A DNA stretch of 64,000 nt from an uncultured Gemmatimonadota bacterium. Lineage in GTDB: Bacteria; JAAXHH01. Both the position numbers and the translations under genes were made by a program. How positions within the stretch are numbered: position 1 is the stretch's first letter; each line of letters starts with the position of its first letter. The notes under the pieces are model-generated. The model worked only from the letters and a program-made list of their open reading frames with translations. It ran no database searches and had not been told where the DNA came from. The stretch is from contig OX638340.1 in NCBI GenBank assembly GCA_951812955.1, forward strand, positions 992,001-1,056,000. Reading direction: 5' to 3'. Positions 1 through 64,000 of this stretch are shown piece by piece.

Positions 1-543
1 GCCTTCATCGACTTCAACACGCAAGATCGCGTTGTTTCTTTCCACGAGGACGCGCGGATTCAGCGTGGCGAGCAGGTATCCTTTTTCGTAGTAGGCCTGG
101 GTAATGTTGTCCAGGACGCTTTTTCTTCGGAAGGGAGACAGGGCCTGGCCCTGGAAGATGCCGGATATGCGTTCGAGTTCGTCGTCCTTAATCTTATCGT
201 TGCCCTCGAACTCCAGGCGGTCCAGCAGCGGGTACTCCTTGACGTTTACCGTCAGGATCAAACCCGTTGCGCCCCTGCTGGCATAGATGCGAATGTCCTC
301 GAAAAGGCCCAGCCGGTACAGTTGTTTGATCGTGGTCGCACCATCGCGGGGATTGTACAGGTTCCCCGCTTTCAGCGCGGTCATCGACCGGATGAGGGGT
401 TCATCGACGTTGGCGTGTCCCTCGATCAGCACCTCGGCGATCAAAGGTTGCTGCTGTTGTCCGTATACTTTCGGGGGGTGCACGGATGCGGAGGCAAGAA
501 TCCCGCCCGTCAGGACCAGGACCAGGAAGGATTTAACGTACAT
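1..543 (-). CDS. bamA: Outer membrane protein assembly factor BamA, N-terminal fragment (POTRA region). The gene runs off the window start. It is absent from the ORF track because there is no in-window stop.
   Basis: My own translation of the minus strand from the ATG at 543 gives MYVKSFLVLVLTGGILASASVHPPKVYGQQQQPLIAEVLIEGHANVDEPLIRSMTALKAGNLYNPRDGATTIKQLYRLGLFEDIRIYA... This is a signal peptide followed by a POTRA-like LIAEV(L)IEG...I(R)..M.LK.G..Y pattern typical of the BamA N-terminus. The frame is open to position 1. Confidence 0.55.
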   Translation of the reverse strand, partial: MYVKSFLVLVLTGGILASASVHPPKVYGQQQQPLIAEVLIEGHANVDEPLIRSMTALKAGNLYNPRDGATTIKQLYRLGLFEDIRIYASRGATGLILTVNVKEYPLLDRLEFEGNDKIKDDELERISGIFQGQALSPFRRKSVLDNITQAYYEKGYLLATLNPRVLVERNNAILRVEVDEG

Positions 544-722
544 GAATGGCTTTGGAGACACTGATAAAAATTTCCCGTTCATGCGGGTAGTCGAGCGGCG
601 GAAACAGCCTGTCGGCGTGAACGCCGCGCAAAGAAACCGGCTGTCGATTCAACGCGCTTCCCGCCGCCGGGTTCCCGCCACCGGCGCTAAAACCGGAGGT
701 GTCCGGCCAGTTGGCCCGCGTT

Positions 723-3194
723 TCAGGCTTCCGATTCGGAGAGTACGGGCGCTTTGGCGGAATCAGAAGTCTCGGCTTTGTAGAACGTCAGGTTTTCTCC
801 CTTTTTGCCTACCCTGATTTCATCGCCGTCGCCGAACGTGCCCTTCAACAGTTCCTCCGCAAGCGGGTCCTCGAGCATACGCTGTATGGTCTGGTTCATG
901 AACCGTGCGTTGTAGACCGGGTCATACCCCTTCTCGGCCAGCAGTTCCCGCGCATTCTGCGTCAATGAGATGCGGATTCCCCTTTCGGTCATCCTTTCGT
1001 TGATCTCCTTGAGCTGCAGATCGATAATGCGGGAGATATCGGATGGATTCAACTGGCGAAAAACCAGTGATTCATCGAGCCGGTTCAGGAATTCCGGATT
1101 GAACAGCTTCTTCACCTCTTCCTTCACCGTGGCTTCCATCTTTCCGTAGTCGACCTTCGATCCATCCTGCTGGAAACCCAGGCCCCCGGCCTTGTTGATG
1201 TCGCGGGTCCCAAGATTGGAGGTCATGATGATGATGGTGTTGCGGAAGTCCACCCGGCGGCCGTTGCTGTCGGTCAGCGTGCCCTCGTCCAGGATCTGAA
1301 GGAGGATATTGAACACGTCCGGGTGCGCCTTTTCGACCTCGTCCAGCAGAATGACGGAATAGGGCTTGCGCCGCACCTTCTCCGACAGGTGCCCGCCTTC
1401 GTTGAATCCGACGTAACCCGGAGGGGCGCCGATCAGGCGAGAGACATTGAACTTCTCCATGTACTCGGACATGTCGATGAAGACGAGGGCGTCGCCGTCC
1501 TGAAAGAGGAAGGACGCCAGCACCTTGGCCAGTTCCGTCTTGCCCACGCCGGTGGGTCCGAGAAATAGAAACGATCCGATGGGCCGATTGGGGTTCTTCA
1601 GTCCGGAGCGCGACCGCCGGATGGCCTTGCTCAGCACACGGATGGCCATGTCCTGGCCGATGACCCGTTTCTTAAGCTCGTCCTCCATGCGCAGCAGGCT
1701 CCTGGATTCCTGCTCTTCGAGCCGGAAAACCGGAATGCCCGTCATGCTGGCGATGATCTGCGCCATGTCGTTCTCGTTGACGATCACGACTTCATCGGAA
1801 ACCCGTTCGCGCCAGGCCATAAACGCCTCGTCATACTCGCGCTGCAACTCCTCCTGACGGTCACGCAAGGCGGCCGCGCGTTCGAACTCCTGCTGCTGGG
1901 CGGCTTCCACTTTCTTGCCCTGTATGGCCTGAAGCTGCTCCTCGATCTCGCGGATTTCTTCCGGAACCGTCATCTTGGACAGCTGCGCCTTGGAACCGGC
2001 TTCGTCGATGATGTCGATGGCCTTGTCCGGGAGGAAACGGTCCTTGATGTACCGGTCGGACTGCTTTACCGCGAACTCGAGGGCATCGTCCGTGTACTTG
2101 ACGTGGTGGTATTCTTCGAATCGGCTGCGCAGCCCTTTGAGCATGTCGATGGTTTCCTCGATGCTCGGCTGGTCCACGATTACCTTCTGGAACCGGCGTT
2201 CGAGCGCTCCGTCCTTTTCGATGTGCTTGCGGTACTCGTCGAGCGTCGTGGCGCCGATGCACTGCAGTTCGCCCCGTGCGAGCGCCGGCTTGAAGATATT
2301 GGCGGCGTCGAGGCTGCCCTCGGCGCCGCCCGCGCCGACGATGGAATGCAGTTCGTCGATGAAAATAATCACCTCGTCCGACTTGGTGATTTCGGCCATG
2401 AGAGATTTCAGCCGGTCCTCGAACTGGCCCCGGTACTTGGTCCCGGCCACAATCGAGGCCATGTCCAGCGTCACGACGCGCTTGTTCTCCAGGATCTGGG
2501 GAACGCTGCGCTGCACGATGCGCTGCGCGAGCCCTTCGGCGATTGCGGTCTTGCCCACGCCGGGCTCGCCGATCAGCGCCGGGTTGTTCTTCTTCCGCCG
2601 GCTGAGGATCTGGGTGACCCGTTCGATTTCCTTGTCGCGCCCGATGACCGGATCGAGCTTGCTTTCACGCGCCATTTCGGTCAGGTCGCGCCCGAAATGA
2701 TCGAGGAAGGGCGTCCGGCTGCGTTGCGCGTCCTTCTTGGTAACCGAACGGTCGTTCTGGATATTCTGGATCTCTTCCTTGATTTTCTCGAACGTCACGT
2801 CGTAGGTCGAAAGGATCTGGGACGCAATGCCCTGCTTGTCCCGTACCAGCGCGAGCAACAGGTGCTCGGTCCCCACGTATTTCGATTTCATGTTGTTGGC
2901 TTCGTGCGCGGCGATCTCCAGGGCCTGTTTCGCTCTCGGCGTAAAGGGGACCTGGCCGATCGTGAGCGCGCTCGACTGGGATACAGTGGCTTCCTCGATG
3001 GACTGACGGAGGTCTTCGAGATCGATGCCCATATTGCGCAGCATGGCGGCCGCGGTCCCTTCGCCATCCCTGATAAAGGCCAGCAGCAGGTGTTCCGTGG
3101 CGATGTAGTCATGCTGGAGCCTGGCGGCTTCTTCCCGGGCTATGTGCATCACCCGTTTGAACCGTTCCGTGAACTTGTTATTTCCCTGTGGCAC
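723..3194 (-). CDS. clpC: ATP-dependent Clp protease ATP-binding subunit ClpC. It has a double Clp-N domain, two AAA+ modules, a UVR-like linker and a ClpP-docking LGF loop. The start codon is GTG, preceded by GGGAGGG.
   Basis: 823 aa. The N-terminus reads [39 protein letters not shown] (Clp-N repeats). Walker A motifs GEPGVGKT and GPTGVGKT are present. A short coiled UVR-like linker ([10 protein letters not shown]...ELQREYDEA) is present rather than the long ClpB middle domain. GGLGF tripeptide loop and [11 protein letters not shown] motif are present. Confidence 0.85.
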
Positions 3195-3257
3195 CTCGGC
3201 ATCCCTCCCTTCGAGTGCCGGACAACGAAATCCCGGCGGCTGTTTGCGTATTCACTC

Positions 3258-4325
3258 TCAGAACCTCAAGTGTTCCCTTACCAGTTCCGCGCGTCGTTCT
3301 TCCAGTTCCTCATCCGTCAATTCACGTCCCGAGGTCATCCGGATATGCGCGGGCTGCACCGCGATCATCAGTTGATTGAAAGCACTGGATTCCATGCCCT
3401 TGAAGATCCGCAGGTACGCACCCATCCGAAGCATGGACAGCGCATCCATCGCTTCCATCTCTCCAAGCAACCGGGCATGCTTCAACAGGCCGTATGCCCG
3501 GGCCACCCTATCCTCCGTCTGGCGTTTCGCCCGGCTTGCCAGTGCGTCGCAGGCCCTCTCCTCGTACACGGCCAGCCGGCGCGTGACGCGATCGAGTCTT
3601 TCGACGATCTCCTGCTCGGTGTGCCCCAGTGTGCACTGGTTGGATACCTGGTACATGTTGCCGGATCTTCCGGTGCCCTCGCCATATAAACCGCGCACCG
3701 TGAATCCGATTTCCTCCATGGCGCGTCCCAGGGGATCCATCTGATCCGCCAGGGTCAAACCCGGCAGATGGATCAATACCGAAAGGCGCATTCCGGTACC
3801 GGTGTTACTCGGACAGGACGTTAAGTAACCAAACTCATCTGAGAAGGCAAAATCAAGTGTTTTGCTCAGTTCGGTATCGATTTTATCCGCTTCCTGCCAG
3901 GCGGCGCATACCTGCAGCCCGCCTTTTATTGTCTGGAGACGGAGGTGGTCCTCCTCATTCACCATGAGACTGAAGGTTTCGCCGGGGCCGATGAACACGC
4001 CGGCAGGCCGCGTTCCGTCCGCCAGGGCCGGACTGATCAGCCGTCTCTCGACCAGTACCCTGCGGTCCAGTTCAGACGTATCCAGTAGCGAGAGGTACAC
4101 CGGCCGCGCCACATTGTCGCTGCATTGGACGGCTTTCTCCACCTGTTCGATCACGCGGAAGCGCTCGTTCTTGATAGTACGATGAACGAAAGGCAGGGTG
4201 GTCAGGTTTCGCGCCAGCCGGGCGCGGCTGCTGATCACCAGTTCCGCCGTTTCGCCATCGTGCACGCACCATTGCGGCAGGTCGACCAACAGATCGGTAT
4301 ACAGGTTCTCCATTTCGTTATCCAT
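3258..4325 (-). CDS. mcsB: Protein-arginine kinase McsB (phosphagen/guanidino kinase family). The start is uncertain: in-frame ATGs lie at 4364, 4325 and 4313. 4325 or 4313 overlaps the mcsA stop in the usual coupled fashion.
   Basis: LVISSRARLARNLTTLPF aligns with the B. subtilis McsB N-terminal region. The phosphagen kinase active-site signature CPSNTGTGMR is present. The gene sits between mcsA and clpC, as in the Firmicute operon. Confidence 0.75.
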   Translation of the reverse strand: MDNEMENLYTDLLVDLPQWCVHDGETAELVISSRARLARNLTTLPFVHRTIKNERFRVIEQVEKAVQCSDNVARPVYLSLLDTSELDRRVLVERRLISPALADGTRPAGVFIGPGETFSLMVNEEDHLRLQTIKGGLQVCAAWQEADKIDTELSKTLDFAFSDEFGYLTSCPSNTGTGMRLSVLIHLPGLTLADQMDPLGRAMEEIGFTVRGLYGEGTGRSGNMYQVSNQCTLGHTEQEIVERLDRVTRRLAVYEERACDALASRAKRQTEDRVARAYGLLKHARLLGEMEAMDALSMLRMGAYLRIFKGMESSAFNQLMIAVQPAHIRMTSGRELTDEELEERRAELVREHLRF

Positions 4326-4641
4326 GCACCACGTGGCGCCGTTCCGAACCGCGCTCGAGTTCATTTATGCGGTCCCGTAACTTCGCCGCCTGTTCGTAAG
4401 CTTCCTGGCCGACGGCCTTCTTCAATGCACGCCTGAGGTCGATCAGTTCCCTCCGCGCTTGCTGCCGGGACGGATCGGAAACGGGGATCTTGCCCCGATG
4501 GAACTCATTGCCGTGAATCTGCTTGAAAAGCGGAACCAGCGTCTCCTTGAAAACACGGTAGCATGCGGCGCATCCCAACTGTCCCGATTCGCCGAATTCC
4601 GCCGCGGACATGCCGCATTGTGGGCAGGATGTGGTTCTCAT
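4318..4641 (-). CDS. mcsA: McsA-like activator of protein-arginine kinase (zinc-finger plus UVR motif protein). I use the internal ATG at 4641 rather than the longer ORF start at 4773, which would overlap lolD by ~120 nt.
   Basis: MRTTSCPQCGMSAAEFGESGQLGCAACY (two CxxC pairs), followed by a UVR-like helix EQAAKLRDRINELE. The gene lies immediately upstream of mcsB. Confidence 0.65.
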   Translation of the reverse strand: MRTTSCPQCGMSAAEFGESGQLGCAACYRVFKETLVPLFKQIHGNEFHRGKIPVSDPSRQQARRELIDLRRALKKAVGQEAYEQAAKLRDRINELERGSERRHVVHG

Positions 4642-4649
4642 CGCCGATC

Positions 4650-5369
4650 CTAGGCCGCCACTGCGTTCAACAGGCCGTCTTCCAGCACGTAGGCACGGTC
4701 CGCGCGCCGGCCCACGGATTCGTCGTGCGTGACGACGACGAATGCCTGGCCGTGCCTGTGGGACATTTCCCACATCAGGTTGAGCAGCGCCTCCCCGTTC
4801 CCGCGGTCCAGGTTGCCGGACGGTTCGTCCGCCAGCACGACGTGAGGCCGGGCCACCAGCGCCCGGGCCACGGCGACCCGCTGCTGTTCTCCGCCGGACA
4901 GCGCTAAAGGCTTGTGGCCGAGACGCTTTCCCAGACCCACCTCCACGAGCAGCCCTTTGGCTCTTTCACGGGCCGTGTCCCAGTCATATCTCCCCACAAG
5001 CAGGGGCATCATCACGTTTTCCAGCGCAGAGAATTCGGGGAGCAGGTGGTGGGCCTGGAAAACGAAACCCACGGTCCGGTTACGGAAACCGGCCAGTCTG
5101 TCCTCCGGGAGGTCAAAGGCATTGGTTTCGCCGATGAATACCTGTCCGGAAGTAGGCCGGTCCAGCGTCCCCAGGATATGCAGCAAGGTGCTTTTTCCCG
5201 CGCCCGATGCGCCGTGTATCGCCACGATTTGCCCGTGGTGGATTTCGAAGTCGATGCCTTTCAGGATTTCGAGCCGGCCGTCGCCTGAAAGGAATTCCCT
5301 GGTCAGGTTCCGCGCACTCAGCACTTCGTCGGTCCGGCTGTCATCCGGAATGGGCGAATCGCAGGCCAT
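4650..5369 (-). CDS. lolD: Lipoprotein-releasing ABC transporter ATP-binding protein (LolD-like)
   Basis: ABC ATPase with Walker A GASGAGKST, signature LSGGEQQRVAVARAL and Walker B VVLADEPSGNLD. It is paired with an upstream FtsX-like LolC/E permease. Confidence 0.7.
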   Translation of the reverse strand: MACDSPIPDDSRTDEVLSARNLTREFLSGDGRLEILKGIDFEIHHGQIVAIHGASGAGKSTLLHILGTLDRPTSGQVFIGETNAFDLPEDRLAGFRNRTVGFVFQAHHLLPEFSALENVMMPLLVGRYDWDTARERAKGLLVEVGLGKRLGHKPLALSGGEQQRVAVARALVARPHVVLADEPSGNLDRGNGEALLNLMWEMSHRHGQAFVVVTHDESVGRRADRAYVLEDGLLNAVAA

Positions 5370-5411
5370 ACTGCAGCTACCAGCCTTTCCCTGTGCCTCA
5401 GGGCAGTTTCG

Positions 5412-6740
5412 TTACTCGTGCCTGATCGCTTCGACCGGAACCAGGCCGGCGGCTTTCCTGGCCGGGTAAACGGCGGCAAGCACGCAGATCAGCATGGATC
5501 CCAGGGCAACGCTGACGAAATCAAGCGGGTCGACCCGCACGGGCAACGCATCGATCAGGTAGATGTCGGGAGGCAGTGCGATGAACTCGAACGTTTGCTG
5601 TGCCCAGCACAACACATAGCCGATCGCACAACCGAGCAAGGTGCCGAAGACGCCGACCACAGAACCCTGAATAATGAACACCCTGGTAATGCTGGCGGCA
5701 GTCGCCCCCATGGACTTCAGAATCCCGATGTCCCGGGTCTTCTCCAGCACGACCATGATCAGGGTGCTGGCGATATTGAAAGCGGCCACCAGGATGATCA
5801 GGTTGAGCACGGCGAAAGAGCCCCATTTCTCGAGGGTCATCCACCGGAACAGGCCTTTGTGCCGCTGCATCCAGTCTACCGTAAAATACGCTACTGACGG
5901 GGCTGACGCAACAGGTGATTCAACGGACTCTTCCGCATAGCGGTTCAGGGCGACTTCGATCTCTTCGGCGATTCGCCGGGCCTGATTACGGTCGGCAATC
6001 CTGACGGCGATGCCGTTGATGTCGTTACCGAGTTTGAACAGCTTCTGGGTCTCGTCCAGGGACACATATGCCGAGGATGCGTCGTACTCGTAGAACCCGG
6101 TCTCCGAGATGCCCGTGACCCTGTACGGCCGGATGTACGGCGTGAGCGCGGAGGTAAGGGAAAAGCCCTGGATATTGCCCAGGGCAACCTTTTCACCGAC
6201 AATGATCCCCAGTTGATCCGCCAGACCCTTTCCCAGTACGATCCCGGGAAGTGGTTTTTCCGAAGGGCCGCCGGGACCGGGCGCGGTCGTCAGATCCACG
6301 GCCCCGAAGACGATGTTTTCCTCGAGGTTCGTGGCCAGGCGGCCCGACGCTATGTCCAGCCCGTGCACTATGACGCCGGCCGCCGCGTTGCGCGTCGCGG
6401 GAACCGGTGCGCAAACGGCTTTCTCCAGCACGTAAGGCGCGGCGGAGACCACTTCGTCCACCGACAGGATGACGTCTATCAACGCCTCGTGTCCGGAAAT
6501 GGAACCATCGCCGAGCAGTGAATAAACGTTGATATGCGCACGCTCACCGATGATGCGTTCCCGCACTTCGCTTTCGAAGCCGTTAAACAGGGAAAGAACG
6601 ATGACGAGGGCGGCTACCCCTACCAGGACGCCGCTCACGGAAATGTAGGTTATGAGAGAGACAAATCGGTTCTGCCGCTTGGAGCGCAGATATCTAAGGG
6701 CGATGAACCATTCGTACGACCATCGTTTACGCAGCACCAT
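5412..6740 (-). CDS. lolE: Lipoprotein-releasing system permease LolC/LolE family (FtsX-like, 4 TM helices with a large periplasmic loop)
   Basis: 442 aa. The N-terminus carries FIALRYLRSKRQNRFVSLITYISVSGVLVGVAALVIVLSLFNGF (LolC/E signature region). There is a C-terminal FtsX-like TM bundle. Confidence 0.7.
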   Translation of the reverse strand: MVLRKRWSYEWFIALRYLRSKRQNRFVSLITYISVSGVLVGVAALVIVLSLFNGFESEVRERIIGERAHINVYSLLGDGSISGHEALIDVILSVDEVVSAAPYVLEKAVCAPVPATRNAAAGVIVHGLDIASGRLATNLEENIVFGAVDLTTAPGPGGPSEKPLPGIVLGKGLADQLGIIVGEKVALGNIQGFSLTSALTPYIRPYRVTGISETGFYEYDASSAYVSLDETQKLFKLGNDINGIAVRIADRNQARRIAEEIEVALNRYAEESVESPVASAPSVAYFTVDWMQRHKGLFRWMTLEKWGSFAVLNLIILVAAFNIASTLIMVVLEKTRDIGILKSMGATAASITRVFIIQGSVVGVFGTLLGCAIGYVLCWAQQTFEFIALPPDIYLIDALPVRVDPLDFVSVALGSMLICVLAAVYPARKAAGLVPVEAIRHE

Positions 6741-6748
6741 TCGGCATC

Positions 6749-8470
6749 CTATATTCCGGACGCCCGGTCCGACAGGCCGTCCGCTTCACCGGAACCATTT
6801 TCCAGTTCGGCCCCGGTTCCGTCCGGGCTGTCCGGGCTGTCCGCTTCACCGGAACCATTTTCCATTTCGGCCCCGGTTCCGCCCGGGCTGTCCGGGCCGT
6901 CCAGGCCGCCGGGATCGCCGTCGAACGATTCCTTGCGCATATGGGGAAAGAGCAGGACGTCCTTGATGTTCGCGGAGTCCGTAATAAGCATGGCCAACCG
7001 GTCTATTCCGATTCCGCATCCCCCGGTGGGCGGCATGCCGTACTCCATTGCCCGGAGGAAGTCCTCGTCCATGGCGTGGGCTTCCCCATCGCCCTTGCGT
7101 TGCATTTCAACCTGCTCCTCGAACCGCCGGCGCTGGTCCATCGGGTCGTTCAACTCGGAGAATGCGTTGGCGAACTCACTCCCGCAGATAAACAGTTCGA
7201 ATCGCTCGGTGAGTTCCGGATTGTCCGGATGCCGTTTGGCCAGGGGGGAAATCTCCACGGGATAATCCGTAATGAAGGTCGGATTCAGCAAACGGTCCTG
7301 CACGAAGTATTCGAAGAGTCCGTCAATCATCTTACCTCTGCCCAGTTCGGGGTCCACATCGAGGCCCCGTTCACCGCAAACCGCCGCGAGCTCTGCGGTC
7401 GGCATCCTGGTGACGTCGACATCGCCATACTCGCGAATGGCGTCGAGCATGGAGATCCGAGGCCAGGGGGGGGTCATGTCGATGGACCGGCCCTGGTACG
7501 TGTGGTTCAGCGTTCCGTTAACATCCTGGAAGACACTTGTGAAGAGGCGCTCCACAAGATCCATGATGAACCGGTAATCGACATAGGCGATATAGAACTC
7601 CAGCATGGTGAACTCGGGATTGTGCGTGCGGTCGATCCCTTCATTGCGGAAATCATGCCCGATTTCGTACACGCGCTCCATGCCGCCGACGATCAACCGC
7701 TTCAGGTAAAGCTCGTCGGCAATGCGCATGAACAGCGGCATGTCGAGGGCCTGGTGGTGGGTCTTGAAGGGCCTTGCCAACGCGCCTCCGTACAGGGGCT
7801 GGAGTATCGGTGTTTCGACTTCGACGAAACCTTCTCCGTCCATGAACCGCTGAACGGACCGAATGAGCCGCGAGCGCTTGAGAAAGACCTCCTTGACGTC
7901 CGGATTGATGACCAGATCGACATAGCGTTGCCGGTACCTGGTTTCGATATCCCGCAGGCCGTGCCACTTTTCAGGCAGGGCGCGCAGGGACTTGGACAGC
8001 AGTTCCATCTCGTCCACCATGACGGTGGTCTCACCGGTTCGTGTGGTGAAGACTGCGCCTTTTACACCCAGATAGTCCCCTACCTCGATCAACTCGTCGA
8101 AGATCTCGTATACATCTGATCCGATGCGGTCGAGGCGGACGTAGATCTGGATCCGGCCGGTGCGGTCGAGCAGGTGGGCGAATCCGGATTTGCCATGACC
8201 CCGCTTGGACGTGATACGGCCCGCAACGGAGACGCGCTCGGCGGATTCGACCAGGTCTTCCGCCTGATCAAGAATGGACTGGGCTGGATGGGATACGTCG
8301 TAGCGGACGGGGTACGGATCGATGCCGCGAGCGCGGATCTCTTCGAGCTTGCTGTACCTTTGCCGGTTGAATTCGATCGGGCTGTTCACCCGTTTGCTCC
8401 GAAGGACTTTAAGATGGGTGGTAATTCCCTGAATGGGCGGTGAGCGGTCAGATCGAAGCGCCGTCGGCAT
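6749..8470 (-). CDS. lysS: Lysyl-tRNA synthetase (class II). It has an unusual ~60-aa acidic Gly/Ser-rich C-terminal tail containing a 20-aa tandem duplication.
   Basis: 573 aa. An OB-fold anticodon-binding N-terminal region is followed by class II motifs (FRNEG...). It sits immediately downstream of prfB, the classical prfB-lysS arrangement. The C-terminus reads ...DSPGGTGAEMENGSGEADSPDSPDGTGAELENGSGEADGLSDRASGI. Confidence 0.85.
   Translation of the reverse strand: MPTALRSDRSPPIQGITTHLKVLRSKRVNSPIEFNRQRYSKLEEIRARGIDPYPVRYDVSHPAQSILDQAEDLVESAERVSVAGRITSKRGHGKSGFAHLLDRTGRIQIYVRLDRIGSDVYEIFDELIEVGDYLGVKGAVFTTRTGETTVMVDEMELLSKSLRALPEKWHGLRDIETRYRQRYVDLVINPDVKEVFLKRSRLIRSVQRFMDGEGFVEVETPILQPLYGGALARPFKTHHQALDMPLFMRIADELYLKRLIVGGMERVYEIGHDFRNEGIDRTHNPEFTMLEFYIAYVDYRFIMDLVERLFTSVFQDVNGTLNHTYQGRSIDMTPPWPRISMLDAIREYGDVDVTRMPTAELAAVCGERGLDVDPELGRGKMIDGLFEYFVQDRLLNPTFITDYPVEISPLAKRHPDNPELTERFELFICGSEFANAFSELNDPMDQRRRFEEQVEMQRKGDGEAHAMDEDFLRAMEYGMPPTGGCGIGIDRLAMLITDSANIKDVLLFPHMRKESFDGDPGGLDGPDSPGGTGAEMENGSGEADSPDSPDGTGAELENGSGEADGLSDRASGI
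6779..6898. repeat. Two tandem copies of a 60-bp unit (~95% identical) inside the 3' end of lysS. They encode the duplicated C-terminal peptide DSP(G/D)GTGAE(M/L)ENGSGEA.
   Basis: Direct inspection: gtccgcttcaccggaaccattttccagttcggccccggttccgtccgggctgtccgggct is followed by gtccgcttcaccggaaccattttccatttcggccccggttccgcccgggctgtccgggcc. Confidence 0.8.
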
Positions 8471-8570
8471 AGCGGTCGGACGGGTACCGGAATATAGGCG
8501 GGCCGGCGCATCCTGTCAACCAAAAAGGACTTCCCGGACAGGGTGCGGGATGGTGGTCTCGGGGAGTGGT

Positions 8571-9684
8571 TTACGTGCTTTTCACGGGATCTCCATGACG
8601 CAGGTAAGCCTCGATGAACGTATCGATGCCGCCATTCATCACGGACTGGATGTTTCCGATTTCAGTACCGGTTCGATGATCTTTCACCATGGTATAAGGG
8701 TGGAACACGTAGGAACGAATCTGGCTGCCCCACGCGATCTCCTTCTTGTCGCCTTCGAGGCGCTCCCTTTTTTCCCGGATCGCCTCCTGCCGCTGCTGGT
8801 ACAGGCGGGACATCAGCACCTTCATGGCGCTTTCCCGGTTGCGGTGCTGGGATCGCTCCGACTGGCATTGAACGACAATGCCTGACGGCCTGTGCGTAAC
8901 GCGTACGGCCGAGGAAGTCTTGTTCACGTGCTGGCCCCCGGCGCCGCTTGCCCGGTAGACGTCGATCTCCAGGTCCGCCTCGTTGAGATCGATATCGCCC
9001 GGATCGTCGATTTCCGGCAAAACGGAAACCGAGGCGAAGGAGGTATGCCGCCTGTGGTTCGAGTCGAAGGGGGAGATGCGCACGAGGCGGTGGACCCCGG
9101 CTTCCGCCTTGAGGTACCCGTAGGCGTATTCTCCCGAGACTTCGATGGAAACGCTCTTTATGCCTGCTTCCTCCCCCGGTTGCAGGTCCAGTGTATCAAA
9201 GGAATAATCCCGGGATTCCATCCAGCGGAGGTACATTCGCATGAGCATCTCGGCCCAGTCCTGGGACTCCGTTCCCCCCGCCCCGGGGTGTATGGAAACG
9301 ATGGCGTTCTTCGTATCGTCCGGGGCCGACAGCATACTTTGCAGCATCGCCGTTTCCAGGAGTCGCCGCAGCGACCGGACCCCGTCTTCGATCTCGTCGA
9401 AAGCGTCCCGGTCGTCTTCCTCGGCGGCCATTTCGAACAGGGTTTCCAGGTCTTCGGCCTGGCTGTCCATTTCGGTCCACCCATCGACGATCTTCTTGTG
9501 GTCGCTGATCTGCCTGCTGATCGTCTGGGCCCTGGCCTGGTTGTTCCAGAAGTCCGGCTCGCCCGTGACGCCTTCGAGCCTGGCCGTCTCCGCCTGTCGA
9601 TTTTCTATGTCAAAGGCCCCTCCAGAGATAGGCCAGTTGATTTCGGCATGCTTCCAGTTCGTTCTTTATTTCGGAAGGTTCCAT
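8571..9684 (-). CDS. prfB: Peptide chain release factor 2. A programmed +1 ribosomal frameshift is required: ORF1 runs from the ATG at 9684 to the in-frame UGA at the CUU UGA C site. The +1 frame continues into the 299-aa ORF given in the track.
   Basis: The track ORF (8571..9470) contains the RF2 GGQ motif (SGAGGQHVNKT) and the SPF tripeptide (ISPFDSNHRRHTSFASV). I translated the upstream minus strand. It gives MEPSEIKNELEACRNQLAYLWRGL followed by a stop within ...TAT CTC TGG AGG GGC CTT TGA C... The +1 frame then reads DIENRQAETARLEGVTGEPDFWNNQARAQTISRQISDHKKIVDGWTEMDSQAEDL..., continuous with the downstream ORF. Confidence 0.85.
9609..9623 (-). other. RF2 autoregulatory +1 frameshift cassette: internal Shine-Dalgarno-like GGAGGGG, 3-nt spacer, then CUU UGA C shift site.
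   Basis: On the minus strand the sequence is CTCTGGAGGGGCCTTTGAC. It matches the canonical prfB recoding signal: SD-like element, CUU, UGA, C. Confidence 0.8.
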
Positions 9685-9774
9685 CATCTGCGAATGTACT
9701 CCTTGTTTTTTCTCCGGTTTTTCATGTACCGGGGACCGCGGCTCCTAAATCAGGTATCGCGCACGGCCGGTCCG

Positions 9775-9912
9775 GGCCTCCGCTTCGGTCGTCCGCGCCG
9801 GGCACCGCGGCAAAGTCGGACCGAGCCTCCGCGCCGGGCACCGCGGCAAAGTCGGACCGAGCCTCCGCGCCGGGCACCGCGGCAAAGTCGGTCCGGGCCT
9901 CCGCTCCGGGCG
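9775..9912. repeat. Intergenic GC-rich tandem repeat (minisatellite). Three near-perfect copies of a 36-bp unit (CCGCGCCGGGCACCGCGGCAAAGTCGGACCGAGCCT) are flanked by degenerate copies. It lies between the stop of the upstream oxidoreductase gene and the prfB start.
   Basis: Exact 36-bp periodicity: CCGCGCCG starts at 9793, 9829 and 9865. The array is flanked by the same GTCCGGGCCTCCGC at both ends. There are no unique spacers, so it is not CRISPR-like. Confidence 0.75.
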
Positions 9913-9968
9913 ATCCCCGAGAACTTCCGGTATCCCCGAAATGCGACGGGACCAACGCCGGAATGCGC

Positions 9969-11012
9969 TTAGAACCTTCTGAAAGCTTCTTCCAGCAGTT
10001 CCTGGTCGCGGATCGAATCCGCTCCGGAGGAACGGACCGGAGCACCGGACCGTATACACGACACAAAGTGGGCGTTTGCCCTTCGAAACGCCCAGTCCCG
10101 CGGCGCTTGCGGCTGGGCATGCTGCTGAATGTCGCCCGCCCTGTAGACAGAGACCCGGGCCGGCACGTTCTTGAGCAGCGGGGGCGGCGTGCTGATCTCC
10201 ACCCACCCGTCCTCGAAATACACCTTGACGCTCTCGTCCCAGAAATTCGCCGACAACCGTCCAAGTTCCAACACCGCGTCAAATCCATCCATGGCGAAAA
10301 CCATCAGTTTCGTCGGACCGTCTAGCGTCGCGAATCTCAGTTCCCGGACCTCGCCCAGCAGGAAGCGCATCAGGTTGATGTTGTGGCAATACAGGTTGTT
10401 TGTGCTGTAGATATCCCCGATTCGTTCCTGTTCCAGCCACTCCGGTGGCCGGGATTCGATTTCAGGATAGGTCTCGTCCGTTGTTATCGCCGTCCCGGCG
10501 TTGCAGACCCAGTCACCCGCAAAGCAATGGCCCCTCGCATGGGTAATCGCCCCAAGTTCTCCGGTTGAACGCAGCTCGTCGATGATCGAACGGGCCATCT
10601 CCACGCCGGTATCGAAGCGTTTCATGTACCCGATCTGCAATTGCCGGCCGTTGCGTTCGGCGGCCTCGACCATGCGGCGCGCATCGGACAGGTTGGTCGC
10701 CATGGGTTTCTCGACGTAAACGTGCTTGCCCGCGTTCAATGCGTCGATGGAAACGGGTGCGTGGGCATCGTCCGATGTGATCTGAACTACGGCGTCGATC
10801 GTAGGATCGGCGCAGATCTCCTCGTGGGACACGCAGGTCGTCGGAATGCCGAAACGGTCTGCCACCCGCCGCGCCAGCCCGGACCTCCGGTCGGCCAGGG
10901 CGACGACCTCGCAACCGGCCATTTCCGTGAAGTTGGGCAGGTGGACCAACTGTCCCATGAATCCCGCGCCGACGAAGCCTATCCTGATGCTTTCTTTTCT
11001 AGCAGATTCCAC
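9969..11012 (-). CDS. Gfo/Idh/MocA family NAD(P)-dependent oxidoreductase
   Basis: The N-terminal Rossmann signature IRIGFVGAGFMGQLVHLPNF is present, and the overall layout is typical of Gfo/Idh/MocA dehydrogenases. Confidence 0.7.
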   Translation of the reverse strand: MESARKESIRIGFVGAGFMGQLVHLPNFTEMAGCEVVALADRRSGLARRVADRFGIPTTCVSHEEICADPTIDAVVQITSDDAHAPVSIDALNAGKHVYVEKPMATNLSDARRMVEAAERNGRQLQIGYMKRFDTGVEMARSIIDELRSTGELGAITHARGHCFAGDWVCNAGTAITTDETYPEIESRPPEWLEQERIGDIYSTNNLYCHNINLMRFLLGEVRELRFATLDGPTKLMVFAMDGFDAVLELGRLSANFWDESVKVYFEDGWVEISTPPPLLKNVPARVSVYRAGDIQQHAQPQAPRDWAFRRANAHFVSCIRSGAPVRSSGADSIRDQELLEEAFRRF

Positions 11013-11125
11013 GGTCTACTCCACTTGCCGCCGCTCCGCTGTTCCACCGTTATTGAACCCTGCAGCGCGCACATACTGCTCGTAGCGACGCGTTGCCGGC
11101 CCGATGCTGTCCCGCCCTTCCGCCG

Positions 11126-11824
11126 CTATATTAAACCCTTGCCGGCGAGGCTGGTAAAGGATTTTCGGCCTATGATGATGTGATCCAGCACCTTGATGTC
11201 GATCATCTGGCCCGCGTCCACGAGTTGGGCCGTGATCTTGAGGTCGTCCTGGCTCGGGGTGGGATCGCCGCTGGGATGGTTGTGTACGAATATCACGGAC
11301 GCGGCCGAATCGAGGATGGCGGGCTTGAACACCTCGCGGGGATGGACGATGCTTGCCGTAAGACTGCCCACCGATACGGTCACGCCACGGATCAGGCAGT
11401 TGCGCGCGTCGAGCATCAGGACCATGAAGATCTCTTTTCGCAGATCCCTGAGTCTCGGCATGAAGTAGCGCGCCACGTCGGTACTTGAGACGAAGGTCTT
11501 CTTGTCCATGTCCTGCGCTTCGAGCCGGCGGCCGATTTCGATGGCGGAGGCGATCTGGGCGGCTTTGACGGGCCCTACCCCCGACACCTGGCACAACTCG
11601 CTCAATTCCCGGGTGGCGAGGTGGCGCAGTCCCCCGAAATGCTGCAGCAGGTCCCGGGATATGTCAATGACGTCCTTCCCCCCGGTACCGTTCCCGGTGC
11701 GCAGCAACAGCGCGATCAGTTCGGTGTCCGAAAGGGTATGGATTCCGTACTTAAGCAACCGCTCTCTGGGTTTCTCGTCTTCGGGCCATTCCTTGATCGG
11801 GGTAATTCCCTGCAAATCGGTCAT
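11126..11824 (-). CDS. radC: RadC-like JAB/MPN domain protein (UPF0758). The probable start is the ATG at 11824, preceded by GAGGGA.
   Basis: The N-terminus IKEWPEDEKPRERLLKYGIHTLSDTELIALLLRTG is a helix-hairpin-helix motif. The C-terminal JAMM motif is HNHPSGDPTPSQDDLKIT. Confidence 0.7.
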   Translation of the reverse strand: MTDLQGITPIKEWPEDEKPRERLLKYGIHTLSDTELIALLLRTGNGTGGKDVIDISRDLLQHFGGLRHLATRELSELCQVSGVGPVKAAQIASAIEIGRRLEAQDMDKKTFVSSTDVARYFMPRLRDLRKEIFMVLMLDARNCLIRGVTVSVGSLTASIVHPREVFKPAILDSAASVIFVHNHPSGDPTPSQDDLKITAQLVDAGQMIDIKVLDHIIIGRKSFTSLAGKGLI

Positions 11825-11904
11825 CGTATGTTCCCTCTGTCCTGGTCGGCGAACCATTGTACGTTGACCGATTTAGTCGAAATCCCGCCGGGGAATCTCG
11901 TATG

Positions 11905-12747
11905 CTATCCTGCCTCCTGACCGCGGCCCTCCGGTGTATCGCTATCTGTCTCCGGCGTGCCGCCGGCAACCGCTGGTTTCAATGCGTCCACGAAGGGCTT
12001 GAACAGATCGATGGGGACGGGGAACAGCGTGGTGGAGTTATTCTCCGCCGCCACGACCGACAGGGTCTGCAAGTAACGCAACTGAATGGCTACGGGATGG
12101 GTGCCCATGACATGGGCGGCTTCCGCCAGTTTCTCCGCGGCCTGCTGCTCGCCCAGGGCGTTGATGACCTTGGCCCGGCGTTCCCGTTCCGCTTCCGCCT
12201 GCTTGGCCATGGCCCGCTGCATCTCGAGGGGCAGGTCGACGTTCTTTATGACGACCATGGAGACCTTGATGCCCCACGGTTCGGTCTGCTGGTCCAGCAG
12301 TACCTGCAGGTCCTCGTTGATCTTGTCCCGGTTGGAAAGGAGGTCGTCTAGTTCCACTTGCCCGAGTACGCTTCGCAGCGAAGTCTGGGCCAGTTGATGG
12401 GTCGCCTGCAGGAAATCCTCCACCTCGGTGATTGCCCTCTCCGGGTCAATGACACGGAAGTAGATCACCGCGTTGACCTTGATGGACACGTTGTCCCGGG
12501 TGATCACGTCCTGGGCAGGCACGTCCTTGGTCACGGTACGCAGACTCACCTTCTCCATCTTGTCGACCCCGGGGATCAGGATCACGATGCCCGGTCCGTT
12601 TTTACCGATCAGGGCCTTGGAAAGGCGGCCCAGCCGGAAGATCACGCCCCGCTCGTACTCGCGCAGAATCTTGACCGCGTTCGTGAACAGGATGATGAGG
12701 AACAGGACGATTACGATCGTCGAGAGCGAAAATCCGTCAAACCCCAT
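11905..12747 (-). CDS. SPFH/Band 7 (stomatin-like) membrane protein. It forms the usual pair with the upstream NfeD protease, which it overlaps by 11 nt.
   Basis: An N-terminal TM helix is followed by a stomatin signature ([16 protein letters not shown]..., RVIDPERAI) and a C-terminal coiled coil rich in Ala/Glu/Arg. Confidence 0.75.
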
Positions 12748-14074
12748 GGGAGTCCTCCCCTTGTTTCGTTGCGTCCGCGCTTGAATCCAGGCTTTCTACC
12801 TGCAATCGCAGACCGTTGACCTTCAAGACCCGAATCGGCGTATCGGGTTCGATAGGCGCATCGCTCGTCGCAAACCAGTACTCGCCGTGGACGAACACCT
12901 TGCCGCTCCGGGCGTCCACGGCCGTGCGCGCGCGTCCCGTTTCGCCGATCAGCCCCTGGCTGCCGGTGGTCGTGGGCCGCTTCTGGGCCTTCAGCGCGTA
13001 GCCCACGGCAAACAACACGAAGGCCCCGGTCGCGATCACAGCCGGGATGATGGCGTACAGGGATATGCGCAGGTAGGGATAGGGCGAATCGATGAGCATC
13101 ATCGAACCGATCGTGAAGGCGACGGCGCCGCCCAGGGTCAGCAGACCGCCGCTGACGAGAAACAGTTCCGTCACGAAAAGCCCGAGTCCCAGCAGGAGCA
13201 GCAGCAGCCCGGCGTAGTTGATGGGCAGCGTCTGCAGGGCGAAGAGCCCTATGATGACGCACATGCCGCCCACGACGCCGGGGAATATGGCGCCGGGATT
13301 GATGAACTCGTAGATGAGCCCGTAGAATCCGAGCATCATCAGGAGGTAGGCGATGTTGGGATTGGAGAGCACGTTCAGCACCCGGTGGTTCCAGTTCATT
13401 TCCCTGATCTGTACCTCGGCGTCCTTCGTACGCAATACCCGGCTGCCTTCCCTCACTTCCACGACGGTTCCGTCGATCTGAACGAGCAGGGAATCCAGCG
13501 TGGCGACGTTGAGTTCCACGACGTTCTGCTCTACCGCTTCCCGGTCGGTCAGGGCCACGCTCTTCCTTACGGCCTGTTCCGCCCAGTCCGCGTTCCGTCC
13601 GTGCTTGTCGGCGATGGAACGGATGTAACTCACGGAAAAGTTCTCTATCTTTTCCTGCATGGTCGAGTCCGCCACCGCGCCGCCAATGCCAACCGGACTG
13701 GCCGCCCCAATGCTCGTTCCCGGCGCCATGGCCGCGACGTGGGCGCTCATGGTGATGAACACGCCCGCCGATCCGGCGCCCGCACCGCTGGGCGCCACGT
13801 AGACCACGACCGGCACATTCGACGCGAGCATGTCCTTGATGATCAACTGCGTGGACTCGAGGAGGCCGCCGGGCGTATCGAGCATGATCACCAGGCACTC
13901 CGAACGGTCGTCTTCGGCTCTTTCTATTGCGGCGGACACGTGCTGGACGCTGACCGGACCGATCGGGCCTGTCAGCTTGATGACGTCGACCCGGGTCGCG
14001 GCCCCCGTCGCATCGGTCCACGCCAGCGTGACGGCCAGCAGCATGCAGCTGAGGATTCTTGACGGTTTCATCAT
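12737..14074 (-). CDS. NfeD-family membrane-bound serine protease (ClpP-class) with a C-terminal OB domain
   Basis: A signal peptide is followed by a ClpP-like domain ([16 protein letters not shown]...[11 protein letters not shown]). Multiple TM helices follow, then a C-terminal beta-rich domain. The gene is coupled to the stomatin gene. Confidence 0.75.
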
Positions 14075-14113
14075 GATCCGGCCTGTTGGGTTTGTGTTCG
14101 GAATCAGCAGCGG

Positions 14114-16150
14114 CTACGGCCGATGATTCGGATTCAGCAGGTGAACGATTTGCACGGCCTGAAACAGCGCCGCCGGTTCAATCTGGGGCCTGAGGGACCG
14201 GCGCCTCGGGAACAGCGTGGTTTCTCCCATCATGGGCGGCGCCACGACGACCTCGACGAGTCCGGGGTTTATCTTGATGTTTCGCCTCGGACACTTGGGC
14301 CAGATGGAATGTATCCCCCGGAAAGCCATGGGAATGAGCACGACGTCGGGCGGGATCTTGCTGAACAGGCCGTGTTGCAGGGGGATGGACTGGATGTCGA
14401 AAGCCGCCGTCGTACCCGCGGCATAGATGATGCCCGGTCGTTTTTCCAGCAGTCCGGCGAAACGCTGGGTCGCGTTGTTGGTATCCCCCGCGCGGGGCAG
14501 GACCACGTAGCCGTCGATTTCTTCGAGCAGTCGGTCGAATTCAGCGGCGTTCACGCCGAACAGCGTCGTGCTCCATGACCCCAGGCGCAGCGTTACGTAC
14601 TCGGTCAGGCCCGACCTAGACAGGATGGTGCAGGGACGCGAGTCCTCCCAGCCGAGGGCGTCCAGCAGGACGCGGGATTGTAGCACTTTGTACATGACCG
14701 GATGATCGAAGACGCTCTGGTGGGTGGGAAAGAAAAGGACTTTGTAACGACCCTCGTGCAACTTGAGCACACGGGCCAGTTCGCCGACCATCGGATCGAC
14801 GTGCACCTTGACCGTGATCCCGAAGATCTTCAGCGTCTTCTCGGACCAGGCCAGGCTGTTCTGCCACGCCGCCTCGAGTTTTTCCTCCTCATCCAGCCCC
14901 TCCTCTTCGATCTCGAGTTTGGTGCGGACATACCGCCAGGATGCCCCGATCCACCGGACCAGCCTCGTGGCGCGCTGAATCGGAGAATACCTGGCGTTCC
15001 TTCCCACATGGGGATACTCCAGGAAATGGCCCGTGGCGCTTCGGTCCAGCAGCTGCGGCACCTCCATGGGCTCCAGCATGGAGGAGAGTTCGTCGGGGAT
15101 TTTCGCCTCATCCTCTCCGTTCTTCATGTGCTGGTTGATCCTGTGGATGACCAGGTTACATTTCTCCATGAGGCCGTTGGACAGGTCTATCATGTCCCGC
15201 GTCAGGCTCGTATAGTGGTGACCGTACCAGTACCCCGTCGGCTTGAGTTGCGCGGGATTCTCCTGGTGCGCCTGGAAGAACTCCACCATCATGGCCTGAC
15301 CGAGCAGGATATCCTCCTGTATGCCGTCGATCTTGCGCTGGAGGTACTTGCTCGGTACGTGCCGGCGGCAGAACTCGGCCAGCAGTTCGGCGTCGCTGAT
15401 GATCTTCCACACCGCGCAACCGAACCAGGCGAAGTTGGTATACGTATTGAAGCGAACGGCGAGCAGTTCTCCGGCGGCCAGATATTCGAGCGTATTCTGG
15501 GCCGTGTTGTGAAATATCTCCCTCAGCGTTGAGCGGGTTTCCTTGCCCTTGAGCGTGCATTCGTACGTCGCCTGCCAGAGGGGGTCGTCCTCCGGAACGA
15601 TGTCCTTGAGTTTCTCGGCGACGGGCTGGGCGTGGGCCAGGGGCACGCGGGACAGCCTGGCCCCGGCCAGGGCGGCCTCGCCTTCGTCCGGAGTAAAAAC
15701 GTTACTCGCCCTGAGTTCCTCGACATAGATGGTCTGGTAAAGTTCGAGAAACTGGGCTGTCGCTCCCTGTCCCGTCCGCAGGAACTGTTCCCTTATGCGG
15801 GCGTAGAGCTGCACGGCCTGGTAGTAATCGGGGGCGACCCGCCTGAACTGGTCGTAGGCTTCGCCCATCCGCTGGTCCCGAAGCCGGGGAACCCCCTCGT
15901 AAATCGCCCCGATCAGCTTCGCGCGGTAACCCAGGCCTTCCAGTCCAATGGGCCCTTCCGGCGACCGGGAGGGCGGCCACTTCAGGAGATTGGGATCGAC
16001 CCCTTCGAAGTACCCTTCCGAATTCGCCAGGTCCAGTACGCCTTGCGCCGACTGGTCGTACACAGTGAGCAGGACATCCACGTTTCGGATCAGCGTCTGG
16101 TGGTCGAACCAGATCGAGGACGTATCGATTTTGTCTGACGGTATGCTCAT
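14114..16150 (-). CDS. Large (678 aa) protein. Its C-terminal third resembles a glycerolipid acyltransferase (HxxxxD motif, PlsB/LPLAT-like). The N-terminal ~430 aa have no function I can assign.
   Basis: FFPTHQSVFDHPVMYKVL (H-x4-D acyltransferase block I) is followed by Gly-rich blocks (IIYAAGTTAAFD) resembling LPLAT motif III. No other family is recognisable. Confidence 0.35.
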   Translation of the reverse strand: MSIPSDKIDTSSIWFDHQTLIRNVDVLLTVYDQSAQGVLDLANSEGYFEGVDPNLLKWPPSRSPEGPIGLEGLGYRAKLIGAIYEGVPRLRDQRMGEAYDQFRRVAPDYYQAVQLYARIREQFLRTGQGATAQFLELYQTIYVEELRASNVFTPDEGEAALAGARLSRVPLAHAQPVAEKLKDIVPEDDPLWQATYECTLKGKETRSTLREIFHNTAQNTLEYLAAGELLAVRFNTYTNFAWFGCAVWKIISDAELLAEFCRRHVPSKYLQRKIDGIQEDILLGQAMMVEFFQAHQENPAQLKPTGYWYGHHYTSLTRDMIDLSNGLMEKCNLVIHRINQHMKNGEDEAKIPDELSSMLEPMEVPQLLDRSATGHFLEYPHVGRNARYSPIQRATRLVRWIGASWRYVRTKLEIEEEGLDEEEKLEAAWQNSLAWSEKTLKIFGITVKVHVDPMVGELARVLKLHEGRYKVLFFPTHQSVFDHPVMYKVLQSRVLLDALGWEDSRPCTILSRSGLTEYVTLRLGSWSTTLFGVNAAEFDRLLEEIDGYVVLPRAGDTNNATQRFAGLLEKRPGIIYAAGTTAAFDIQSIPLQHGLFSKIPPDVVLIPMAFRGIHSIWPKCPRRNIKINPGLVEVVVAPPMMGETTLFPRRRSLRPQIEPAALFQAVQIVHLLNPNHRP

Positions 16151-16211
16151 TTTCAGGCTCTTCAGGGTCCCGGCCGCGAAGCATCGACACCGGTCCGGCA
16201 GGATCGGTGGA

Positions 16212-17675
16212 TCAGTCCCGCCCGGAATCCAGCGGATACAGTTTCCTGCCCAGCCGATGGTAGGTCAAAGTACCCATGTCATGTACGCCCGGCTCAGTGA
16301 CCACGTGAATTGCGCCCGCCCACGGTTCGAATCCGGCTCTGAAGTGGGCGGAGGACTTGACGCCGATGTAGCGCATTTCCCGGGGATCCAGGCCCAGGGA
16401 TTCGGAAAAAGCCGTGTCGAAAGGCTGCTCGCGATCGTTCACGAGGATGACGTGGACGCCTTCCTGCCGAATGTGGGCGGATGGGCCCATCGTACCTTCC
16501 AGGCCCGCGAGCATGGGGCCGTGGTATCGGAACCTGCCGTCGGACAGAGCCAGAACTTCTGCCGTCATGGTTACTGGTTCGCCCTGCAACGGCGATGACT
16601 TTCCCCCGACGTCCAGCGTGATCGTGGCGCCTACCCCGGCGTCCATGCATTGTTCCACGGCCTCCGGATCAACGATGTACAGGACGCACGCATCCTCGAG
16701 ACCGGCCTGGATGAACGTCCGCAGCATGGCGGTGCCGTCGCCCGGAGAACCGCCTCCGGTGTTGTCATTCCGATCCGCCAGGACGACGGGAAACAGGCCT
16801 TCTGCATGGACGCGGTCCAGGGTTTCCTTTGTAGACGGCATATGGTAATGCCAGTCGGCGCGCCGGTCGTAGAGGTATCCACCCAGTTCGTCTGCATAAC
16901 GCTGTGCCAAATCCTGGTCGTTGTCCGTCACGATGTACACCGACGCGCCCATGTGGGGTATGTCGGCGAGCGGGAAACAGGTGGCGATCGATCCGCAGAC
17001 TACACCGGGCCGCGATTCGATTTCATGGAGGTAGTCGATCGCCTCCTTCATCGGGGCATGGGCCGTAACCTGGTTCATACCCCAGGTCATGGGTATCCGG
17101 TGCAGGGCCATGGTGGGCCGGAGTCCCTCGCGCAGGATCCGGACGAGCACGTCCGCGCATTCCCGTCCCCGTGGCGCCATGTCCACCTCCGGGTAGGACT
17201 CCCGGCCGATCAACACGTCGGCCTTTTCGATCATCAGCGGGGTCATGTTGGAGTGAATGTCCAGCTGGCCGACGATGGGCAGATCCCCCACGAGGTCCCG
17301 CACGGCGGAGAGGATGTATCCTTCGCCATCGTCGATTCCCTCGGCCACCATGGCGCCGTGCAGTTCGAGCAATACACCGTCGAAAGACTGCGCGTCCCTG
17401 AAACCGTCCAGCATCTCGTCGATGATTTCATCGAAGAGCGCACGGGGCGTGGGGCCGCTCGGATGGGGTTCTGCCACGATCGTGGGGATCAACTCGAATC
17501 CGTGTACTTCGGCGCCTTCGATGAATCCGCCCGTGGGTTTGTTCGTGCCTCGGAACGCCGTGAGGATTTCGCTTCCGCGCAGGCCGCCGTACCGTTCCCG
17601 GTAATTCATCCGGGTGGTTTCCACGGTCGTGAACGTGCTGGTCTCGTGTGCTATGATTCCGGTTACTACGCGCAT
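16212..17675 (-). CDS. MlrC-family (microcystinase C-like, M81) metallopeptidase
   Basis: 487 aa. MRVVTGIIAHETSTFT... is typical of the MlrC N-terminal domain (DUF1485). Both MlrC domains are present. Confidence 0.6.
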   Translation of the reverse strand: MRVVTGIIAHETSTFTTVETTRMNYRERYGGLRGSEILTAFRGTNKPTGGFIEGAEVHGFELIPTIVAEPHPSGPTPRALFDEIIDEMLDGFRDAQSFDGVLLELHGAMVAEGIDDGEGYILSAVRDLVGDLPIVGQLDIHSNMTPLMIEKADVLIGRESYPEVDMAPRGRECADVLVRILREGLRPTMALHRIPMTWGMNQVTAHAPMKEAIDYLHEIESRPGVVCGSIATCFPLADIPHMGASVYIVTDNDQDLAQRYADELGGYLYDRRADWHYHMPSTKETLDRVHAEGLFPVVLADRNDNTGGGSPGDGTAMLRTFIQAGLEDACVLYIVDPEAVEQCMDAGVGATITLDVGGKSSPLQGEPVTMTAEVLALSDGRFRYHGPMLAGLEGTMGPSAHIRQEGVHVILVNDREQPFDTAFSESLGLDPREMRYIGVKSSAHFRAGFEPWAGAIHVVTEPGVHDMGTLTYHRLGRKLYPLDSGRD

Positions 17676-17691
17676 ATTCGTGTGTTCCGTT

Positions 17692-18060
17692 TCAGGCCCG
17701 GTAAATGCCGTAGACGAGTAGAATCCAACCGATGACGAACGCCACGCCGCCCAGTGGGGTCACCGCACCGAGCCACCGGACGCCCGCGAGGCTCAGCACG
17801 TAAAGGCTGCCTGAAAACAGCACCGTGCCCGCGATGAACGCCCAACCCGCCGACGAGGGTATCGCATCAGGCCAGCGCGAAACCGCCCAGGCCGTGAAGA
17901 GCAGGCCGAAGGCGTGATACATCTGGTACCGCACGGCGGTCTCGAAGATCTCCAGCATTTCGGGAGACACCCGGTCTCGCAGCCCGTGGGCGCCAAAGGC
18001 TCCCGCGATCACGCCCAGGAGCGCCGAGACGCCTCCGGTTATCGCGAATAGTTTATCCAT
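17692..18060 (-). CDS. DUF423 family small membrane protein (4 TM helices). I use the internal ATG at 18060.
   Basis: MDKLFAITGGVSALLGVIAGAFGAHGL... The YgdD/DUF423 pattern (GAFGAHG) is present. Confidence 0.5.
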   Translation of the reverse strand: MDKLFAITGGVSALLGVIAGAFGAHGLRDRVSPEMLEIFETAVRYQMYHAFGLLFTAWAVSRWPDAIPSSAGWAFIAGTVLFSGSLYVLSLAGVRWLGAVTPLGGVAFVIGWILLVYGIYRA

Positions 18061-18114
18061 GGATGTTCTGCCTTGCGGCAACTTCCAATCCGGTGCGGCG
18101 ATTGACAAGATTCC

Positions 18115-18969
18115 CTACCAGATCGGCGCCAGCCAGCCGCCGTCCACGGGCAGGGCCGTGCCGGTGATCCATTCGGCATCGTCCGACGCGAAAAACACGC
18201 AGGCCCGGCCGATATCCTTCGGCAGCCCCAGCCTGGGAAGGGGCGTCTTTTCGAGCGCTTCGTCGACTTGCGCCTGGGTCAGGTAATCCTGGATGGGCGT
18301 TTCGATATAGCCAGGACAAATTGTATTGGCCGTTACGCCGTGGGACGCCAGCTCCACCGCGGTATCCCGGGTGAGATTCACGACCCCGGCCTTGGCCGGC
18401 GCGTACGCCGGTCCGCCTCCGCCGTGAAAGGCGTGCACGGAAGCGATGTTGATTATCCTCCCCGCGCGGGATTCCTTCAGGTGGGGCACGGCGGCGCGCG
18501 TGGTCAGGAACAGGGCCCGCAGGTTGATGCCCATGATGCGGTCCCAGGTGTCTACAGGGGTCGTCTGGCTGTCCCCTGGTTCGAAAATACCCGCGTTGTT
18601 GACCAAAATGTCCAGGCCGCCGAAGGTCTCCAGCGTCCGCCCTACCAGGCGGCCGACCGCCGCTTCGTCCGACACGTCGGTCTGTACGAAGTGCGCCTCT
18701 GAGCCCATCGCGCGCAATGCTTCCACGGTAGGCGTCGTCACGTCCTGATCGTGGTACTTGCCCGGCCTGGGCCTTTCGACGAGGTCGCAGACTACGACGC
18801 GGGCCCCCTCCCTGGCCAGTTCGATGGATATACCCCGACCTATACCGGAACTGCCGCCCGTGACGATAGCGACCCGATTTTCGAGTATCAAGTTTTCCTC
18901 TGGGGTTGCCTGGGATGCGATTGGAAATGGTCCTGGATTGATTATATACAGATCGCAAAAAAGGGGCAA
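18115..18969 (-). CDS. SDR-family short-chain dehydrogenase/reductase. The true start may be the TTG at about 18886, which is preceded by GAGGAA. The ATG start would give a 38-aa extension atypical of SDRs.
   Basis: TGGSSGIGRGISIELAREGARVVV (Gly-rich NAD(P) site), NNAG and the YxxxK catalytic region (AYAPAKAG) are present. Confidence 0.75.
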   Translation of the reverse strand: MPLFCDLYIINPGPFPIASQATPEENLILENRVAIVTGGSSGIGRGISIELAREGARVVVCDLVERPRPGKYHDQDVTTPTVEALRAMGSEAHFVQTDVSDEAAVGRLVGRTLETFGGLDILVNNAGIFEPGDSQTTPVDTWDRIMGINLRALFLTTRAAVPHLKESRAGRIINIASVHAFHGGGGPAYAPAKAGVVNLTRDTAVELASHGVTANTICPGYIETPIQDYLTQAQVDEALEKTPLPRLGLPKDIGRACVFFASDDAEWITGTALPVDGGWLAPIW

Positions 18970-19077
18970 GGCAAGTGTTTAAGTCGCGTGGCCAGAAATG
19001 GATTGCCTTTTTGAGAACCGGCCTTAGATATATACATTTCACGCCTGTCCAGTCCCATACCAACGAAGGAGGTTCCC

Positions 19078-20337
19078 ATGAAGATCACGCACGCCGAACG
19101 AACCGCACTCAACGTGCCCTTTTACGCGCCACACGTCGATCACGCCATGGCCCGGGCCAACACCCATAACGAGCGCGTGTGGGTATACCGGCTGGAGACC
19201 GACAACGGCCTGGTCAGCATCACCGACGGGCACGGCGCTTCGGATACCGCCGGACTGATCGGCAAGGATCCGTGGACCATCATGTGGGACGACGATATCG
19301 GGTTCGGACCGCAGATCGCCGCCTTCGACCTGTGCGGAAAAGACGCGGGCGTCCCCGTTCACGCCCTGCTGGGCAACAAGCTGAGGGACCGCTGTCCCCT
19401 TTCGTGGTGGGACATCGACATGGCGCCCGAAGACTGGGTCAAGGAGGCGGAAGAGTCCCTCAGACGCGGCTACACATCCTTCAAGATGAAGGCCCGGCCC
19501 TGGCGCGACATCATCGCCCAGATCGACGCGGTGAGCAAGGTCGTCCCAGCCGATTACCGGTTCGACGTGGATTTCAACGGGTTTCTCCTCACCCAGGCGA
19601 AAGCGGAACAGATCCTGTCGCAACTCGACCAGCGAGTCAACGTGGGGATGTACGAAAGCCCCTTCTACCTGAGGAAAGATCTCAAGGGTGCGCAGATGCT
19701 CCGCGAACGAATCCAGAAGCCCATCGTCGAACACTTCGGCGACGACGTGTGGCAGGCGGAGGTCAGCGACGGATTCGTGATCGGCGGCGGCGCCTCGGGG
19801 ACCATACGGCAGGGGACCATGGCGGCCGCGTTGAACAAGCCCTTCTGGCTTCAGATGGTAGGCGCCGGGATGACCACGACTTTTGCCGCCCATATCGGAT
19901 CGGTGCTGTCGCACGCCCAACTGCCCTACATCACCTGCAATGAACTATGGAAAACCGACCTGTTGACCGAACGGATCGAGGTGGTGGACGGGTACATGGC
20001 GGTACCCGACAAGCCCGGCCTGGGGGTGGAGGTCGACGAGAAGGCCATCGAGACCTACGCCGTCGATGACGACGAGCCCACGGCGGTCCAGCTGTACCGG
20101 AGCAGGAAGCGCATCCTCCGCGTGGTCTGGCCCGGCTTGGCCGGAAAACAGCGTGTCTGGGAGTTTACCGACGAGAGCATCTACCAGCCGGAATTCTACA
20201 AAGGGAACCTGCCGGGATTTGAATCGGGGGTGCATCTCGAGGTGATCGAAGACGACCAAAGCGCCGCCTTCGAGAAGAGACATTCGGAACTGGCCAGGCG
20301 GGAGGCCTCGGTAGCGCGGGCGCCCAAGGGAATCTAG
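19078..20337 (+). CDS. Enolase-superfamily enzyme, mandelate racemase/muconate lactonizing enzyme (MR/MLE) family. It is probably an acid-sugar dehydratase or cycloisomerase.
   Basis: 419 aa. An N-terminal capping domain is followed by a TIM barrel with the expected metal-ligand spacing. GGAGG lies 6 nt upstream of the ATG. Confidence 0.65.
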   Translation: MKITHAERTALNVPFYAPHVDHAMARANTHNERVWVYRLETDNGLVSITDGHGASDTAGLIGKDPWTIMWDDDIGFGPQIAAFDLCGKDAGVPVHALLGNKLRDRCPLSWWDIDMAPEDWVKEAEESLRRGYTSFKMKARPWRDIIAQIDAVSKVVPADYRFDVDFNGFLLTQAKAEQILSQLDQRVNVGMYESPFYLRKDLKGAQMLRERIQKPIVEHFGDDVWQAEVSDGFVIGGGASGTIRQGTMAAALNKPFWLQMVGAGMTTTFAAHIGSVLSHAQLPYITCNELWKTDLLTERIEVVDGYMAVPDKPGLGVEVDEKAIETYAVDDDEPTAVQLYRSRKRILRVVWPGLAGKQRVWEFTDESIYQPEFYKGNLPGFESGVHLEVIEDDQSAAFEKRHSELARREASVARAPKGI

Positions 20338-20349
20338 GTGCTATCTGCT

Positions 20350-20505
20350 ACCGGGAAGTGCGGGAACTCAACCGGCGGCCGCGGCTCGACCGGGAGATGC
20401 GGGATACCGGACGGCCGCGGCGTTTCCGGGAAGCGCGGGGTTCCGGCCGGCCGCGGCGTATCCGGGGGTTAGCGCGGGATACCGGACGGTTGCGGCGTAT
20501 CCGTT
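20350..20505. repeat. Degenerate tandem array of four to five ~36-39-bp GC-rich units (consensus roughly CCGGGARRTGCGGGAWMCCGGMCGGCCGCGGCGTWT). It lies in the convergent intergenic region between the MR/MLE gene and the ceramidase-like gene.
   Basis: Successive units begin with CCGGGA at 20351, 20390, 20426 and 20462. They carry internal CCGCGG and CCGGCCGG palindromes. Confidence 0.65.
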
Positions 20506-20512
20506 CCCGGAT

Positions 20513-21790
20513 TCACCTGGACCGGGGCCGTCTGAAGGTTTCGGGGATAACCCGCTGCACCCCCTCGATCACTTGCTCTTCCACTTCATCCGTGAAGCGG
20601 TTGGGCAATCCGAAGTATACCGTGGCGTCACCGCCTTCGTACCCACCCTCCTTCCATATCCTTCGGGACGGTATGTAGCCGGGGAAGTCATTCGCGTAAG
20701 CGCCGATCCAGATCTTCGCCGGATTGTACATACGTCGCAGCCTGGCGGCATAGTCCGCGACCACCTCCCCGGCCAGGAAGACGATGGAGAGTTCATCACC
20801 GAATGACCAGCCCTGGACCGGGTAACTGAGTGCCGCGGGGACTTCCACGCCTCGGTCCATCCGCGCGATCCACTGCCGGGCATGATAGCCCGCCGCACCC
20901 TCTTCCTCCGCCGTGGCCAGCCAGTCCTCGCGTGAAGGCAAGGAGTCATATGGCAGCGAGGCGTGGACCAGGCGGCATCTGATCCCGTCGGGAAGGGGCC
21001 GGGCGGGTATCCCCAGCAGCCGATCCACTTCTAACGCGATATCCTCTCCGTGACGGCGGGAATGTGATAAGCCCGTGCGCGGAAAGGGATTCGCATTACC
21101 GGCGCACCCGATGGTGACCAGGGCGACGGCGCCCGGGTGCCTTCGACTGATACGCTCAGCCGCGAATCCCGCCCAGTCGCCGCACATGAAGTTGTCCGCG
21201 GGACCGAATGTCGTACAGTGACAGGCATAGCTGACCCAGACCGCGCGCAGGCCGCCGTCCGGATCATCGACCCGTAACATGGGCATCACGTGATCCACGG
21301 GTCCAATCTGCGCGCGTCGATTCACCGCGAACCCGACGTGTCCCTCGCCGTAGGTCAACCTGGCCGGCCTACGTTCCGACAACGCACGCAGCCCGGCTTC
21401 CACCAGGCGTTCCTTCACATCAGCTGTATAGCGGTCGATTTGCCGCTGGTGCTCGGCCGGGATATCCGTACCGAACAGCATGGGGGCAGCGCCGGACAGC
21501 ATGGGTGCGTTGTGGGTGTGTGTGTAGCACAGAACGATGCGTTCCCGGTCAACCCCCGCCTGCCTGCCCAGTTCCCTCGCGACGGACTCCGTCATGGATT
21601 CGGTCACGCCGCAATTCTCCAGGACCAGCAGCAGAACCGGCCGCTCCGCGCCGATGGCCAGTGCACGGGCATACAGCGTCGACTTGATCTTCGCCGTTTC
21701 ATTCCGCCGCGCGCCGTAACCGCTCAACCGCACCGGGTAATCAGGGGTTACATCGACTTCAGATACGCCGGCTGAAACCAACTCGCTCAT
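20513..21790 (-). CDS. Neutral/alkaline ceramidase-like hydrolase. It matches the N-terminal catalytic domain only (425 aa); the C-terminal domain found in full-length ceramidases is missing.
   Basis: VDVTPDYPVRLSGYGAR matches the ceramidase D(I/V)TP-x-GY(A/G) motif. LCYTHTHNAPML matches the Zn-ligand THTHSGP motif. Both are recalled family signatures, not database hits. Confidence 0.45.
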   Translation of the reverse strand: MSELVSAGVSEVDVTPDYPVRLSGYGARRNETAKIKSTLYARALAIGAERPVLLLVLENCGVTESMTESVARELGRQAGVDRERIVLCYTHTHNAPMLSGAAPMLFGTDIPAEHQRQIDRYTADVKERLVEAGLRALSERRPARLTYGEGHVGFAVNRRAQIGPVDHVMPMLRVDDPDGGLRAVWVSYACHCTTFGPADNFMCGDWAGFAAERISRRHPGAVALVTIGCAGNANPFPRTGLSHSRRHGEDIALEVDRLLGIPARPLPDGIRCRLVHASLPYDSLPSREDWLATAEEEGAAGYHARQWIARMDRGVEVPAALSYPVQGWSFGDELSIVFLAGEVVADYAARLRRMYNPAKIWIGAYANDFPGYIPSRRIWKEGGYEGGDATVYFGLPNRFTDEVEEQVIEGVQRVIPETFRRPRSR

Positions 21791-21835
21791 CCACCCTCCC
21801 GTATTTACTTAGTAGACGCGAACACGACGCATACA

Positions 21836-23692
21836 TCAATACCACTCCGTCCTGTGGGGCGTTCCGGGGAAAAACACCGCGTCGACCACCAGCGAAAGGG
21901 CGACGCCCATGAGAAACCCGACGATCACTCCCGTGAAGAACGGCTGCGCGGCACGATACATCCGCACGCCGCCGATACGAATCAAGACAATCTGCAGCAG
22001 CCACGCGAGGAAAATCGGCAGAAACGCGTTCCTCACCACGCCGCCCACGTCGCCGATGGCCATGCCGACCGGATGTAAGGGCCACCAGGTGAAAAAGACC
22101 CGGCCCGCGATGACCAGGCCGTTGATCAGCATGCCTGACAGCAGGAACAGGGTTTCAAGGGCCCCGATCTGAGATGCATTCGTCGCCCAGACGATGGTGC
22201 GTCCGAAGAAGAACGTGCCCAGGCCGCCGGGCTGGGTATACAGGTTGTTGGCGCCTGCCATATGGGCTGAATGGACCAGGGATACGACCGACAGGACGGC
22301 GCTTACGCCTATCGCCAGGCATATACAGCCGATCAGGCCACGACCCCGGTCTTCCATGCTGGTCTTCAACCAAGCGATGTGGGAGAATCCGACCATCGTG
22401 AATGTCCGCCAGTTCCGCGCGAACCCGTTAGCCATGCCCAGCACGTTGATGTCCCGCATGGAAAGGGACGCCGTTCCGATCATCCCGACCGTGAAGTAAT
22501 TGGGTTTTACGGTGAGTTCCGCCATGACAAGTCCTGATTCGGCGACCACCCTGGCCAGCACCAGGTAGAAAGTGAACATGACGACGAGAAACAGCACACC
22601 CACGGGTATGGAGAGTCCGGCGCTGTAAAGCCACAGAACGGCGAAAACCGATCCACCGGCCAGTCCGGCCAGCGCCCACCGGTAGGAGAACAGTTCCCGC
22701 GCTTCGTCCTCGTCCCGGACGGGCCGCCATGCCGCGCGCCACACCGTAGCCAGGTGCCGCCTCGCGGTCCAGACCAGCCAGGCCGCAAAGACGACCACGC
22801 CGCCCATGAATTGCATGCCGGTCAATCCGCCCTGGACCACGCTGCCGCTCGTCGAGAACATGCCCAGCCGGCTCAGCAGTCCCTGCTCCAGCACGCCGAA
22901 CAGCTGGAAAAACCAGAGGCTGAAGAGGATCTCCGCGGGCGCGAAGAAGGCGAAGGAAAGCGCGTAGAGATTCAAGTACAGCGGGATTCCGGGGAAGTAG
23001 GGTGCGATTTCAAGGGTGACCAGCGCCCCCGGATGAACGGGCAGCATGGGCAGGGCGCCCCAGTAGGCCGCACAGTTCCAGGCCATGGCGGAAAAAGCCA
23101 GCAGGAGCCCCGCCAGGAAGAGGCGGTTTCGCGGGAATCCTGGTCGATCCCGGTTCTGATCCCCGCCGGATTCCCCGATGAGCCGCAGGGCCGCTTCCGC
23201 CATGGGGAATCTCAGGCGTTCGTACTCCATCCACTGCCTGCGGAAGATCACCACGATACAGGCGCCGATCAGCAGAAGTGCGGCGAAGAGGCACAGCCAC
23301 CAGAAGACGGGGGTCAGCCAGACCGACCAGGGGATCTGCTGTCCCGGCTGAATCCCTTCGTAGAACCTCCGCGCCGATTCATAGTCGCTCAGGTAGACCC
23401 AGTGAGGCAGATGGGGCAGGATGAGTTCATCCCACCGGTTCTCCGGCGAGGCGAAGTAGGCAGGCGCCGCAATGGCGGAGACCATGTACCGGGAGACGCC
23501 AAGGTCGGGCATCATGGACGCCGCCCAGCCCATGGCGAAAACCGTGAGGAGTTCGGTGCGGGTCAACGCCCGTCCCGGGCAGCAGGCCCGGCAGATGAGG
23601 TTGGGAAGCAGTACGAGTGCGAGAAACGGAAGCAGAAAGCCGGAGGGCAGGTGGGCGAACAGCATGAAGTCGTATCCGCCGCGATCGGCCAT
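21836..23692 (-). CDS. Polytopic integral membrane protein of unknown function (618 aa, at least 12 predicted TM helices)
   Basis: Long hydrophobic segments run throughout. There are no recognisable catalytic motifs. The large antisense ORF 22754..23932 is a GC-frame artifact. Confidence 0.5.
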   Translation of the reverse strand: MADRGGYDFMLFAHLPSGFLLPFLALVLLPNLICRACCPGRALTRTELLTVFAMGWAASMMPDLGVSRYMVSAIAAPAYFASPENRWDELILPHLPHWVYLSDYESARRFYEGIQPGQQIPWSVWLTPVFWWLCLFAALLLIGACIVVIFRRQWMEYERLRFPMAEAALRLIGESGGDQNRDRPGFPRNRLFLAGLLLAFSAMAWNCAAYWGALPMLPVHPGALVTLEIAPYFPGIPLYLNLYALSFAFFAPAEILFSLWFFQLFGVLEQGLLSRLGMFSTSGSVVQGGLTGMQFMGGVVVFAAWLVWTARRHLATVWRAAWRPVRDEDEARELFSYRWALAGLAGGSVFAVLWLYSAGLSIPVGVLFLVVMFTFYLVLARVVAESGLVMAELTVKPNYFTVGMIGTASLSMRDINVLGMANGFARNWRTFTMVGFSHIAWLKTSMEDRGRGLIGCICLAIGVSAVLSVVSLVHSAHMAGANNLYTQPGGLGTFFFGRTIVWATNASQIGALETLFLLSGMLINGLVIAGRVFFTWWPLHPVGMAIGDVGGVVRNAFLPIFLAWLLQIVLIRIGGVRMYRAAQPFFTGVIVGFLMGVALSLVVDAVFFPGTPHRTEWY

Positions 23693-23795
23693 GTACTGCG
23701 TGCCGAACCCGATTACACCCGACAGGAAGAGGCCGATGCTGGCCGCCCTGAGCGTAACGGTCTGGCGGTCCCGGCCGGCCGGGAAATCACTGACC

Positions 23796-25247
23796 TTATG
23801 GTTCAGGCGCCGTATCCAGCATCTCCTTGTAGATGTCTGCGTAGATCTTGTCGCGGGGAACGCATCCTACGGCGAACTGGCCGAGTTCGTTGTGCTTACC
23901 GCGCATCAGGGCCGTGCAGTAACTTACGGTGATACAACTCTTCTTACGGATCATCTCGCCGTGCTCAGCCACGTCCTTCGCGAAATCGGGATAGGCCAGC
24001 GCGCCTCTACCGGATCCCATGATGGTCGCCCGATTATCCCGGATATTCGCCGCACCCGCGTTGACCATGTATTTCTGAAGCCAGCTGTACCCGGTCCCCA
24101 CGATATTGAGTCCCGGATGCGCCCGGCAGAGCGCGGCAACCGCGCGGAAGTGCCGAGCGACGCCGAAGAGCGGATGTTCCGGGGCATCGTAGCCGTCCAC
24201 CGGCGATCTCTCGGCGGGCCGGCCCACATGGGGATTGTAATAGGGGCTTCCCATGGTGGCGTTTATCATCTGTATACCGGCTTCCCTGAGCAGTCCGATC
24301 GCGGCGATAGGTTCCGACAGGTCCCCCCGCAGCGGATCGTCCACGTCCACGCCGAATCCGGATAGAAAGGGGACGGGATATGGCGAACGGGGCGTGCCCG
24401 TGCCGGTTTCGGCGTCGGTAGTATAGGGAATGCCGTCGTAGATATTCATCCGGCTGGCCAGCAGCAATTCGTCTTTCGTTTCCTCCCGGATGCGTGCGAT
24501 CACGTTCCTGACCAGCCGCGTCCTGTTCTCGAGATTTCCGCCGTAGTCGCCTTCCCGCAGCCGTGCGGCCAGCAATTCGGAGAGCAGGTAGCGATGGCAC
24601 TGCTTGATATCAACAAAGTCGTAACCCAGTTTCCAGGCCAGGACCGCGGTATCAACGAGGGCATCCTCCACCCGGCCGAGTTCGGAATCGGTCAGCACCG
24701 GGTAGTCCGGAGTGACCGGGATCTTGCGCTTTTTATCGACGAGGGTGACCGGATCGGCGGAGGGATCGTGGAAGGCGATCAGCGGTTTTCGGTAACTGTA
24801 ACGGCCCGAGTGGGTCAGCTGCAGGCCGACGACCAGGTCGTCATCACGGCCGTGGACTGCCCTGTGCGCCTTGCGGGTCTGTGCGAGCAGCGACTCGAAA
24901 GACGCGGCGTTGCCATCGTGCAGCCAGAGCTGCCGGGTATTCGCCCGGGCTTCTTCCGCCACGGCCGTGGCCTCGCCCCATATAAGCTTGGCTCCGCCCT
25001 CACCGAACAGGCGCCATCGCCGGAAGACCAGTTCATCCGGCGAGCCATCCAGGTGCCCATCACAACCTTCCATGGGGTGCACGGCCATGGAGTTTCCGAT
25101 GGTCCTCTTGCCGAACCGAACGGGCCGCCAGAGGGGATCCAGGTCCTCGGTCAGAGGGATATCGTCGTTCAAGCCAAGGCGGTCGATATCCTGTTGCAGG
25201 TCGTCGAGTGAACGGTAACGAAAGTGTTTCGGCATGTATCCATCCAA
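23796..25247 (-). CDS. Old Yellow Enzyme family NADH:flavin oxidoreductase (FMN TIM barrel) with ~40-aa N-terminal and C-terminal extensions
   Basis: KRTIGNSMAVHPMEGC..., LQLTHSGRY and a pattern resembling an FMN-binding barrel. Confidence 0.65.
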   Translation of the reverse strand: MDGYMPKHFRYRSLDDLQQDIDRLGLNDDIPLTEDLDPLWRPVRFGKRTIGNSMAVHPMEGCDGHLDGSPDELVFRRWRLFGEGGAKLIWGEATAVAEEARANTRQLWLHDGNAASFESLLAQTRKAHRAVHGRDDDLVVGLQLTHSGRYSYRKPLIAFHDPSADPVTLVDKKRKIPVTPDYPVLTDSELGRVEDALVDTAVLAWKLGYDFVDIKQCHRYLLSELLAARLREGDYGGNLENRTRLVRNVIARIREETKDELLLASRMNIYDGIPYTTDAETGTGTPRSPYPVPFLSGFGVDVDDPLRGDLSEPIAAIGLLREAGIQMINATMGSPYYNPHVGRPAERSPVDGYDAPEHPLFGVARHFRAVAALCRAHPGLNIVGTGYSWLQKYMVNAGAANIRDNRATIMGSGRGALAYPDFAKDVAEHGEMIRKKSCITVSYCTALMRGKHNELGQFAVGCVPRDKIYADIYKEMLDTAPEP

Positions 25248-25310
25248 TTCTGTAAGAAAATTGCGGTATCATGAGGATAGCCCGCGCCGCATTCCTCTTT
25301 GCGGGACATT

Positions 25311-26465
25311 CTAAGGATCTGCGAACCATCGCTTCAATACCCGTTCCGCTTCCTTGTTCTGGGGGCTGAATTCTATCCTGTCCGAGGTAATCCGGCTCGC
25401 ATTGGGGTACCATTTCCAAATGAACAGCCCACGGAACCAGGGCAACCGCCCGACGGACCTGAACAGGGCCTCGTATGCGTTGACCTGTTCGTCCGGGTCA
25501 ACGCGGTGGGTTTCCGGTTGCTGATCGCCGCTCCGGCGACGCCTCGGCGGCCATTCCCAGGGCCGAATGGTGGACCCGGGTGCATTCTTGTAGCCTACTT
25601 CGGTGAATAGAACCGGTTTGCCGTGCTCTTCGGACAGTCGGCCGATGCTTTCTATGTGGGGCTTCCATCCCGAGATGATTTCGGTGACGCTCGGTCCATT
25701 GCTGTCGGTCAGGGGGAAATAGGCGTTGACCCCGATGTAATCGAGGTGGGGCCACAACTCGATCACCTCGTAATCCCGGTACCAGTTCGCCGCGTAGGTG
25801 AGTCTCCCGGTGTAGACCGCCCTGATGTCCCGGATCAGCGATTTCCAGAACTGTGGACGGGACCGCACCGGATTGGACAGTTCGGTGGCGATGCACAGGA
25901 TTGCCACGTCTTCCTCCTGTGCCAGTTCGGCATAGTGCAGGATGAAAGTCCGGTAATCCGCTTCCCACTGCCGCCATTCCGCCTCCGTATCGAAGTCGAT
26001 CGTCCCTATCCAGCCGTCATCCACGGGCCTGGTCAGCCAGAGGTGGGGCTTGAGCATCAATCGGAATCCCAGTTCCCGGGCCTTCCTGGCCGTAGCCCGA
26101 AGCCCCTGGTCGGTCTCACCCCAGAACCGTCCGCGCCGGTTCATCCGAACGGACGGCGTGGTGTGGTTCTCCATCCATCCGAAAGGCGTAAGCGACAGCC
26201 ATTCGATGCCCATTTCGCGCGCCCCGGGCAGGGCGTGTTCCGGCATCTCCCAGCGCCCGCCCACCCAGGACACACCCTTGTAGAAGTTCTCCAGCGCAAA
26301 GGGTTGTTCCTGTGCCGCAGGACGGTCTGAGGCCTGTTCTCCTGTGCGATATGCGGCCTGTTCCCCAGAACGATTCGCGGACGTCGCGTCGCTCCAGAAG
26401 GCCGGTTCGCACCACAGGAGGGCACAAACGATCAGCCCTGATTTCAGGTAGCGAATGGATATCAT
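25311..26465 (-). CDS. Secreted TIM-barrel glycoside hydrolase (clan GH-A-like). I use the internal ATG at 26465, just before the signal peptide. The longer ORF start would overlap pyrH.
   Basis: Signal peptide MISIRYLKSGLIVCALLWCEPAFW. Candidate acid/base and nucleophile regions are IATELSNP and VLFTEVGY. I cannot assign the family firmly. Confidence 0.4.
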   Translation of the reverse strand: MISIRYLKSGLIVCALLWCEPAFWSDATSANRSGEQAAYRTGEQASDRPAAQEQPFALENFYKGVSWVGGRWEMPEHALPGAREMGIEWLSLTPFGWMENHTTPSVRMNRRGRFWGETDQGLRATARKARELGFRLMLKPHLWLTRPVDDGWIGTIDFDTEAEWRQWEADYRTFILHYAELAQEEDVAILCIATELSNPVRSRPQFWKSLIRDIRAVYTGRLTYAANWYRDYEVIELWPHLDYIGVNAYFPLTDSNGPSVTEIISGWKPHIESIGRLSEEHGKPVLFTEVGYKNAPGSTIRPWEWPPRRRRSGDQQPETHRVDPDEQVNAYEALFRSVGRLPWFRGLFIWKWYPNASRITSDRIEFSPQNKEAERVLKRWFADP

Positions 26466-26484
26466 GGTGAAGGCATGGTTGAGG

Positions 26485-27216
26485 TCAGGCGAACTGGTCA
26501 GCCCCCCTTGTGATGAGGGTGCCGAGGTCTTCTCCCCGGCATATCCGTTCCATTGCGCCAGGAGAATTGAAATCAAAGACGTGAATCGGCAGTTTGTTGT
26601 CCCGGGCCAGCAGCACGGCCGTCTGATCCATCACCCTGAGATCATGCTGTATGACCGAATCGTAGCTGATGACCTGGAATCTTCGGGCGTCCGCGTTTTC
26701 TTTGGGATCGCTCGTGTAGATCCCGTCGGTGCCGTTTTTGGCCGAAAGCAGCACTTCCGCCCTGAGCTCCAGGGCGCGCAGCACAGACGGATAGTCCGTG
26801 GTCACGTATGGATTCCCGGTGCCTGCGGCGAGGAGGACGATACGGCCATGCTCCAGGTGACGGACGGCCCGGAGCCGGATGTAGGGTTCGGCCACTGTAT
26901 TGATCGGAATGGCCGTCATGACCCGGACGTCGCCCGCCCCCCGGGAGGTCAGCGCGCCGCGCAGCATCATGCTGTTGATCACGGTTGCGATCATACCGAT
27001 ATTGTCTGCTTCCGCGCGTTCGATACCCCAGTCCTGGCCAAGTTCGCCCTTGAAGATGTTGCCTCCTCCGGCCACGATCCCTACTTCGACCCCCGCGGCG
27101 TGCAGCTTCATGACCTCGCTGGCGATGTTCTCGATGGCTGAAGGATCGAATCCCCATGGACTTTCCCCCGAAAGCGCGCCTCCACTGAGTTTGACCAATA
27201 CTCGCTTGTAACGCAC
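26485..27216 (-). CDS. pyrH: UMP kinase. The start is a GTG at 27216, immediately preceded by GGAGGATCC. The longer ORF start would overlap pncB.
   Basis: YKRVLVKLSGGALSGE..., GIVAGGGNIFKG and the rest of the protein show the classic amino-acid-kinase fold motifs of PyrH. Confidence 0.75.
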   Translation of the reverse strand: MRYKRVLVKLSGGALSGESPWGFDPSAIENIASEVMKLHAAGVEVGIVAGGGNIFKGELGQDWGIERAEADNIGMIATVINSMMLRGALTSRGAGDVRVMTAIPINTVAEPYIRLRAVRHLEHGRIVLLAAGTGNPYVTTDYPSVLRALELRAEVLLSAKNGTDGIYTSDPKENADARRFQVISYDSVIQHDLRVMDQTAVLLARDNKLPIHVFDFNSPGAMERICRGEDLGTLITRGADQFA

Positions 27217-27226
27217 GGATCCTCCT

Positions 27227-28570
27227 TTATCGACTTGGCGACAGATAAGAACTGAATCGGACGGGATAGGCCGCCGCGCCTTCCAGCCGTTTGTACCGGT
27301 CGGGGAGGTTGTCAAGCTGGGATGACGCCGTTTTGCCGGCCGAGGTCAGGTCCGGAAGCGGACCGGTAAGCCCTCCGCTACGCATTACACATTCGAGCAG
27401 GGGTTCCCATTCCGGGGACCCGGCCGGCTCGTCGTCCCGTGTTACGCGATCCTCCACGAACTTCCCATGCCTGTCACGCCGCCGCCATACCTGCTTGGCG
27501 TACGGCCGGGTCTGCTTTCCCTCGCTCAGTTTGAACACCGGCCTCGTGCCGGAAGGCGATTCCAGGGCGGTAAGCTTGTAGACTCCGGTCAGGGACGGCG
27601 CGTCCGGCGAATTGACGAGTTCATTGCCGACGCCGAAGAGGTCCACGGGCACCCCGCGTTCGACCAGCGACGCAATCCTGTATTCATTCAGGTCGCCGCT
27701 GAGCATGATCCTCGTTTCCTTCAATCCGGCCTCGTCCAGTATGCTTCGCACCCGCCCGGCCTGATAGGCCAGGTCTCCGCTGTCGAGACGCACGCCCTTC
27801 AGCGCAGGACCGATCCGGACGGCCAGCCTGGCGGCTTCGAGCGGGTCGTAGGTGTCCAGCAACAGGGTCGTGGTGTCTGGGAACACGCGATGATAGGCAC
27901 GGAAAGCCTCCATTTCGCTCTCAAAAGTCATGATCCACGAGTGAGCCGCGGTCCCGTACGCTGCGATCCCGTACTGACGTCCCGCTTCCACATTGGACGT
28001 CCCTATGCACCCCCCGATGACCGCGGCGCGCGCCGAAAGGAGTCCCGCTTCGGGGCCGTGGGCCCGCCGGCTTCCGAATTCCACCACCCCCCTGCCCGCA
28101 GCGGCCTCGACGATTCGCGCCGCTTTCGTCGCCACCAGGGTCTGGTGGTTTATCGTAGCCAGCAGAAAAGTCTCTACGATCTGGGCCTCGATAATCGGCG
28201 CCGTAACACGGACCAGGGGTTCCCCGGCAAAAACCACCGTCCCTTCGGGAACGGCCCAGAGATCTCCCTTAAAACGAAACGCAGCCAGGAAATCGAAGAA
28301 CGTGCCGGGAATGTTCCTGAACGGCTGCAACGTCTTCAAATGGTCGATATCGTCGGACGAAAACCGGAGCGCTTGCAGATAGTCGACCGCCTGCCGCAGG
28401 CCGGCCGCGACGAGATAGGAACGCCGCGCCGGCAGGTCCCTGACGAATAACTCGAATGTGGCCCTTTCCCGGCGATCGTTCGCGAAATAACCGGCCGCCA
28501 TCGTGAGTTCGTACAGGTCGGTTGCCAGGGAAGGCGACCAGTGGATCGGGCAGGAACCCGTCTGGCGCAT
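27227..28570 (-). CDS. pncB: Nicotinate phosphoribosyltransferase
   Basis: LATDLYELTMAAGYF at the N-terminus. The size (447 aa) and the conserved regions fit the NAPRTase family. Confidence 0.75.
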   Translation of the reverse strand: MRQTGSCPIHWSPSLATDLYELTMAAGYFANDRRERATFELFVRDLPARRSYLVAAGLRQAVDYLQALRFSSDDIDHLKTLQPFRNIPGTFFDFLAAFRFKGDLWAVPEGTVVFAGEPLVRVTAPIIEAQIVETFLLATINHQTLVATKAARIVEAAAGRGVVEFGSRRAHGPEAGLLSARAAVIGGCIGTSNVEAGRQYGIAAYGTAAHSWIMTFESEMEAFRAYHRVFPDTTTLLLDTYDPLEAARLAVRIGPALKGVRLDSGDLAYQAGRVRSILDEAGLKETRIMLSGDLNEYRIASLVERGVPVDLFGVGNELVNSPDAPSLTGVYKLTALESPSGTRPVFKLSEGKQTRPYAKQVWRRRDRHGKFVEDRVTRDDEPAGSPEWEPLLECVMRSGGLTGPLPDLTSAGKTASSQLDNLPDRYKRLEGAAAYPVRFSSYLSPSR

Positions 28571-28629
28571 GTAGATCCGCCCTCTGAAGCCCGGCGCCTT
28601 GACGTCATTGCGCCGACCGCTGCCGACCG

Positions 28630-29823
28630 CTAGATCTCAGCTTCCAGTTCGACCGGTTCGTCGTAATCCACGCCGTCTACTTCGAAGCCGAACAACTGCC
28701 GAAAACCCCGCTTGTACGCATCGTAATCGGTCAGGGCGCGGAAGTTCTCCGTCGTGATCGTCGGCCAGACCGTATCTATCTCCCGCTGTACGGACGCTTC
28801 GAGCTCCAGGTCATCGAGTCGGATCCGGTCCTCCCCGTCGACAGACGGCGTCCCGCCGGGTCCGACGTGATCGCTGAACAGCCGCACCATCTGCTGGATC
28901 GGATCCTCGTGCACGCCACGTTCCCGCATGATTCGGTAAAGCAGGCTGATGTACAAGGGAACGACCGGGATCGCGGCCGAGGCCTGGGTAATCACGGCCT
29001 TGTTCACCGACACCATGGCCCTACCGCCGACAGTGGACCGCAGCCGGCCTTCGATCGCCTTCGTAGTCCGCTCCAGATGCTCCTTCGCGCGGCCAATGGT
29101 TCCGCTCCGGTAAATGGGCCAGGTGAGGGCAGGGCCGATGTACGAGAATGGAACAATACGGGCGCCTTCAGCCAGCAACCCGGCTTCCAGCAGCGCTTCG
29201 CTCCACAGGCACAGATCGTCGCCGCCCATGACGCCCACCGTCCCTCGAATGCCTTCGTCCGTCGCCGGTTCCACGGTGACCTCGTTGATGACCTCGCGGT
29301 TCAGGTCGATGGTCTTTCCCACGTAGGTCTCCCCGATGGGGTTGAGAACGGATTGGTAAATCTCGCCGGTATCCGGGTCCGTGCGCTTCGGCGAGGCCAG
29401 GCTGTAAATGACCATGTCTACCTCGCCGAGTCGAGACGCGACGAGCTCAAGGGTCTTCCGTTTTATTTCGTGCGAATAGGCATCGCCATTGACATTGGCC
29501 GAGATCAGTCCGTTTTCCATCGCGTATCTGTGGTAAGCCGCGGTATTATAGAACCCCGGCGTACCGCTCTTCGCGCCGTTGCTTTCCCGTTCGAAGAAAA
29601 CGCCTACAGAGCCCGCGCCGTACATGGCGCCCGCCGCGATCCGCGCCGCCAGTCCGTATCCGGTCGACGCGCCGATCACCAGTACGCGGAGCGATCCGGC
29701 GCCGTCCTTTCGGGCGGCCTCGGCGACCTGGATCTGGGCATTGACGTTCGAAGCGCATCCCGCGGGATGCGCCGTGGTACAGATGAACCCGCGGATGCGC
29801 GGTTTGACGACGGCCTCGGCCAT
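28630..29823 (-). CDS. fabV: trans-2-enoyl-CoA/ACP reductase FabV. I use the internal ATG at 29823 (397 aa), preceded by GGAAGGAACC.
   Basis: MAEAVVKPRIRGFICTTAHPAGC... (FabV N-terminal signature), GASTGYGLAARIAA and the YxxxxxxxK region are present. Confidence 0.75.
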   Translation of the reverse strand: MAEAVVKPRIRGFICTTAHPAGCASNVNAQIQVAEAARKDGAGSLRVLVIGASTGYGLAARIAAGAMYGAGSVGVFFERESNGAKSGTPGFYNTAAYHRYAMENGLISANVNGDAYSHEIKRKTLELVASRLGEVDMVIYSLASPKRTDPDTGEIYQSVLNPIGETYVGKTIDLNREVINEVTVEPATDEGIRGTVGVMGGDDLCLWSEALLEAGLLAEGARIVPFSYIGPALTWPIYRSGTIGRAKEHLERTTKAIEGRLRSTVGGRAMVSVNKAVITQASAAIPVVPLYISLLYRIMRERGVHEDPIQQMVRLFSDHVGPGGTPSVDGEDRIRLDDLELEASVQREIDTVWPTITTENFRALTDYDAYKRGFRQLFGFEVDGVDYDEPVELEAEI

Positions 29824-29851
29824 GTGAACGGTTCCTTCCTGGTGTGAGCGT

Positions 29852-30697
29852 CTATTCGATGGGCACCGGCGTGGCGCGCCTGTGGTCGAATGACATGGCT
29901 TCCCGGTAACCACAGGACCCGGCCAGGTCCCGGACCTGGTCGAAATCCCTGCCGATGTCTTCCACGACGTGGGCATCGGAAGCCGTCGTGATGGAGATTC
30001 CGCGACGGGCACAGGCCTCCAGCAGGGGCCTTTCCGGATAGAGACGGCCAACGGGTTTCCGCAGGCCCGCCGAGCTGATCTCAACGCAGAGGCCCGCCTG
30101 GCCGCTCACCTGCTCGGCGAAACCTTCGTACAGGTCCGTGACATCGCCCTCGGCCATATGCCCCATCACCTTGATCAGATCCGGGTGGGACATGGAATCG
30201 AAGCATCCAGTCTGCACGGCCTGCCCCAGCAAACGGAAGTAATCCCGATAGACCTCGTCCACCGACCGCCGGTCCCACTCGTCCGCCATGGACGCCAGGT
30301 CGAATCCCCAGTCCCCGATCCAGTGGACGGAGCCCAGTACGAAATCCCAGGGGTAATCCTGGACGATTCGTTCGATTACCGGTTCCCGACCCTCGATGTA
30401 GTCCATCTCGATGCCGGTCTTGATGGGCAGCCCCTCACGCCGCGCCGACTGCAGCAGGTCCAAGTATTCGTCCATATCATAGAAACACTTTTCGTCGGAC
30501 CACGGCCTGTCGACGATTTCCTTCGCCTGCGTAAAGTGGTAAACATGCTCCGTTATGACGATTTCCTCTACTCCTCGAGCCGCTGCAGAGGCCGCGAACA
30601 GGCGCATGGTCTCCATCGGATCGGTACCCTCCGGCCGGGTATCTGGCGTTCGGCCGAATGGGTAGTAGTTCTCCACGTGCATGTGGTAATCGAGCAC
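29852..30697 (-). CDS. PHP-domain phosphoesterase, histidinol-phosphatase (HisK) family
   Basis: MLDYHMHVENYY... and ITEHVYHF show the PHP metal-binding His motifs. The length is 281 aa. Confidence 0.6.
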   Translation of the reverse strand: MLDYHMHVENYYPFGRTPDTRPEGTDPMETMRLFAASAAARGVEEIVITEHVYHFTQAKEIVDRPWSDEKCFYDMDEYLDLLQSARREGLPIKTGIEMDYIEGREPVIERIVQDYPWDFVLGSVHWIGDWGFDLASMADEWDRRSVDEVYRDYFRLLGQAVQTGCFDSMSHPDLIKVMGHMAEGDVTDLYEGFAEQVSGQAGLCVEISSAGLRKPVGRLYPERPLLEACARRGISITTASDAHVVEDIGRDFDQVRDLAGSCGYREAMSFDHRRATPVPIE

Positions 30698-30809
30698 GAT
30701 AGTCCTCGGGGTGCAACTGGAATCGCCTGTGTGGATGCCATCAGCGGTTGCTGGTTATGATATGCAGTAACCGCCGCTAAATCAAACCAATTCTGGGTAC
30801 GGCGTAACG

Positions 30810-30838
30810 CTTGACAGGGCACGGTCGGTCTTCTAATT
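30810..30838 (+). promoter_or_regulatory. Possible sigma70-type promoter for trmB (TTGACA-N17-TAATTT)
   Basis: TTGACA at 30810-30815 is a consensus -35. The -10 is weak. It lies ~20 nt upstream of the trmB start. Confidence 0.25.
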
Positions 30839-30857
30839 TGCCCAGTGAATTGTCCAG

Positions 30858-31532
30858 GTGCCCACGCCCGACTTCCATCGACCAGCCAGGGACCAGATGA
30901 CGCTTCCCTCCGAACCGCGCCCAGCCCCGGCCATCGCCGGCGACGTGGAATTCCGCATTCGCGAGAACGAGGAGCAGGCCCGGTGGGACCGGTTGTTCCG
31001 CAATGGCAAGCCGGTGGAAATCGAGATCGGTTGCGGCAAGGGCCGCTTCCTCATCAATTCCGCCATCGTCAATCCGGACATCAACTACATCGGCATCGAG
31101 CGAGCCCTGCGGTATTTTCGCATGATGAAGGAACGGGTGGTCCGGCGGGAACTGGCCAACGTCCGCCTGCTGCGGGATGACGCCGTGTATTTCGTGGAGA
31201 GATTCATACCCGATGAAGCGGTATCGGCCTACCACGTCTACTTTCCGGATCCGTGGCCGAAGAAACGGCACCGGAAACGCCGACTGTTCAACCCCGGGTT
31301 TCTGGATGAGGTCGTACGCACGCTGCCCATGGGCGGCACCCTCGATTTCGCCACGGACTACGTAGAATACTACGAGGAGATTCGGGTACTGCTCGACATG
31401 TCGGACCGTTTGGTGCGCCTGGCGGAGATTCCCGAGCGCGTCAGGGAACTGGGCAGCGATCTGACCAATTTCGAGACGAAGTACGCCGCGGAGGGCCGGG
31501 CTATACACCGCGGCGCATACGTAAAGTCCTGA
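30858..31532 (+). CDS. trmB: tRNA (guanine46-N7)-methyltransferase
   Basis: VEIEIGCGKGRFL (SAM motif I) and ...VYFPDPWPKKRHRKRRL (the TrmB signature). Confidence 0.8.
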   Translation: MPTPDFHRPARDQMTLPSEPRPAPAIAGDVEFRIRENEEQARWDRLFRNGKPVEIEIGCGKGRFLINSAIVNPDINYIGIERALRYFRMMKERVVRRELANVRLLRDDAVYFVERFIPDEAVSAYHVYFPDPWPKKRHRKRRLFNPGFLDEVVRTLPMGGTLDFATDYVEYYEEIRVLLDMSDRLVRLAEIPERVRELGSDLTNFETKYAAEGRAIHRGAYVKS

Positions 31533-31601
31533 CCGGAACGCTCGACCCACTCCCAAATTGCCGGTCTTCATCAGACCCGGACCAACAGAGAGGAACATTA
31601 C

Positions 31602-32060
31602 ATGCTTCAGGCAGGCGATCCAGCACCCGATTTCACGATGGAGGCGGACAAGGGCGGAAGCGTTTCGCTCGCGGATTTAAGGGGAAAAACGGTAGTCCTG
31701 TACTTCTATCCGAAGGACGACACGCCCGGATGCACCCGGGAGTCCTGTGCCTTCAGAGACCACTACTCCACGTTTCAGAATCAGGATGTCCTGATCTACG
31801 GCGTCAGTTGCGACAGCATCCCTTCCCACGAGAAATTCAGCGCGAAATTCGACCTGCCTTTCCCGCTGCTGAGCGACCCGGACACCTCCGTCTCCACGGC
31901 TTACGGCGTGTACAAGGAAAAGACGAACTACGGCCGGAAGTACATGGGGATCGAGCGGTCGACCTTCGTCATCGACGGGGAAGGCCGTATTTGCAGGATC
32001 TACCGCAACGTGAAGGTGGACGGCCACGTGGAGAAGGTGCTCGACGAAGTGTCCGGCTGA
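31602..32060 (+). CDS. bcp: Thiol peroxidase Bcp (peroxiredoxin Q family)
   Basis: GDPAPDFTMEADKGGSVSLADLRGKTVVLYFYPKDDTPGCTRESCAFRD. This shows the peroxidatic Cys in the TPGC context and the resolving Cys five residues later. Confidence 0.8.
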   Translation: MLQAGDPAPDFTMEADKGGSVSLADLRGKTVVLYFYPKDDTPGCTRESCAFRDHYSTFQNQDVLIYGVSCDSIPSHEKFSAKFDLPFPLLSDPDTSVSTAYGVYKEKTNYGRKYMGIERSTFVIDGEGRICRIYRNVKVDGHVEKVLDEVSG

Positions 32061-32094
32061 AGCGCGCACGGCCCGGCGATCCGTCGCCCGACTG

Positions 32095-32961
32095 TTAGAG
32101 CATGAACCGTTTCAGGTGGGCCCGCGCGCGGACGAAACCCTCCTCTTCCAGATCCCACGAGCTATAATACCGGCCGTCCTCATGCTCGATGCTGAGTATG
32201 CCGTCGTACCCGAAATCCTCGAGCCGTTTCATGATTTGCGCCCAGTCGGCCAGGCCCTCGCCGGGTATACAATACCGCCAGTAGCCTTCGCCGAAAGCGA
32301 CCCGTGATTCGAAGGAAGGTTTGATTCTACCGTAAAGATAGAGCGCTTCCTCGTCGAACATGGTGTCCTTGGCGTGGACATGGTGTGCCCGGTGGCCGAA
32401 TTCATTCAGGAAGCGCATCGGGTCCACACCCAGCCTGATCAGGTGCGAGGGATCGTAGTTGATCCCGAAGGCGGGCGATGGGCAGGCCTCGAACATGGCA
32501 CGCAGCATCTCGGGCGTCGCGCCGATCCGCTCATGGTGGGTAGATCCACCGGGCCAGCCCTCTAAGGCGATGGTCGCCCCTCTGGATTCGGCAAAATCCG
32601 CGATATCGGGCATGGTGCGCTTCCACTGTTCGAAAGTCGCATCGCGTCCCTGGGCGGGGTCCCCGGGTGCCGGCGCCACATAGAACATATTGGTCACGCC
32701 ATGGTCCACCGCGCGCTGTATGGAATCCCTGGACTCGCCCAGCGCATGTTCCCGCTGTCCGGCGTCTTCACTCAACAGTTCCGTGCCGGCGACCAGGTCT
32801 ACCTGGCCGATGGCCACGCCGTGTGTTTCGGCGGTCCGGACCTTGTCCCCGTCGATCCGGGAAATGTCGATCGTATCGAACCCCTTTTCGGCCATCCACG
32901 CGCAGACCGACTCAAATGGCATTTCGTTCAATCGGCCCGTAGTGCGAATCCCCACTCTCAT
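32095..32961 (-). CDS. Sugar phosphate isomerase/epimerase (xylose isomerase-like TIM barrel)
   Basis: 288 aa with the metal-binding pattern typical of the AP endonuclease 2 / xylose isomerase-like TIM family. Confidence 0.6.
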   Translation of the reverse strand: MRVGIRTTGRLNEMPFESVCAWMAEKGFDTIDISRIDGDKVRTAETHGVAIGQVDLVAGTELLSEDAGQREHALGESRDSIQRAVDHGVTNMFYVAPAPGDPAQGRDATFEQWKRTMPDIADFAESRGATIALEGWPGGSTHHERIGATPEMLRAMFEACPSPAFGINYDPSHLIRLGVDPMRFLNEFGHRAHHVHAKDTMFDEEALYLYGRIKPSFESRVAFGEGYWRYCIPGEGLADWAQIMKRLEDFGYDGILSIEHEDGRYYSSWDLEEEGFVRARAHLKRFML

Positions 32962-32993
32962 CGTGACTCTCCTTCAGATTTGAAAAAACGTCG

Positions 32994-33021
32994 TTGACAC
33001 AGTCGCCGGTCAATGTATATG
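32994..33021 (+). promoter_or_regulatory. Putative sigma70 promoter for bioY (TTGACA-N16-TATATG). It overlaps a short inverted repeat TTGAC-N10-GTCAA.
   Basis: A consensus -35 hexamer is preceded by an A-tract. It lies ~85 nt upstream of the bioY ATG. Confidence 0.3.
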
Positions 33022-33104
33022 AACCTGCATGGGGTCGCAAGGCAAAGCAGCCCTTTGAAACCGCAGACCATATGTGATTCGACTGGGACTGCAGAAAGGA
33101 CAAT

Positions 33105-33656
33105 TTGACCAGGAACACGCGACTGGCCACGGCCTCCCTGATGGCGGCGCTGACCGCGGTGAGCGCCTACGTAATCCTGCCCATTGGCCCGGTGCCGATC
33201 ACCATGCAGACCTGCTTCGTCCTGCTCTCCGGCGCGGTGCTCGGCAGCCGCTGGGGCGCCGGAAGCCAGATCGTCTACGTTTGTCTCGGCCTGGCGGGCA
33301 TCCCGGTATTCGCCGGCGGCATGAGCGGCCCCGGAGTCGTGATTTCGCCGACTTTCGGCTACATCGCAGGATTCGTGCTGGCCGCGTTTCTGACCGGAAA
33401 ATACCTGGAGCGTTTTTCCAGGAACAGCGTAACGCATCTCGCCGCGGGCATGCTGATCGGGCAGGCGGCCATCTGGGGATGCGGCCTGTTGTACCTCCAT
33501 GCCTATTTCAATCTGTACGCGGGCGTGGAGACCTCGTGGCGCGGCGCCATTGCCATGGGACTGCTTCCCTTCATCCCCTTCGACCTGGTCAAGCTCGTAC
33601 TCGCGTTGTCCGTCAGCCGCACGTTGTCCAGGTATACGCCTTGGGAAACTGCATGA
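33105..33656 (+). CDS. bioY: Biotin transporter BioY (ECF-type S component). There is no adjacent bioMN.
   Basis: 183 aa with 5-6 TM helices. ...YVILPIGPVPITMQTCFVLLSGAVLG... is a typical BioY core. Confidence 0.75.
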   Translation: MTRNTRLATASLMAALTAVSAYVILPIGPVPITMQTCFVLLSGAVLGSRWGAGSQIVYVCLGLAGIPVFAGGMSGPGVVISPTFGYIAGFVLAAFLTGKYLERFSRNSVTHLAAGMLIGQAAIWGCGLLYLHAYFNLYAGVETSWRGAIAMGLLPFIPFDLVKLVLALSVSRTLSRYTPWETA

Positions 33657-33779
33657 GGTCTTGAGACCGGCGACCGCTCCCCTGCGCGAAGCGGCGGCAG
33701 ACACCTCGCTGTTGACACGACAACGGCGGATCAGTATAGTCTTTACCTTCCGGGATCGCGCGACAGCGCCGGTCCCATC

Positions 33780-35534
33780 ATGTACACAACATCTTCAGGT
33801 AATCCCATGAAGGAATGGACACGATCGATCCGGGTTGCGTGTTCGCGCTTTCCGGCCTTATCCGCGCGCGGCCGTATAGCCGCCGTCTCGACATGTCTGC
33901 TCGGGTTCCTGCTCGGATTCCTGCCGGCCGGTACGCTGACCGGCGCCGTCCCAGTGGTCAATTCCATTGGAAAACCGATGCCGCCGGACGCGGCGCCCCT
34001 GGACCAGCAGGTGTTCCGCTACACGCTGGTCGAGCCTCTGACCTTCGACGTCAGTATCAACATTTACGAGGGCCAGGGAGCGCTTACGCTGTTCGAGCGC
34101 CTGGTCATGCTCGACAAGAACCTGGAGCTGGTCGGCGCGGCGGCTTCCTCGTGGGAGCAGTCGGCGGACGGGCTTCGCTGGACGTTCAAACTCCGTCCCG
34201 ATGGGAGATGGAGTGATGGACGCAGGGTCACGGCACACGACTACGAATACACCTACAAGCGGTTCCTCGATCCGGCCGTGGCAAGTCCCTACGCCTTCTT
34301 CTACTACGAAATCAAGGGCGCCCGCCCGTTCAACCAGGGCAGTGTTACCGATCCATCAACCGTGGGCGTGCGTGCCCTGGACGACCTCACGCTGGAGATC
34401 GAAACGGAGAAGCCCTGTCCCTATCTGCCCTTTATTGTGGCTTTCACCGGATCGGGACCGGTACCCCGGTGGCAGGTGGAAAAACACGGGGTACTTTGGA
34501 GCGAAGCCGGGAACCTGGTTTCCAATGCGAGCTACACCCTATCTGAATGGCAAAAGGGCAGGCAGGCCACGCTGACCCTCAATCCCTACTATACCGGTCC
34601 CCATAAGGGGTATCTCGAGAAAATCGTCCAGATATTCACCACGGGACACCCGGGTACCCCGCCGTACGAGAACGACGAAATCGACTATCTCAGGGTCCTG
34701 TTGACCGACCTGCCGTTTATTGAGAACCATCCAACCCTGAAATCCGAGCTTGTATACTACGCCTTTCCGGAAACGTGGTATCTTTTTTTCAAGACCCGCG
34801 AGCCGCCATTCGACGATGTACGGGTGCGGCGGGCGATCAGCCACGCCATCGACCGCGAGGCCTTGTGCACCGTCGTGCTGCGAAATACGGGCGTACCCGC
34901 ATACTCCATGTTGCCTCCCAGATTCCCAGGCAGCGCGGATTCGTCCATACAGGCAATCCAGGCTTACGACACCGAACGCGCCAAGGCCCTGCTTGCCGAA
35001 GCGGGCTATCCCGATGGAAAGGGGTTTCCGGTCATCGATTTCTGGATAGGCAAGACCAATCCCCAGATCAGTTACACCGCCCAGGCCGTGCAGGCGATGC
35101 TTGGAAATACCCTGGGGATGCGTATGCGGATGAGAGGTTCGGAGGACAAGGTGTACCGGGACAACATGTACAAGTGGAACATCCCCATGGGGCTTGGAGG
35201 ATTCAATGCGGACTATCCCGATCCGAACAACCTGCTCGGTATGGTATGGCGTTCGCAGCCGAGGGGATTCGGGCGGCAGGACTGGCGTAACGAGGGTTTC
35301 GACCAGCTGATCGACGCGGCGGCGGACGAGTTGGATCACAACAAGCGCATGAGCATGTACCAGGAAGCGGAACGGATCCTGGCGGAAGACGCCGGCGGCG
35401 CATTTCTGTACCATAACATGACGGTGGATCTGCGCAAACCCTATCTCAAAGGGCTCGAAGTCAACAAGTTCGGATACACGATGTTCTCCTGGATCGGCAT
35501 CATGCATACGAAAATGTACATCGCCCGGCATTAG
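33780..35534 (+). CDS. Extracytoplasmic solute-binding protein, family 5 (peptide/nickel/opine type; OppA/DppA/MppA-like). No cognate permease or ATPase genes are adjacent.
   Basis: 584 aa. An N-terminal hydrophobic anchor is followed by the family-5 SBP fold (...YAFFYYEIKGARPFNQG..., ...VIDFWIGKTNPQ...). Confidence 0.7.
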   Translation: MYTTSSGNPMKEWTRSIRVACSRFPALSARGRIAAVSTCLLGFLLGFLPAGTLTGAVPVVNSIGKPMPPDAAPLDQQVFRYTLVEPLTFDVSINIYEGQGALTLFERLVMLDKNLELVGAAASSWEQSADGLRWTFKLRPDGRWSDGRRVTAHDYEYTYKRFLDPAVASPYAFFYYEIKGARPFNQGSVTDPSTVGVRALDDLTLEIETEKPCPYLPFIVAFTGSGPVPRWQVEKHGVLWSEAGNLVSNASYTLSEWQKGRQATLTLNPYYTGPHKGYLEKIVQIFTTGHPGTPPYENDEIDYLRVLLTDLPFIENHPTLKSELVYYAFPETWYLFFKTREPPFDDVRVRRAISHAIDREALCTVVLRNTGVPAYSMLPPRFPGSADSSIQAIQAYDTERAKALLAEAGYPDGKGFPVIDFWIGKTNPQISYTAQAVQAMLGNTLGMRMRMRGSEDKVYRDNMYKWNIPMGLGGFNADYPDPNNLLGMVWRSQPRGFGRQDWRNEGFDQLIDAAADELDHNKRMSMYQEAERILAEDAGGAFLYHNMTVDLRKPYLKGLEVNKFGYTMFSWIGIMHTKMYIARH

Positions 35535-35569
35535 AATCGATTACCCGGAAGGAGCGCACGGAACTTGAT

Positions 35570-36436
35570 ATGCTCGGAAGGAGTGAACGGACCTTGAACG
35601 TGGAAGGGATCGTTACCGAAGACATCGTACGACAATACCGGGAAGACGGCGCGGTGTGCATCAGAAAGGCCTTCGATCCGCACTGGGTGTCCGTCGTGGA
35701 AGCCGGCGTGTCACGCAACGTGGCAGAGCCCAGCGACTATGCGGGCGTTCTGAAAGCGGGCGAGGAAGACAGGGGCGGGTTCTTCGACGACTACTGCAAC
35801 TGGCAGCGGATTCCCGAATACGGCGACTTCGTGTACGCGTCACCCGCGGGGGCCATGACGGCGCAGCTGATGGCATCGGGGAGCTCAGTATTCTATCACG
35901 AGCATCTGCTGATCAAGTGGCCCGGCACGCTCAAGCGGACGCCCTGGCACCACGACCAGCCCTATTACCCGGTGAACGGCCGGCAGAACGTATCCCTCTG
36001 GATGCCACTGGACCCGGTTTCGAAAGCGTCCTGCGTACAGTTCATCAGGGGTTCCCACAACTGGGACCGCTGGTTCGTCCCCCGCAAGTTCGCCAGCGAG
36101 ACCAATTACGCCCTCGCGGACGCCTCGGCGAAGCCGATGCTCGGTGACCGGCCCTTCGAGGACGTGCCGCCCATCGACGAACACCTGGAAGACTACGATA
36201 TCCTCGCGTGGGACATGGAACCCGGCGACGTCATCGCCTTTCACATGTGCACGCTGCACGGCGCGGCCGGCAACCAGTCCCTCTCCGATGCGCGGCGCGT
36301 CCTGGCCACGCGCTGGCTCGGTGACGACACCCGGTTTACCGACAGGCCCTGGGAGATTTCTCCTAAGGTGACGGGAGGTCTGGCCCCGGGAGATCCCATG
36401 GCCTGCGACCAGTTCCCGCTGGTCTGGTCAGCATAA
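35570..36436 (+). CDS. Phytanoyl-CoA dioxygenase (PhyH) family Fe(II)/2-oxoglutarate-dependent oxygenase
   Basis: WHHDQPYYP contains the HxD ligand pair. A distal His lies in AFHMCTLHGAAGN. The length is 288 aa. Confidence 0.65.
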   Translation: MLGRSERTLNVEGIVTEDIVRQYREDGAVCIRKAFDPHWVSVVEAGVSRNVAEPSDYAGVLKAGEEDRGGFFDDYCNWQRIPEYGDFVYASPAGAMTAQLMASGSSVFYHEHLLIKWPGTLKRTPWHHDQPYYPVNGRQNVSLWMPLDPVSKASCVQFIRGSHNWDRWFVPRKFASETNYALADASAKPMLGDRPFEDVPPIDEHLEDYDILAWDMEPGDVIAFHMCTLHGAAGNQSLSDARRVLATRWLGDDTRFTDRPWEISPKVTGGLAPGDPMACDQFPLVWSA

Positions 36437-36449
36437 AGAAGGAACCCAC

Positions 36450-37283
36450 ATGAACCATCAGTTAACGACCGAGCAGATCGCGTCTTACAGGGAAAACGGC
36501 TTTCTGATCATAGAGGATTTCCTGAATGAATCCGAACTGGAGACCTGGCGGTCGGCAGTGGAGGAAGCGGTGGCGTTGCGGGACGAGAACCGGCTGCCGG
36601 AGGGATCCTACCACCTGGACAGGAAGGTAACGGCGGGGGATGAAGCCGTATTCCGGCAGCGGATCAACCTGTGGATGGATCATGCCGGCGTTCGCACGCT
36701 GATGCTGGACAGTAGGCTGGGCAGAATGGCGGCCGACCTGGAAGGCGTCGAAGGAATACGGATCTGGCACGACCAGGCCCTGATCAAGCTGCCGTGGGCG
36801 AATCCCACCACCTGGCATCAGGACAATACCAAGTGGTCCTTCGTGTCAGACCACTCCATCACGATCTGGGTCGCCCTCGACGAGGTAACCATCCAGAACG
36901 GCTGCATGTTTTTCATGCCCGGTTCCCAAAAGAAACGGCGCGACGATTACCCGGCGGCGGGGAATCACGTGGGCGCCATGTTCGAAGCTTATCCCGATCT
37001 CGGCGCGATGGAACCCGTGCCCGTCGTCATGCCGGCGGGGGGCTGTTCCTTTCACAACGGACTGATCGTGCACGCCGCCAATGCAAATATGACGCCCTAT
37101 CCGCGAAGGGCCTTTACCTGCGCCTACATGCCCGACCACAGCCGTTTCAACGGCATACCCAATGTCCTTCCCAAGCGGATCCTGAATACCATTCAAATTG
37201 GCGATCCGCTTGAAGATGGAGACCAGAACCCGCTGATCCACACCTACGACCCGAAACGCGAAGGCCTCACCGGCCCCGTGTGA
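36450..37283 (+). CDS. Second PhyH-family Fe(II)/2OG oxygenase, a paralogue of the preceding gene
   Basis: WHQDNTKW (HxD) and FHNGLIVHAANAN (distal His). The start lies 14 nt after the previous stop. Confidence 0.65.
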   Translation: MNHQLTTEQIASYRENGFLIIEDFLNESELETWRSAVEEAVALRDENRLPEGSYHLDRKVTAGDEAVFRQRINLWMDHAGVRTLMLDSRLGRMAADLEGVEGIRIWHDQALIKLPWANPTTWHQDNTKWSFVSDHSITIWVALDEVTIQNGCMFFMPGSQKKRRDDYPAAGNHVGAMFEAYPDLGAMEPVPVVMPAGGCSFHNGLIVHAANANMTPYPRRAFTCAYMPDHSRFNGIPNVLPKRILNTIQIGDPLEDGDQNPLIHTYDPKREGLTGPV

Positions 37284-37295
37284 GGAGGTACATCG

Positions 37296-40004
37296 ATGAA
37301 CCGGTTTACCGTCCTGCCACTGTTATGCCTGATTCTTCTCTGCGGAACGATCTCCGGCGTTTCAAAAGCGCAGGACTTCGAGTATTGGCCCGGCACCGAA
37401 TACGATGCTTCGGTACCCACCGCGGAGGAGATCCTGGGCTACCGGATCGGTGACCGCATCACGCCCCACGCGGGCCTGATGAAATACCTGGAAGCGCTCG
37501 AGTCGGCGATGCCCGACCAGGTGCATATTCTCGAATACGCACAGTCCTGGGAAAGGCGCAGACTCGTCTATGCTTTCGTGGGATCGGCGGAACACATCGG
37601 CGCACTGGCGGCCATCGGCGAAGGCATGGAACGGCTGGCGGACCCGAGAATAACGTCCCGCGCCAGCGCCGACAGCCTGATTGCCTCCATGCCGGTAATT
37701 GTGAATCTCAGCTACAGCGTGCACGGAAACGAGATCTCCCCTTCGGATGCGGCGCTGCTCACGGCCTACCACCTGCTGGCGGCCCGGAACGACCCTGTCG
37801 TCGACCGGATCCTCAAAGAGACGATCGTGATGATCGATCCGGTCCAGAATCCCGATGGGCGGGACCGGTTCGTCCATAATTTCGAGATCGCCGAAGGACT
37901 GGAGCCGAATGCCAGTCCGCTTGCGGCCGAGCACAACGAACCCTGGCCCGGGGGGCGGACCAACCATTACTACTTCGACCTGAACCGCGACTGGATTTCG
38001 TTGAACCATCCCGAGACCCTGGGGAGGGTGAAGGTTCTGCAGGAGTATTTCCCGCCGGTCTTCGTCGACCTCCACGAAATGGGATCCAATGCCACCTATT
38101 ACTTCGCGCCAGAGGCCATTCCCTACAATCCGCACCTGGCCAGGGACCAGCGGGAGAGTCTCCAGCTCTTCGGAAAAAACAACGCGAAGTGGTTCGACCA
38201 TTTCGGATTCTCGTACTTCACGAGGGAAGTGTTCGACGCCTTCTATCCGGGTTACGGCGCGAGTTGGCCGTCCTACTACGGCAGCGTGGCCATGACGTAT
38301 GAACAGGCGTCGGCCCGGGGACTCGTCGTCCGAAGAAGCGACGAGTCGGTCATGCATTTCCGGGACACGGTGCGGCATCACTTCGTCGCTTCCATCGCCA
38401 CCAGCGAAACGGCGGCGAGCAACCGGGAGCAGCTACTGGCGGACTTCTATGCCTACCGGCAGTCGGCGATTGAAGAAGGCCGCAGCGAAGATATCCGGTC
38501 CTACATCCTGCCGCGCAGGTTGGCCGGCAACACCTCGGGAGTGGACAAGCTGGCCTGGCTCATGGCTTATCACGGCGTGGAGGTCCAGCAGGCCGGTTCG
38601 GACTTCCGGGCGGGAGGGAAGAACTATCCCGCGGGCAGTTACGTCATATCTCTCGCCCAGCCCGCCAAGCGCCTGATTCGCACGCTCATGGATACGCACG
38701 TACCGATGAGCGAGGACTTTATCGCGGAACAGGAGCGGCGCAGGAGCAAGGGCTTAGGCGACCAGATATACGACGTGACCGCGTGGTCCTTTCCGCTGAT
38801 GTACAACGTCGAAACCGTGGCCGTGGACCGCCAGGTCGAGGGAAATCTCACCATGGTCGATCCCGCCCTGGTTCCGCCGGGATCGATCACGGGAGGCCGC
38901 GCGGAAGTAGCCTATCTGGTTCCCTGGGGCACCCAGGCCGCGGGTCGGCTGCTGGCCGCTTCGCTGAGGGCGGGACTCCGCGCATTCAGTACCGACCTGG
39001 CGTTCGCGCAGGGGGACCGGCGCTACCCGACCGGCACGCTGATCTTCAAGGTCAAGGACAACCCGGATCACATGCACGAAACGTTGGCGGAGATCGCCGT
39101 CTCATCCGGAGCGGAAGTCATCGCGACCGATACCGGGTGGGTGGATGAAGGGCCTAATTTCGGCAGCAACAACGTCGTGTATATGCGCAAGCCCCGCATC
39201 GCCCTGGCGTGGGACAGGCCGACCCGGGCCTACAACGCCGGCGCCACCCGTTTCGTCGTGGAACGCCAGATCGGGTACCCGGTGACGCCTATCCGGACGC
39301 GCCAGATTGCCACTGCCGACCTGAGGGACTTCGATGTACTGCTGCTGCCCGATCCCGGGTTCGGCGCCACTTATGAGGACGTACTCGGCGAACGGGGAAC
39401 CAGGCGGATAAGGGACTGGGTCCGTACCGGCGGCACGGTGGTTGGCCTGGGCAGCGGCGCCACGGCCTTCCTCGCGGGTGGTATGACCGGACTTCTTTCG
39501 ACGGCCAGAGAGGACCAGGCCAAAGAGGACGGCGAAGGCGACGGCGATACCGGTGACGGAGATGCTGCCGGCAGGATATTCCGTACGGAAGAAGAATACC
39601 TGAGGGCGTTGAAGTCCGATGACTCCGCGCCGCCGGCCACGCAGGGCGTCCTCCTCAAGGCCGGGCTCGATCCCGACCACTGGTTGGCCGCCGGCAGGGA
39701 CAGCACCGTGAACGCCCTGGTCAGCGGCAGCTCGATCTTTACTCCGCTCAAGCTGGACGAAGGAAATAACGTGGCCGTCTTTCTGGGTCCCGACGAAGTA
39801 CTCGCCAGTGGGTTCGCGTGGGAAGGCAGCACGAAACAGTTGGCCTACAAGCCTTTGCTCATGGAAGAACGACACGGCCGCGGCCTGGCCATCGGGTTTA
39901 CGGCCGACCCGAACTTCAGGGCGTACATGGACGGTCTGAACATCCTGTTCCTCAACGCGATATTTCGAGGCCCGGCCCATTCGGGAGCGGCCGTGACCGA
40001 GTAG
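37296..40004 (+). CDS. Secreted zinc carboxypeptidase of the M14 family (902 aa) with a long C-terminal extension
   Basis: A signal peptide MNRFTVLPLLCLILLCGTISG is present. HGNE is the HxxE Zn motif in SYSVHGNEISPSD. NPDGRD and the HEMGS region are also present. Confidence 0.7.
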   Translation: MNRFTVLPLLCLILLCGTISGVSKAQDFEYWPGTEYDASVPTAEEILGYRIGDRITPHAGLMKYLEALESAMPDQVHILEYAQSWERRRLVYAFVGSAEHIGALAAIGEGMERLADPRITSRASADSLIASMPVIVNLSYSVHGNEISPSDAALLTAYHLLAARNDPVVDRILKETIVMIDPVQNPDGRDRFVHNFEIAEGLEPNASPLAAEHNEPWPGGRTNHYYFDLNRDWISLNHPETLGRVKVLQEYFPPVFVDLHEMGSNATYYFAPEAIPYNPHLARDQRESLQLFGKNNAKWFDHFGFSYFTREVFDAFYPGYGASWPSYYGSVAMTYEQASARGLVVRRSDESVMHFRDTVRHHFVASIATSETAASNREQLLADFYAYRQSAIEEGRSEDIRSYILPRRLAGNTSGVDKLAWLMAYHGVEVQQAGSDFRAGGKNYPAGSYVISLAQPAKRLIRTLMDTHVPMSEDFIAEQERRRSKGLGDQIYDVTAWSFPLMYNVETVAVDRQVEGNLTMVDPALVPPGSITGGRAEVAYLVPWGTQAAGRLLAASLRAGLRAFSTDLAFAQGDRRYPTGTLIFKVKDNPDHMHETLAEIAVSSGAEVIATDTGWVDEGPNFGSNNVVYMRKPRIALAWDRPTRAYNAGATRFVVERQIGYPVTPIRTRQIATADLRDFDVLLLPDPGFGATYEDVLGERGTRRIRDWVRTGGTVVGLGSGATAFLAGGMTGLLSTAREDQAKEDGEGDGDTGDGDAAGRIFRTEEEYLRALKSDDSAPPATQGVLLKAGLDPDHWLAAGRDSTVNALVSGSSIFTPLKLDEGNNVAVFLGPDEVLASGFAWEGSTKQLAYKPLLMEERHGRGLAIGFTADPNFRAYMDGLNILFLNAIFRGPAHSGAAVTE

Positions 40005-40125
40005 GCAAACCGAGCGCCCGAATCGACCTCGGTGAAGCCGGCGCATTATCGAAACGGCCGGGGAACAGATCCGCGACCCGGTGGCAGTCTGATAGAACAA
40101 CTCCCGAAGAAAGGCGGTCTGTGGC

Positions 40126-41133
40126 ATGTCCTCCATTCCCATGCGTAACACCCCGCCGGACCATGGTATCAGGGTGCCTTACGAAACCCATTCTGCATTT
40201 ATCGCGGAACTTTTCGCCGCGGCCGGCATGAGACGCGGTGAAGCCGGGTTGATGGCCAGGATCCTTGCCACGGCCGACAAACGCTGTGTGTACAGCCACG
40301 GCACACAGCAGGCGCTCGGGTATTTGCCGAAGCTTCGTGACGGCGAGGTGAATCCACGCCCAAACGTCACCGCGGTTCGCGAATCGGACACCGTCGTGGT
40401 CCTGGACGGAGACGGCGGCATGGGATACGGACCGTCCCACCGGGGTATGGAAACCGCCATCGAAAAAGCCCTGGCCCATGGCCTTGGCGCGGCCACCACG
40501 CGGAACCATTATCATTTCGGCGCGGCAGGGAACTACTCCCGCATGGCCCTGGAACATGGGTGCGTGGGATGGGCACTGTCCACCCACCGCGTCGCGCTCG
40601 ATCCTGACAGCGTGATCATGTCCGCAAGCGGCGGTTCGCCCATGAGCCTGGCCTTCCCGACGCGGAGCCAGCCTCCCCTGGTGCTCGACATGGCCGCGGT
40701 TTTCATGGGATACAAGGACGAACTGTTCCAGGAATTCTATGCCTTGTTCGCCAAGAGCCTGGGTCTCGCGGTCGCCTTGCAGGCGCTCGGGGGCATCCTG
40801 GCCGGCATCTGGAGGCCTGAATTCCAACCTCCCCGGACGAAATGGGAATCCAACCAGGGCGCTTTCCTGCTGGCCATGAAGATCGATCACTTCATGGATC
40901 TGGACGAGTTTGAGCGATCACTGGACGATTTCGTATCGAAGGCGAGGAACATGAGGCCGTTCCCTGGCATGCCATCGGCGGAACTGCCTGGTGGGATGGA
41001 GTGGCGGTGGGAAAAGGAAAATGATGAGACGGGGGTGCCGTTGAGCGACGAACACCGCGTGAGGCTGGAGGAGATCGCGGATACGTTCAACGTAGAGCCG
41101 CCCTACGAGTCGTTCGAATCCACGCGGTTCTGA
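40126..41133 (+). CDS. Ldh_2 family (malate/L-lactate/L-sulfolactate dehydrogenase type 2) NAD(P)H-dependent oxidoreductase
   Basis: 335 aa. ...HGTQQALGYLPKLRDGEVNPRP...GDGGMGYGPSH... is characteristic of the Ldh_2 fold. The family includes ureidoglycolate dehydrogenase and pyrroline/piperideine-2-carboxylate reductases. Confidence 0.65.
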   Translation: MSSIPMRNTPPDHGIRVPYETHSAFIAELFAAAGMRRGEAGLMARILATADKRCVYSHGTQQALGYLPKLRDGEVNPRPNVTAVRESDTVVVLDGDGGMGYGPSHRGMETAIEKALAHGLGAATTRNHYHFGAAGNYSRMALEHGCVGWALSTHRVALDPDSVIMSASGGSPMSLAFPTRSQPPLVLDMAAVFMGYKDELFQEFYALFAKSLGLAVALQALGGILAGIWRPEFQPPRTKWESNQGAFLLAMKIDHFMDLDEFERSLDDFVSKARNMRPFPGMPSAELPGGMEWRWEKENDETGVPLSDEHRVRLEEIADTFNVEPPYESFESTRF

Positions 41134-41187
41134 TACGGACTGCCTTTCCATTCCATACAGATTACCGGGGCGTTTAGCCGGCAGGGA

Positions 41188-41604
41188 TCAAGCGGTCGCC
41201 TCCTTGAACCAGGTTTCGTGCACGCGCAGCCATTCCAGTCCGTTCGGCATTGCATCATTGCGTCGGAATATCACGGTGCTGTGCCTGGAAGTGGTTTCTC
41301 CGCCTTCTTCCTGCCATTCTTCGTACTCCGCTATAACGAGTTCGTGATCTTCTGCCAGTATGCGGACGTTCTCGATCCAGATGCGTATACCCGGCCGGCC
41401 GGTGTGGGCTTCGTACAGGACTTTCAGCAGGGGTTCCCGCTCCACCTTTCCGCCATGCGGCATGACGATCACAAAGGCTCTAGCGAGCACGGTCCCCATT
41501 CGTTCGAACGCTTCGGTGGTCCTGGGGACACGACCGTTGAACCAGGATTCGAAACACTGGTGCAAGGCGTCGATTTCGTTTCGGCAGGAAGCGATCAGCT
41601 GCAT
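41188..41604 (-). CDS. SnoaL-like / DUF4440 (NTF2-fold) small protein
   Basis: 138 aa, in the size range of a SnoaL-like polyketide-cyclase-like domain. Confidence is low. Confidence 0.35.
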   Translation of the reverse strand: MQLIASCRNEIDALHQCFESWFNGRVPRTTEAFERMGTVLARAFVIVMPHGGKVEREPLLKVLYEAHTGRPGIRIWIENVRILAEDHELVIAEYEEWQEEGGETTSRHSTVIFRRNDAMPNGLEWLRVHETWFKEATA

Positions 41605-41697
41605 GGTTGATCCATTGTAAAGGCTATTAGGTTCGGGTGGTTAATTCTAGTTATCTTATTGAATTTATTGAAATAAGGTTTTATTCGATCGGAGGAT

Positions 41698-42240
41698 TCA
41701 CCGGCCTACCTTGAAGCCCACCATGGCGTAGACCGCGGTCGTGCTCACGCCCTTGTCCAGGTTGATGTATCTTCCCTCGATCCCCACGAACGCAATACCG
41801 AGCGAGGTCCCGACAAAAACGCCCGGCTGCGCGTAAAAGGTATTCGTCGTCCTGGTGATATCCGTCCTGGTATCATCCTCCAGGTTCATCGACTTCTCGG
41901 AATCCTGCGCCCGTCCCACTCCGATCATCGCGCGCACCAGAATGGGAGACGATACCAGCGTCACGCCCGCGTCCACCCCGTATAACAGCAGGGATTTCTC
42001 TCCGTCGTCCCCGGTTTTCGCAAGGTGATAGGTCGCTCTCGCACCGACGTGAACAGTTCTGATTCCGGTCGGCAGGCTAACGATTACACTGCCGCCCCCG
42101 CCTCTCTCGTATTTTTCCGTGGCCTGTCCGCCGTGAAAACCGAACTCGGCGCCCTGGGCGTGGGTCCGTTCCGGGGTGACGGCGGCCATGAGCCACATCA
42201 GGCAGACCGCGCGACAGATCAACTGCAAGAAAGTCATCAT
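41698..42240 (-). CDS. Small outer-membrane beta-barrel protein (OmpW/opacity-like)
   Basis: A signal peptide is followed by alternating hydrophobic beta-strand segments (...GVDAGVTLVSSPILVRAMIGVG..., ...AVYAMVGFKVGR) over 180 aa. Confidence 0.4.
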   Translation of the reverse strand: MMTFLQLICRAVCLMWLMAAVTPERTHAQGAEFGFHGGQATEKYERGGGGSVIVSLPTGIRTVHVGARATYHLAKTGDDGEKSLLLYGVDAGVTLVSSPILVRAMIGVGRAQDSEKSMNLEDDTRTDITRTTNTFYAQPGVFVGTSLGIAFVGIEGRYINLDKGVSTTAVYAMVGFKVGR

Positions 42241-42577
42241 TCGTTCCCGGGCAATCTCGAACTAGTCTTCGATGCCGCATCACGTTCCCGGACAATCCAG
42301 CCTGCGCCCTTCACTCCGCGTTACCATCTCGAGAGGATAGCAGGAGCTATGATACCCAAGTAATATGGTCCGCGTCCAATACTTTCCATTTATTCTCTCC
42401 CAGCCGCGACGCCAGGACGCTGAATTGAGCCTGCAAACCCCTACTGTTATCGTTTGTAATCGCGCATTCGTTTGACCCTCAATCTAAATTCCAGTATTTT
42501 GGGAACGAGACACGATCCCGGCATCGGTCTGCCTGAAGAGGCCACGATTACCATAGCAGTTTTCGGAACTCTTCACA

Positions 42578-44779
42578 TTGAATCCAACATCCAAATCGGT
42601 CATTCCCGCGCTCTCAGCCGGACTTACTTCGGGTCTGGGACTTCTGGTTGCCCAGGTTGCCTTCGGCAGCTTCATTTTCTCGGGGGCCCTGGCGCCCTAC
42701 GCTTCACAGGGCGTGGGCCTGGTGCTGTTCGGGAACTTCGCGGCGTGTCTGGTCATCGCTCTTTTGGGTGGTTTCCGCGGGGCTATCGCGGGGCTGTCGC
42801 CCGCGCTGGTCATCGGCATGGCCGTGATCGGCTCCTCCCTGGACGCCGAGGGTCACGCGCTGTTCGCGACCGCATCCGTCGCCCTGATATTCTGTGCGGC
42901 GACCACGGGCGTGTGCTGTCTCGCGGTCGGCCGGTTCCGGCTCGCCAACCTGTTGCGCTTTATACCGTATCCCGTGGCCGGGGGATTCGTGGCCGGAATT
43001 GGCGGGGCCGTGTGCCTGGCGGCCCTGTCCCTGATGGGCGCAGACCCGGATTGGCTGGCAATGCCCGCTCTGTTCGAACCCTCCGTTTTATGGAAGTGGG
43101 TGCCGGGAGTAGTCTTTGGCGTCTTGCTCTACCTCTCCATGAAGACCTGGCGCAACCCACTTATCCTTCCCATGGGTGTGTTACTGGCTGTAGGTGCATA
43201 TCATTTCGCACTCAACAACCTCGGCATTTCGGGAGAAGAGGCACGGACCGCGGGATTGCTACTTACGAGCACGGCGGAAGGCAGCCTGTGGCCGGCGTTA
43301 GGGCCTGCCGATCTGTCCAATGTCAACTGGGCTTCGCTGACCTCGCAGATCCCCAACATGCTGGCGCTGATGCTGGTGGCGTTTATAAGCATCATCATGA
43401 ATATCGCCGGACTCGAAATGGCGACGAACCAGGAACTGAACTGGGACCAGGAGTTCAGGGTGACGGGACTGGCAAGCGTGCTTGCGGGACTGGGCGGGGG
43501 GACCGTGGCGACGCTTGTCGTTCCCGCGTCGCTTCGAAGCAAGTTGTTCGGTGCGACAACCCGGATGACCGGGGTGGTCGCTGCACTCGTTATCGGCGTG
43601 GCCCTTGTACTGGGCGACGGCATGCTGGAGATCGTACCCGCGGCGCTCGTGGGCGGAATCCTGGTCTTCGCCGGCCTGGGCATGCTGGACGAAGGGCTTG
43701 TGAGAAGCCGAAGAAGGCTTCCGCGGATGGAGTATGGAATTGTTCTGGCGATGTTTGCGGTTGTCACGTCGCTCGGATTGATCGAGGGCGTAGCCGTCGG
43801 TATGCTGGCCACGCTGGTTTTCTTCGCCGTGCGGCTCAGCAGGGTTGACCCCATCGAATCAAGATTCACCGCGCAGGAACGAGAGAGCATAAAATCGAGA
43901 TCCATACCCGACCGGGCTATACTGCGCAGAGAAGGTGAGCGGATACAGGTATACAAGCTGCGTGGTTACATTTTCTTCGGCAGCGCCTACGCGCTCTCAG
44001 ATGAATTCAAGAACAGGTTAAGCGGCGATTCGAGACCGGTGTGCATCATGCTGGATTTCGCGGCCGTTTCAGGCCTCGACTTCTCGGCCGTGAACGCCAT
44101 GGGAAGGTTTCTGCAAGCGGCGAAAGCGTCCAGCGTACGTGTCGTGCTCAGCGCGTTGTCCGAGGGACTGAAAGACCGGTTCGAACGCAGCCTGCCGGCT
44201 TCGGTGTATGGCGAATTGCTGTGGGAACCCGACGCGGACCGCGGTCTCGAACGTTGCGAGGATATCCTGATCGAAACGTGGAACACCGAGTCCGGAGGGA
44301 CCGAAGAACGGCGAGAATCGCTGCTGAAACATTCCGCGGAAGAACTGGAACACTACCTCGATCGACAAATCGATTTCGAGAGCCTGACGGAATCACTGCA
44401 AGGGTGGCTGAACCCAAGCAAGTACGAAGCAGGCGAGGTCCTGGCCGGGCCGGGTGCTCCCACGGACCATCTGCAACTGATCCTTTCGGGCCGCGTATCC
44501 GGTTACGATACCAGGGCGACCCGCCTGTTCCAATGCGGGCCGGGTGACGCGATCTGGCCGAATGGCGCGCCGGGTCAGAAAGCACACCGCGTAGTGGCCA
44601 ATGTACACTGTCAAACGATGTTGCTATCGCCCGCGGTTCTTGGCCGGCTGGAGCAGAACGAACAGCAACTGGTACATGACCTTTACCGGTACTTGCTGGC
44701 CGGACGGCTTCGCAGCGAACGGGAAGCCGGAGCATCGTTTACGGATACTGACAGCAAGATGCAGGGAAAAGAACGATGA
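42578..44779 (+). CDS. SulP/SLC26-family anion transporter. It is fused to a STAS domain and a C-terminal degenerate cyclic-nucleotide-binding-like domain. The annotated start is a TTG; the true start is uncertain.
   Basis: SulP N-terminal motif region SAGLTSGLGLLVAQVAFGSFIFSGALAPY. TM core to ~aa 470. STAS (VYKLRGYIFFGSAYAL...VCIMLDFAAVSGLDFSAVNAMGRF...). cNMP-like tail (GEVLAGPGAPTDHLQLILSGRV...FQCGPGDAI). Confidence 0.7.
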   Translation: MNPTSKSVIPALSAGLTSGLGLLVAQVAFGSFIFSGALAPYASQGVGLVLFGNFAACLVIALLGGFRGAIAGLSPALVIGMAVIGSSLDAEGHALFATASVALIFCAATTGVCCLAVGRFRLANLLRFIPYPVAGGFVAGIGGAVCLAALSLMGADPDWLAMPALFEPSVLWKWVPGVVFGVLLYLSMKTWRNPLILPMGVLLAVGAYHFALNNLGISGEEARTAGLLLTSTAEGSLWPALGPADLSNVNWASLTSQIPNMLALMLVAFISIIMNIAGLEMATNQELNWDQEFRVTGLASVLAGLGGGTVATLVVPASLRSKLFGATTRMTGVVAALVIGVALVLGDGMLEIVPAALVGGILVFAGLGMLDEGLVRSRRRLPRMEYGIVLAMFAVVTSLGLIEGVAVGMLATLVFFAVRLSRVDPIESRFTAQERESIKSRSIPDRAILRREGERIQVYKLRGYIFFGSAYALSDEFKNRLSGDSRPVCIMLDFAAVSGLDFSAVNAMGRFLQAAKASSVRVVLSALSEGLKDRFERSLPASVYGELLWEPDADRGLERCEDILIETWNTESGGTEERRESLLKHSAEELEHYLDRQIDFESLTESLQGWLNPSKYEAGEVLAGPGAPTDHLQLILSGRVSGYDTRATRLFQCGPGDAIWPNGAPGQKAHRVVANVHCQTMLLSPAVLGRLEQNEQQLVHDLYRYLLAGRLRSEREAGASFTDTDSKMQGKER

Positions 44780-44885
44780 GCGGGTAATGCCGGCTGTCTT
44801 CTATACGTCCCATACCACATGGGTTCAGGAAATCAGTCTCCGCTATGAATTACACGGAGATTCTGACGAATCCGCCTTCGTGCAG

Positions 44886-45668
44886 CTAGAACCGATAGGC
44901 CGTCTCCAGCGGTTGCCCCTCCTCCAAGGCGCGTCGTGAAAAGTTCTCTTTTTCGCGCAACTCCCCGATCACGCGAATGACGTCCTCCAACGACTCACTG
45001 GGAAAGGCCATCACGCCGTTCACGTCCGCGGCGATAACGTCACCGGGGGCGACTTCGATTCCTCCGCAGACTATCGGCACGTTGGCGGCGACGGGGCGGA
45101 TCACCGAACCGGGACCATAGAGGCAGATTCCCCCCGCGTAAACAGGCAGGCCGATTTCCTCCATGCCCTCGATATCCCGGCAGCCGCCATCGGTCACCAG
45201 GCCCGCCATCCCCTTCTGACGACAGGCCAGCACGATCACGTCTCCGAACATGCTGAGCACCTCGCTGGTACCACTCGCCGTCACCCAGATCGATCCGGGC
45301 TCCGCTTCGTCCACCGGGCGAAAGACGAATGAACGAATGTCGTCCCGCGTGGTCGGGGTGTCGCTCTCCTCGTACTTCGTCGTCACGGCCGGCCCGGCGA
45401 TCGTACCCCTGGCGGGGATCATTGGTCGCACGCTTCGGGACATGGCCAGCCGCTCCCGGTCATGCCCCAGCCGGATCAACGCGTCCATGATCAGCGGCGT
45501 TGGTGCGTCTCTGAGCGCGCGGAAGGGATCACTGCTGGTACCGGTTTCCTGGTTCGTCTGAACCGCATGCGTTCTGGCGGGACTAGAGGCAAGGCTCGCG
45601 GCGGCCGTCGCGGCCATTCCGGATTTCAGGAACCCCCTGCGGGACAGGCTTCGATTGAATATCGTCAT
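44886..45668 (-). CDS. RraA-family (RraA/4-hydroxy-4-methyl-2-oxoglutarate aldolase-like) protein carrying a twin-arginine (Tat) signal peptide. I use the internal ATG at 45668, preceded by AGGAG.
   Basis: MTIFNRSLSRRGFLKSGMAATAAASLA is a canonical SRRxFLK Tat signal. The mature part has the RraA-like fold pattern (...GDVIVLACRQKGMAGLVTDGGCRD...). Confidence 0.5.
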   Translation of the reverse strand: MTIFNRSLSRRGFLKSGMAATAAASLASSPARTHAVQTNQETGTSSDPFRALRDAPTPLIMDALIRLGHDRERLAMSRSVRPMIPARGTIAGPAVTTKYEESDTPTTRDDIRSFVFRPVDEAEPGSIWVTASGTSEVLSMFGDVIVLACRQKGMAGLVTDGGCRDIEGMEEIGLPVYAGGICLYGPGSVIRPVAANVPIVCGGIEVAPGDVIAADVNGVMAFPSESLEDVIRVIGELREKENFSRRALEEGQPLETAYRF

Positions 45669-45757
45669 ATTGTGCTCCTGGAATGTGTGGATGAGGGTCG
45701 AAAACCAGCATCGTTCCTGCGCATACATCAACTCGGTTCCACGTTGCGATTAAACTG

Positions 45758-45786
45758 TTGATACCGTGGAAGACCACGTCTATTAT
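45758..45786 (+). promoter_or_regulatory. Near-consensus sigma70 promoter (TTGATA-N17-TATTAT, overlapping TATAAT) reading toward the LarA-like gene
   Basis: TTGATA at 45758-45763, an exact 17-nt spacer and TATTAT at 45781-45786. It sits in an AT-rich island within a 65% GC genome. Confidence 0.5.
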
Positions 45787-45816
45787 AATTGAACCTGCCG
45801 TCGGACCGGGCAGTTT

Positions 45817-45865
45817 ACCTGAAGTCTTTCGATCCTGGCAGATAACCTGAAGTCTTTCGATCCTG
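45817..45865. repeat. Two perfect copies of a 21-bp direct repeat ACCTGAAGTCTTTCGATCCTG separated by 7 nt (28-bp period). They lie in the 5' leader between the promoter and the LarA-like start, and form a candidate operator.
   Basis: Exact copies at 45817-45837 and 45845-45865. Confidence 0.7.
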
Positions 45866-45906
45866 TCCCCTTGTGCATCAAGTGGCCATCCCGAAAGTGG
45901 TTCGCG

Positions 45907-47463
45907 ATGAAATACCTGACCTATTCCGGTAACAACATCATCCACGCGGAACTGCCCGAAGAAGCGTCGGTCTTCTTCCCTCCGCCACCGCTCCCTGGAA
46001 TACCGAACAAGGATATACCGAACCGGGTCAGGGCGGCCTTCGAATCTCCCCTGGACATGCCGCCCCTGGAGGAACTGGTCGACGAGAAGAGCAGGATCCT
46101 CATCGCTTTCGACGACAATTGCCAGCCCTTTCCAGCTACCGCGCCGCCCGATATCCGCCAGCTCGCCATCGAGGCTCTGCTGGATATGCTCGACAGCTAC
46201 GGGGTGAAGCTGGAAAACATCGAGCTTATGTGTGCGGTCGCGCTGCATCGCAAGATGAAGGACTACGAATTGGCCGCCATGCTAGGCAAGCGCATCATGA
46301 AAACCTTCCACCCCCATCAACTGGTCAATTTCGACGCCGAGGACCCCGACGACATCGTCGTGCTGGGTACGACCGAAGAGGGAGAACCGGTGGAGACCAG
46401 CCGCAAGGTCATCGAAAGCGACCTGGTGATCTACGTGGACTCCATTCAGATTCCCCTGAACGGGGGACACAAATCCGTGGCCGTGGGTCTGGGAACGTAC
46501 AACAGCATCGCGCCGCACCACGCGCCCCAGATGACCTCTGAGAAGCCCCACGTCATGCAGCCCGAAGGTTCCGAAATGCACGGTTCAATCGAGCGCATTA
46601 GCCGCGTCATACTGAAACACACCCGCGTCATGGTCCTCGAGGCCGCCATGAACAACGCGTCCTATCCCCCGCTGATGCGCTATCTCAGCAAACCGGCGGA
46701 GCGTTGCAACCTGTTCGAGCGCGTGCTGAAGGCCACGACGCCGGCGTCCATGAAACTGTTGCCCGAATCGGTGCGATTCCAGGTATTCAAGGGCATTCAG
46801 AGCGCCTATCTTCCCGTCGAGATCAATGCCGGCTCAATCGACGCCGTCCACGAACCGACGCTGCAGACGCTGAAGGACCAGTTGCTGGTGACGACCGACC
46901 ACCAGCACGACACACTCGTATTCGGCCTGCCCGACCTCAGTCCCTACTCGGTCGGTGCGCGGATCAACCCGGTCCTGGTCCTGAGCGACGTCCTCGGATA
47001 CGTATTCAACTGGTTCTACAACAAGCCCTTCGTGAAGCCGGGAGGCGTGGTTATCATCATGAACCCGGTCTTCGAGTACTTCCATCCCGAGTACCACGTC
47101 GCCTACGAGAAGTTCTGGAACGAGGTGCTGCCCGAGACCCAGGATCCCTTCGAGATGCAATCGGCTTTCCAGGAGAAGTTCGCCCGGGATCCCCACATGA
47201 TCGACTGTTACCGGCACCGCTTCGCCCACCACGGCTTCCATCCCTTCACCGTGTGGTACTGGGCGACTTACCCGCTTAAATACCTGTCCAGGGTGATCCT
47301 GGCCGGCCCGAAAACAGACTTCGCCGCCAAGAGGCTGGGCGTTTCCTGGGCGCCGGACCTGGAGCACGCACTGGGTCAGGCCCGCGAAGTTACCGGCGGC
47401 GACGACGTGGTGGCCCTGACCATCCCGCCCTTCATGTACATGCAGGTGAATGACAAGGGTTAA
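45907..47463 (+). CDS. LarA-like protein (lactate-racemase N-terminal domain / DUF2088 family; nickel-pincer-cofactor-dependent racemase/epimerase superfamily). I prefer the ATG start at 45907.
   Basis: ~518 aa. Its overall organisation and conserved His/Lys-rich blocks (...LNGGHKSVAVGLGTYNSIAPHHAP...) are reminiscent of LarA homologues. This is recalled family resemblance, not a search. Confidence 0.4.
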   Translation: MKYLTYSGNNIIHAELPEEASVFFPPPPLPGIPNKDIPNRVRAAFESPLDMPPLEELVDEKSRILIAFDDNCQPFPATAPPDIRQLAIEALLDMLDSYGVKLENIELMCAVALHRKMKDYELAAMLGKRIMKTFHPHQLVNFDAEDPDDIVVLGTTEEGEPVETSRKVIESDLVIYVDSIQIPLNGGHKSVAVGLGTYNSIAPHHAPQMTSEKPHVMQPEGSEMHGSIERISRVILKHTRVMVLEAAMNNASYPPLMRYLSKPAERCNLFERVLKATTPASMKLLPESVRFQVFKGIQSAYLPVEINAGSIDAVHEPTLQTLKDQLLVTTDHQHDTLVFGLPDLSPYSVGARINPVLVLSDVLGYVFNWFYNKPFVKPGGVVIIMNPVFEYFHPEYHVAYEKFWNEVLPETQDPFEMQSAFQEKFARDPHMIDCYRHRFAHHGFHPFTVWYWATYPLKYLSRVILAGPKTDFAAKRLGVSWAPDLEHALGQAREVTGGDDVVALTIPPFMYMQVNDKG

Positions 47464-47485
47464 TTAAGCGCGCTAATGACAAGGA

Positions 47486-48511
47486 TTAAGAGAGCGCGCC
47501 ACGGAGTTTCCCCACCAGGTCACGGGCCGGCGCAAAGGGCAGCGTAACGACCGCCCGGCGCAACGCGCTTTCGTAAATCCCCAGGATCACGCTGAAGTCG
47601 GACAGCGCCGAATCGATGTTCAACGGGTGGACGGCCGAGTCGTCTTCGATCCAGTCGATCATGGCTTCGGTCATCGCCGCCTGGCCGCGGATGTCTTCCT
47701 CGGCGTAGACATGTTCCCCGCTTTCGTATTTGTTGTCTATCCTGGATTCCCAACCGTGCATGGTCCAATGCACGTACCCCTTGTCCCCGTACACCGCAAT
47801 ACGCTTGTGGACGTTTACCGCTCCGGCGGCGATAACGCGAGGCGCGACGGCGCCGCAGCGCAGCAGGGCGCTCACGCCGTTGTCGTAGTTGATGACTCCG
47901 GTGCAATGGTCCGGCGCGTAGTGGTGCCTGGAGGTTTCGGCCAGTCCTTCCGGGCCCGATACCTGTCCGAAGACATCGACCGGCGTCGCGCCGGTGTTGA
48001 AAGCACCTACGGCCTGCAGCGCGTGCGTCCCCTGGTAGGCCAGGTTCATCCCCGCACTGGCCTCAATGAAGCGTAGATTCCCGATTGCGCCTTCCCGCAC
48101 CTTCCGCTGAAACAGGCTCCGTCGAGGGTGAAAGTGCAACTGGTGATTGACGGCTATTTTGACCCTGGCAGACCGCGCGAAGGCCTGCATCGCCAGGAAA
48201 TCCTCTCCCTGGATGGCAACGGGTTTCTCGACCAGCACGGCCGGTATCCCCGCCGACTCCGCCGCTTCGAAGATCTCCATGCGTACCGAGGGCGGCGTGT
48301 TAACATGGACCAGGTCCGGTTTCTCCCGCTCGAACATCTCGCGGTAGTCTGTGTACCTCGCGGACACATCGAACGCCGATCCGAAGGCATCGAGCTTATC
48401 CCGCTGACGGCTCGACACGGCGGCCAGGCTTCCGCGGCTTACGTGCCGGTAGGCCTCGGCCAGTCCACGAGCCCTCCCGCCGCTGACCCCGATGATTGCG
48501 CTTTTCATCAT
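47486..48511 (-). CDS. Gfo/Idh/MocA family oxidoreductase. I use the internal ATG at 48511.
   Basis: MMKSAIIGVSGGRARGLAEAYRHV... is the Rossmann N-terminus. The rest is a Gfo/Idh/MocA C-terminal domain. Confidence 0.65.
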   Translation of the reverse strand: MMKSAIIGVSGGRARGLAEAYRHVSRGSLAAVSSRQRDKLDAFGSAFDVSARYTDYREMFEREKPDLVHVNTPPSVRMEIFEAAESAGIPAVLVEKPVAIQGEDFLAMQAFARSARVKIAVNHQLHFHPRRSLFQRKVREGAIGNLRFIEASAGMNLAYQGTHALQAVGAFNTGATPVDVFGQVSGPEGLAETSRHHYAPDHCTGVINYDNGVSALLRCGAVAPRVIAAGAVNVHKRIAVYGDKGYVHWTMHGWESRIDNKYESGEHVYAEEDIRGQAAMTEAMIDWIEDDSAVHPLNIDSALSDFSVILGIYESALRRAVVTLPFAPARDLVGKLRGALS

Positions 48512-48542
48512 ATTGATATTTGCCTCGCCTGTTCGAAATGCT

Positions 48543-48617
48543 AGGCAATGCGAGACCGGTCCAGGTAATGCGGGACCCTTCCAGGTAATGCGAGACCTAC
48601 CTCGGTAATGCGGGACC
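48543..48617. promoter_or_regulatory. Four direct repeats of GGYAATGCGRGACC at an exact 20-bp period, immediately upstream of the Gfo/Idh/MocA gene start. They form a candidate transcription-factor binding array.
   Basis: AGGCAATGCGAGACC at 48543, AGGTAATGCGGGACC at 48563, AGGTAATGCGAGACC at 48583 and CGGTAATGCGGGACC at 48603. Confidence 0.6.
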
Positions 48618-48638
48618 CGTACCGTACCCGGCCGGCCG

Positions 48639-49658
48639 TCAGGTCCATGGCCGGATGACGACTTTCCCACATTCACCGGATACCTGCGTCTCCCATGCGC
48701 GCTGTATTTCGTCTATGGAAAATACGTGCGTAATGAGTCGATCCACTTTCTTCCTGTTTCGATCAATGATGCCCATGATATCGTGGGCACCCTTCATGTT
48801 GTAATGCCAGGAACCTTTCAGATCGATGCCCTTGCGAATCATGTCGTCGCTTACGACCAGCCGGGTGTCCGCACCGCTCTCACCGACGAAGGCGAGGCTC
48901 CCTCTCCTGCGAAGTGCATCGATGCAGAATCTGTGCGCGGTCGGAGAACCTGAACAGTCCACGGCCTTGTCGACGCCGGTGCCGCCGGTCAGCTCGCGTA
49001 TGCGTTCCGCCGCGTGTTCGTCCCGTGGACAGATGACGTGCGCGGCACCCAATTCCCTTGCCTTCGCCTTCCGGTAAGGATGGGATTCCACGGCGATGAC
49101 CTCGGCGCCCATGTGACTTGCGCAGATCACGCCGCCCAGGCCTACCGGTCCCATTCCGGTTATAAGGACGGTTTCACCGCCCCTCAACCGAAGACGGTCC
49201 AGTGCGCCGTAGGTCGGTCCCAGTCCGCAGCAGGCCATGGCCCCATGCTCATAGGACATGCCTTCGGGGATTGGCGTTAAAAGCCAGTCCTGTTTGAGCA
49301 TGTACTGGGCCAGGGTCGCCTTGCCTTCGTCGCTTCCCGTGAACGCTGCGAAATCCACGACGTTTTCACAATGTATGTAGTCTCCGGAACGACACAGCGC
49401 GCATCCGCCGCACGGATACTGCGGCATGACCGCGACCCGGTCTCCTGCCCTGACAAGACCGGGCTGCGCGACTTCGACCACCTCGCCCGCCGCTTCGTGA
49501 CCGAGAAAATCCGCCCTGTGGCCGGCCGCGAAACCCTTGTACTCGGTGCAGAGCGGCGCCGCGTGTATCTTGATCGGAACCCAGTCTTCCTTTGGTTTCG
49601 GTTCGTCGGCCTCGACGGTGCCTCCGTGGTTCTTTCCGAGGATTACGGCTCTCTTCAT
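48639..49658 (-). CDS. Zinc-dependent alcohol dehydrogenase (MDR superfamily; sorbitol/threonine dehydrogenase-like). I use the internal ATG at 49658.
   Basis: Catalytic-Zn ligands GHEAAGEV and structural-Zn CGGCALCRSGDYIHC. Rossmann motif LITGMGPVGLG. Confidence 0.75.
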   Translation of the reverse strand: MKRAVILGKNHGGTVEADEPKPKEDWVPIKIHAAPLCTEYKGFAAGHRADFLGHEAAGEVVEVAQPGLVRAGDRVAVMPQYPCGGCALCRSGDYIHCENVVDFAAFTGSDEGKATLAQYMLKQDWLLTPIPEGMSYEHGAMACCGLGPTYGALDRLRLRGGETVLITGMGPVGLGGVICASHMGAEVIAVESHPYRKAKARELGAAHVICPRDEHAAERIRELTGGTGVDKAVDCSGSPTAHRFCIDALRRRGSLAFVGESGADTRLVVSDDMIRKGIDLKGSWHYNMKGAHDIMGIIDRNRKKVDRLITHVFSIDEIQRAWETQVSGECGKVVIRPWT

Positions 49659-49794
49659 CGGTAAACGTCCCCCCACGCGAAATCGGGTTACAAATCGTGG
49701 TCTGCGGCCGAACAGGTTGCGTGATGCGTAAGCCGCAATATAACGTCCGTCCGATCTTGACGCAACATACCGAAGACTGTTACTTGGTAAGTCA

Positions 49795-51042
49795 ATGAGC
49801 AGACTTTATCACAACGAATCCGGCCGTGTCATACCGGCGCTGTGCGAGGAACTTACGAGGTTCCGGCGTGCCCGCGTCATCCTGAACCTGCCGGCCACCG
49901 GTTCGGACGCGAACCTGTACGTGCTTGCCCGGCCCCATCGGACCGGCGACAACCCGCTGAACCTGTCCATCAACGGGATCCGTCAGGCTGCAATCCACGC
50001 TGGTGCGGATCTGCATTACAGATGGTATGAAGGGGTCGTAAAAGCCGGCGACCTGCGCGAAGGAGAGAACGTGGTGGCGTTATGGGCCGAGGACAGTGCG
50101 ATGACGGGTTGGTCGCTCGCGCTGGAACCCGGGGGCGCCTCATCCAGCAGTTTCCTTTCCGACGATGGGGGTACGGTCTGGCGCTCCGACCGGATGGGAT
50201 ATCTGAACGCGGTGCAGGGCAACTACTGCGTACGCATTCGCCTGATGGAAGGCCAAGACGATCCGCCTCCGGATATGGTGTGGGAGTCCCCCATTCATCC
50301 TAGGACACGGTCGCTCCACGAGCTGCTCCCGCGCCGTGCCGTTAACGCCACGGATCGGCTCACCCAGGTACGGGAACTGTCTTCCTGGCTGGCTTCGAGC
50401 TGGGAACATTCCGGGTCCCGTCGCGCGACGGTTTACGCGCCGTGGGACGCGGAGACCATACTCGCCTGGGGCGGCAGCCAGCGCGGTCACAACGACGAGC
50501 GTCCCATCGCCATGTGCGTACATTACGCGGTGGCCTTCGTCAGTGCCTGCCAGTCACTCGGCATCCCGGCGCGCTGCGCAGCGCTGACGGGCACGCCCAA
50601 CGGATATGACGGTCATTTCGTGGCGGAAGTCTGGTTCGAGGAACACCGGAAATGGGTGATGGTCGACCCGAACTGCGACGCGATCCTGTTCCGTAACGGG
50701 CAACCGCTGTCCATCGAGGAGATTCAGGAACTGGGAGGCGGACTGGAGCCTTACGTGGCATGGGGTGTCGGTACGCGGTACCAGCGGACTTTCTCCCATA
50801 TAAAAGACTTCATTCGCAACAATCTGACTAAAGGGGCGTGTTTCCGGAACAGAAGCGTCTGGCCGAGGACCGACTTCCTGTCCCGTCCCGAGTATACGCC
50901 TCCGGGCCACGGATCCGTCTCCTACTGTGAGACCGACCTGGTCTGGACGGAATCGGACGTGGAATCAGGCTTCGGAATGTTCAGGTATTTCGCGCAAAAC
51001 GACTACTTTGCCGCGCCACCCGACAGGACCGCCTATGCCTGA
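49795..51042 (+). CDS. Transglutaminase-like (papain-fold Cys-His-Asp) domain protein with a ~250-aa N-terminal domain of unknown function
   Basis: C-terminal core ...MCVHYAVAFVSACQSLGIPARCA...GHFVAEVWFEEHRKWVMVDPN... shows the Cys...His...Asp spacing of transglutaminase-like proteins. Confidence 0.55.
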   Translation: MSRLYHNESGRVIPALCEELTRFRRARVILNLPATGSDANLYVLARPHRTGDNPLNLSINGIRQAAIHAGADLHYRWYEGVVKAGDLREGENVVALWAEDSAMTGWSLALEPGGASSSSFLSDDGGTVWRSDRMGYLNAVQGNYCVRIRLMEGQDDPPPDMVWESPIHPRTRSLHELLPRRAVNATDRLTQVRELSSWLASSWEHSGSRRATVYAPWDAETILAWGGSQRGHNDERPIAMCVHYAVAFVSACQSLGIPARCAALTGTPNGYDGHFVAEVWFEEHRKWVMVDPNCDAILFRNGQPLSIEEIQELGGGLEPYVAWGVGTRYQRTFSHIKDFIRNNLTKGACFRNRSVWPRTDFLSRPEYTPPGHGSVSYCETDLVWTESDVESGFGMFRYFAQNDYFAAPPDRTAYA

Positions 51043-52048
51043 CGTGATCACGAGCGAAGAAGCGCTGATCGACCAGATGACGACCCCATCACGGCCGGTA
51101 GTCCAGGCGGTATCGGCACTGGATGGGGATGTGTTGATCCTGGGGGCCGGCGGTAAGATGGGGCCGACACTCGCGGAACTCCTCGTTAGGGCCGGCGCGC
51201 GGCGCGTGATCGGGATATCGCGGTTCAGCGACGCGAAGGTCAGGACATCCCTCGAGGAAGCGGGCGTGGAGACCATCCAGGCGGACCTGCTAAGCGAGCA
51301 AGACCTGGGCCGTCTCCCGGATGCGCCGTACGTCCTCTTACTAGCGGGATTCAAGTTCGGCGCCACGGGAAACTCGCCCATGACGTGGGCGATGAACACA
51401 TGGCTTCCCGGCCGTATCATGCAGCGGTATGCCGAATCCCGTGTAGTCTACGTCAGTTCCGGCAACGTATACGCCTATTCGCCGGTCATGGCAGGCGGTT
51501 CCGACGAGGAAGCCGAAATCGGGCCGGTGGGTGAATACGCCCAGTCCCGACTGGGTGGTGAACGCATTGCGGAGCACCTTAGCGTCGAGCAAGGCACTCC
51601 GCTGCTTATCGTGCGACTGTTTTACGCCACGGAGCTGCGCTACGGCATCATGCACGACCTGGGCCGGAAAATCCACGAAGACGTGCCGATCGACCTGGCC
51701 ATGGGTCATGTAAACCAGATCTGGCAGGGGGACGCGAACAGCTACCTTGCCCGCATGTTCCCGTTCTGCAGCAGTCCCGCCACGATCCTGAACCTGACGG
51801 GACCGGACATCCTCTCCGTTCGGTCGGTGTCCGAGATGCTTGGCCGTCGACTCGAAAGAAAGCCGCAGTTTACGGGCCACGAGAGCGAAACGGCGCTGCT
51901 TGGCGACGCCCGCAGACTTTTCGACAAGCTGGGCAAGCCTGAGATACCGGTGGAAAGGATCGCGGACTGGGTTGCCCACTGGCTCCGCACTGGTGGCCGA
52001 AGCCTGGATAAACCGACCGGCTACGAATCGCGCTCCGGACGTTTCTGA
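51035..52048 (+). CDS. NAD-dependent epimerase/dehydratase (extended SDR) family protein. Its start overlaps the previous stop (ATGCCTGA), indicating translational coupling.
   Basis: VLILGAGGKMGPTLAELL (Gly-rich NAD site), plus the YxxxK-type region VYVSSGNVYAYSP... Confidence 0.6.
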   Translation: MPDVITSEEALIDQMTTPSRPVVQAVSALDGDVLILGAGGKMGPTLAELLVRAGARRVIGISRFSDAKVRTSLEEAGVETIQADLLSEQDLGRLPDAPYVLLLAGFKFGATGNSPMTWAMNTWLPGRIMQRYAESRVVYVSSGNVYAYSPVMAGGSDEEAEIGPVGEYAQSRLGGERIAEHLSVEQGTPLLIVRLFYATELRYGIMHDLGRKIHEDVPIDLAMGHVNQIWQGDANSYLARMFPFCSSPATILNLTGPDILSVRSVSEMLGRRLERKPQFTGHESETALLGDARRLFDKLGKPEIPVERIADWVAHWLRTGGRSLDKPTGYESRSGRF

Positions 52049-52184
52049 GCGTGAGTGCCGTTTAACCAGGGAAGCGAATATGGGATCCGATTCCCCATAC
52101 CATATGGATACTCGGCCGCGGACGCCTGGCCGCGGATGCTCGGCCGCGGGATGAATTGAAAACGTACGTTTCCGGAGATTACTC

Positions 52185-53246
52185 ATGCATGACGTTATGC
52201 CCCCGGCAGTCCGGGCTGCTTTGAAACAGGGCGTGGTTATCCCGGCCCATCCCCTGGCAGTCACGGCAGACAGAATGCTGGACGAGCGCCGCCAGCGTGC
52301 GCTCACGCGGTACTACCTCGCTGCCGGTGCCGGTGGCCTTGCCGTGGGCGTTCATACGACCCAGTTCGAGATCCGGGATCCGACGTACGGACTCTACGAT
52401 CCGGTGCTGGGGCTTACCGCGGAGATCATGGACCGGGAAGCACCGGCGGATTTCATCCGGATCGCCGGGATCTGTGGACGGACGGCGCAGGCGACCGGCG
52501 AGGCGGAAACGGCAAGATCCCTTGGCTACCATGCCGGCCTGCTCAGCCTGACCGCCATGGGCGGCGCCACGGACGACGAACTTATCGCGCACTGCCGGGC
52601 CGTGGCCGACGCCATACCCGTCATGGGGTTCTACCTGCAGCCGTCTGTCGGCGGCCTGGTGCTCCCCTTCCGTTTCTGGCGGCGATTCGTGGAACTGGAA
52701 GGGGTCGTGGCCATAAAGATCGCGGCGTTCAACCGGTATCACACGCTCGACGTGCTCAGGGCACTGGCGGAATCCGGCAGGCACGAGGAGATCGCGCTCT
52801 ACACCGGAAACGACGACAACATCGTGATGGATCTCCTGACGGAGCACGCATTCCAGTGCGGAGACGCGCGCCGGTCGGTACGGTTCAGGGGCGGGCTGCT
52901 TGGTCACTGGGCTGTATGGACCCGGGGAGCTGTGGAGTTGCTGCGGGCGTGTCAGGCCGTCTCGACATCCTGCGAGGCGGTACCCCAGAACCTGCTGACC
53001 CGATCGATCGAGGTCACGGACTGCAACGCGGCATTCTTCGATCCTGCCCATGGTTTTGCCGGGTGCATCCCCGGGATTCACGAGGTGCTGCGCAGGCAGG
53101 GACTGCTCGAAGGCAACTGGTGCTTAAATCCCGAAGAGACCCTTTCGCCCGGCCAGTACGAGGAGATAGACCGGGTTTACCGCGCTTATCCCCATCTGAA
53201 CGACGACGCGTTCGTCGCAGAACACCGGGACGACTGGCTCAGATGA
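52185..53246 (+). CDS. Dihydrodipicolinate synthase / N-acetylneuraminate lyase (DapA) family protein. It is probably a 2-keto-3-deoxy-acid aldolase or dehydratase.
   Basis: 353 aa TIM barrel. ...VVAIKIAAFNRYH... places a Schiff-base-type Lys in the expected context. Confidence 0.6.
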   Translation: MHDVMPPAVRAALKQGVVIPAHPLAVTADRMLDERRQRALTRYYLAAGAGGLAVGVHTTQFEIRDPTYGLYDPVLGLTAEIMDREAPADFIRIAGICGRTAQATGEAETARSLGYHAGLLSLTAMGGATDDELIAHCRAVADAIPVMGFYLQPSVGGLVLPFRFWRRFVELEGVVAIKIAAFNRYHTLDVLRALAESGRHEEIALYTGNDDNIVMDLLTEHAFQCGDARRSVRFRGGLLGHWAVWTRGAVELLRACQAVSTSCEAVPQNLLTRSIEVTDCNAAFFDPAHGFAGCIPGIHEVLRRQGLLEGNWCLNPEETLSPGQYEEIDRVYRAYPHLNDDAFVAEHRDDWLR

Positions 53247-53308
53247 ATGCACAGTAGAAAACCTCATCCGCATGACGGATGCTTGAACCGCCGGAAACGG
53301 AGCAGAAC

Positions 53309-54427
53309 ATGAAGATAACCCGCATTGAAACCATTCCTGTCGAAGTGCCACTCAAGCAGGGCATGACCACGAAAACCGCTCACGGCGAACATATCGTCTC
53401 CCCTTACGTCATACTCAGGGTGCATACGGACGAGGGGCTGACCGGGTTGGGCGAAGCCACGGTCGCGCCGCGCTGGAGCGGAGAAACGTCCGCGTCCTGT
53501 ACAGCTGCGATCCGGGATCTGGTGGATCCCGCGCTGAAGGGGGAGGATCCGGCTGACGTGAACCGGCTTTGCGGAGTCATGGACGAGGTCGTCAAGCTGA
53601 ACCCCTTCACCAAGGCGGGCGTGGAGATGGCCCTTTGGGACCTGGCGGGCAAGCATGCGGGGAAGCCTCTCTATCAATTGCTGGGCGGAAAGGTCCGGCA
53701 AGAGATTCCAATGAAGATGGTGGTCGGCGCCTTTGACGTGCCGACTTCGGTTGCCCTGGCGGAGAAATTCCTGCAGTGGGGTGTGCAGTGTCTCAAGGTC
53801 AAAGTCGGGCTGGATCCCGGGGAGGATCTCGAACGCGTCCGCGCGGTCCGCGCGCTGGCCGGCCCCGACATCCGTATGAGCATCGACGCGAATTGCGGGT
53901 GGCCGCCGGCCGTTGCGCGACGCATGTTGCATCTCCTCGAGCCATTGGACATCCTGTTCGCAGAGCAGCCCATGGCACCGCAGTTCGACGATGAAGCGGC
54001 CCTGATCAGAACGGGCACGACCATCCCCATCATGGCCGACGAGAGCGTCTTCACCCCGCACGACGCCATGCAGACCGCACTGCGCCGATCGGCGGACATC
54101 ATCAGCGTATATCCGGGCAAGAACGGAGGGATCGGACAGACGCTGGGCATCTCGCACGTGGCCAGCGCGGCGGGACTGCGCTGTCACATGGGCAGCAATC
54201 TCGAGTTGGGGATCGCCACGGCGGCCATGCTCCACGTGGCGGCCAGCGTGGAACCCATCGACAGTGAGACCTATCCCGGCGACCTGCTCGGTCCGCTGTA
54301 CCACGAAGGCGATATGATCGAGACGCCGCTGGAACTCGGCCCCGTCCATGCGAGCGTACCCGAAGGACCCGGTCTCGGAGTCACCCTGGATGAAGCACAG
54401 ATCGAACGCTGGAAAGACGCGTCATGA
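53309..54427 (+). CDS. Enolase-superfamily MR/MLE enzyme (muconate cycloisomerase / dipeptide epimerase / sugar-acid dehydratase-like)
   Basis: MKITRIETIPVEVPLKQGMTTKTAHGEH... is the capping domain. Barrel metal ligands are spaced as in MR/MLE enzymes (...SIDANCGW...ILFAEQP...IMADES...). Confidence 0.7.
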   Translation: MKITRIETIPVEVPLKQGMTTKTAHGEHIVSPYVILRVHTDEGLTGLGEATVAPRWSGETSASCTAAIRDLVDPALKGEDPADVNRLCGVMDEVVKLNPFTKAGVEMALWDLAGKHAGKPLYQLLGGKVRQEIPMKMVVGAFDVPTSVALAEKFLQWGVQCLKVKVGLDPGEDLERVRAVRALAGPDIRMSIDANCGWPPAVARRMLHLLEPLDILFAEQPMAPQFDDEAALIRTGTTIPIMADESVFTPHDAMQTALRRSADIISVYPGKNGGIGQTLGISHVASAAGLRCHMGSNLELGIATAAMLHVAASVEPIDSETYPGDLLGPLYHEGDMIETPLELGPVHASVPEGPGLGVTLDEAQIERWKDAS

Positions 54428-54520
54428 CCGGCTGTTCGAACGGAATCCCACCCATGACCGGATCCGCATGCATGACCGGAATCCCACCTATGACCGGATC
54501 CACACGCATGACCGTTACGC
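54424..54520. repeat. Intergenic tandem repeat. Two ~36-bp units (GGAATCCCACCYATGACCGGATCCRCAYGCATGACC) are present. Embedded in them, ATGACCG(G) recurs five times at 30, 18, 18 and 17-bp spacing. The array lies directly upstream of a Gfo/Idh/MocA gene.
   Basis: ATGACCG at 54424, 54454, 54472, 54490 and 54507. Confidence 0.6.
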
Positions 54521-54589
54521 GCGGCACGATACACAGTTACGAGCATAGCGCCAACCTAGAAGCAGTACCAAACTACAGAAAGGACAGCC

Positions 54590-55648
54590 ATGGCTGACGA
54601 ACGGACCTACAAGGCTTGCGTGGTGGGCCTGAGCGGCATCGGGGCGGGGCAGCCCCCGGTCGACGGCGACCACGGAATGGGCCAAGAAATGCCTAACCGG
54701 CACGTACCGGCCTATGCCCTCCTGCCGTTTACGGAGGTGGTCGGTGTATGTGACCTGAAAGAAGACCTCCTGCAGGAAACCATGGATGATTGGTCGGGTA
54801 CCTTCCCGGGATTGCGGGGATTCGCGGACTACAGGGAGATGCTTGAAGCCTGCAAACCGGATATACTGAGCGTAGTAACATCGGACCACCGCCACGCGGA
54901 CATCGTCGTGGACGGAGTCGCGGCGGGCGTTCGGGGCATCTATTGCGAGAAACCGATTGCGACCTCACTTGCGGATGCCGACCGCATGATCGCCGCGGTG
55001 GAAAGCCGGAACGTGCCCATGAACATCAACCACACCCGCCGCTGGGGAGCGGTATACCGGGAAGTCAGGAAGCTGCTCGACGAAGGCGCGATCGGCGAGC
55101 TGAAACGCATCACGCTGAATTTCGGCGGCCCCCGGGCCATTCTTTTCCGCAACGGCACCCACATGATCGACATGGCCTGCTACCTCGCGGGATCGGAACC
55201 CGCGTGGGTTTTCGCCGAACTCGACGAAGGCTACGAGGACTACTGGCCCTACCAGGGCGATGGCGGAAGGAACGCGGACCTGGAGCCGGGCTGCTCCGGT
55301 TTCATCCATTTCAAGAACGGCGTGCGTGCATTTTACAACGGTTCCAAGGGAATGGAATGCCGTGGAGGTTACCAGCTGGACGGTACCGACGGATGGATGT
55401 TCGTTCACGAGGACTATTACGAGCTCGACACGGGTAAAGGTATCCAGACTGTCGCTCCCAAGGGTCCGACCCATTACTACTCCGTCGCGGCTATCCGGGA
55501 CCTCGTCCACGTCATGGAACACGGAGGTGAGACCATTTCACCTCCCCGCGCCGCCCGGAATACCCTGGAGATCATCCTGGGGTTTCTCGCATCACAGAAG
55601 CACGGCAACGTACGCATAGATTTCCCGCTGGACGAGAACACCGTATAG
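54590..55648 (+). CDS. Gfo/Idh/MocA family oxidoreductase
   Basis: ACVVGLSGIGAG... is the Rossmann N-terminus. ...CEKPIATSLADADRMIAAVE... is the consensus EKP motif of this family. Confidence 0.7.
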   Translation: MADERTYKACVVGLSGIGAGQPPVDGDHGMGQEMPNRHVPAYALLPFTEVVGVCDLKEDLLQETMDDWSGTFPGLRGFADYREMLEACKPDILSVVTSDHRHADIVVDGVAAGVRGIYCEKPIATSLADADRMIAAVESRNVPMNINHTRRWGAVYREVRKLLDEGAIGELKRITLNFGGPRAILFRNGTHMIDMACYLAGSEPAWVFAELDEGYEDYWPYQGDGGRNADLEPGCSGFIHFKNGVRAFYNGSKGMECRGGYQLDGTDGWMFVHEDYYELDTGKGIQTVAPKGPTHYYSVAAIRDLVHVMEHGGETISPPRAARNTLEIILGFLASQKHGNVRIDFPLDENTV

Positions 55649-55671
55649 CCTTCCACGAGCGGTAACTTCCC

Positions 55672-57714
55672 ATGAGCGTTCGCATCGCCATCGACACGGG
55701 CGGCACGTTTACAGACCTTGTATTGTCCGACCCCGACACGGGCCGGCTGGTCTTTCACAAGGTGCCGAGTACGCCCGCCGATCCGAGCCGGGCACTGGTG
55801 GAAGGTGTCAAAGGGCTCGTCGACCGGGCCGGCGTCGGCACTGCCGAAATCCTGTTTCTGATTCACGGTACCACGGTGGCCACCAATACGATCCTTCAGC
55901 GGAAGGGGGCCCATACCGCCTTCATCACCACCGAAGGGTTCCGGGACGTGCTCCACATCCAGCGGCAGGACCGCCCCCACCTGTACAACATGCGCATCCG
56001 CCGGACCCCGGCCCTCGTACCCCGCTCACTGCGATATGAGCTGCCCGAACGGACCCTGCACGACGGGTCGGAAGCGGCGCCGATAGACCAAGATCGACTT
56101 GGCAGCCTCGTGGCGGCACTCAGGGAGGAAGGCATCGAAGCCGTCGGCGTCGGGTTTCTCCACAGTCACATCGATCCCGGTCACGAACAATCGGCAGGCG
56201 AAGTGCTGCGGCGGGCACTGCCCGAAACCACAGTCTGCCTCTCCTCCGACATGAGTCGTGAAGAAGGCGAATACGAACGGTTCAGTACTTGCGTCATGAA
56301 CGCCTACGTGCAGCCCATCATGACGAACTACCTGAAGAAGGTGGACGATGCCCTTTCCAAGGCATCCATCGAGGCGCCGCTGTATGTCATGAAATCCAAT
56401 GGCGGGGTCACCTCGGCCCGGGACGCAGCGGATCACTGCGTGCATACGATTCTTTCAGGTCCGGCCGGGGGTGTCGTGGCCGGCGAGGAAATCGGAAGGC
56501 GGCTCGACCGGCCAAACGTCATCACCGCCGACATGGGGGGAACAAGTTTCGACGTGGCGATGATATATGAACGCAACATAGCTTTCGCGAAGAACGCGGA
56601 GATCGACGGCCTGGCCCTCAAAGCCCCCATGATGGACATCCATACGATTGGCGCAGGCGGTGGCAGCATCGCATGGATCGATTCGGGCGGCGCCCTGAGG
56701 GTGGGCCCGCAATCGGCAGGGGCGGAGCCGGGTCCCGCCTGCTACGGCGCCGGCGGTTCCGAACCCACCGTGACAGACGCGAACCTGGTGCTGGGCCGGC
56801 TCTCCACGGACAGTCTGCTGGGCGGCGCGCTGTCGCTGGATTCCGAAACCGCGCGTCGGGTGATCGACGAGAAAATCGCGGCCAGTCTGCAATGCACGGT
56901 GGAGGAGGCCGCCGAAGGGATCATCCGGGTGATCAACGCCTCCATGACGGCGGCCATCCGGAAGCTCACCGTGGAACGGGGGTACGATCCCCGCCTCTTT
57001 ACGCTGGTTCCCTTCGGCGGCGCAGGACCGCTCCATGGTACCGCTCTTGCCCGGGAACTGGGCATACGCGACGTGGTGGTACCGCTCGCGCCCGGGGTCG
57101 CTTCGGCCGAGGGCCTCGTTTTTTCGAACCTGCGTTCGGACCGGATCCAGACCCACGTAGAACTGCTGGATCGACTCGGGGCTTCGGAATTCGAGAAGAT
57201 GCTGGAAGAACTGACCGTACAGGCGGAAGGGGATCTGTCTACTTCGTCGGCTACAGGCCATCCGGTCATCAGCCGGCGCGCGGGCCTGCGATACGCAGGT
57301 CAGGGGTACGATATTCCCATCGACCTGCCCGAGGGCGCCGCCGACCTCGCCTTGCTCGAATCGGCCTTTCACCTCGAGCACGAGCGCCAGTACGGATTCG
57401 CGCGGCGTGATCAACGGGTTCAACTCGTCAACCTGTGGGTGTCTGCGGAACTGGTGATTTCGGGCAGCCGGCGTGATACCGCCGAACGAGCCGTGCCGGA
57501 TCGACCCAAACCACCTACCATGCGGCCCGTGTATCTTTCAGGCAACTGGATCGAAACAGCCGTGTTTGACCGTACCGCACTGCGCAGCGGCCAACAGATC
57601 GACGGACCGGCCATCATCGAACAGCTTGATTCCACGACACTGATCTGGCCCGGTGAGCACGCAGGAATCGATGCCTGGGATCAGATCGTCATTGCCGGAC
57701 TGGAAAACCCATGA
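55672..57714 (+). CDS. hyuA: Hydantoinase/oxoprolinase A subunit (HyuA family; N-methylhydantoinase A / 5-oxoprolinase / acetone carboxylase beta-like, ATP-dependent)
   Basis: 680 aa. MSVRIAIDTGGTFTDLVL... is the characteristic N-terminus of the family. Confidence 0.8.
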   Translation: MSVRIAIDTGGTFTDLVLSDPDTGRLVFHKVPSTPADPSRALVEGVKGLVDRAGVGTAEILFLIHGTTVATNTILQRKGAHTAFITTEGFRDVLHIQRQDRPHLYNMRIRRTPALVPRSLRYELPERTLHDGSEAAPIDQDRLGSLVAALREEGIEAVGVGFLHSHIDPGHEQSAGEVLRRALPETTVCLSSDMSREEGEYERFSTCVMNAYVQPIMTNYLKKVDDALSKASIEAPLYVMKSNGGVTSARDAADHCVHTILSGPAGGVVAGEEIGRRLDRPNVITADMGGTSFDVAMIYERNIAFAKNAEIDGLALKAPMMDIHTIGAGGGSIAWIDSGGALRVGPQSAGAEPGPACYGAGGSEPTVTDANLVLGRLSTDSLLGGALSLDSETARRVIDEKIAASLQCTVEEAAEGIIRVINASMTAAIRKLTVERGYDPRLFTLVPFGGAGPLHGTALARELGIRDVVVPLAPGVASAEGLVFSNLRSDRIQTHVELLDRLGASEFEKMLEELTVQAEGDLSTSSATGHPVISRRAGLRYAGQGYDIPIDLPEGAADLALLESAFHLEHERQYGFARRDQRVQLVNLWVSAELVISGSRRDTAERAVPDRPKPPTMRPVYLSGNWIETAVFDRTALRSGQQIDGPAIIEQLDSTTLIWPGEHAGIDAWDQIVIAGLENP

Positions 57715-59390
57715 AGACCGACCCCATCACCCTGGAACTGATGCGCAACCGGTGGACCGGCATCGCGGAGGAAATGTGCGCCGCGCTGATCCGCACCAGT
57801 TACTCCACCAATATCAAGGACCGGCGCGACTGTTCCGCGGCCATCGTGCAGCCCACGGGGGAGATCCTGGCCCAGGCCGAGTCGGGCGTCCCCTTACACC
57901 TGGGCGTGATGCCAGGCGTGGTGAAGTCCATCCTGGAAGTCTATCCCGTGTCGGCCATGAAGCCTGGAGACGTCTACATCACGAACCTGCCGTATCCCGA
58001 AGGACCGGGCCATCTGCCGGATGTTTCCCTGGTATCCGCCATATTCTATGAAAACCGCGCGGTCGCACTGGCGGCATCCACCGCCCATCACGTGGACATG
58101 GGCGGGTTCGCACCGGGCAGCATGCCCTTCGGCGTGACGGAAATCTACCAGGAGGGCCTGCAGATCCCCCCGCTCCCCATTTTCAAGGGCGGACAGCTTG
58201 ACGAAGATATCTACAAGTTGATCAACCAGAACGTGCGGACGCAGTACGAGGTGCGGGGCGACCTGATGGCCCAGTACGCCTGCGCACAGATCGGCCAGCA
58301 GAGGGTAAGCGAACTCATGTCCAGGGAGTCGCCCGAAGAAGTAATCCACTACATGGACGAGATCCAGGACTACGCGGAACGACGGATGCGGGCGGGGATA
58401 GGGACCCTGCCCGACGGCGAGTACACCTTCGAGGACTACCTGGACGACGACGGCGTCACCGATACGCCAGTGAAGATCGCGGTCGCCCTGACCGTCTCGG
58501 GCGACGAACTGCGCGCGGACTTTTCGGGTTGCAGCGACCAGGTTCTGGGTCCGCTGAACGCGCGGCTGCCGGCGGCCGCTTCCTGCATAAGCTACGTGTG
58601 CAAGGCGGTGATCGATCCGGACCTGCCCGCGTGTGCCGGGGCGTACCGGCCCCTGGACATCTTCGCCCCCGAGGGATCCATCCTGCAGGCTACCTATCCG
58701 GCGGCCATCGGGAACGCCAACATCCTGACGGACCAGCGGGTCGTGGACGTGCTGATGGGCGCGCTGTACCAGGCCGCGCCCGACCGCGTATGCGCGGCCT
58801 GCAGCGGGGAGATGAACCTGGTAAATATCGGCGGAATCGATCCTGCTTCCGGGGAGTACTACAACTACGTGGAAACCTACGCCGGTGGGCAGGGCGCCAT
58901 GTTCGACATCGACGGAGAGGACGGCGTGCACACGCACCTCACCAACACACGGAACGCGCCGGTCGAAATCATGGAACGTACCTACCCGCTGCGGGTCGAG
59001 CGGTACGGCCTGATCCCGGATACGGAGGGGCCCGGCCGCCAGCGCGGAGGCTGCGGGATGATGCGGGAGCTGAAGTGCCTGGGTGAACGCACCATCATCA
59101 CCCTGGGTTCAGACCGCCGGAAGTTCACGCCCTGGGGGCTCGAAGGCGGCGGCAATGCGTCGGGCGCCCACTGTTACGTGATCGACAACGAAGGGCAGGT
59201 CAGGGAGATCCCTACCAAGGCCCATACCGAGCTTTACAGGGACGACGTCCTGCGGATCGAAACCCCCGGCGGCGGTGGCTGGGGAGACCCGGCCGAACGG
59301 GTCCGGGAGAAAGTGGAAGAGGATGTGCGAAACGAGCTCATTGGCCCGGAACGGGCGAGCGGACACTACAGATGGGGGAAGGATCAGTAA
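57711..59390 (+). CDS. hyuB: Hydantoinase/oxoprolinase B subunit (HyuB family). Its ATG overlaps the hyuA stop (ATGA).
   Basis: 559 aa. MKTDPITLELMRNRWTGIAEEMCAALIRTSYSTNIKDRRDCSAAI is the characteristic HyuB N-terminus. Confidence 0.8.
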   Translation: MKTDPITLELMRNRWTGIAEEMCAALIRTSYSTNIKDRRDCSAAIVQPTGEILAQAESGVPLHLGVMPGVVKSILEVYPVSAMKPGDVYITNLPYPEGPGHLPDVSLVSAIFYENRAVALAASTAHHVDMGGFAPGSMPFGVTEIYQEGLQIPPLPIFKGGQLDEDIYKLINQNVRTQYEVRGDLMAQYACAQIGQQRVSELMSRESPEEVIHYMDEIQDYAERRMRAGIGTLPDGEYTFEDYLDDDGVTDTPVKIAVALTVSGDELRADFSGCSDQVLGPLNARLPAAASCISYVCKAVIDPDLPACAGAYRPLDIFAPEGSILQATYPAAIGNANILTDQRVVDVLMGALYQAAPDRVCAACSGEMNLVNIGGIDPASGEYYNYVETYAGGQGAMFDIDGEDGVHTHLTNTRNAPVEIMERTYPLRVERYGLIPDTEGPGRQRGGCGMMRELKCLGERTIITLGSDRRKFTPWGLEGGGNASGAHCYVIDNEGQVREIPTKAHTELYRDDVLRIETPGGGGWGDPAERVREKVEEDVRNELIGPERASGHYRWGKDQ

Positions 59391-59465
59391 CCAGACGGAC
59401 GGTTCGAAACTGAAAGTATGGACCTCGATGAAACCGTCGTTTAGGCGGGACGGCACGGGACGGCC

Positions 59466-60845
59466 ATGGTTAATGGAACCATACCAAAACGTATAGCCAT
59501 TATCGGCGGTGGGATATCCGGGCTGGGCGCAGCGTGGGCGTTGAATCAACATCCAGACCGGTTCGATTTCCGTATTTACGAAGCCCGGGAGCAGGTGGGC
59601 GGAAACGCAATCACCGCCGACATGCCGCAGGATGACGGCGGTTCCATTCCCTTCGACATTTCCGTCACCGCACTGATCCCATCGGTCTATCACCACATCC
59701 TGTTGTTGATGCGGAAGTTCGGCATCGAACTGCTCGATACCCGGTTCAACTACAGCGTGAAATACCATGGGCAGGTATACGCCCACGATTTCGACTCCGC
59801 CATCAGAAGGCAGCTGCAACCGGAGATTGTCCGGTTTCAACGGCTCCTGAAGCGTCTTCACCGGCTCGGCTGGCTGACCCATTCCCGGTCGAGGCTCGTC
59901 AACGCGCTCAATCCCTTAAATTACGTCAGCATGGGGACCGTGCTCAACCTGGGCGGTTTTTCAGGGGACTTCAGGTTCAAGATCCTGAAGCCCATGTTCG
60001 TCAATTTCCTGATGGCGACGAACGTGTTCGATATGCCCGCGTCGCTTTTTGCGCGGTACCTGGAGTTCTTCGATATCGAATCTGCGACGCCCATGCAGAC
60101 GTGGGACCAGGGCACGCGTCGTATCTACGAGCACCTTTCAGCCGGTTTCCGGGACAGGATATACCTCGGCCGGCCCGTACGAAAAGTGTACCGACGGCCG
60201 AACTGTGTCGTGATCGAGGATCCGGACGGAGTAGAGGAGACGTTCGACGAGGTGATCTTCGCCTGCAACGCGAACCAGACGCTGATGCTGCTCGACCGGC
60301 CCACGTTTCTGGAGCGGTACATTCTGTCGTCGATCCGTTATGAAAGCGAACTCCACAACCACACGGTCGTGCATTCGGACGCCTCCGTCCTGCCGGAGAA
60401 CGAAGTGAAACCGCTGGAGACGCGGAGCAATCATATTGAACAGTACGGGGCCAGGCCGGACAACTATGAAATAACCTACATCATGCACAACCAGCAGCCA
60501 TGGGCCAACCGGTCCGACAAACCCTGCCTGGTGACCTATAACCCGGTCACGCCCATCGACGAACGGAAGATCGTCAAGAAGTGGTGGTTCCAGCACATCG
60601 TGCATGATGTGCGCCATGTCGCCTGGCTCATCCATCTGTTCCGTTTCATCCAGGGCAGACGGCGGACCTGGCACTGCGGTGCCCATACCCTGATGAACAG
60701 CCAGGAAACCTGCTTTGTAACGGGACTCGCCGCGGCCTCGCAGATCGGCGCTGAATATCCCTTCAAAGACCCCCTGGCCAGGCGCATGTTCAATTATTAC
60801 GGAAGAATTCTGCACGGCTGGCGTTTCCGGAAGGCGAGAGGTTGA
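59466..60845 (+). CDS. FAD-dependent oxidoreductase of the amine-oxidase / phytoene-desaturase-like (CrtI-like) fold
   Basis: RIAIIGGGISGLGAAWAL...YEAREQVGGN is a dinucleotide-binding motif plus the GG-motif typical of the amine-oxidase family. The length is 459 aa. Confidence 0.55.
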   Translation: MVNGTIPKRIAIIGGGISGLGAAWALNQHPDRFDFRIYEAREQVGGNAITADMPQDDGGSIPFDISVTALIPSVYHHILLLMRKFGIELLDTRFNYSVKYHGQVYAHDFDSAIRRQLQPEIVRFQRLLKRLHRLGWLTHSRSRLVNALNPLNYVSMGTVLNLGGFSGDFRFKILKPMFVNFLMATNVFDMPASLFARYLEFFDIESATPMQTWDQGTRRIYEHLSAGFRDRIYLGRPVRKVYRRPNCVVIEDPDGVEETFDEVIFACNANQTLMLLDRPTFLERYILSSIRYESELHNHTVVHSDASVLPENEVKPLETRSNHIEQYGARPDNYEITYIMHNQQPWANRSDKPCLVTYNPVTPIDERKIVKKWWFQHIVHDVRHVAWLIHLFRFIQGRRRTWHCGAHTLMNSQETCFVTGLAAASQIGAEYPFKDPLARRMFNYYGRILHGWRFRKARG

Positions 60846-61001
60846 AAACCGCACCGGGTGACAGGGCTTCTACTGTCCAGTCAACATGCACCGAACGACG
60901 GAAATCCCGCGCGTATCTGCGCCGCCGCATTCCCCGCTACACCTGTTCGGGCCAAATCCTGCTTGTCGCGTTAATGCCTTGTAGTTATCATACTTACAGT
61001 G

Positions 61002-61016
61002 TGGAACACTATAGCG
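61002..61016 (+). promoter_or_regulatory. Possible sigma54-type promoter element (TGGAAC-N5-TAGC, with correct -24 GG / -12 GC spacing) ~75 nt upstream of the Rieske oxygenase gene. It sits in an AT-rich island.
   Basis: tggaacactatagcg has GG and GC separated as in the TGGCAC-N5-TTGC consensus. The match is weak at other positions. Confidence 0.2.
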
Positions 61017-61090
61017 TTTCTTGACCCCTGCGGCCCTTCGATACCCGGACGAATTCACCGGCGCCGAGGAGGATCACGGAAGGACTGGAT

Positions 61091-62167
61091 TTGCATACCT
61101 CCGAAACGATCGCAACCCCCATGGCCGACGCAGATACCGTACACCGTACCGGGCACGCTCCGGGTGGCCTACCCCCCTTCCCGGAAGGCTGGTACCTGGT
61201 AACCACGCGCGAAACCCTGTTGCGGGAAAAACTGATCGAGAAGATGTGGATGGGGGAGAACATCGTCGCATGGTGTGACGAGGAAGGCCGTATCTGCGTG
61301 GCCGACGCGGTTTGTCCGCACCTGGGTTCCGACCTGGGACCGCAGGTCGGCGGCAAGATTCACGGTGGCCGCCTGGTCTGTCCGTTCCACGGGTTCGAGT
61401 TCGATGCGACGGGTCAATGCGTCGCGACGCCCAACGCCCCGGCGCCGAAAGCCGCGAAACTGACCGTGTATGAAACCCGTGAGATCTCCGGCCTGGTCTT
61501 CGCGTGGTACGGAATCGACGGCCGTCCCGCGCACTGGCACCTGCCGGACGATCCTCCGACCGGTAACGAGTGGGGCGAACTGGGATTCAGAACCCTGCGT
61601 TTTCGCAGCCATCCACAGGAAACGGCGGAGAACTCCGTGGATATCGGACACCTGCGCTACGTACACGGCTATGACAATGTGGACCCGGTCGGCCCGGTGA
61701 CGGTGGACGGAGCCTACCTGAGGAGCTGTTTCAACTTCAAGCGCGTCCGCAGCATTATGGGCTTGAAGGACCTCACCTATGAAGTATCGGCCGTCGCCCA
61801 TATCCACGGTCTGGGATACTCCTATGTCGAAGTCCACGAAAAAACGATCGATATGCACTTGAGACTGTGGGTACTGCCCACGCCGATCGATGGCAGCCTG
61901 ATCGATCTCGTACTGGCGGGCCAATTGCAGGGAATCCGCAGACCCCGGCGTTTCATCTCGGGCCTGGGGTTCCTCCCCATGGCGTTGCGCAACCGCTTGA
62001 TGAAGCAAATCATGCTTTCACAGCAAAAACGGGACGTACTGCAGGACGTGGTGATCTGGGAACGAAAGCAGTTTCGCACGCCGCCCCGGCTGTGCAAGGC
62101 CGATGGGCCCATTGGCCTTTACCGGCGCTATTGCCTGCAGTTCTATCCTGAACAACCGAAAGCCTGA
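61091..62167 (+). CDS. Rieske [2Fe-2S] non-haem iron oxygenase alpha-subunit-like protein of the KshA / Neverland / SdmA-type steroid-active clade
   Basis: Rieske motif CPHLGSDLG...VCPFHGFEFDATGQC matches KshA CRHMGGDLS...CPFHDWRWGGDGRC. The downstream block ENSVDIGHLRYVHG aligns with the KshA mononuclear-iron block DNVTDMAHFFYIHF. The KshA sequence is recalled from memory. Confidence 0.65.
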   Translation: MHTSETIATPMADADTVHRTGHAPGGLPPFPEGWYLVTTRETLLREKLIEKMWMGENIVAWCDEEGRICVADAVCPHLGSDLGPQVGGKIHGGRLVCPFHGFEFDATGQCVATPNAPAPKAAKLTVYETREISGLVFAWYGIDGRPAHWHLPDDPPTGNEWGELGFRTLRFRSHPQETAENSVDIGHLRYVHGYDNVDPVGPVTVDGAYLRSCFNFKRVRSIMGLKDLTYEVSAVAHIHGLGYSYVEVHEKTIDMHLRLWVLPTPIDGSLIDLVLAGQLQGIRRPRRFISGLGFLPMALRNRLMKQIMLSQQKRDVLQDVVIWERKQFRTPPRLCKADGPIGLYRRYCLQFYPEQPKA

Positions 62168-62255
62168 CCAATGCGACCCTTATCGGAGACAGGTAGAAGG
62201 TGGTCCGGTCCTGGAGGAGACCGCTCAAGCCTGCTGATATCTGCCGCTCTATAAG

Positions 62256-63050
62256 CTATCCGCCGTCCTCCAGCTCAGCCAGAGTCTCCAGCACCCCCTG
62301 CTGGATGAACTCCTCGTAGGCGTCCCGTGTCGGTAGTTCGGCCGCCTTCGACAGCATTTTCGTGGCCCGCGCCCGGCCGTCCTCGCGATCAAGATATGGA
62401 AGCCTGAGCGCATATTCAAACAGCACGACCTTCGAGTCCGGAGCTAGCTCCAGAGCCCGCTCGTAATGGATGACGGCGTTTTTCCGATTCCCCTTGTACA
62501 AGAACCGTGCAACGCGCCCGGCACGTGCGATGTCGGCGTGCCAGCCCCCTAAGGCCATATGCGCCTCTGCGAAGTCGGGGGAGATGGTGAGCGCGGTCTC
62601 GAGCAAATCGCGTGCCCTGCCCGCCAGACCTCGGCGAAATGCAGTTAGTTTACCGATACTCTGTGCATATCGGCCAACAGCGTGCGCGGATTGGAAATAT
62701 GCTTCGGAATTGGTCGAATCGATGCGCACTGCTTCTTCCCCGTACTCTATCGCGCGTTCCAAAATACCGTTCCGGTCCTCCTCAGTCGCCACATGGTGGC
62801 CGTACACCGCGAGCGATTGCGCCGCAAGGGCGTAGCCTTCGGATGTACCGACGGCTGACGCGAGATCCGCCGCCTCGAGAAAACGGCCTTCCTCGAAATC
62901 GGTCCTTGCTTCATCGATCGACTGCGCGTTCGCGCCAGCCGGGTCGGCCAGGCTGGCCGCAATAATCACGAATCCCGCAACTGCCACGAAACGGACAACT
63001 GCCGCGAATCCCGCAACGACTGCGAAACGGTAAAACTGGGTAAGGGTCAT
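62256..63050 (-). CDS. TPR-like repeat protein with an N-terminal hydrophobic anchor or signal
   Basis: 264 aa. Hydrophobic N-terminus (FAVVAGFAAVVRFVAVAGFVIIAASLA) followed by Ala/Glu/Tyr-rich helical repeats consistent with TPR or Sel1-like repeats. Confidence 0.45.
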   Translation of the reverse strand: MTLTQFYRFAVVAGFAAVVRFVAVAGFVIIAASLADPAGANAQSIDEARTDFEEGRFLEAADLASAVGTSEGYALAAQSLAVYGHHVATEEDRNGILERAIEYGEEAVRIDSTNSEAYFQSAHAVGRYAQSIGKLTAFRRGLAGRARDLLETALTISPDFAEAHMALGGWHADIARAGRVARFLYKGNRKNAVIHYERALELAPDSKVVLFEYALRLPYLDREDGRARATKMLSKAAELPTRDAYEEFIQQGVLETLAELEDGG

Positions 63051-63208
63051 CTGATATCCCCAGTTCTATTCAGCGGACGGGTACTCGCATCTCGGCTCGA
63101 CGCTTTAGTGTCTTTCAGCGATCAGTCATGCGAATCCACACCATATGGACAAACGCGGTGCTGCCCGACGGCATCGGCTATGGACCGATTCGACTAGGTC
63201 AACGGGGT

Positions 63209-64000
63209 CTAAAGAGGTTTACGAGCCAGGAAACAGTACAGCGGCGTGAAGATACCCGACCTGCCGCCCTCGACATAAGCGTCAGCAGTTCGATCCAGGA
63301 GTCGGACCACTTCCGAATACCCCTTCGGAATCAGACTTAGCGCTTCGGCCATCTTCGATCCTGCGATCACGGCCTTGCGACCCCAAGGGAGCCTGTTCAG
63401 TGCGTTCCCCAAAGTCCCATGCCGACTCTCCATTGGCCGATACCAAGGCGTGGAGGGTTCATTCCGGACGTCTCGGTCCATCCCTTCGATGACGTGGAAT
63501 CCCGCCGCTTCAAGCCCGTGATTCACTTCCCTGAACGTCGCAATGTCGTTCAGCGCAATGCCGCGCATGAGGTCCTGCTCAATGGCCCGGTGCCGGTTGT
63601 CTTTCGGATCGAATTTCTCGGTCAGACACATTTCCTGACCCCAAAACAGGGCTCCTGGTTTGAGTACGCGGAAGATCTCCGCGAAAGCGCGTTCCTTGTC
63701 TGGCGCGTGGCACGTTGACTCGATGGCATAGGCTCGGTCAAACGTCTCGTCCTCAATGCCGCCCATATCCATGAAGCTACACGTCTCGTAATCGACCATG
63801 TGGCCGAGTCCCGCTTCAGCGTTCAACCGCTTTGCCTTATCCAATTGGAGTTCGTTGATGTTGATTCCGACAACCCGGACGCCGGCCTCCCGGACGACGC
63901 GACGCATCGGACCGCCGATTCCACAACCAACGTCGGCCACCGTCATACCCTGCTCCAACTCCAGCTTCGAGATCATCAACCGCTGATGCCGGATTATGGA
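63209..64000 (-). CDS. Sterol C-24 methyltransferase (ERG6/SMT1 family). It is truncated at the window edge: the reading frame is open past 64000 and ~100 N-terminal residues are missing.
   Basis: Collinear alignment with yeast Erg6 recalled from memory. Ours : Erg6 pairs are [15 protein letters not shown] : [41 protein letters not shown] : [34 protein letters not shown] : IYKVLKPGG, TPWYRPM : IPWYYPL and [17 protein letters not shown] : GKSKLFTPMMLFVARKP. The YAIE(A/S)TCHAP block is SMT-specific. Confidence 0.8.
   Translation of the reverse strand, partial: [263 protein letters not shown]

Follow-up and report, generated by a model that had tools for sequence, protein, structure and literature searches.

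MLVA typing of bacteria such as Mycobacterium, Xanthomonas and Yersinia makes use of VNTR (minisatellite) loci. REP elements, which are imperfect palindromes, occur dispersed in tens to hundreds of copies per genome, often in alternating orientation, while a length of ~36 bp is typical of CRISPR repeats. MIRUs, which are tandem direct repeats that lack obvious palindromes, mostly lie in intergenic regions, often between co-directional genes, and are polymorphic in copy number; they constitute one related family with 40–100-bp units at 41 loci, containing small ORFs and keeping a fixed orientation (PMC5056196). According to the textbook model of tandem repeats, whole units are gained and lost via strand slippage or unequal recombination (PMC3899988).

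In this study, tandem arrays of ~36-bp units were analyzed at three spacers (loci 1–3) of a 64-kb window, i.e., the whole stretch of DNA under analysis. The arrays are very probably independent, locus-specific and neutral VNTR minisatellites of a sponge-associated Latescibacterota genome. Their likeness to described VNTRs consists in head-to-tail direct repeats of 10–100 bp in non-coding spacers at a level above chance, in whole-unit alleles between close strains, in a private unit at each locus derived from local sequence and, presumably, in generation via slippage or unequal recombination (PMC3899988). They differ from described VNTRs in their host, an uncultured sponge-symbiont Latescibacterota lineage, in their unusual density (10 arrays per 64 kb and, across the clade, ~32 per 100 kb when spacers and gene ends are counted) and in a recurrent 18/36-bp hierarchy. 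To our knowledge, VNTR loci have not been described before in this sponge-symbiont lineage.

Other described systems match less closely. The arrays share with MIRUs the intergenic location, the direct tandem arrangement and the polymorphic copy number; however, their units are 36 bp long and unrelated between loci, one locus lies between convergent genes, and no MIRU-type bridging ORF joins the upstream stop to the downstream start in the frames through the arrays. REP/BIME elements are likewise GC-rich and extragenic, have a comparable length (~35 bp) and may occur in clusters, whereas the copies here stand in tandem in the same orientation, loci 1 and 2 fold no more stably than shuffles, and no dispersed copies were found. 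In contrast to CRISPR arrays, successive copies directly adjoin one another head to tail, with a period equal to the unit length and no unique spacers between them; because of this absence of spacers, the judgement of the first-pass annotation that these are not CRISPR arrays holds.

Layout and gene context of the arrays

All three intergenic arrays of ~36 bp reported in the first-pass annotation were recovered by TRF, with scores of 219, 136 and 127 at loci 1, 2 and 3, respectively. As a chance control, TRF was run on each of 30 dinucleotide-preserving shuffles of the window; these contained 0–2 arrays apiece, with a top score of 68 (n = 30). The arrays at the three loci are 74–133 bp long. 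Register alignment revealed degenerate edges and identical internal copies within arrays.

The locus 1 array (9792–9911) has a period of 36, with 3.3 copies of the unit TCCGCGCCGGGCACCGCGGCAAAGTCGGACCGAGCC and 96% matches. Strictly perfect periodicity is confined to 9792–9891 (100 bp, 2.8 units), and the third copy diverges over its final 8 nt. The earlier description of three perfect copies with degenerate flanks was thus correct for the flanks but overstated the perfect stretch. Degenerate half-copies flank the core at 9761–9791 and 9900–9912. The former, GCCGGTCCGGGCCTCCGCTTCGG, recurs at 9882–9912 with 84% identity, and this half-copy motif of ~18 bp appears to be the older sequence from which the array grew.

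The array occupies a 281-bp spacer (9688–9968, minus strand) between the stop of a Gfo/Idh/MocA oxidoreductase gene (9969–11012, minus strand; PF01408, E = 2.7e-27; syntenic in related loci L001–L003) and the start, at 9687, of the release factor 2 gene prfB (8571–9687, minus strand; Pfam PCRF and RF-1), and is indeed upstream of prfB, as first annotated. The prfB gene consists of a 25-codon ORF1 (9610–9687), a programmed +1 frameshift site AGGGGCCTTTGAC following it (9600–9620, minus strand) and an ORF2 ending at 8571; the frameshift site is unchanged in all aligned relatives. A 477-aa ORF running through the array, a product of greedy ORF calling, was rejected as spurious, and the gene map was set by the called genes of relatives.

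At locus 2, the array (20350–20505) fills a 175-bp spacer (20338–20512) and comprises four degenerate units of 36–39 bp with a consensus of approximately ACCGGACGGCCGCGGCGTATCCGGGAGACGCGGGAT. TRF placed it at 20371–20503, with a period of 36–39, 2.8–3.6 copies, 76–80% matches and a score of 134–136. An MR_MLE gene of the enolase superfamily (19078–20337, plus strand; PF13378) ends 12 bp short of the array, and a ceramidase-like gene (20513–21790, minus strand; PF04734, E = 2.4e-11) converges on it from the other side.

The locus 3 array (54423–54516) is built from 18-bp units containing ATGACCGG and organized as 2 × 36 bp. For the interval 54441–54514, TRF gave both 36 × 2.1 (92% matches) and 18 × 3.9. 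The basic period is 18: every unit starts with ATGACCGG, which returns every 18 bp, and the autocorrelation was 0.59 at lag 18 and 0.74 at lag 36. The flanking genes share one strand, with an MR_MLE gene upstream (53279–54427, plus strand; Pfam MR_MLE_N and MR_MLE_C) and a Gfo/Idh/MocA gene downstream (54590–55648, plus strand; PF01408 and PF22725). The first ATGACCGG holds the TGA with which the upstream MR_MLE gene ends, and each of the later units puts a TGA in the frame of that gene. For both loci 2 and 3, Pfam assignments agreed with the gene neighborhood originally reported. Placement is tandem (3′–5′) at loci 1 and 3 and convergent (3′–3′) at locus 2.

In total, the window contains 10 arrays with a period of at least 10, seven of which score at least 90. 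The remaining arrays have periods of 14, 20/40, 24, 26, 28 and 60, together with a fourth 18/36-bp array (62967–63038, 2–2.8 copies) close to where a TPR-protein ORF begins. The initial account of three loci with a ~36-bp period was right about their presence but thus picked out part of a larger collection, and the basic period of locus 3 is half that length. An 18-bp sub-period was found in all four 36-bp arrays of the 64-kb window. Between divergent genes, a 28-bp unit is repeated twice (45809–45865); a 26 bp × 2 array (47449–47499) lies between convergent genes, and a 20/40 bp × 3.9 array (48543–48620) upstream of a Gfo/Idh/MocA gene. No mutual similarity was detected among these three arrays and the one at 62967–63038. 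The 14-bp unit CGGCCGCGGACGCC is present in 2.6 copies (TRF) at 52113–52149, within the spacer 52049–52184.

The 60-bp repeat (2.1 copies with 9-bp sub-repeats; 6775–6913) lies in the 3′ tail of a tRNA-synt_2 ORF (6749–8470, minus strand). The called length of this aminoacyl-tRNA synthetase is 573 aa in the window, 547 in L001, 514 in L002 and 541 in L003; since these lengths differ, the tail is a variable extension or effectively non-coding. The 24-bp repeat (26309–26380) is coding and specifies an 8-aa low-complexity linker (SGEQAAYR / TGEQASDR) just past the signal peptide of ORF 25311–26576 (minus strand), where many congeners have other periods. The repeat "hot spot" at ~26.3 kb was rejected as a spacer array, being this coding linker repeat. 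Rfam and tRNA scans of the whole window returned zero matches.

Copy-number variation among related genomes

Exact look-ups of the two proteins flanking locus 1 gave no match, and relatives were reached through homologue searches. The window falls within a tight clade of sponge-associated MAGs, as indicated by prfB homologues and by loci retrieved with the MR_MLE protein as query. The MAGs are labelled Latescibacterota, Gemmatimonadetes or just "bacterium", and many are complete chromosomes of ~3.7–3.97 Mb, for example those obtained in sponge genome projects. Gene order around loci 1–3 is conserved in relatives. Genomes with 96–97% nucleotide identity to the window were considered conspecific. 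The related loci L001 and L005 belong to APA_bin_41, L097 is MKWU01001295.1, and L022 is the sister genome OY762445.1.

The window and L001 share 97.2% identity over 19.7 kb, and of 14 proteins of L001, not one has an identical counterpart in the window. The sole indel longer than 7 bp between them measures exactly 72 bp, corresponding to two units of locus 1. The independent assemblies L001/L005 and L097 carry a one-unit allele at this locus, compared to three units in the window, although, as a counterpoint to the VNTR reading, the one-unit allele (L005, L097) comes from assemblies where tandem repeats may collapse. This allele (L005, L097) also differs from the window unit by substitutions. 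L022, a long-read complete chromosome with 99% amino-acid identity in prfB, has no locus 1 unit; its 158-bp spacer lacks the ACTTTGCCGCGGTGCCCGG half of the unit and retains only the ~18-bp motif CGGTCCGGGCGTCCGCTC in a single copy. The history of locus 1 is thus graded, from zero units in L022 through one in L005/L097 to three in the window. Across the clade, the gfo–prfB spacer is 281 bp long in the window and 202, 158, 137–149 or 17–30 bp in relatives. The 137–149-bp spacers of some congeners contain barely alignable sequence, and eight congeners have a spacer of 17–30 bp with the flanking genes intact.

Locus 2 is also graded, with a single unit in the 54-bp spacer of L022 and four units in both the window and L005. 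The arrays of the latter two are only ~81–84% identical, compared to 97% in their flanks. The spacer of other congeners is 0–123 bp long without the window array, or contains a different array. It is reduced to 0–3 bp in six congeners and to at most 7 bp in a seventh, with the flanking genes intact. At the locus 2 site of L009 (11261–11449), an unrelated 18-bp array, GGACCGGGCGGATCAGGC, was observed, and the last ~45 bp of the MR_MLE gene were duplicated together with downstream sequence, which shows independent duplication events in one spacer.

The alignment of the window with L085/L086 showed 96.0% identity over 10.7 kb and just two indels, of 35 bp and 72 bp. At locus 3, the window carries one extra 35/36-bp unit relative to ten conspecific contigs from other samples (L085–L094). 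At the 52.1-kb array of 14-bp units (CGGCCGCGGAYGCC; L085 3484–3595), L085/L086 are 72 bp longer than the window. A 13-bp repeat replaces the array at the locus 3 site of L095, an 84%-identical relative. L022 and L085 contain single-copy precursors of the arrays at the corresponding sites. In L087, a DDE-transposase (IS) gene lies downstream of the hydantoinase genes (10125–11069); none was called in L085/L086, whose loci end nearby.

At the level of aligned genomes, these comparisons demonstrate whole-unit differences between the window and its relatives and the dispensability of the array spacers in congeners. Between strains, array length differs by 72 bp at locus 1 and by 35/36 bp at locus 3. 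Since copy number varies among closely related genomes, the arrays could serve as the typing marker that the first-pass annotation had suggested.

Relationships among the arrays and alternative explanations

The arrays had initially been described as a family, with dispersed REP-like elements as one reading. A REP/BIME-, MITE- or MIRU-like interspersed family inserted at several spacers would account for GC-rich intergenic units with short palindromes (CCGCGG, CCGGCCGG), and 9-bp CCAGGCKGR arrays occur at two non-orthologous congener spacers beside similar gene ends. Such a family is nevertheless very unlikely. In local alignments of all nine window arrays on both strands, no score rose above those of dinucleotide shuffles (for example, 19 for locus 1 against locus 2, with a shuffle mean of 22). 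The locus 1 unit had 0 matches elsewhere in the 64-kb window with up to 3 mismatches, and an exact search with its 27-nt core gave 0 matches in 185,579 species genomes (genome_contigs) and 0 in the JGI metagenome collection (metagenome_contigs). Using blastn-short against 1.7 Mb (the window plus 97 related loci), matches of the three arrays were confined to their own or the orthologous locus. The palindrome CCGCGG, cited earlier as a common feature, is uninformative, with 55 occurrences in the window against 64 expected; CGGCCGCGG occurred 8 times against 4.1 expected, yet at only 5 independent sites, and its enrichment vanished when each array was counted once. Both CCGCGG and CCGG, the motifs common to the arrays, are at background frequency. 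Furthermore, relatives show stepwise growth in place, not insertion. By these comparisons, the three arrays are mutually unrelated and do not form one element family: they have neither sequence nor structure in common, and their position relative to genes is not consistent. The units were essentially unique to their sites and lacked conserved placement, contrary to the initial reading.

A cis-regulatory function, with the arrays acting as repeated iteron- or operator-like binding sites or as 5′-UTR attenuators that tune prfB and Gfo/Idh/MocA genes, copy number being the knob, is quite improbable. Loci 1 and 3 do lie directly upstream of genes, and folding of the locus 3 spacer is somewhat more stable than that of shuffles (z = −2.4, equalled by 1 of 200), which is a counterpoint to the VNTR reading. 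The decamer GGGATNCCGG was found 7 times against 2.05 expected, with four of the seven copies in or beside loci 1–3 (positions include 9927–9936, 20401–20410, 20476–20485 and 54476–54485), and the related CGGGGATACCGG is kept in the gfo–prfB spacers of several congeners, outside the array. CGGGATWCC was similarly found 7 times against 2.45 expected. However, both enrichments are post hoc and inflated by within-array copies, for which reason they were rejected as family evidence; that of GGGATNCCGG is at most a weak curiosity. Congeners with the same gene order lack the arrays, including the eight with a gfo–prfB spacer of 17–30 bp, and locus 2 is situated between two 3′ ends. No excess structure was found at locus 1 (z = +0.3 on the minus and +0.9 on the plus strand, relative to shuffles) or at locus 2 (+0.2 / −0.8). 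In the scan of locus 1 (9400–10200), the only locus covered, the spacer contained no sigma-70-like promoter and no terminator-like hairpin, the lone terminator-like site of the region being inside the gfo gene. The attenuating structures proposed at first are thus not supported, with no intrinsic terminator or attenuator in the locus 1 array and arrays absent in congeners. The proposal of conserved binding arrays fared no better, as sequence comparison revealed orthologous spacers without the units or with unrelated arrays between conserved flanking genes. Translation of the arrays, either as variable C-terminal tails of upstream genes or as small spacer-spanning ORFs, would explain periods (18 and 36) divisible by 3. 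It is in line with the locus 1 array being open in five of six frames and with the 24-bp linker repeat and the 60-bp tRNA-synthetase-tail repeat being truly coding or gene-terminal. We consider it highly improbable, however, as the upstream genes end before the arrays at conserved stop codons, the locus 3 units each carry an in-frame TGA, and the sequences are absent from congeners. At locus 2, moreover, units of 36, 37 and 39 bp combine 3-bp and non-3-bp offsets and have stops in most frames. That the copy numbers merely reflect mis-assembly, by expansion or collapse, has a negligible probability. Short-read de Bruijn assemblies (k141 contigs and MAG bins, e.g., L005 and L086–L090) can collapse tandem repeats; however, independent assemblies from different projects, complete chromosomes among them, have arrays or single-unit precursors at identical sites, the alleles differ by substitutions besides copy number, and the arrays themselves are short.

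Origin of the arrays and array density in the clade

Under the preferred interpretation of the arrays as independent VNTR minisatellites, each array would have arisen in place from local spacer or gene-end sequence in which short direct repeats (~18 bp, imperfect) were already present. Through slippage during replication, or through unequal recombination, these short repeats would have given rise to a duplicated 36-bp block consisting of two 18-bp sub-units, and later gains and losses of whole units may reflect the same process. The seed would have taken in the end of the upstream gene at locus 3 and in L009. The 18-bp sub-period fits a dimer duplication of an older 18-bp direct repeat, and the degenerate edges, together with the faster divergence of locus 2 than of its flanks, fit unconstrained sequence that is turning over. 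With no sequence constraint on the spacers, arrays could persist, drift, as at locus 2, or remain near-perfect if recent, as at locus 1. We infer both the slippage/recombination mechanism and selective neutrality, the latter because conservation is lacking.

Array density was compared between the close clade (L005–L025) and distant Latescibacterota and Poribacteria loci (L027–L084), counting TRF arrays with a period of at least 10 and a score of at least 50. The close clade had 15.8 arrays per 100 kb, compared to 3.4 in the distant loci (~4.7-fold), and 31.8 compared to 4.8 when only spacers and gene ends were considered (~6.6-fold); these counts are phylogenetically non-independent, and GC content also differs (61.6% vs. 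56.3%). A period of 18 or 36 was found in 11 of the 34 arrays outside aligned coding sequence and is over-represented in the close clade.

The CCAGGCKGR arrays of congeners (L018 1910–1949, L024 1830–1930, L021 2053–2085, L006 ~2090–2125; L010 19476–19522, L019 18829–18846) are the sole hint of unit sharing between loci. They occupy the RadC–gfo spacer and the equivalent of window ~28.6 kb, each abutting the gene end GGCCGCTATAT; no CCAGGCKGR array is present at either corresponding site of the window. A box, GCCGCTATAT, beside congener arrays had a promoter-like look and was rejected as such, since it represents the 3′ end, including the stop codon, of neighboring genes.

Generic slippage alone predicts neither the common 18/36 period of the four arrays nor the array excess of the clade. 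It is conceivable, though rather unlikely, that the arrays are symptoms of a lineage-specific mutational process in this sponge-symbiont genus with ~3.9-Mb genomes. In such a process, spacers and gene ends may repeatedly spawn hierarchical 18/36-bp, sometimes 9-bp-based, CCGG-rich arrays, often at or near stop codons. If true, this would indicate a replication or repair peculiarity, for example template switching of a preferred length or a missing repeat-stabilizing function, rather than generic slippage.

As VNTR minisatellites, the arrays themselves are ordinary: VNTRs in intergenic regions are well known, and the results give no sign of a novel element or mechanism. Short-read MAG assemblies may collapse or break at such arrays. 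Strains of this uncultured symbiont could be tracked in different sponge hosts and samples by PCR or sequencing reads, with loci 1 and 3 and the 52.1-kb array as markers, because these three are length-polymorphic between conspecific genomes at 96–97% identity. The excess of spacer arrays in the clade, if genome-wide, would be a modestly interesting mutational signature of the symbiont lineage.

What the first reader, a model, noticed from the sequence alone, without database searches (positions are those of the whole stretch)
33780..41133. Operon of an orphan peptide-binding protein, two PhyH-type dioxygenases, a 902-aa secreted M14 carboxypeptidase and an Ldh_2 reductase
Five co-directional genes have 13-122-nt junctions. 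The SBP (family 5, the class that includes the murein-peptide binder MppA) has no ABC permease or ATPase genes nearby. It is followed by two paralogous Fe/2OG oxygenases of the phytanoyl-CoA dioxygenase family. Next is a very large secreted zinc carboxypeptidase; the M14 family includes murein peptide amidase MpaA. Last is an Ldh_2-family reductase, a family containing pyrroline/piperideine-2-carboxylate reductases. The combination suggests capture and trimming of a peptide or D-amino-acid-containing substrate, followed by hydroxylation and reduction. One possibility is cell-wall peptide or hydroxy-imino-acid salvage. I do not recognise it as a known pathway.
Basis: inference. Interest (0 to 1): 0.5.

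Follow-up and report, generated by a model that had tools for sequence, protein, structure and literature searches.

The report
Lineage-restricted peptide-binder, oxygenase, carboxypeptidase, dehydrogenase operon
The five genes are a real operon with its own conserved promoter in one group of marine, sponge- and coral-associated bacteria, but the carboxypeptidase and one oxygenase are optional add-ons, so it is an ordinary uncharacterised nutrient-scavenging operon and not a demonstrated new pathway.

Summary
All five ORFs and their Pfam families are confirmed. Three corrections apply. The conserved start of the binding-protein gene is 33807, not 33780. The two PhyH proteins are only 24% identical. 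A co-directional BioY gene (33105-33656) lies upstream but outside the unit.

A TTGACA-N17-TATAGT promoter at 33712-33740 is invariant in about 20 related genomes while its flanks have diverged. The variable M14-Ldh_2 spacer keeps only a ribosome-binding site. One transcription unit is therefore well supported.

The gene set occurs only in one marine lineage, labelled Gemmatimonadetes or Latescibacterota, and there the flanking genes are equally syntenic. One sub-lineage lost M14 by a clean in-frame deletion. Another carries a methyltransferase where PhyH1 sits. About 58 loci from other phyla, mostly Acidobacteriota, carry the M14 orthologue alone. 72 marine loci carry the Ldh_2 orthologue without the other four genes.

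M14 is a carboxypeptidase A/B-like enzyme, not MpaA-like. Ldh_2 is closest to 2-hydroxyacid dehydrogenases, not imine reductases. The likely core is binder + PhyH2 + Ldh_2, with substrate unknown. The murein or hydroxy-imino-acid reading is not supported. Interest is low to moderate.

The parts
33712..33740 (+). Sigma-70-like promoter, TTGACA-17 nt-TATAGT, between the BioY stop codon and the start of the binding-protein gene
   Evidence: It matches 11 of 12 consensus positions. Both hexamers are invariant in all window-clade relatives and in L084. L001 and L093 have TTGACA-N17-TATACT at the same place. The surrounding intergenic sequence is highly diverged.
33807..35534 (+). Periplasmic family-5 solute-binding protein, OppA/MppA-like.
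   Evidence: Pfam SBP_bac_5 at 3.5e-81. The best solved relatives are OppA (199 bits) and MppA (175 bits). The OppA Asp419 equivalent is conserved within NADYPDP. The conserved ATG is at 33807, and orthologues have Sec leaders.
35570..36436 (+). PhyH1, a cytoplasmic Fe(II)/2-oxoglutarate dioxygenase of the PhyH family. It is MysH-like and an accessory member of the operon.
   Evidence: Pfam PhyH at 5.7e-23. The best solved relative is MysH at 5.5e-30, aligned over residues 19-169 and 207-284. It has the WHHD motif at 126, a distal His at 230 and RRV at 242. In the L001/L092 sub-lineage an LCM methyltransferase occupies the slot between PhyH2 and M14 instead. Homologues in other phyla stand alone.
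36450..37283 (+). PhyH2, a cytoplasmic Fe(II)/2-oxoglutarate dioxygenase of the PhyH family. It is only 24% identical to PhyH1 and is retained in every sub-lineage.
   Evidence: Pfam PhyH at 4.7e-34. The best solved relative is SnoK at 4.9e-22. It has the WHQD motif at 122, a distal His at 208 and RRA at 219. It is 24% identical to PhyH1. Homologues of 55-57% identity end complete SBP_bac_5 ABC operons in L088, L170 and L173.
37296..40004 (+). Secreted 902-aa M14 metallocarboxypeptidase: a carboxypeptidase A/B-like catalytic domain followed by a non-catalytic GATase1/ThuA-like C-terminal domain. It is an accessory member of the operon.
40126..41133 (+). Cytoplasmic Ldh_2-family NAD(P)-dependent oxidoreductase, closest to 2-hydroxyacid dehydrogenases
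   Evidence: Pfam Ldh_2 at 6.4e-59. No NCBIfam equivalog cut-off is reached; the best is sulfolactate dehydrogenase at 116 of 500 bits. PDB matches: P. horikoshii malate dehydrogenase 130 bits, ComC 104 bits, DpkA 29.5 bits. The upstream spacer keeps only the ribosome-binding site AGAAAGGCGG.
41124..41143 (+). Weak terminator-like hairpin overlapping the Ldh_2 stop codon, at the convergent junction with the minus-strand NTF2-like gene
   Evidence: Found only by a consensus scan; it has 7 pairs and a poor T-tract. It was not tested further.
33105..33656 (+). BioY (biotin ECF S-component). It is a co-directional neighbour upstream of the promoter and probably a separate unit.
   Evidence: Pfam BioY at 2.4e-41. 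It is 65% identical to the BioY of L084. The conserved promoter lies downstream of its stop codon.

Best explanation
This is a genuine operon with its own promoter. It is confined to one marine lineage labelled Gemmatimonadetes or Latescibacterota, found in sponges, corals and plankton. It is modular, not an obligate five-step pathway.

Shown:
- The genes from the binding protein to Ldh_2 share one conserved sigma-70-type promoter.
- The binding protein and M14 are exported. The two oxygenases and Ldh_2 are cytoplasmic.
- M14 and PhyH1 can be lost or exchanged without disturbing the rest.
- The persistent core is binding protein + PhyH2 + Ldh_2.

Inferred:
- The OppA-like protein captures a ligand with an alpha-amino group, either a peptide or a peptide-like compound, in the periplasm. 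It hands the ligand to an Opp-type permease encoded elsewhere in the genome.
- Where present, the carboxypeptidase A/B-like M14 trims C-terminal residues outside the cytoplasm and so widens the supply of ligand.
- Inside the cell, PhyH2 (and PhyH1 where present) hydroxylates the imported compound or a released residue. PhyH1 resembles MysH, which alpha-hydroxylates an N-linked glycyl group and releases glyoxylate. An oxidative C-N cleavage that yields a 2-oxo acid is therefore the most likely chemistry.
- Ldh_2, which most resembles malate and sulfolactate dehydrogenases, then interconverts the resulting 2-oxo and 2-hydroxy acid.

The exact substrate is unknown.
For: Operon:
- Junctions are 12-35 nt, plus one of 121 nt.
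- The promoter is invariant across about 20 genomes.
- The M14-Ldh_2 spacer ranges from about 25 to more than 150 nt and keeps only the ribosome-binding site.
- No Rfam element is present.

Modularity:
- In L084/L141 a 56-aa ORF consists of Met-Phe plus the last 54 residues of M14, at 81% identity. It sits between intact PhyH2 and Ldh_2 genes.
- L001/L092 have the order SBP-PhyH2-LCM-M14-Ldh_2.
- L093 and the window clade have all five genes.

Link between binding protein and PhyH2: PhyH2 homologues of 55-57% identity lie at the 3' end of complete operons with an SBP_bac_5, two permeases and two ATPases, in L088, L170 and L173. The 73% homologue has an SBP_bac_5 gene 6 kb away.

Link between PhyH and Ldh_2: 18 of 72 loci with distant Ldh_2 orthologues carry PhyH-family genes. 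Seven of these genes are immediately upstream and co-directional. The comparison set of 59 M14-anchored loci (1 Mb) has none.

Peptide-type binder: OppA and MppA are the best solved relatives, and the Asp419 equivalent is conserved.

Catalytic competence: the M14 zinc ligands and catalytic Glu are invariant, and both PhyH proteins have HxD...H plus Arg.

MysH chemistry is taken from PMC10666671.
Against: - Conservation of the core cannot be separated from plain synteny. In every sub-lineage that has the operon, the flanking NAPRTase, FabV, PHP, AhpC, AP_endonuc_2 and BioY genes are conserved too.
- The neighbouring PhyH genes at distant Ldh_2 loci are 31% identical or less to PhyH1 and PhyH2. 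PhyH density falls only about two-fold with distance from Ldh_2: 6.6 per 100 kb within 1.5 kb against 3.4 per 100 kb at 6-10 kb. The link is therefore at family level and weak.
- The control loci for that comparison come from different phyla.
- The SBP_bac_5 proteins next to distant PhyH2 homologues are not orthologues of this binding protein. Those loci also carry sulfatase, GMC oxidoreductase and epimerase genes, which hints at a non-peptide substrate.
- Distant Ldh_2 loci look carbohydrate-related: GH127, SBP_bac_1 with sugar-type permeases, and UxuA-like genes.
- No substrate was tested.
Confidence: 0.45

Rival explanations
1. The operon is one of convenience. Two functionally unrelated modules share a strong promoter. 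The first is extracytoplasmic peptide scavenging by the OppA-like binder and the M14 carboxypeptidase. The second is cytoplasmic oxidation by PhyH2, PhyH1 and Ldh_2, perhaps together with the neighbouring AP_endonuc_2 TIM-barrel protein, acting on a non-peptide compound such as a sugar acid, an amino sugar or a sulfonated metabolite.
For: - Each gene travels alone outside this lineage.
- Distant Ldh_2 orthologues lie among GH127, UxuA-like, AP_endonuc_2, SDR, AKR, sugar-type ABC and carrageenase-like propeller genes.
- The closest solved relatives of PhyH2 (SnoK, SnoN, EvdO2) modify sugar moieties of natural products.
- PhyH2 homologues are flanked by sulfatase, GMC oxidoreductase and epimerase genes.
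- The best specific models for Ldh_2 are sulfolactate and malate dehydrogenases.
- In Acidobacteriota the only recurrent neighbour of M14 is an S9 peptidase, in 10 of 57 loci.
Against: - Spacers of 12-13 nt, with translational-coupling-like spacing, join PhyH1, PhyH2 and M14. One conserved promoter serves all five genes.
- PhyH2 homologues elsewhere recurrently end SBP_bac_5 ABC operons. This argues that a family-5 binder and PhyH2 do work on the same compound.
Confidence: 0.3
2. One reading: an integrated five-step salvage route for cell-wall (murein) peptides or hydroxy-imino acids. The peptide is bound, trimmed by M14, hydroxylated by both PhyH enzymes and reduced by an Ldh_2 imine reductase.
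For: - MppA is among the best solved relatives of the binding protein, at 175 bits.
- From general knowledge, the M14 family includes MpaA and the Ldh_2 family includes Pyr2C/Pip2C reductases.
- All five genes are co-transcribed in the window clade and in L093.
- Pro_racemase-family genes lie near PhyH2 homologues in L088 and L173.
Against: - M14 was cleanly deleted in a sister lineage that keeps the rest of the operon.
- PhyH1 is exchanged for a methyltransferase in another sub-lineage.
- DpkA is the weakest Ldh_2 match.
- No hydroxyproline dehydratase or epimerase gene, and no LdcA-type or Mpl-type murein-recycling gene, was seen in the window.
- M14 orthologues in about 58 loci from other phyla, mostly Acidobacteriota, have no such partners.
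Confidence: 0.1
3. The operon catabolises host- or plankton-derived N-substituted amino acids, such as opines like strombine and alanopine or mycosporine-like amino acids. The family-5 binder captures the conjugate. The MysH-like PhyH1 and/or PhyH2 alpha-hydroxylates the N-linked carboxyalkyl group, splitting it into an amine plus glyoxylate or another 2-oxo acid. Ldh_2 then reduces the oxo acid.
For: - PhyH1 is most similar to MysH, at 5.5e-30 and over nearly its full length. The proposed MysH reaction releases glyoxylate (PMC10666671).
- Ldh_2 is 2-hydroxyacid-dehydrogenase-like.
- From general knowledge, family-5 binders include opine and metallophore binders. NCBIfam gives a weak CntA hit.
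- The lineage lives in sponges and corals (record titles).
- The PhyH1 family has homologues of about 50% identity in marine invertebrates.
Against: - PhyH1 is the dispensable member of the operon.
- PhyH1 homologues also occur in ticks, cockroaches and mites, and in unrelated bacterial contexts.
- The binding protein is closest to OppA, not to opine binders.
- No MAA or opine genes are nearby.
- The idea rests on a match of only 108 bits to one characterised enzyme.
Confidence: 0.1

Closest known systems
E. coli/Salmonella OppA and MppA (periplasmic oligopeptide and murein-tripeptide binding proteins of the Opp ABC importer)
   Same: Same Pfam family. These are the best solved relatives, at 199 and 175 bits over about 460 residues. 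The Asp that binds the ligand's alpha-amino group is conserved. The protein has a periplasmic Sec leader.
   Different: No oppBCDF-type genes lie within 64 kb. The gene heads an operon of oxidoreductases, not of transporter subunits. The ligand is unknown.
E. coli mppA-mpaA murein-tripeptide recycling pair
   Same: A family-5 binder and an M14 enzyme are encoded close together.
Pancreatic-type carboxypeptidases A/B, carboxypeptidase D, and Thermoactinomyces carboxypeptidase T (M14A/B)
   Different: It has about 500 extra residues, including a GATase1/ThuA-like domain with no conserved nucleophile. There is no pro-segment match, no sequence-level PDB hit and no NCBIfam model. It belongs to an uncharacterised family of more than 6,900 members, mainly in Acidobacteriota and Gemmatimonadota.
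MysH (cyanobacterial Fe/2OG dioxygenase converting disubstituted mycosporine-like amino acids to palythines)
   Same: It is the best solved relative of PhyH1 (5.5e-30). The alignment covers both halves of the protein, and the HxD...H triad is present.
   Different: No mysABCD-type genes are nearby. The PhyH1 family is very large and occurs in animals and in unrelated bacterial contexts. The match is only 108 bits, about one-third identity by eye from the printed alignment.
Ldh_2 family 2-hydroxyacid dehydrogenases (archaeal MdhII, (R)-sulfolactate dehydrogenase ComC) and imine reductases (DpkA/LhpD)
   Same: The Pfam Ldh_2 score is above the cut-off, and the SHG catalytic-His motif is conserved.
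   Different: It falls below every NCBIfam equivalog cut-off. The C-terminal half is divergent. It is much closer to malate dehydrogenase and ComC than to DpkA.

Membership tests
Family-5 (cluster C) oligopeptide-binding proteins, OppA/MppA type | SBP_bac_5 domain scoring above the Pfam gathering score | tested here: met
   273.6 bits against a cut-off of 32.4.
Family-5 (cluster C) oligopeptide-binding proteins, OppA/MppA type | Asp that forms a salt bridge with the ligand's alpha-amino group (Asp419 of Salmonella OppA; its role is taken from general knowledge) | tested here: met
   The query motif NADYPDP aligns with CADYNEP of 1B05.
Family-5 (cluster C) oligopeptide-binding proteins, OppA/MppA type | Encoded next to the cognate ABC permease and ATPase genes | tested here: not met
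   tblastn with Opp-type permeases finds nothing in the 64-kb window, and the only ABC ATPase is MacB/FtsX-linked. No BPD_transp_1 gene lies within 8-10 kb in relatives.
Family-5 (cluster C) oligopeptide-binding proteins, OppA/MppA type | Binds oligopeptides | not testable with these tools
   This needs ligand-binding assays.
M14 metallocarboxypeptidases | Zinc ligands HxxE...H, the catalytic Glu, and the Asn-Arg pair that binds the substrate carboxylate | tested here: met
   H143, E146, H260, E336, N230 and R231 are invariant in 46 homologues.
M14 metallocarboxypeptidases | Carboxypeptidase A-type alpha/beta fold | tested here: met
MpaA-type murein peptide amidase (M14C) | Closest structural and sequence relationship is to MpaA, and the protein is cytoplasmic | tested here: not met
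PhyH-family Fe(II)/2-oxoglutarate dioxygenases | PhyH domain above the cut-off, the HxD...H iron triad, and a 2OG-binding Arg | tested here: met
   PhyH1 scores 82.8 bits and PhyH2 119 bits against a cut-off of 22. PhyH1 has WHHD at 126, His at 230 and RRV at 242. PhyH2 has WHQD at 122, His at 208 and RRA at 219.
MysH (palythine-forming dioxygenase) | Located in a mysA-D type MAA biosynthetic cluster | tested here: not met
   No ATP-grasp, DDGS/EEVS or O-methyltransferase gene is present among the Pfam-scanned ORFs of the window.
MysH (palythine-forming dioxygenase) | Acts on mycosporine-like amino acids | not testable with these tools
   The only evidence is 108 bits of similarity.
Ldh_2 oxidoreductases with named specificity (AllD, ComC/sulfolactate DH, DlgD, MdhII) | Score above the NCBIfam equivalog cut-off | tested here: not met
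   The best score is 116 bits for sulfolactate dehydrogenase, against a cut-off of 500. The others score 65-85 bits against cut-offs of 316-496.
Pyr2C/Pip2C reductase (DpkA/LhpD) of hydroxyproline and D-amino-acid pathways | Closest relationship is to DpkA-type enzymes, with an accompanying Pro_racemase-family dehydratase or epimerase gene | tested here: not met
   DpkA is the weakest of the 13 PDB matches, at 29.5 bits. No Pro_racemase hit was found in any scanned window ORF.
Operon (single transcription unit) | Shared promoter, short co-directional spacers, and no internal promoter or terminator | tested here: met
   This is sequence-level evidence only; transcripts were not examined.
Conserved functional gene cluster (co-conservation beyond shared ancestry) | The same gene set is found together in lineages where the flanking synteny has decayed | tested here: not met
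   All loci with the set also keep the flanking genes. 58 loci with distant M14 orthologues and 72 with distant Ldh_2 orthologues lack the partners.

The most novel reading that the evidence does not exclude
The operon encodes an undescribed catabolic route for N-substituted amino acids or modified peptides supplied by the animal host or by plankton, for example opines or mycosporine-like amino acids. A family-5 binding protein captures the conjugate. MysH-like Fe/2OG dioxygenases cleave the C-N bond by alpha-hydroxylation. An Ldh_2 dehydrogenase processes the released 2-oxo acid. The giant M14 enzyme acts as an optional periplasmic pre-processing step.
Probability: 0.1. Interest if true: 0.55.

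Novelty: new member of a known kind. Interest (0 to 1): 0.25.

Why it matters
If the core (binder, PhyH2, Ldh_2) does act on one compound, it would assign a first function to three large uncharacterised subfamilies. Each has thousands of members in marine bacteria, and PhyH1 also has invertebrate homologues. It would also point to a nutrient exchanged between sponges or corals and their Gemmatimonadota-like symbionts.

As it stands, the result is mainly a caution. The tidy five-gene layout reflects shared ancestry within one lineage. The most eye-catching member, the 902-aa carboxypeptidase, is a widespread stand-alone protein that the operon can lose.

Tried and rejected
- Exact-sequence look-ups of the window M14 and of P0001 found nothing on record.
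- A Rfam search of 31000-43000 at E<=1 found no riboswitch or leader.
- The minus-strand ORF 32958-33704 and the +-strand ORF 33074-33664 had no Pfam hits. The real gene is BioY, in another frame.
- I tested whether M14 has a conserved neighbourhood in Acidobacteriota that might reveal its role. Only an S9 peptidase recurs, in 10 of 57 loci.
- I tested whether PhyH1 homologues in other phyla share any partner. They do not.
- I looked for family-5 binders near distant Ldh_2 orthologues. Only 1 of 72 loci has one.
- I considered a hydroxyproline or collagen route. No Pro_racemase-type gene is in the window, and Ldh_2 is not DpkA-like.
- I considered natural-product tailoring, because of the SnoK-like oxygenase, the NTF2/SnoaL-like neighbour and the methyltransferase swap. 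No core biosynthetic gene was seen within 10 kb on either side.
- A 429-aa protein that recurs downstream of distant Ldh_2 genes has no Pfam or NCBIfam match and gave no clue.
- A literature search for sponge-symbiont PhyH genes and for this gene combination found nothing specific.

Full report
**1. What is in the sequence**

All are on the + strand, with spacers of 35, 13, 12 and 121 nt. Each matches the stated Pfam family well above its gathering score: SBP_bac_5, PhyH, PhyH, Peptidase_M14 and Ldh_2. No NCBIfam equivalog cut-off is reached by any of them.

Three corrections follow.
- The two PhyH proteins share only 24% identity. They are old paralogues from different subfamilies.
- The ATG at 33780 is absent from relatives that are 97-99% identical, whereas the ATG at 33807 is conserved in all of them. 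The binding protein probably starts at 33807.
- Immediately upstream on the same strand lies a BioY gene (33105-33656, TTG start, Pfam 2.4e-41). The 248-aa minus-strand ORF covering it is an antisense artefact.

No Opp-type permease or ATPase gene occurs anywhere in the 64-kb window. The single ABC ATPase is paired with a MacB/FtsX permease. 'Orphan' is therefore correct at this scale.

**2. Is it an operon?**

A near-consensus sigma-70-type promoter, TTGACA-17-TATAGT, lies at 33712-33740, between BioY and the binding-protein gene. I aligned this intergenic region from 21 related loci. Both hexamers are invariant in the window clade and in the planktonic relative L084. L001 and L093 have TTGACA-N17-TATACT at the same place. 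The surrounding sequence is barely alignable.

The only long spacer, between M14 and Ldh_2, varies from about 25 to more than 150 nt among relatives. It conserves nothing except the ribosome-binding site AGAAAGGCGG. No convincing internal terminator and no Rfam element was found. A single transcription unit running from about 33747 to 41133 is well supported at sequence level. BioY is a separate unit.

**3. Source and distribution**

The closest genomes are MAGs labelled Gemmatimonadetes or Candidatus Latescibacterota, several with isolate names that look sponge- or coral-derived, with chromosomes of about 3.7-4.0 Mb. Bracketed figures below are protein identity to the window gene.

With M14 as anchor, about 20 species-level genomes (M14 at least 83% identical) have all five genes. 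They also have every flanking gene tested, so this conservation says nothing about function.

Three more divergent sub-lineages are informative.
- L093 keeps all five genes at 60-72% identity.
- L001, L002 and L092 have SBP-PhyH2-LCM methyltransferase-M14-Ldh_2. PhyH1 is absent and a TIGR00027-type SAM methyltransferase sits between PhyH2 and M14.
- L084, L085 and L141 (Tara Oceans and other marine metagenomes) have SBP-PhyH1-PhyH2-[56-aa ORF]-Ldh_2. The 56-aa ORF is Met-Phe followed by the last 54 residues of M14 at 81% identity. This is a clean in-frame deletion of about 846 codons.

All of these sub-lineages still share the flanking AP_endonuc_2, AhpC and BioY genes, and in L084 also PHP, FabV and NAPRTase.

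Outside this lineage the set dissolves.
- About 58 loci, mostly Acidobacteriota with a few carrying other labels, have an M14 orthologue (51-63%) and none of the other four genes within 10 kb.
- 72 marine metagenome loci with Ldh_2 orthologues (39-58%) have no orthologue of the others.
- PhyH1 homologues (52-56%) stand alone in unrelated contexts.
- PhyH2 homologues (55-73%) are never next to an Ldh_2 gene.

**4. The individual proteins**

*Binding protein.* The best solved relatives are OppA (199 bits) and MppA (175 bits). The Asp that holds the peptide alpha-amino group in OppA is conserved (the role of Asp419 is from general knowledge). Orthologues have Sec leaders that end just before a conserved NSIGK.

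*PhyH1.* The best solved relative is MysH (5.5e-30), aligned over both halves of the protein. MysH is proposed to alpha-hydroxylate an N-linked glycyl group and release glyoxylate (PMC10666671). The PhyH1 family includes homologues of about 50% identity in invertebrate animals.

*PhyH2.* The best solved relative is SnoK (4.9e-22). Both PhyH proteins have HxD...H and the Arg, so they are hydroxylase-type and not halogenase-type.

*Ldh_2.* The closest matches are an archaeal malate dehydrogenase (130 bits) and sulfolactate dehydrogenase ComC (104 bits). The piperideine-2-carboxylate reductase DpkA is the weakest match (29.5 bits).

**5. Which links survive outside the lineage?**

Two family-level links do.

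First, PhyH2 homologues of 55-57% identity sit at the 3' end of complete operons containing SBP_bac_5, two permeases and two ATPases, in three genomes (L088, L170, L173). These operons are followed by sulfatase, epimerase, RraA-like and Pro_racemase or ComA genes. The 73% homologue has an SBP_bac_5 gene 6 kb away. Those binders are not orthologues of the window protein, and the three genomes may be related to one another.

Second, 18 of 72 loci with distant Ldh_2 orthologues contain PhyH-family genes: 24 genes in all, 7 of them immediately upstream and co-directional. None occurs in 1 Mb of M14-anchored loci. These PhyH genes are 31% identical or less to PhyH1 and PhyH2. Their density falls only about two-fold with distance from Ldh_2. 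The comparison set also comes from different phyla. This link is therefore weak.

The other neighbours of distant Ldh_2 genes are largely carbohydrate-type: GH127, SBP_bac_1 with sugar-type permeases, UxuA-like and AP_endonuc_2 TIM barrels, SDR and AKR.

**6. Interpretation**

The best-supported reading, with confidence about 0.45, is a real but modular, lineage-restricted operon. An exported OppA-like binder presumably serves a permease encoded elsewhere. An optional exported CPA/B-like carboxypeptidase is co-transcribed with cytoplasmic oxidoreductases. The persistent core is PhyH2 plus Ldh_2. By analogy with MysH, the most likely chemistry is hydroxylation next to nitrogen followed by handling of a 2-oxo or 2-hydroxy acid. 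Every step after 'co-transcribed' is inference.

The main rival (0.3) is that the peptide-scavenging pair and the oxidoreductases are functionally unrelated, and that the oxidoreductases act on a non-peptide compound. An opine or MAA N-dealkylation route (0.1) is the most novel reading that the evidence does not exclude.

**7. Verdict**

Its coherence as a five-gene pathway is not supported by comparative genomics. It is a new, uncharacterised member of a familiar kind: a scavenging operon led by a binding protein and built from known enzyme families. Interest is 0.25.

Noticed in passing
window 33105-33656 (+), overlapping the minus-strand ORF 32958-33704: A BioY (biotin ECF S-component) gene with a TTG start is hidden under a longer antisense ORF. 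It is conserved directly upstream of the operon in every sub-lineage but lies outside its promoter. A paper on marine Gemmatimonadota (PMC10469786) reads bioY as a sign of biotin import.
   Followed up: yes
window 37296-40004; loci L021-L083: The roughly 900-aa M14 protein with a GATase1/ThuA-like domain defines a very large family of more than 6,900 homologues. Members are 51-63% identical between Gemmatimonadota and Acidobacteriota. There is no solved structure by sequence search and no NCBIfam model. It is unusually well conserved for a secreted peptidase of unknown role.
   Followed up: partly
PhyH1, window 35570-36436; proteins P0176, P0189, P0191, P0205, P0209, P0228, P0234: The PhyH1 (MysH-like) family has homologues of 46-51% identity annotated in invertebrate genomes: acorn worm, barnacles, prawn, tick, cockroach, horseshoe crab and mite. 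This suggests either a conserved substrate or gene transfer or contamination. It was not examined.
   Followed up: no
loci L104-L151, e.g. L108 4203-5492: A 429-aa protein with no Pfam or NCBIfam match lies immediately downstream of Ldh_2 orthologues in 16 marine metagenome loci. It appears to be a conserved partner of that Ldh_2 clade. It is absent from the window.
   Followed up: partly
window 33741-33770: About 25 nt just downstream of the -10 hexamer (consensus TCTTTA.CCT.GC.CGGGATC) is conserved across the window clade, although the rest of the leader varies. It could be an operator or a 5'-UTR element. There is no Rfam match.
   Followed up: no
window 42578-44779 (+): A SulP-family permease with a STAS domain and a weak C-terminal cyclic-nucleotide-binding-like region lies between the orf180 gene and the RraA-like gene. 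In the planktonic relative L084 these two genes are adjacent, so the SulP gene differs between the lineages (gained here or lost there).
   Followed up: partly
window 723-4364 (-): A ClpC-type AAA+ ATPase is followed by an ATP:guanido phosphotransferase (McsB-like protein arginine kinase). This pairing is best known from Firmicutes.
   Followed up: no
window 16212-17675 (-): An M81 / MlrC-like metallopeptidase of the microcystinase C family (DUF1485 + MlrC_C).
   Followed up: no
window 44886-62167: A dense run of small-molecule catabolic genes: RraA-like aldolase, LarA-like, two GFO_IDH_MocA, a Zn-ADH, an NAD-epimerase, an MR_MLE enolase-superfamily protein, hydantoinase A/B (55672-59390), an amine oxidase and a Rieske/KshA-like oxygenase. 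RraA-like genes also recur near PhyH2 homologues in L084, L088, L170 and L173, but they are only 26-30% identical to the window gene.
   Followed up: partly
L003/L022 5259-9783 (Blastocatellia): In this acidobacterial genome the M14 orthologue follows Peptidase_Mx, an ATP-grasp protein (Dala_Dala_lig_C), an Amidohydro_3 D-aminoacylase-like gene and a 216-aa unknown. It is followed by beta-lactamase-fold genes and an S9 peptidase. This is a different, peptide-centred neighbourhood.
   Followed up: no
window 8892-10325 (+), 14114-16150 (-), 52185-53246 (+), 41698-42240 (-), 30777-31598 (-): ORFs of 180-678 aa with gene-like GC3 and no Pfam family. The ORF at 41698-42240 (orf180) is conserved next to the NTF2-like gene in every sub-lineage that has the operon. 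In L084 the homologous DNA at the position of 30777-31598 is read on the other strand, as a Methyltransf_4 (TrmB-like) gene.
   Followed up: no

Follow-up and report, generated by a model that had tools for sequence, protein, structure and literature searches.

The window, by which we mean the whole 64-kb stretch of DNA that was analysed, ends in a group of four genes (59466-64000), all of which were confirmed as real and intact, the methyltransferase gene as the part that lies inside the window edge. Together with a distant ceramidase-like gene, these are:

59466..60845, + strand: FAD-dependent oxidoreductase of the amine-oxidase fold (459 aa; Pfam Amino_oxidase and NAD_binding_8)
61091..62167, + strand: KshA-family Rieske non-haem-iron oxygenase (358 aa, TTG start; Pfam Rieske and KshA_C)
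62256..63050, - strand: TPR-repeat protein with a hydrophobic N-terminus (264 aa; several Pfam TPR families)
63209..64000, - strand: SMT-b methyltransferase, 3' 263 codons and stop (Sterol_MT_C; its first 84 codons fall outside the window)
20513-21790: ceramidase-like gene (N-terminal part of Ceramidase_alk, 43 bits)

The frame at 63209-64000 is open up to the window edge, and the C-terminal end of its product reads ...[11 protein letters not shown]...[14 protein letters not shown]. The complete gene, whose recovery the initial annotation had called for, encodes P0001 (347 aa; 100% identical over the window part), which shares 35% of its residues with yeast Erg6 in alignment (E 4e-66). The window part carries class-I methyltransferase domains, scoring 57.5 bits against Pfam Sterol_MT_C (PF08498; cut-off 21.7) and 67 bits against Methyltransf_11, and it contains the YAIE-type and FTPL...ARKP blocks that had been read from it earlier. 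Cyclopropane and mycolic-acid synthases gave best matches of only 30-53 bits, confined to the Rossmann part.

We use the name SMT-b for the tight methyltransferase subfamily that holds the window protein. Its residues are numbered along the Erg6 sequence. This numbering agrees with the positions quoted by Brown and Welander (10.64898/2025.12.19.695621), whose list of 25 positions conserved in all functional SMTs was used for comparison: 18 are invariant across 80 SMT-b orthologues and 3 more are nearly so, with three conservative exceptions, at 189, 341 and 357. All catalytic and SAM-binding residues are kept. Neither the 80/80 sequences nor P0001 show any change at H90, D125, G127, G129, P133 or E195, a set that covers SAM-binding Region II (D125xGxGxxGP133) as well as the two essential residues H90 and E195. 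The sterol pocket, however, is altered by Y81M, F89L and Y223Q, each in 80/80, so that SMT-b lacks both the intact Region I motif (G84-W-G-x-x-F89-H-F91 with aromatic Y81) and Region IV Y223; the window protein additionally has G86S and T78S. In contrast, canonical SMT-a proteins from the same loci, to which SMT-b is 42-43% identical, have F89 in 9/9 cases, Y or F at 81, and Y223 in 8/9.

A close relative of the window protein appears in the published assays. The SMT 'Nitrospira sp., coral reef MAG 2 of 2' (IMG gene 2682229270; PMC10070321, 10.64898/2025.12.19.695621) belongs to the same subfamily and has the L89 signature; its counterpart in our set (L032, 10001-11035) is 79% identical to the window protein, and its identity to Erg6 is 35.3% here versus 35.63% in the published table. 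Its locus shares the Rieske, FAD-enzyme and GPP34-P450 neighbours of other SMT-b loci, but it comes from another phylum and adjoins a full sterol-synthesis cluster. For desmosterol and 24-methylenecholesterol, Brown and Welander (10.64898/2025.12.19.695621) place it, as 'Nitrospira coral reef 2 of 2', in the category 'No activity', and it therefore supplies no function for the subfamily. This inactivity may mean that the enzyme uses another substrate, was poorly expressed in E. coli or has a non-sterol function. Given the replacements at positions 81, 89 and 223 and the inactive orthologue, the initial designation as a plain ERG6-type C-24 SMT is not supported. The general statement that SMTs are rare in bacteria does not hold within the sponge-symbiont niche, as a relative is encoded by 525 GTDB species representatives.

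The Rieske oxygenase (Pfam Rieske 58.2 bits, KshA_C 80.3 bits) is KshA-like, as first suggested. Among proteins of known structure it comes closest to KshA5, KshA1 and KshA (E about 1e-22), and both the CxH...CxxH cluster ligands (C75, H77, C97, H100) and the 2-His-1-carboxylate iron ligands (H187, H192, D319) are invariant in 40 homologues. The protein shares with KshA (PDB 2zyl, 4qdc) the Rieske cluster, the 2-His-1-Asp iron site, the KshA_C domain and the fold (Foldseek TM-score 0.73 to 4qdc), but at only 22-24% identity and with neither a KshB partner nor a catabolic context; KshB-like and steroid-catabolic genes were found in none of the neighbourhoods examined. Orthology with KshA is not supported on these grounds. 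The further description of this protein as SdmA-class did not survive comparison, with 31.8 bits against the NCBIfam NF052579 cut-off of 600 and a match covering residues 34-114, that is, the Rieske domain only. The SdmA homologues of L053 and L032, moreover, are separate genes that combine Rieske with VanA_C, rather than with KshA_C as in the window protein, and they adjoin an SdmB of the epimerase/3-beta-HSD type. VanA_C in place of KshA_C was found for the SdmA homologues of the Nitrospirales clusters.

The flavoenzyme scores 54.7 bits against Pfam Amino_oxidase and 46.3 bits against NAD_binding_8, and its GxGxxG motif is invariant. On sequence comparison it is a member of an uncharacterised family, with LkcE and the P. 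acnes polyunsaturated fatty-acid isomerase as its closest characterised relatives: it matches LkcE (lankacidin amide oxidase/cyclase, PDB 6f7l) over its full length with E 6e-26 as a single sequence and 5e-31 as a family profile, and the isomerase (2b9w) with E 7e-11. All three are FAD enzymes of the amine-oxidase fold with homology along the whole length; they are distant relatives and serve unrelated pathways. The initial reading as a CrtI/amine-oxidase-fold enzyme can be retained for the fold and not for CrtI. A CrtI-type desaturase is not supported by the NCBIfam scores (CrtD 16 bits versus 550; zeta-carotene desaturase 15 versus 622), and the full-length PDB matches of the family profile were LkcE and 2b9w, with no CrtI structure among its matches. 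The AlphaFold model (pLDDT 53.5) is too poor for comparison of active sites. Orthologues at least 79% identical occur across Gemmatimonadota, Acidimicrobiia and Chloroflexota.

Past position 64000, the expected genes can be read from L081, whose sequence runs collinear with the window (91-94% nucleotide identity) and includes a fusion of GPP34 with a cytochrome P450 adjoining SMT-b. By 93%-identical synteny, the window should continue into this GPP34-P450 fusion, an AcrB-type RND pump, a membrane-fusion protein and an outer-membrane factor. SdmB, oxidosqualene cyclase, squalene epoxidase, CYP51 and ERG24 were all absent from the 64-kb window. The earlier expectation that the rest of a sterol pathway lies beyond the window is not supported by the genes predicted to come next, which are not sterol-core genes. 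In the source genome the fusion would fall beyond the window edge, and its adjacency to SMT-b was seen in L081 and in 72 of 80 genomes. It belongs to the same protein family as GPP34_L (PMC11706023), reported there as GPP34-P450 fusions exclusive to sponge symbionts, along with rare GPP34-Rieske fusions, and interpreted as modulating phagocytosis; the words 'sterol', 'methyltransferase' and 'lipid' do not occur in the main text of that study.

We then sampled the symbiont genomes of 80 species representatives, spanning at least 12 lineages (among them Gemmatimonadota, Latescibacterota, Dehalococcoidia and other Chloroflexota, Nitrospirales, Nitrospinota, Acidimicrobiia, Binatia, Rhodothermales and Thermodesulfobacteriota), and counted genes within 10 kb of SMT-b. 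An intact GPP34-P450 fusion was present in 72/80, lying less than 400 bp from SMT-b in 61/74. The Rieske gene was intact in 61/80 (fragments in 8 more), the flavoenzyme gene in 34/80 (fragments in 5 more), and an RND-superfamily transporter was found in 62/80. The order and orientation of these genes vary, with about 20 different arrangements. Sampling from the other cassette genes led to the same cluster, arranged as Rieske-FAD-GPP34-P450-SMT-AcrB in Acidobacteria and as Rieske-FAD-P450-MMPL-GPP34-P450 in Acidimicrobiaceae, and even an SMT-b relative of 43% identity still adjoins a GPP34-P450 gene. The idea that the genes form a functional unit of steroid flavour is supported, with the same methyltransferase, Rieske and flavoenzyme families together in dozens of genomes, across many phyla and in many orders. 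Because the Rieske and flavoenzyme genes are absent or degraded in several genomes, including the closest GTDB relative (L001), they are accessory to an SMT-b/P450 core. The best solved relatives of the P450 domain are the Methylococcus CYP51 and other steroid P450s (E 5e-18), the similarity to CYP51 being weak at 68 bits. Redox partners of the Rieske protein and the P450, whether ferredoxin or reductase, are not encoded in the cassette. In the literature searched, we did not find these genes described as one cassette.

The cassette genes are under purifying selection, with dN/dS values of 0.10-0.17 (flavoenzyme 0.10, SMT-b 0.14, Rieske 0.17) that equal that of the neighbouring hydantoinase gene. 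Synonymous differences between phyla amount to only about 0.47-0.6 per site, and protein identity does not follow taxonomy; the cassette has spread horizontally among bacterial symbionts of sponges.

In one phylum, the cassette is adjacent to sterol synthesis itself. In Nitrospirales it directly abuts a complete sterol-synthesis cluster with a canonical SMT, in the order ERG24-sdmA-sdmB-SMTa followed by FAD-OMP-Rieske-SMTb-GPP34-P450, with CYP51 and a fused squalene epoxidase-oxidosqualene cyclase alongside. Within 10 kb of SMT-b, no sterol-core genes were found outside Nitrospirales and one unclassified MAG. The sterol clusters described from sponge symbionts (SMO-OSC, CYP51, ERG24, SdmA, SdmB and canonical SMT; Brown et al. 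2023; Ircinia 'CSGs', PMC9531527) share with the cassette their niche, phyla, horizontal spread and an SMT-family gene, and they are contiguous with it in Nitrospirales. Unlike them, the window and most cassettes lack core sterol genes, the KshA-like Rieske protein, LkcE-like flavoenzyme and GPP34-P450 fusion fall outside the described bacterial sterol pathway, and the SMT is of a different subfamily.

We suggest, with a probability only a little better than even (roughly 0.55), that 59466-64000 is one end of a horizontally transferred sterol-tailoring cassette of non-canonical chemistry that is typical of sponge and coral symbionts. Its core is SMT-b paired with the GPP34-P450 fusion, which is expected just past 64000 in the source genome; the usual additions are a Rieske oxygenase of the KshA family, a flavoenzyme resembling LkcE and PAI, a TPR protein and a transporter of the RND superfamily. 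The P450, Rieske oxygenase and flavoenzyme would act on a sterol, either host-derived or made by the symbiont, by hydroxylation, desaturation or a double-bond shift, and SMT-b would next methylate the resulting olefin from SAM, with a substrate or position other than the classical delta-24 and C-24. The GPP34 domain may anchor the P450 at the membrane, where the substrate would sit, and the transporter may deliver the product to the cell envelope or export it. We infer the sterol substrate, the order of the reactions and the site of methylation. Points against a sterol are the inactive orthologue, the absence of sterol-core genes from the window and from the 10-kb flanks outside Nitrospirales and one unclassified MAG, the weak resemblance of the P450 to CYP51, the low identity to KshA, the missing redox partners, the accessory status of the Rieske and flavoenzyme genes, and the substrates of the nearest characterised relatives of the flavoenzyme, which are a polyketide amide and a fatty acid rather than steroids.

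The cassette could instead act on a non-sterol lipid, be it squalene or another acyclic or polycyclic triterpenoid, a hopanoid, a carotenoid-like polyene or a fatty-acyl chain, whose olefin SMT-b would methylate. SMT-like enzymes of Botryococcus braunii methylate squalene and botryococcene. The flavoenzyme relative 2b9w is a fatty-acid double-bond isomerase, the SMT-b orthologue was inactive on two sterols, the aromatic residues of its sterol pocket are replaced, and most cassettes have no sterol-core gene nearby. We nevertheless regard such a substrate as rather doubtful: for both the Rieske protein and the P450, the nearest relatives of known structure work on steroids, the cassette is physically embedded in the Nitrospirales sterol cluster, and sterol-synthesis clusters are reported from the same sponge-symbiont phyla (PMC9531527).

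The restriction of GPP34-P450 to sponge symbionts, together with the binding of phosphatidylinositol-4-phosphate by GPP34 in eukaryotes (PMC11706023) and the ankyrin-repeat genes near the cassette in L085, is compatible with host manipulation, in which GPP34 would bind the host phosphoinositide and block phagosome maturation, a role already put forward for GPP34 proteins from sponge symbionts, the neighbouring enzymes acting on host membrane lipids or being incidental. A P450, however, needs haem, NAD(P)H and redox partners and should therefore function inside the bacterium; by eye, the N-terminus of the fusion has no obvious signal peptide, and a role in small-molecule metabolism is indicated by how closely the gene is linked to those for a SAM-dependent methyltransferase, a Rieske oxygenase and RND exporters. 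We consider host manipulation improbable as the primary role, although it and lipid tailoring are not exclusive and would be compatible if the product were a membrane lipid seen by the host.

De novo sterol synthesis by a canonical Erg6-type C-24 methyltransferase and an SdmA-type C-4 demethylase would account for the Sterol_MT_C domain, the [10 protein letters not shown] block, the C-terminal FTPL...ARKP block and the retained catalytic residues of SMT-b, and sponge-symbiont clusters with SMT, sdmA and sdmB do exist (PMC10070321). It is very unlikely here, given the subthreshold SdmA score and the separate VanA_C-type genes of the SdmA homologues in L053 and L032, the lack of SdmB, OSC, CYP51 and ERG24 in the window, the invariant Y81M, F89L and Y223Q of SMT-b, against Y or F at 81, F89 (9/9) and Y223 (8/9) in co-resident SMT-a, and the 'No activity' listing of the coral reef orthologue. 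Steroid degradation with a KshA-like opening of ring B, for which the kinship of the Rieske protein to KshA speaks, is hardly credible at 22-24% identity, with KshB, KstD, Hsa and side-chain beta-oxidation genes in none of the neighbourhoods examined and a biosynthetic-type methyltransferase as the constant partner.

The ceramidase-like gene, taken initially as a hint of other eukaryote-like lipids, does exist, but it lies 39 kb away and nothing was found to link it to the locus. Finally, the TPR gene is flanked by the Rieske gene and the methyltransferase gene and follows the latter downstream in the same direction; a copy occurs in the SMT-b flank of 18/80 genomes; against the PDB its product gave generic TPR matches only, and the L081 orthologue also has a precomputed match to PF21033 (RMD1-3).

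The last 4.5 kb of the window carry four intact genes, and gene and domain calls bear out the arrangement that the initial annotation had read from the sequence:

59466-60845, + strand: flavoprotein of 459 aa with NAD_binding_8 and Amino_oxidase domains
61091-62167, + strand: oxygenase of 358 aa with Rieske and KshA_C domains
62256-63050, - strand: TPR protein of 264 aa with a hydrophobic N-terminus
63209-64000, - strand: methyltransferase, last 263 codons, with Sterol_MT_C (57.5 bits, cut-off 21.7)

The methyltransferase blocks quoted in that annotation (14 residues not reproduced here, then ..ARKP) are likewise present. Hydantoinase A/B, GFO/IDH and MR/MLE genes lie upstream, with synteny retained only in the closest relatives, and promoter/terminator, Rfam and tRNA scans returned nothing informative. 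When compared with the PDB, the TPR protein matched designed or generic TPR proteins only. Its orthologue in the nearest public relative with genomic context (L081, 11183-11932) has a precomputed match to PF21033 (RMD1-3), a family absent from the Pfam scan of the window TPR protein.

The complete methyltransferase (P0001, 347 aa), which is identical to the window gene over the shared part, aligns with yeast Erg6 at 35% identity (E 4e-66), while cyclopropane and mycolic-acid synthases match it at 30-53 bits over the Rossmann part only. It is therefore, as first proposed, an SMT-family protein and not a CFA synthase. Among the 25 positions conserved in all functional SMTs (Brown and Welander, 10.64898/2025.12.19.695621), this protein, here called SMT-b, keeps the catalytic and SAM-binding residues. 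Its substrate pocket, however, is altered: in Erg6 numbering, F89 is replaced by Leu, Y81 by Met and Y223 by Gln, each in 80/80 sequences, and in 79/80 T219 is replaced by Leu and position 249 is Ile. How many methyl groups are transferred is reported to depend on these positions. The canonical SMT-a copies encoded at the same loci, 42% identical to SMT-b, keep F89 (9/9) and Y223 (8/9) and have an aromatic residue (Y or F) at position 81. Second SMT-family genes lie a few kb from SMT-b at L032 (4636-5670), L075 (15108-16133) and L034 (3890-4912); in Nitrospirales it is the canonical SMT-a, for which (epi)codisterol is the reported product.

The Nitrospirales locus L032, with the gene order ERG24-sdmA-sdmB-SMTa-FAD-OMP-Rieske-SMTb-GPP34-P450, links SMT-b to published work. 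Here its SMTa and SMTb are 39.2% and 35.3% identical to Erg6, against published values of 38.81% and 35.63%; because both these identities and the gene spacing agree, L032 SMTb is gene 2682229270, the "Nitrospira sp., coral reef" "2 of 2" of Brown et al. 2023 (PMC10070321). In Supplementary Figure 1 of the later preprint (10.64898/2025.12.19.695621), the row labels place this gene under "No activity", together with the A. aerophoba "2 of 2" SMT (35.16% identity to Erg6).

Scanning GTDB at one genome per species gave 525 genomes with a relative of the methyltransferase. The best 80 of these, 72-92% identical to the window protein, are uncultured MAGs throughout; wherever the name is informative, the source is a sponge or coral holobiont. 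The 80 are distributed over Gemmatimonadota, Longimicrobiales, Latescibacterota, Dehalococcoidia and other Chloroflexota, Nitrospirales, Nitrospinota, Acidimicrobiia, Binatia, Rhodothermales and Thermodesulfobacteriota. Taxonomy does not predict sequence identity, one Dehalococcoidia copy resembling the window copy more closely than several from Gemmatimonadota do, and synonymous differences between phyla reach only about 0.5 per site, with a dN/dS of 0.10-0.17. Taken together, these sequence comparisons indicate a fairly recent horizontal spread of the genes under purifying selection. L081, L001 and L002 served as close stand-ins for the source contig. L081 and the window end are collinear (91-94% nucleotide identity), and past the point equivalent to 64000 L081 encodes a GPP34-P450 fusion of 675 aa and then an AcrB-type RND pump, a membrane-fusion protein and an outer-membrane factor. 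The window holds just a part of the cassette.

We counted neighbours within 10 kb of the methyltransferase gene in the 80 genomes, clustering greedy non-overlapping ORFs. The GPP34-P450 fusion was intact in 72 (fragments in 3), the KshA-like Rieske gene in 61 (fragments in 8), the flavoenzyme gene in 34 (fragments in 5) and the TPR gene in 18, and 62 had an intact RND-superfamily transporter, either of AcrB type (37) or of one of two MMPL/sterol-sensing-domain types (15 and 10). In 61/74 cases under 400 bp separate the fusion from the methyltransferase, and a GPP34-P450 gene adjoins even a 43%-identical relative of the methyltransferase. From these counts, methyltransferase and GPP34-P450 form the core pair, with the Rieske oxygenase and flavoenzyme frequent but dispensable. 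About 20 different gene orders and orientations occur. The Acidobacteria version, sampled via its Rieske gene, is compact (Rieske-FAD-GPP34-P450-SMT-AcrB), and an Acidimicrobiaceae cluster sampled via the flavoenzyme reads Rieske-FAD-P450-MMPL-GPP34-P450-P450. In this last version (L087/L088) two extra stand-alone P450 genes (11476-12678 and 17723-19036) accompany the fusion, with no SMT within 10 kb. The Acidobacteria cassette (L085) is flanked by a large ankyrin-repeat protein (1637-3184) and by Planctomycete-type PSD/PSCyt domain proteins. Eukaryote-like proteins such as ankyrin-repeat proteins are typical of sponge symbionts.

Several genomes retain only fragments of the Rieske and flavoenzyme genes, and in the closest GTDB relative (L001) the flavoenzyme gene is gone and the Rieske gene is down to about 49 codons. 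In L001 a transglutaminase-like/TPR ORF and an unannotated ORF replace the lost genes (12208-14744, equivalent to window 59357-62022), with flanks 86-95% identical. Truncated Rieske or flavoenzyme remnants near SMT-b are seen at L005, L006, L017, L038, L042, L043, L053 and L054, at 13-62% of full length and 59-82% identity, which suggests that these two accessory genes decayed repeatedly and independently.

The Rieske protein has invariant cluster ligands (C75, H77, C97, H100) and an invariant iron triad (H187, H192, D319), and its best match by both sequence (E 1e-22) and structure (TM 0.73, 22-24% identity) is KshA. Its initial assignment to the SdmA class was rejected, as the NCBIfam SdmA model (cut-off 600 bits) reaches 31.8 bits and covers the Rieske domain only; at the Nitrospirales loci, SdmA homologues are genes of their own that encode Rieske + VanA_C proteins and adjoin SdmB. 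The CrtI label first given to the flavoenzyme also had to be dropped: CrtI-type desaturases go unmatched, and its family profile instead finds LkcE, matched along its entire length at E 5e-31, and, at E 7e-11, the P. acnes fatty-acid isomerase 2b9w. The AlphaFold model of this enzyme is poor (pLDDT 53.5), since every available homologue exceeds 79% identity. Steroid P450s, among them CYP51 of Methylococcus, are the nearest, though distant, relatives of the fusion's P450 domain (E 5e-18). Steroid catabolism was considered as a reading of the cassette and rejected.

With a probability of about 0.55, we read the cassette as a mobile sterol-tailoring module that is associated with symbiosis and uses non-canonical chemistry, in which the oxygenases and flavoenzyme would ready a substrate, SMT-b would methylate it and the RND-type transporter would export the product. 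A sterol substrate is favoured by the family relationships, by the presence of steroid enzymes among the nearest relatives of solved structure, by the physical joining of the cassette to a sterol-synthesis cluster in Nitrospirales, and by reports of sterol clusters in sponge symbionts of the same phyla (PMC9531527). Against it stand the negative assay together with the altered pocket, and the absence of sterol-core genes from the 64-kb window and from most cassettes. The main rival, that the substrate is a non-sterol lipid, would accommodate these points, and we hold it to be unlikely. The canonical 24-SMT acting with SdmA put forward in the initial annotation is very unlikely given the pocket changes, the inactive orthologue and the SdmA score, despite the SMT-family membership that stood.

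Within the sterol-tailoring reading, it is a distinctly improbable proposition that SMT-b and its oxygenase and flavoenzyme partners place non-C-24 side-chain modifications on sterols inside sponges. Candidates would be terminal C-26/27 methylation of delta-25 sterols, for example of (epi)codisterol to aplysterol or 26-methylstigmastane-type skeletons, and cyclopropanation. If true, bacteria and not the sponge would make some 'demosponge-specific' sterols and sterane biomarkers, and GPP34-P450 fusions would be enzymes of lipid biosynthesis, not phagocytosis effectors. Steranes with alkylated side chains (24-isopropylcholestane, 26-methylstigmastane) are taken as the earliest chemical evidence of animal life. 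The cassette offers a candidate pathway to unusual side chains of sponge sterols, where the outstanding problem is C-26 methylation, whose enzyme is still undiscovered according to Brown et al.

Bacterial SMTs, the SMT-b subfamily and the GPP34-P450 fusion were known before, one by one; what is new is that SMT-b, GPP34-P450, the KshA-like Rieske oxygenase and the LkcE-like flavoenzyme form one horizontally transferred unit. No paper in the literature searched treats the cassette as such. A 2025 Microbiome paper (PMC11706023) described GPP34-P450 fusions (n = 656) as confined to sponge symbionts, along with rare GPP34-Rieske fusions, and proposed that the P450 fusions help to evade phagocytosis; "sterol", "methyltransferase" and "lipid" do not occur in its main text. 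Conversely, "Rieske" is absent from the main text, and "GPP34" and "P450" from the supplements, of Brown et al. 2023 (PMC10070321). The cassette ties together these two literatures, on bacterial SMTs and on GPP34-P450 fusions as a hallmark of sponge symbiosis, and offers a metabolic alternative to the phagocytosis role. The SMT-b subfamily is widespread and highly conserved among sponge-symbiont SMT-like genes, yet its tested member is inactive on standard substrates; we propose as the reason that the P450 fusion, Rieske oxygenase and flavoenzyme have to make its true substrate beforehand, a testable explanation for "inactive" SMTs.

Elsewhere in the window, a 425-aa ORF (20513-21790, - strand) matches PF04734 (neutral/alkaline ceramidase) in its N-terminal part only (43 bits, cut-off 32). 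It had been taken as a hint of other eukaryote-like lipids, but sits 39 kb from the cassette, and no linkage was found. A 618-aa protein with DUF6785 and DUF6784 (337 and 60 bits; 21836-23692, - strand) directly adjoins it, and a 678-aa ORF at 14114-16150 (- strand) has no Pfam match at E <= 0.001.
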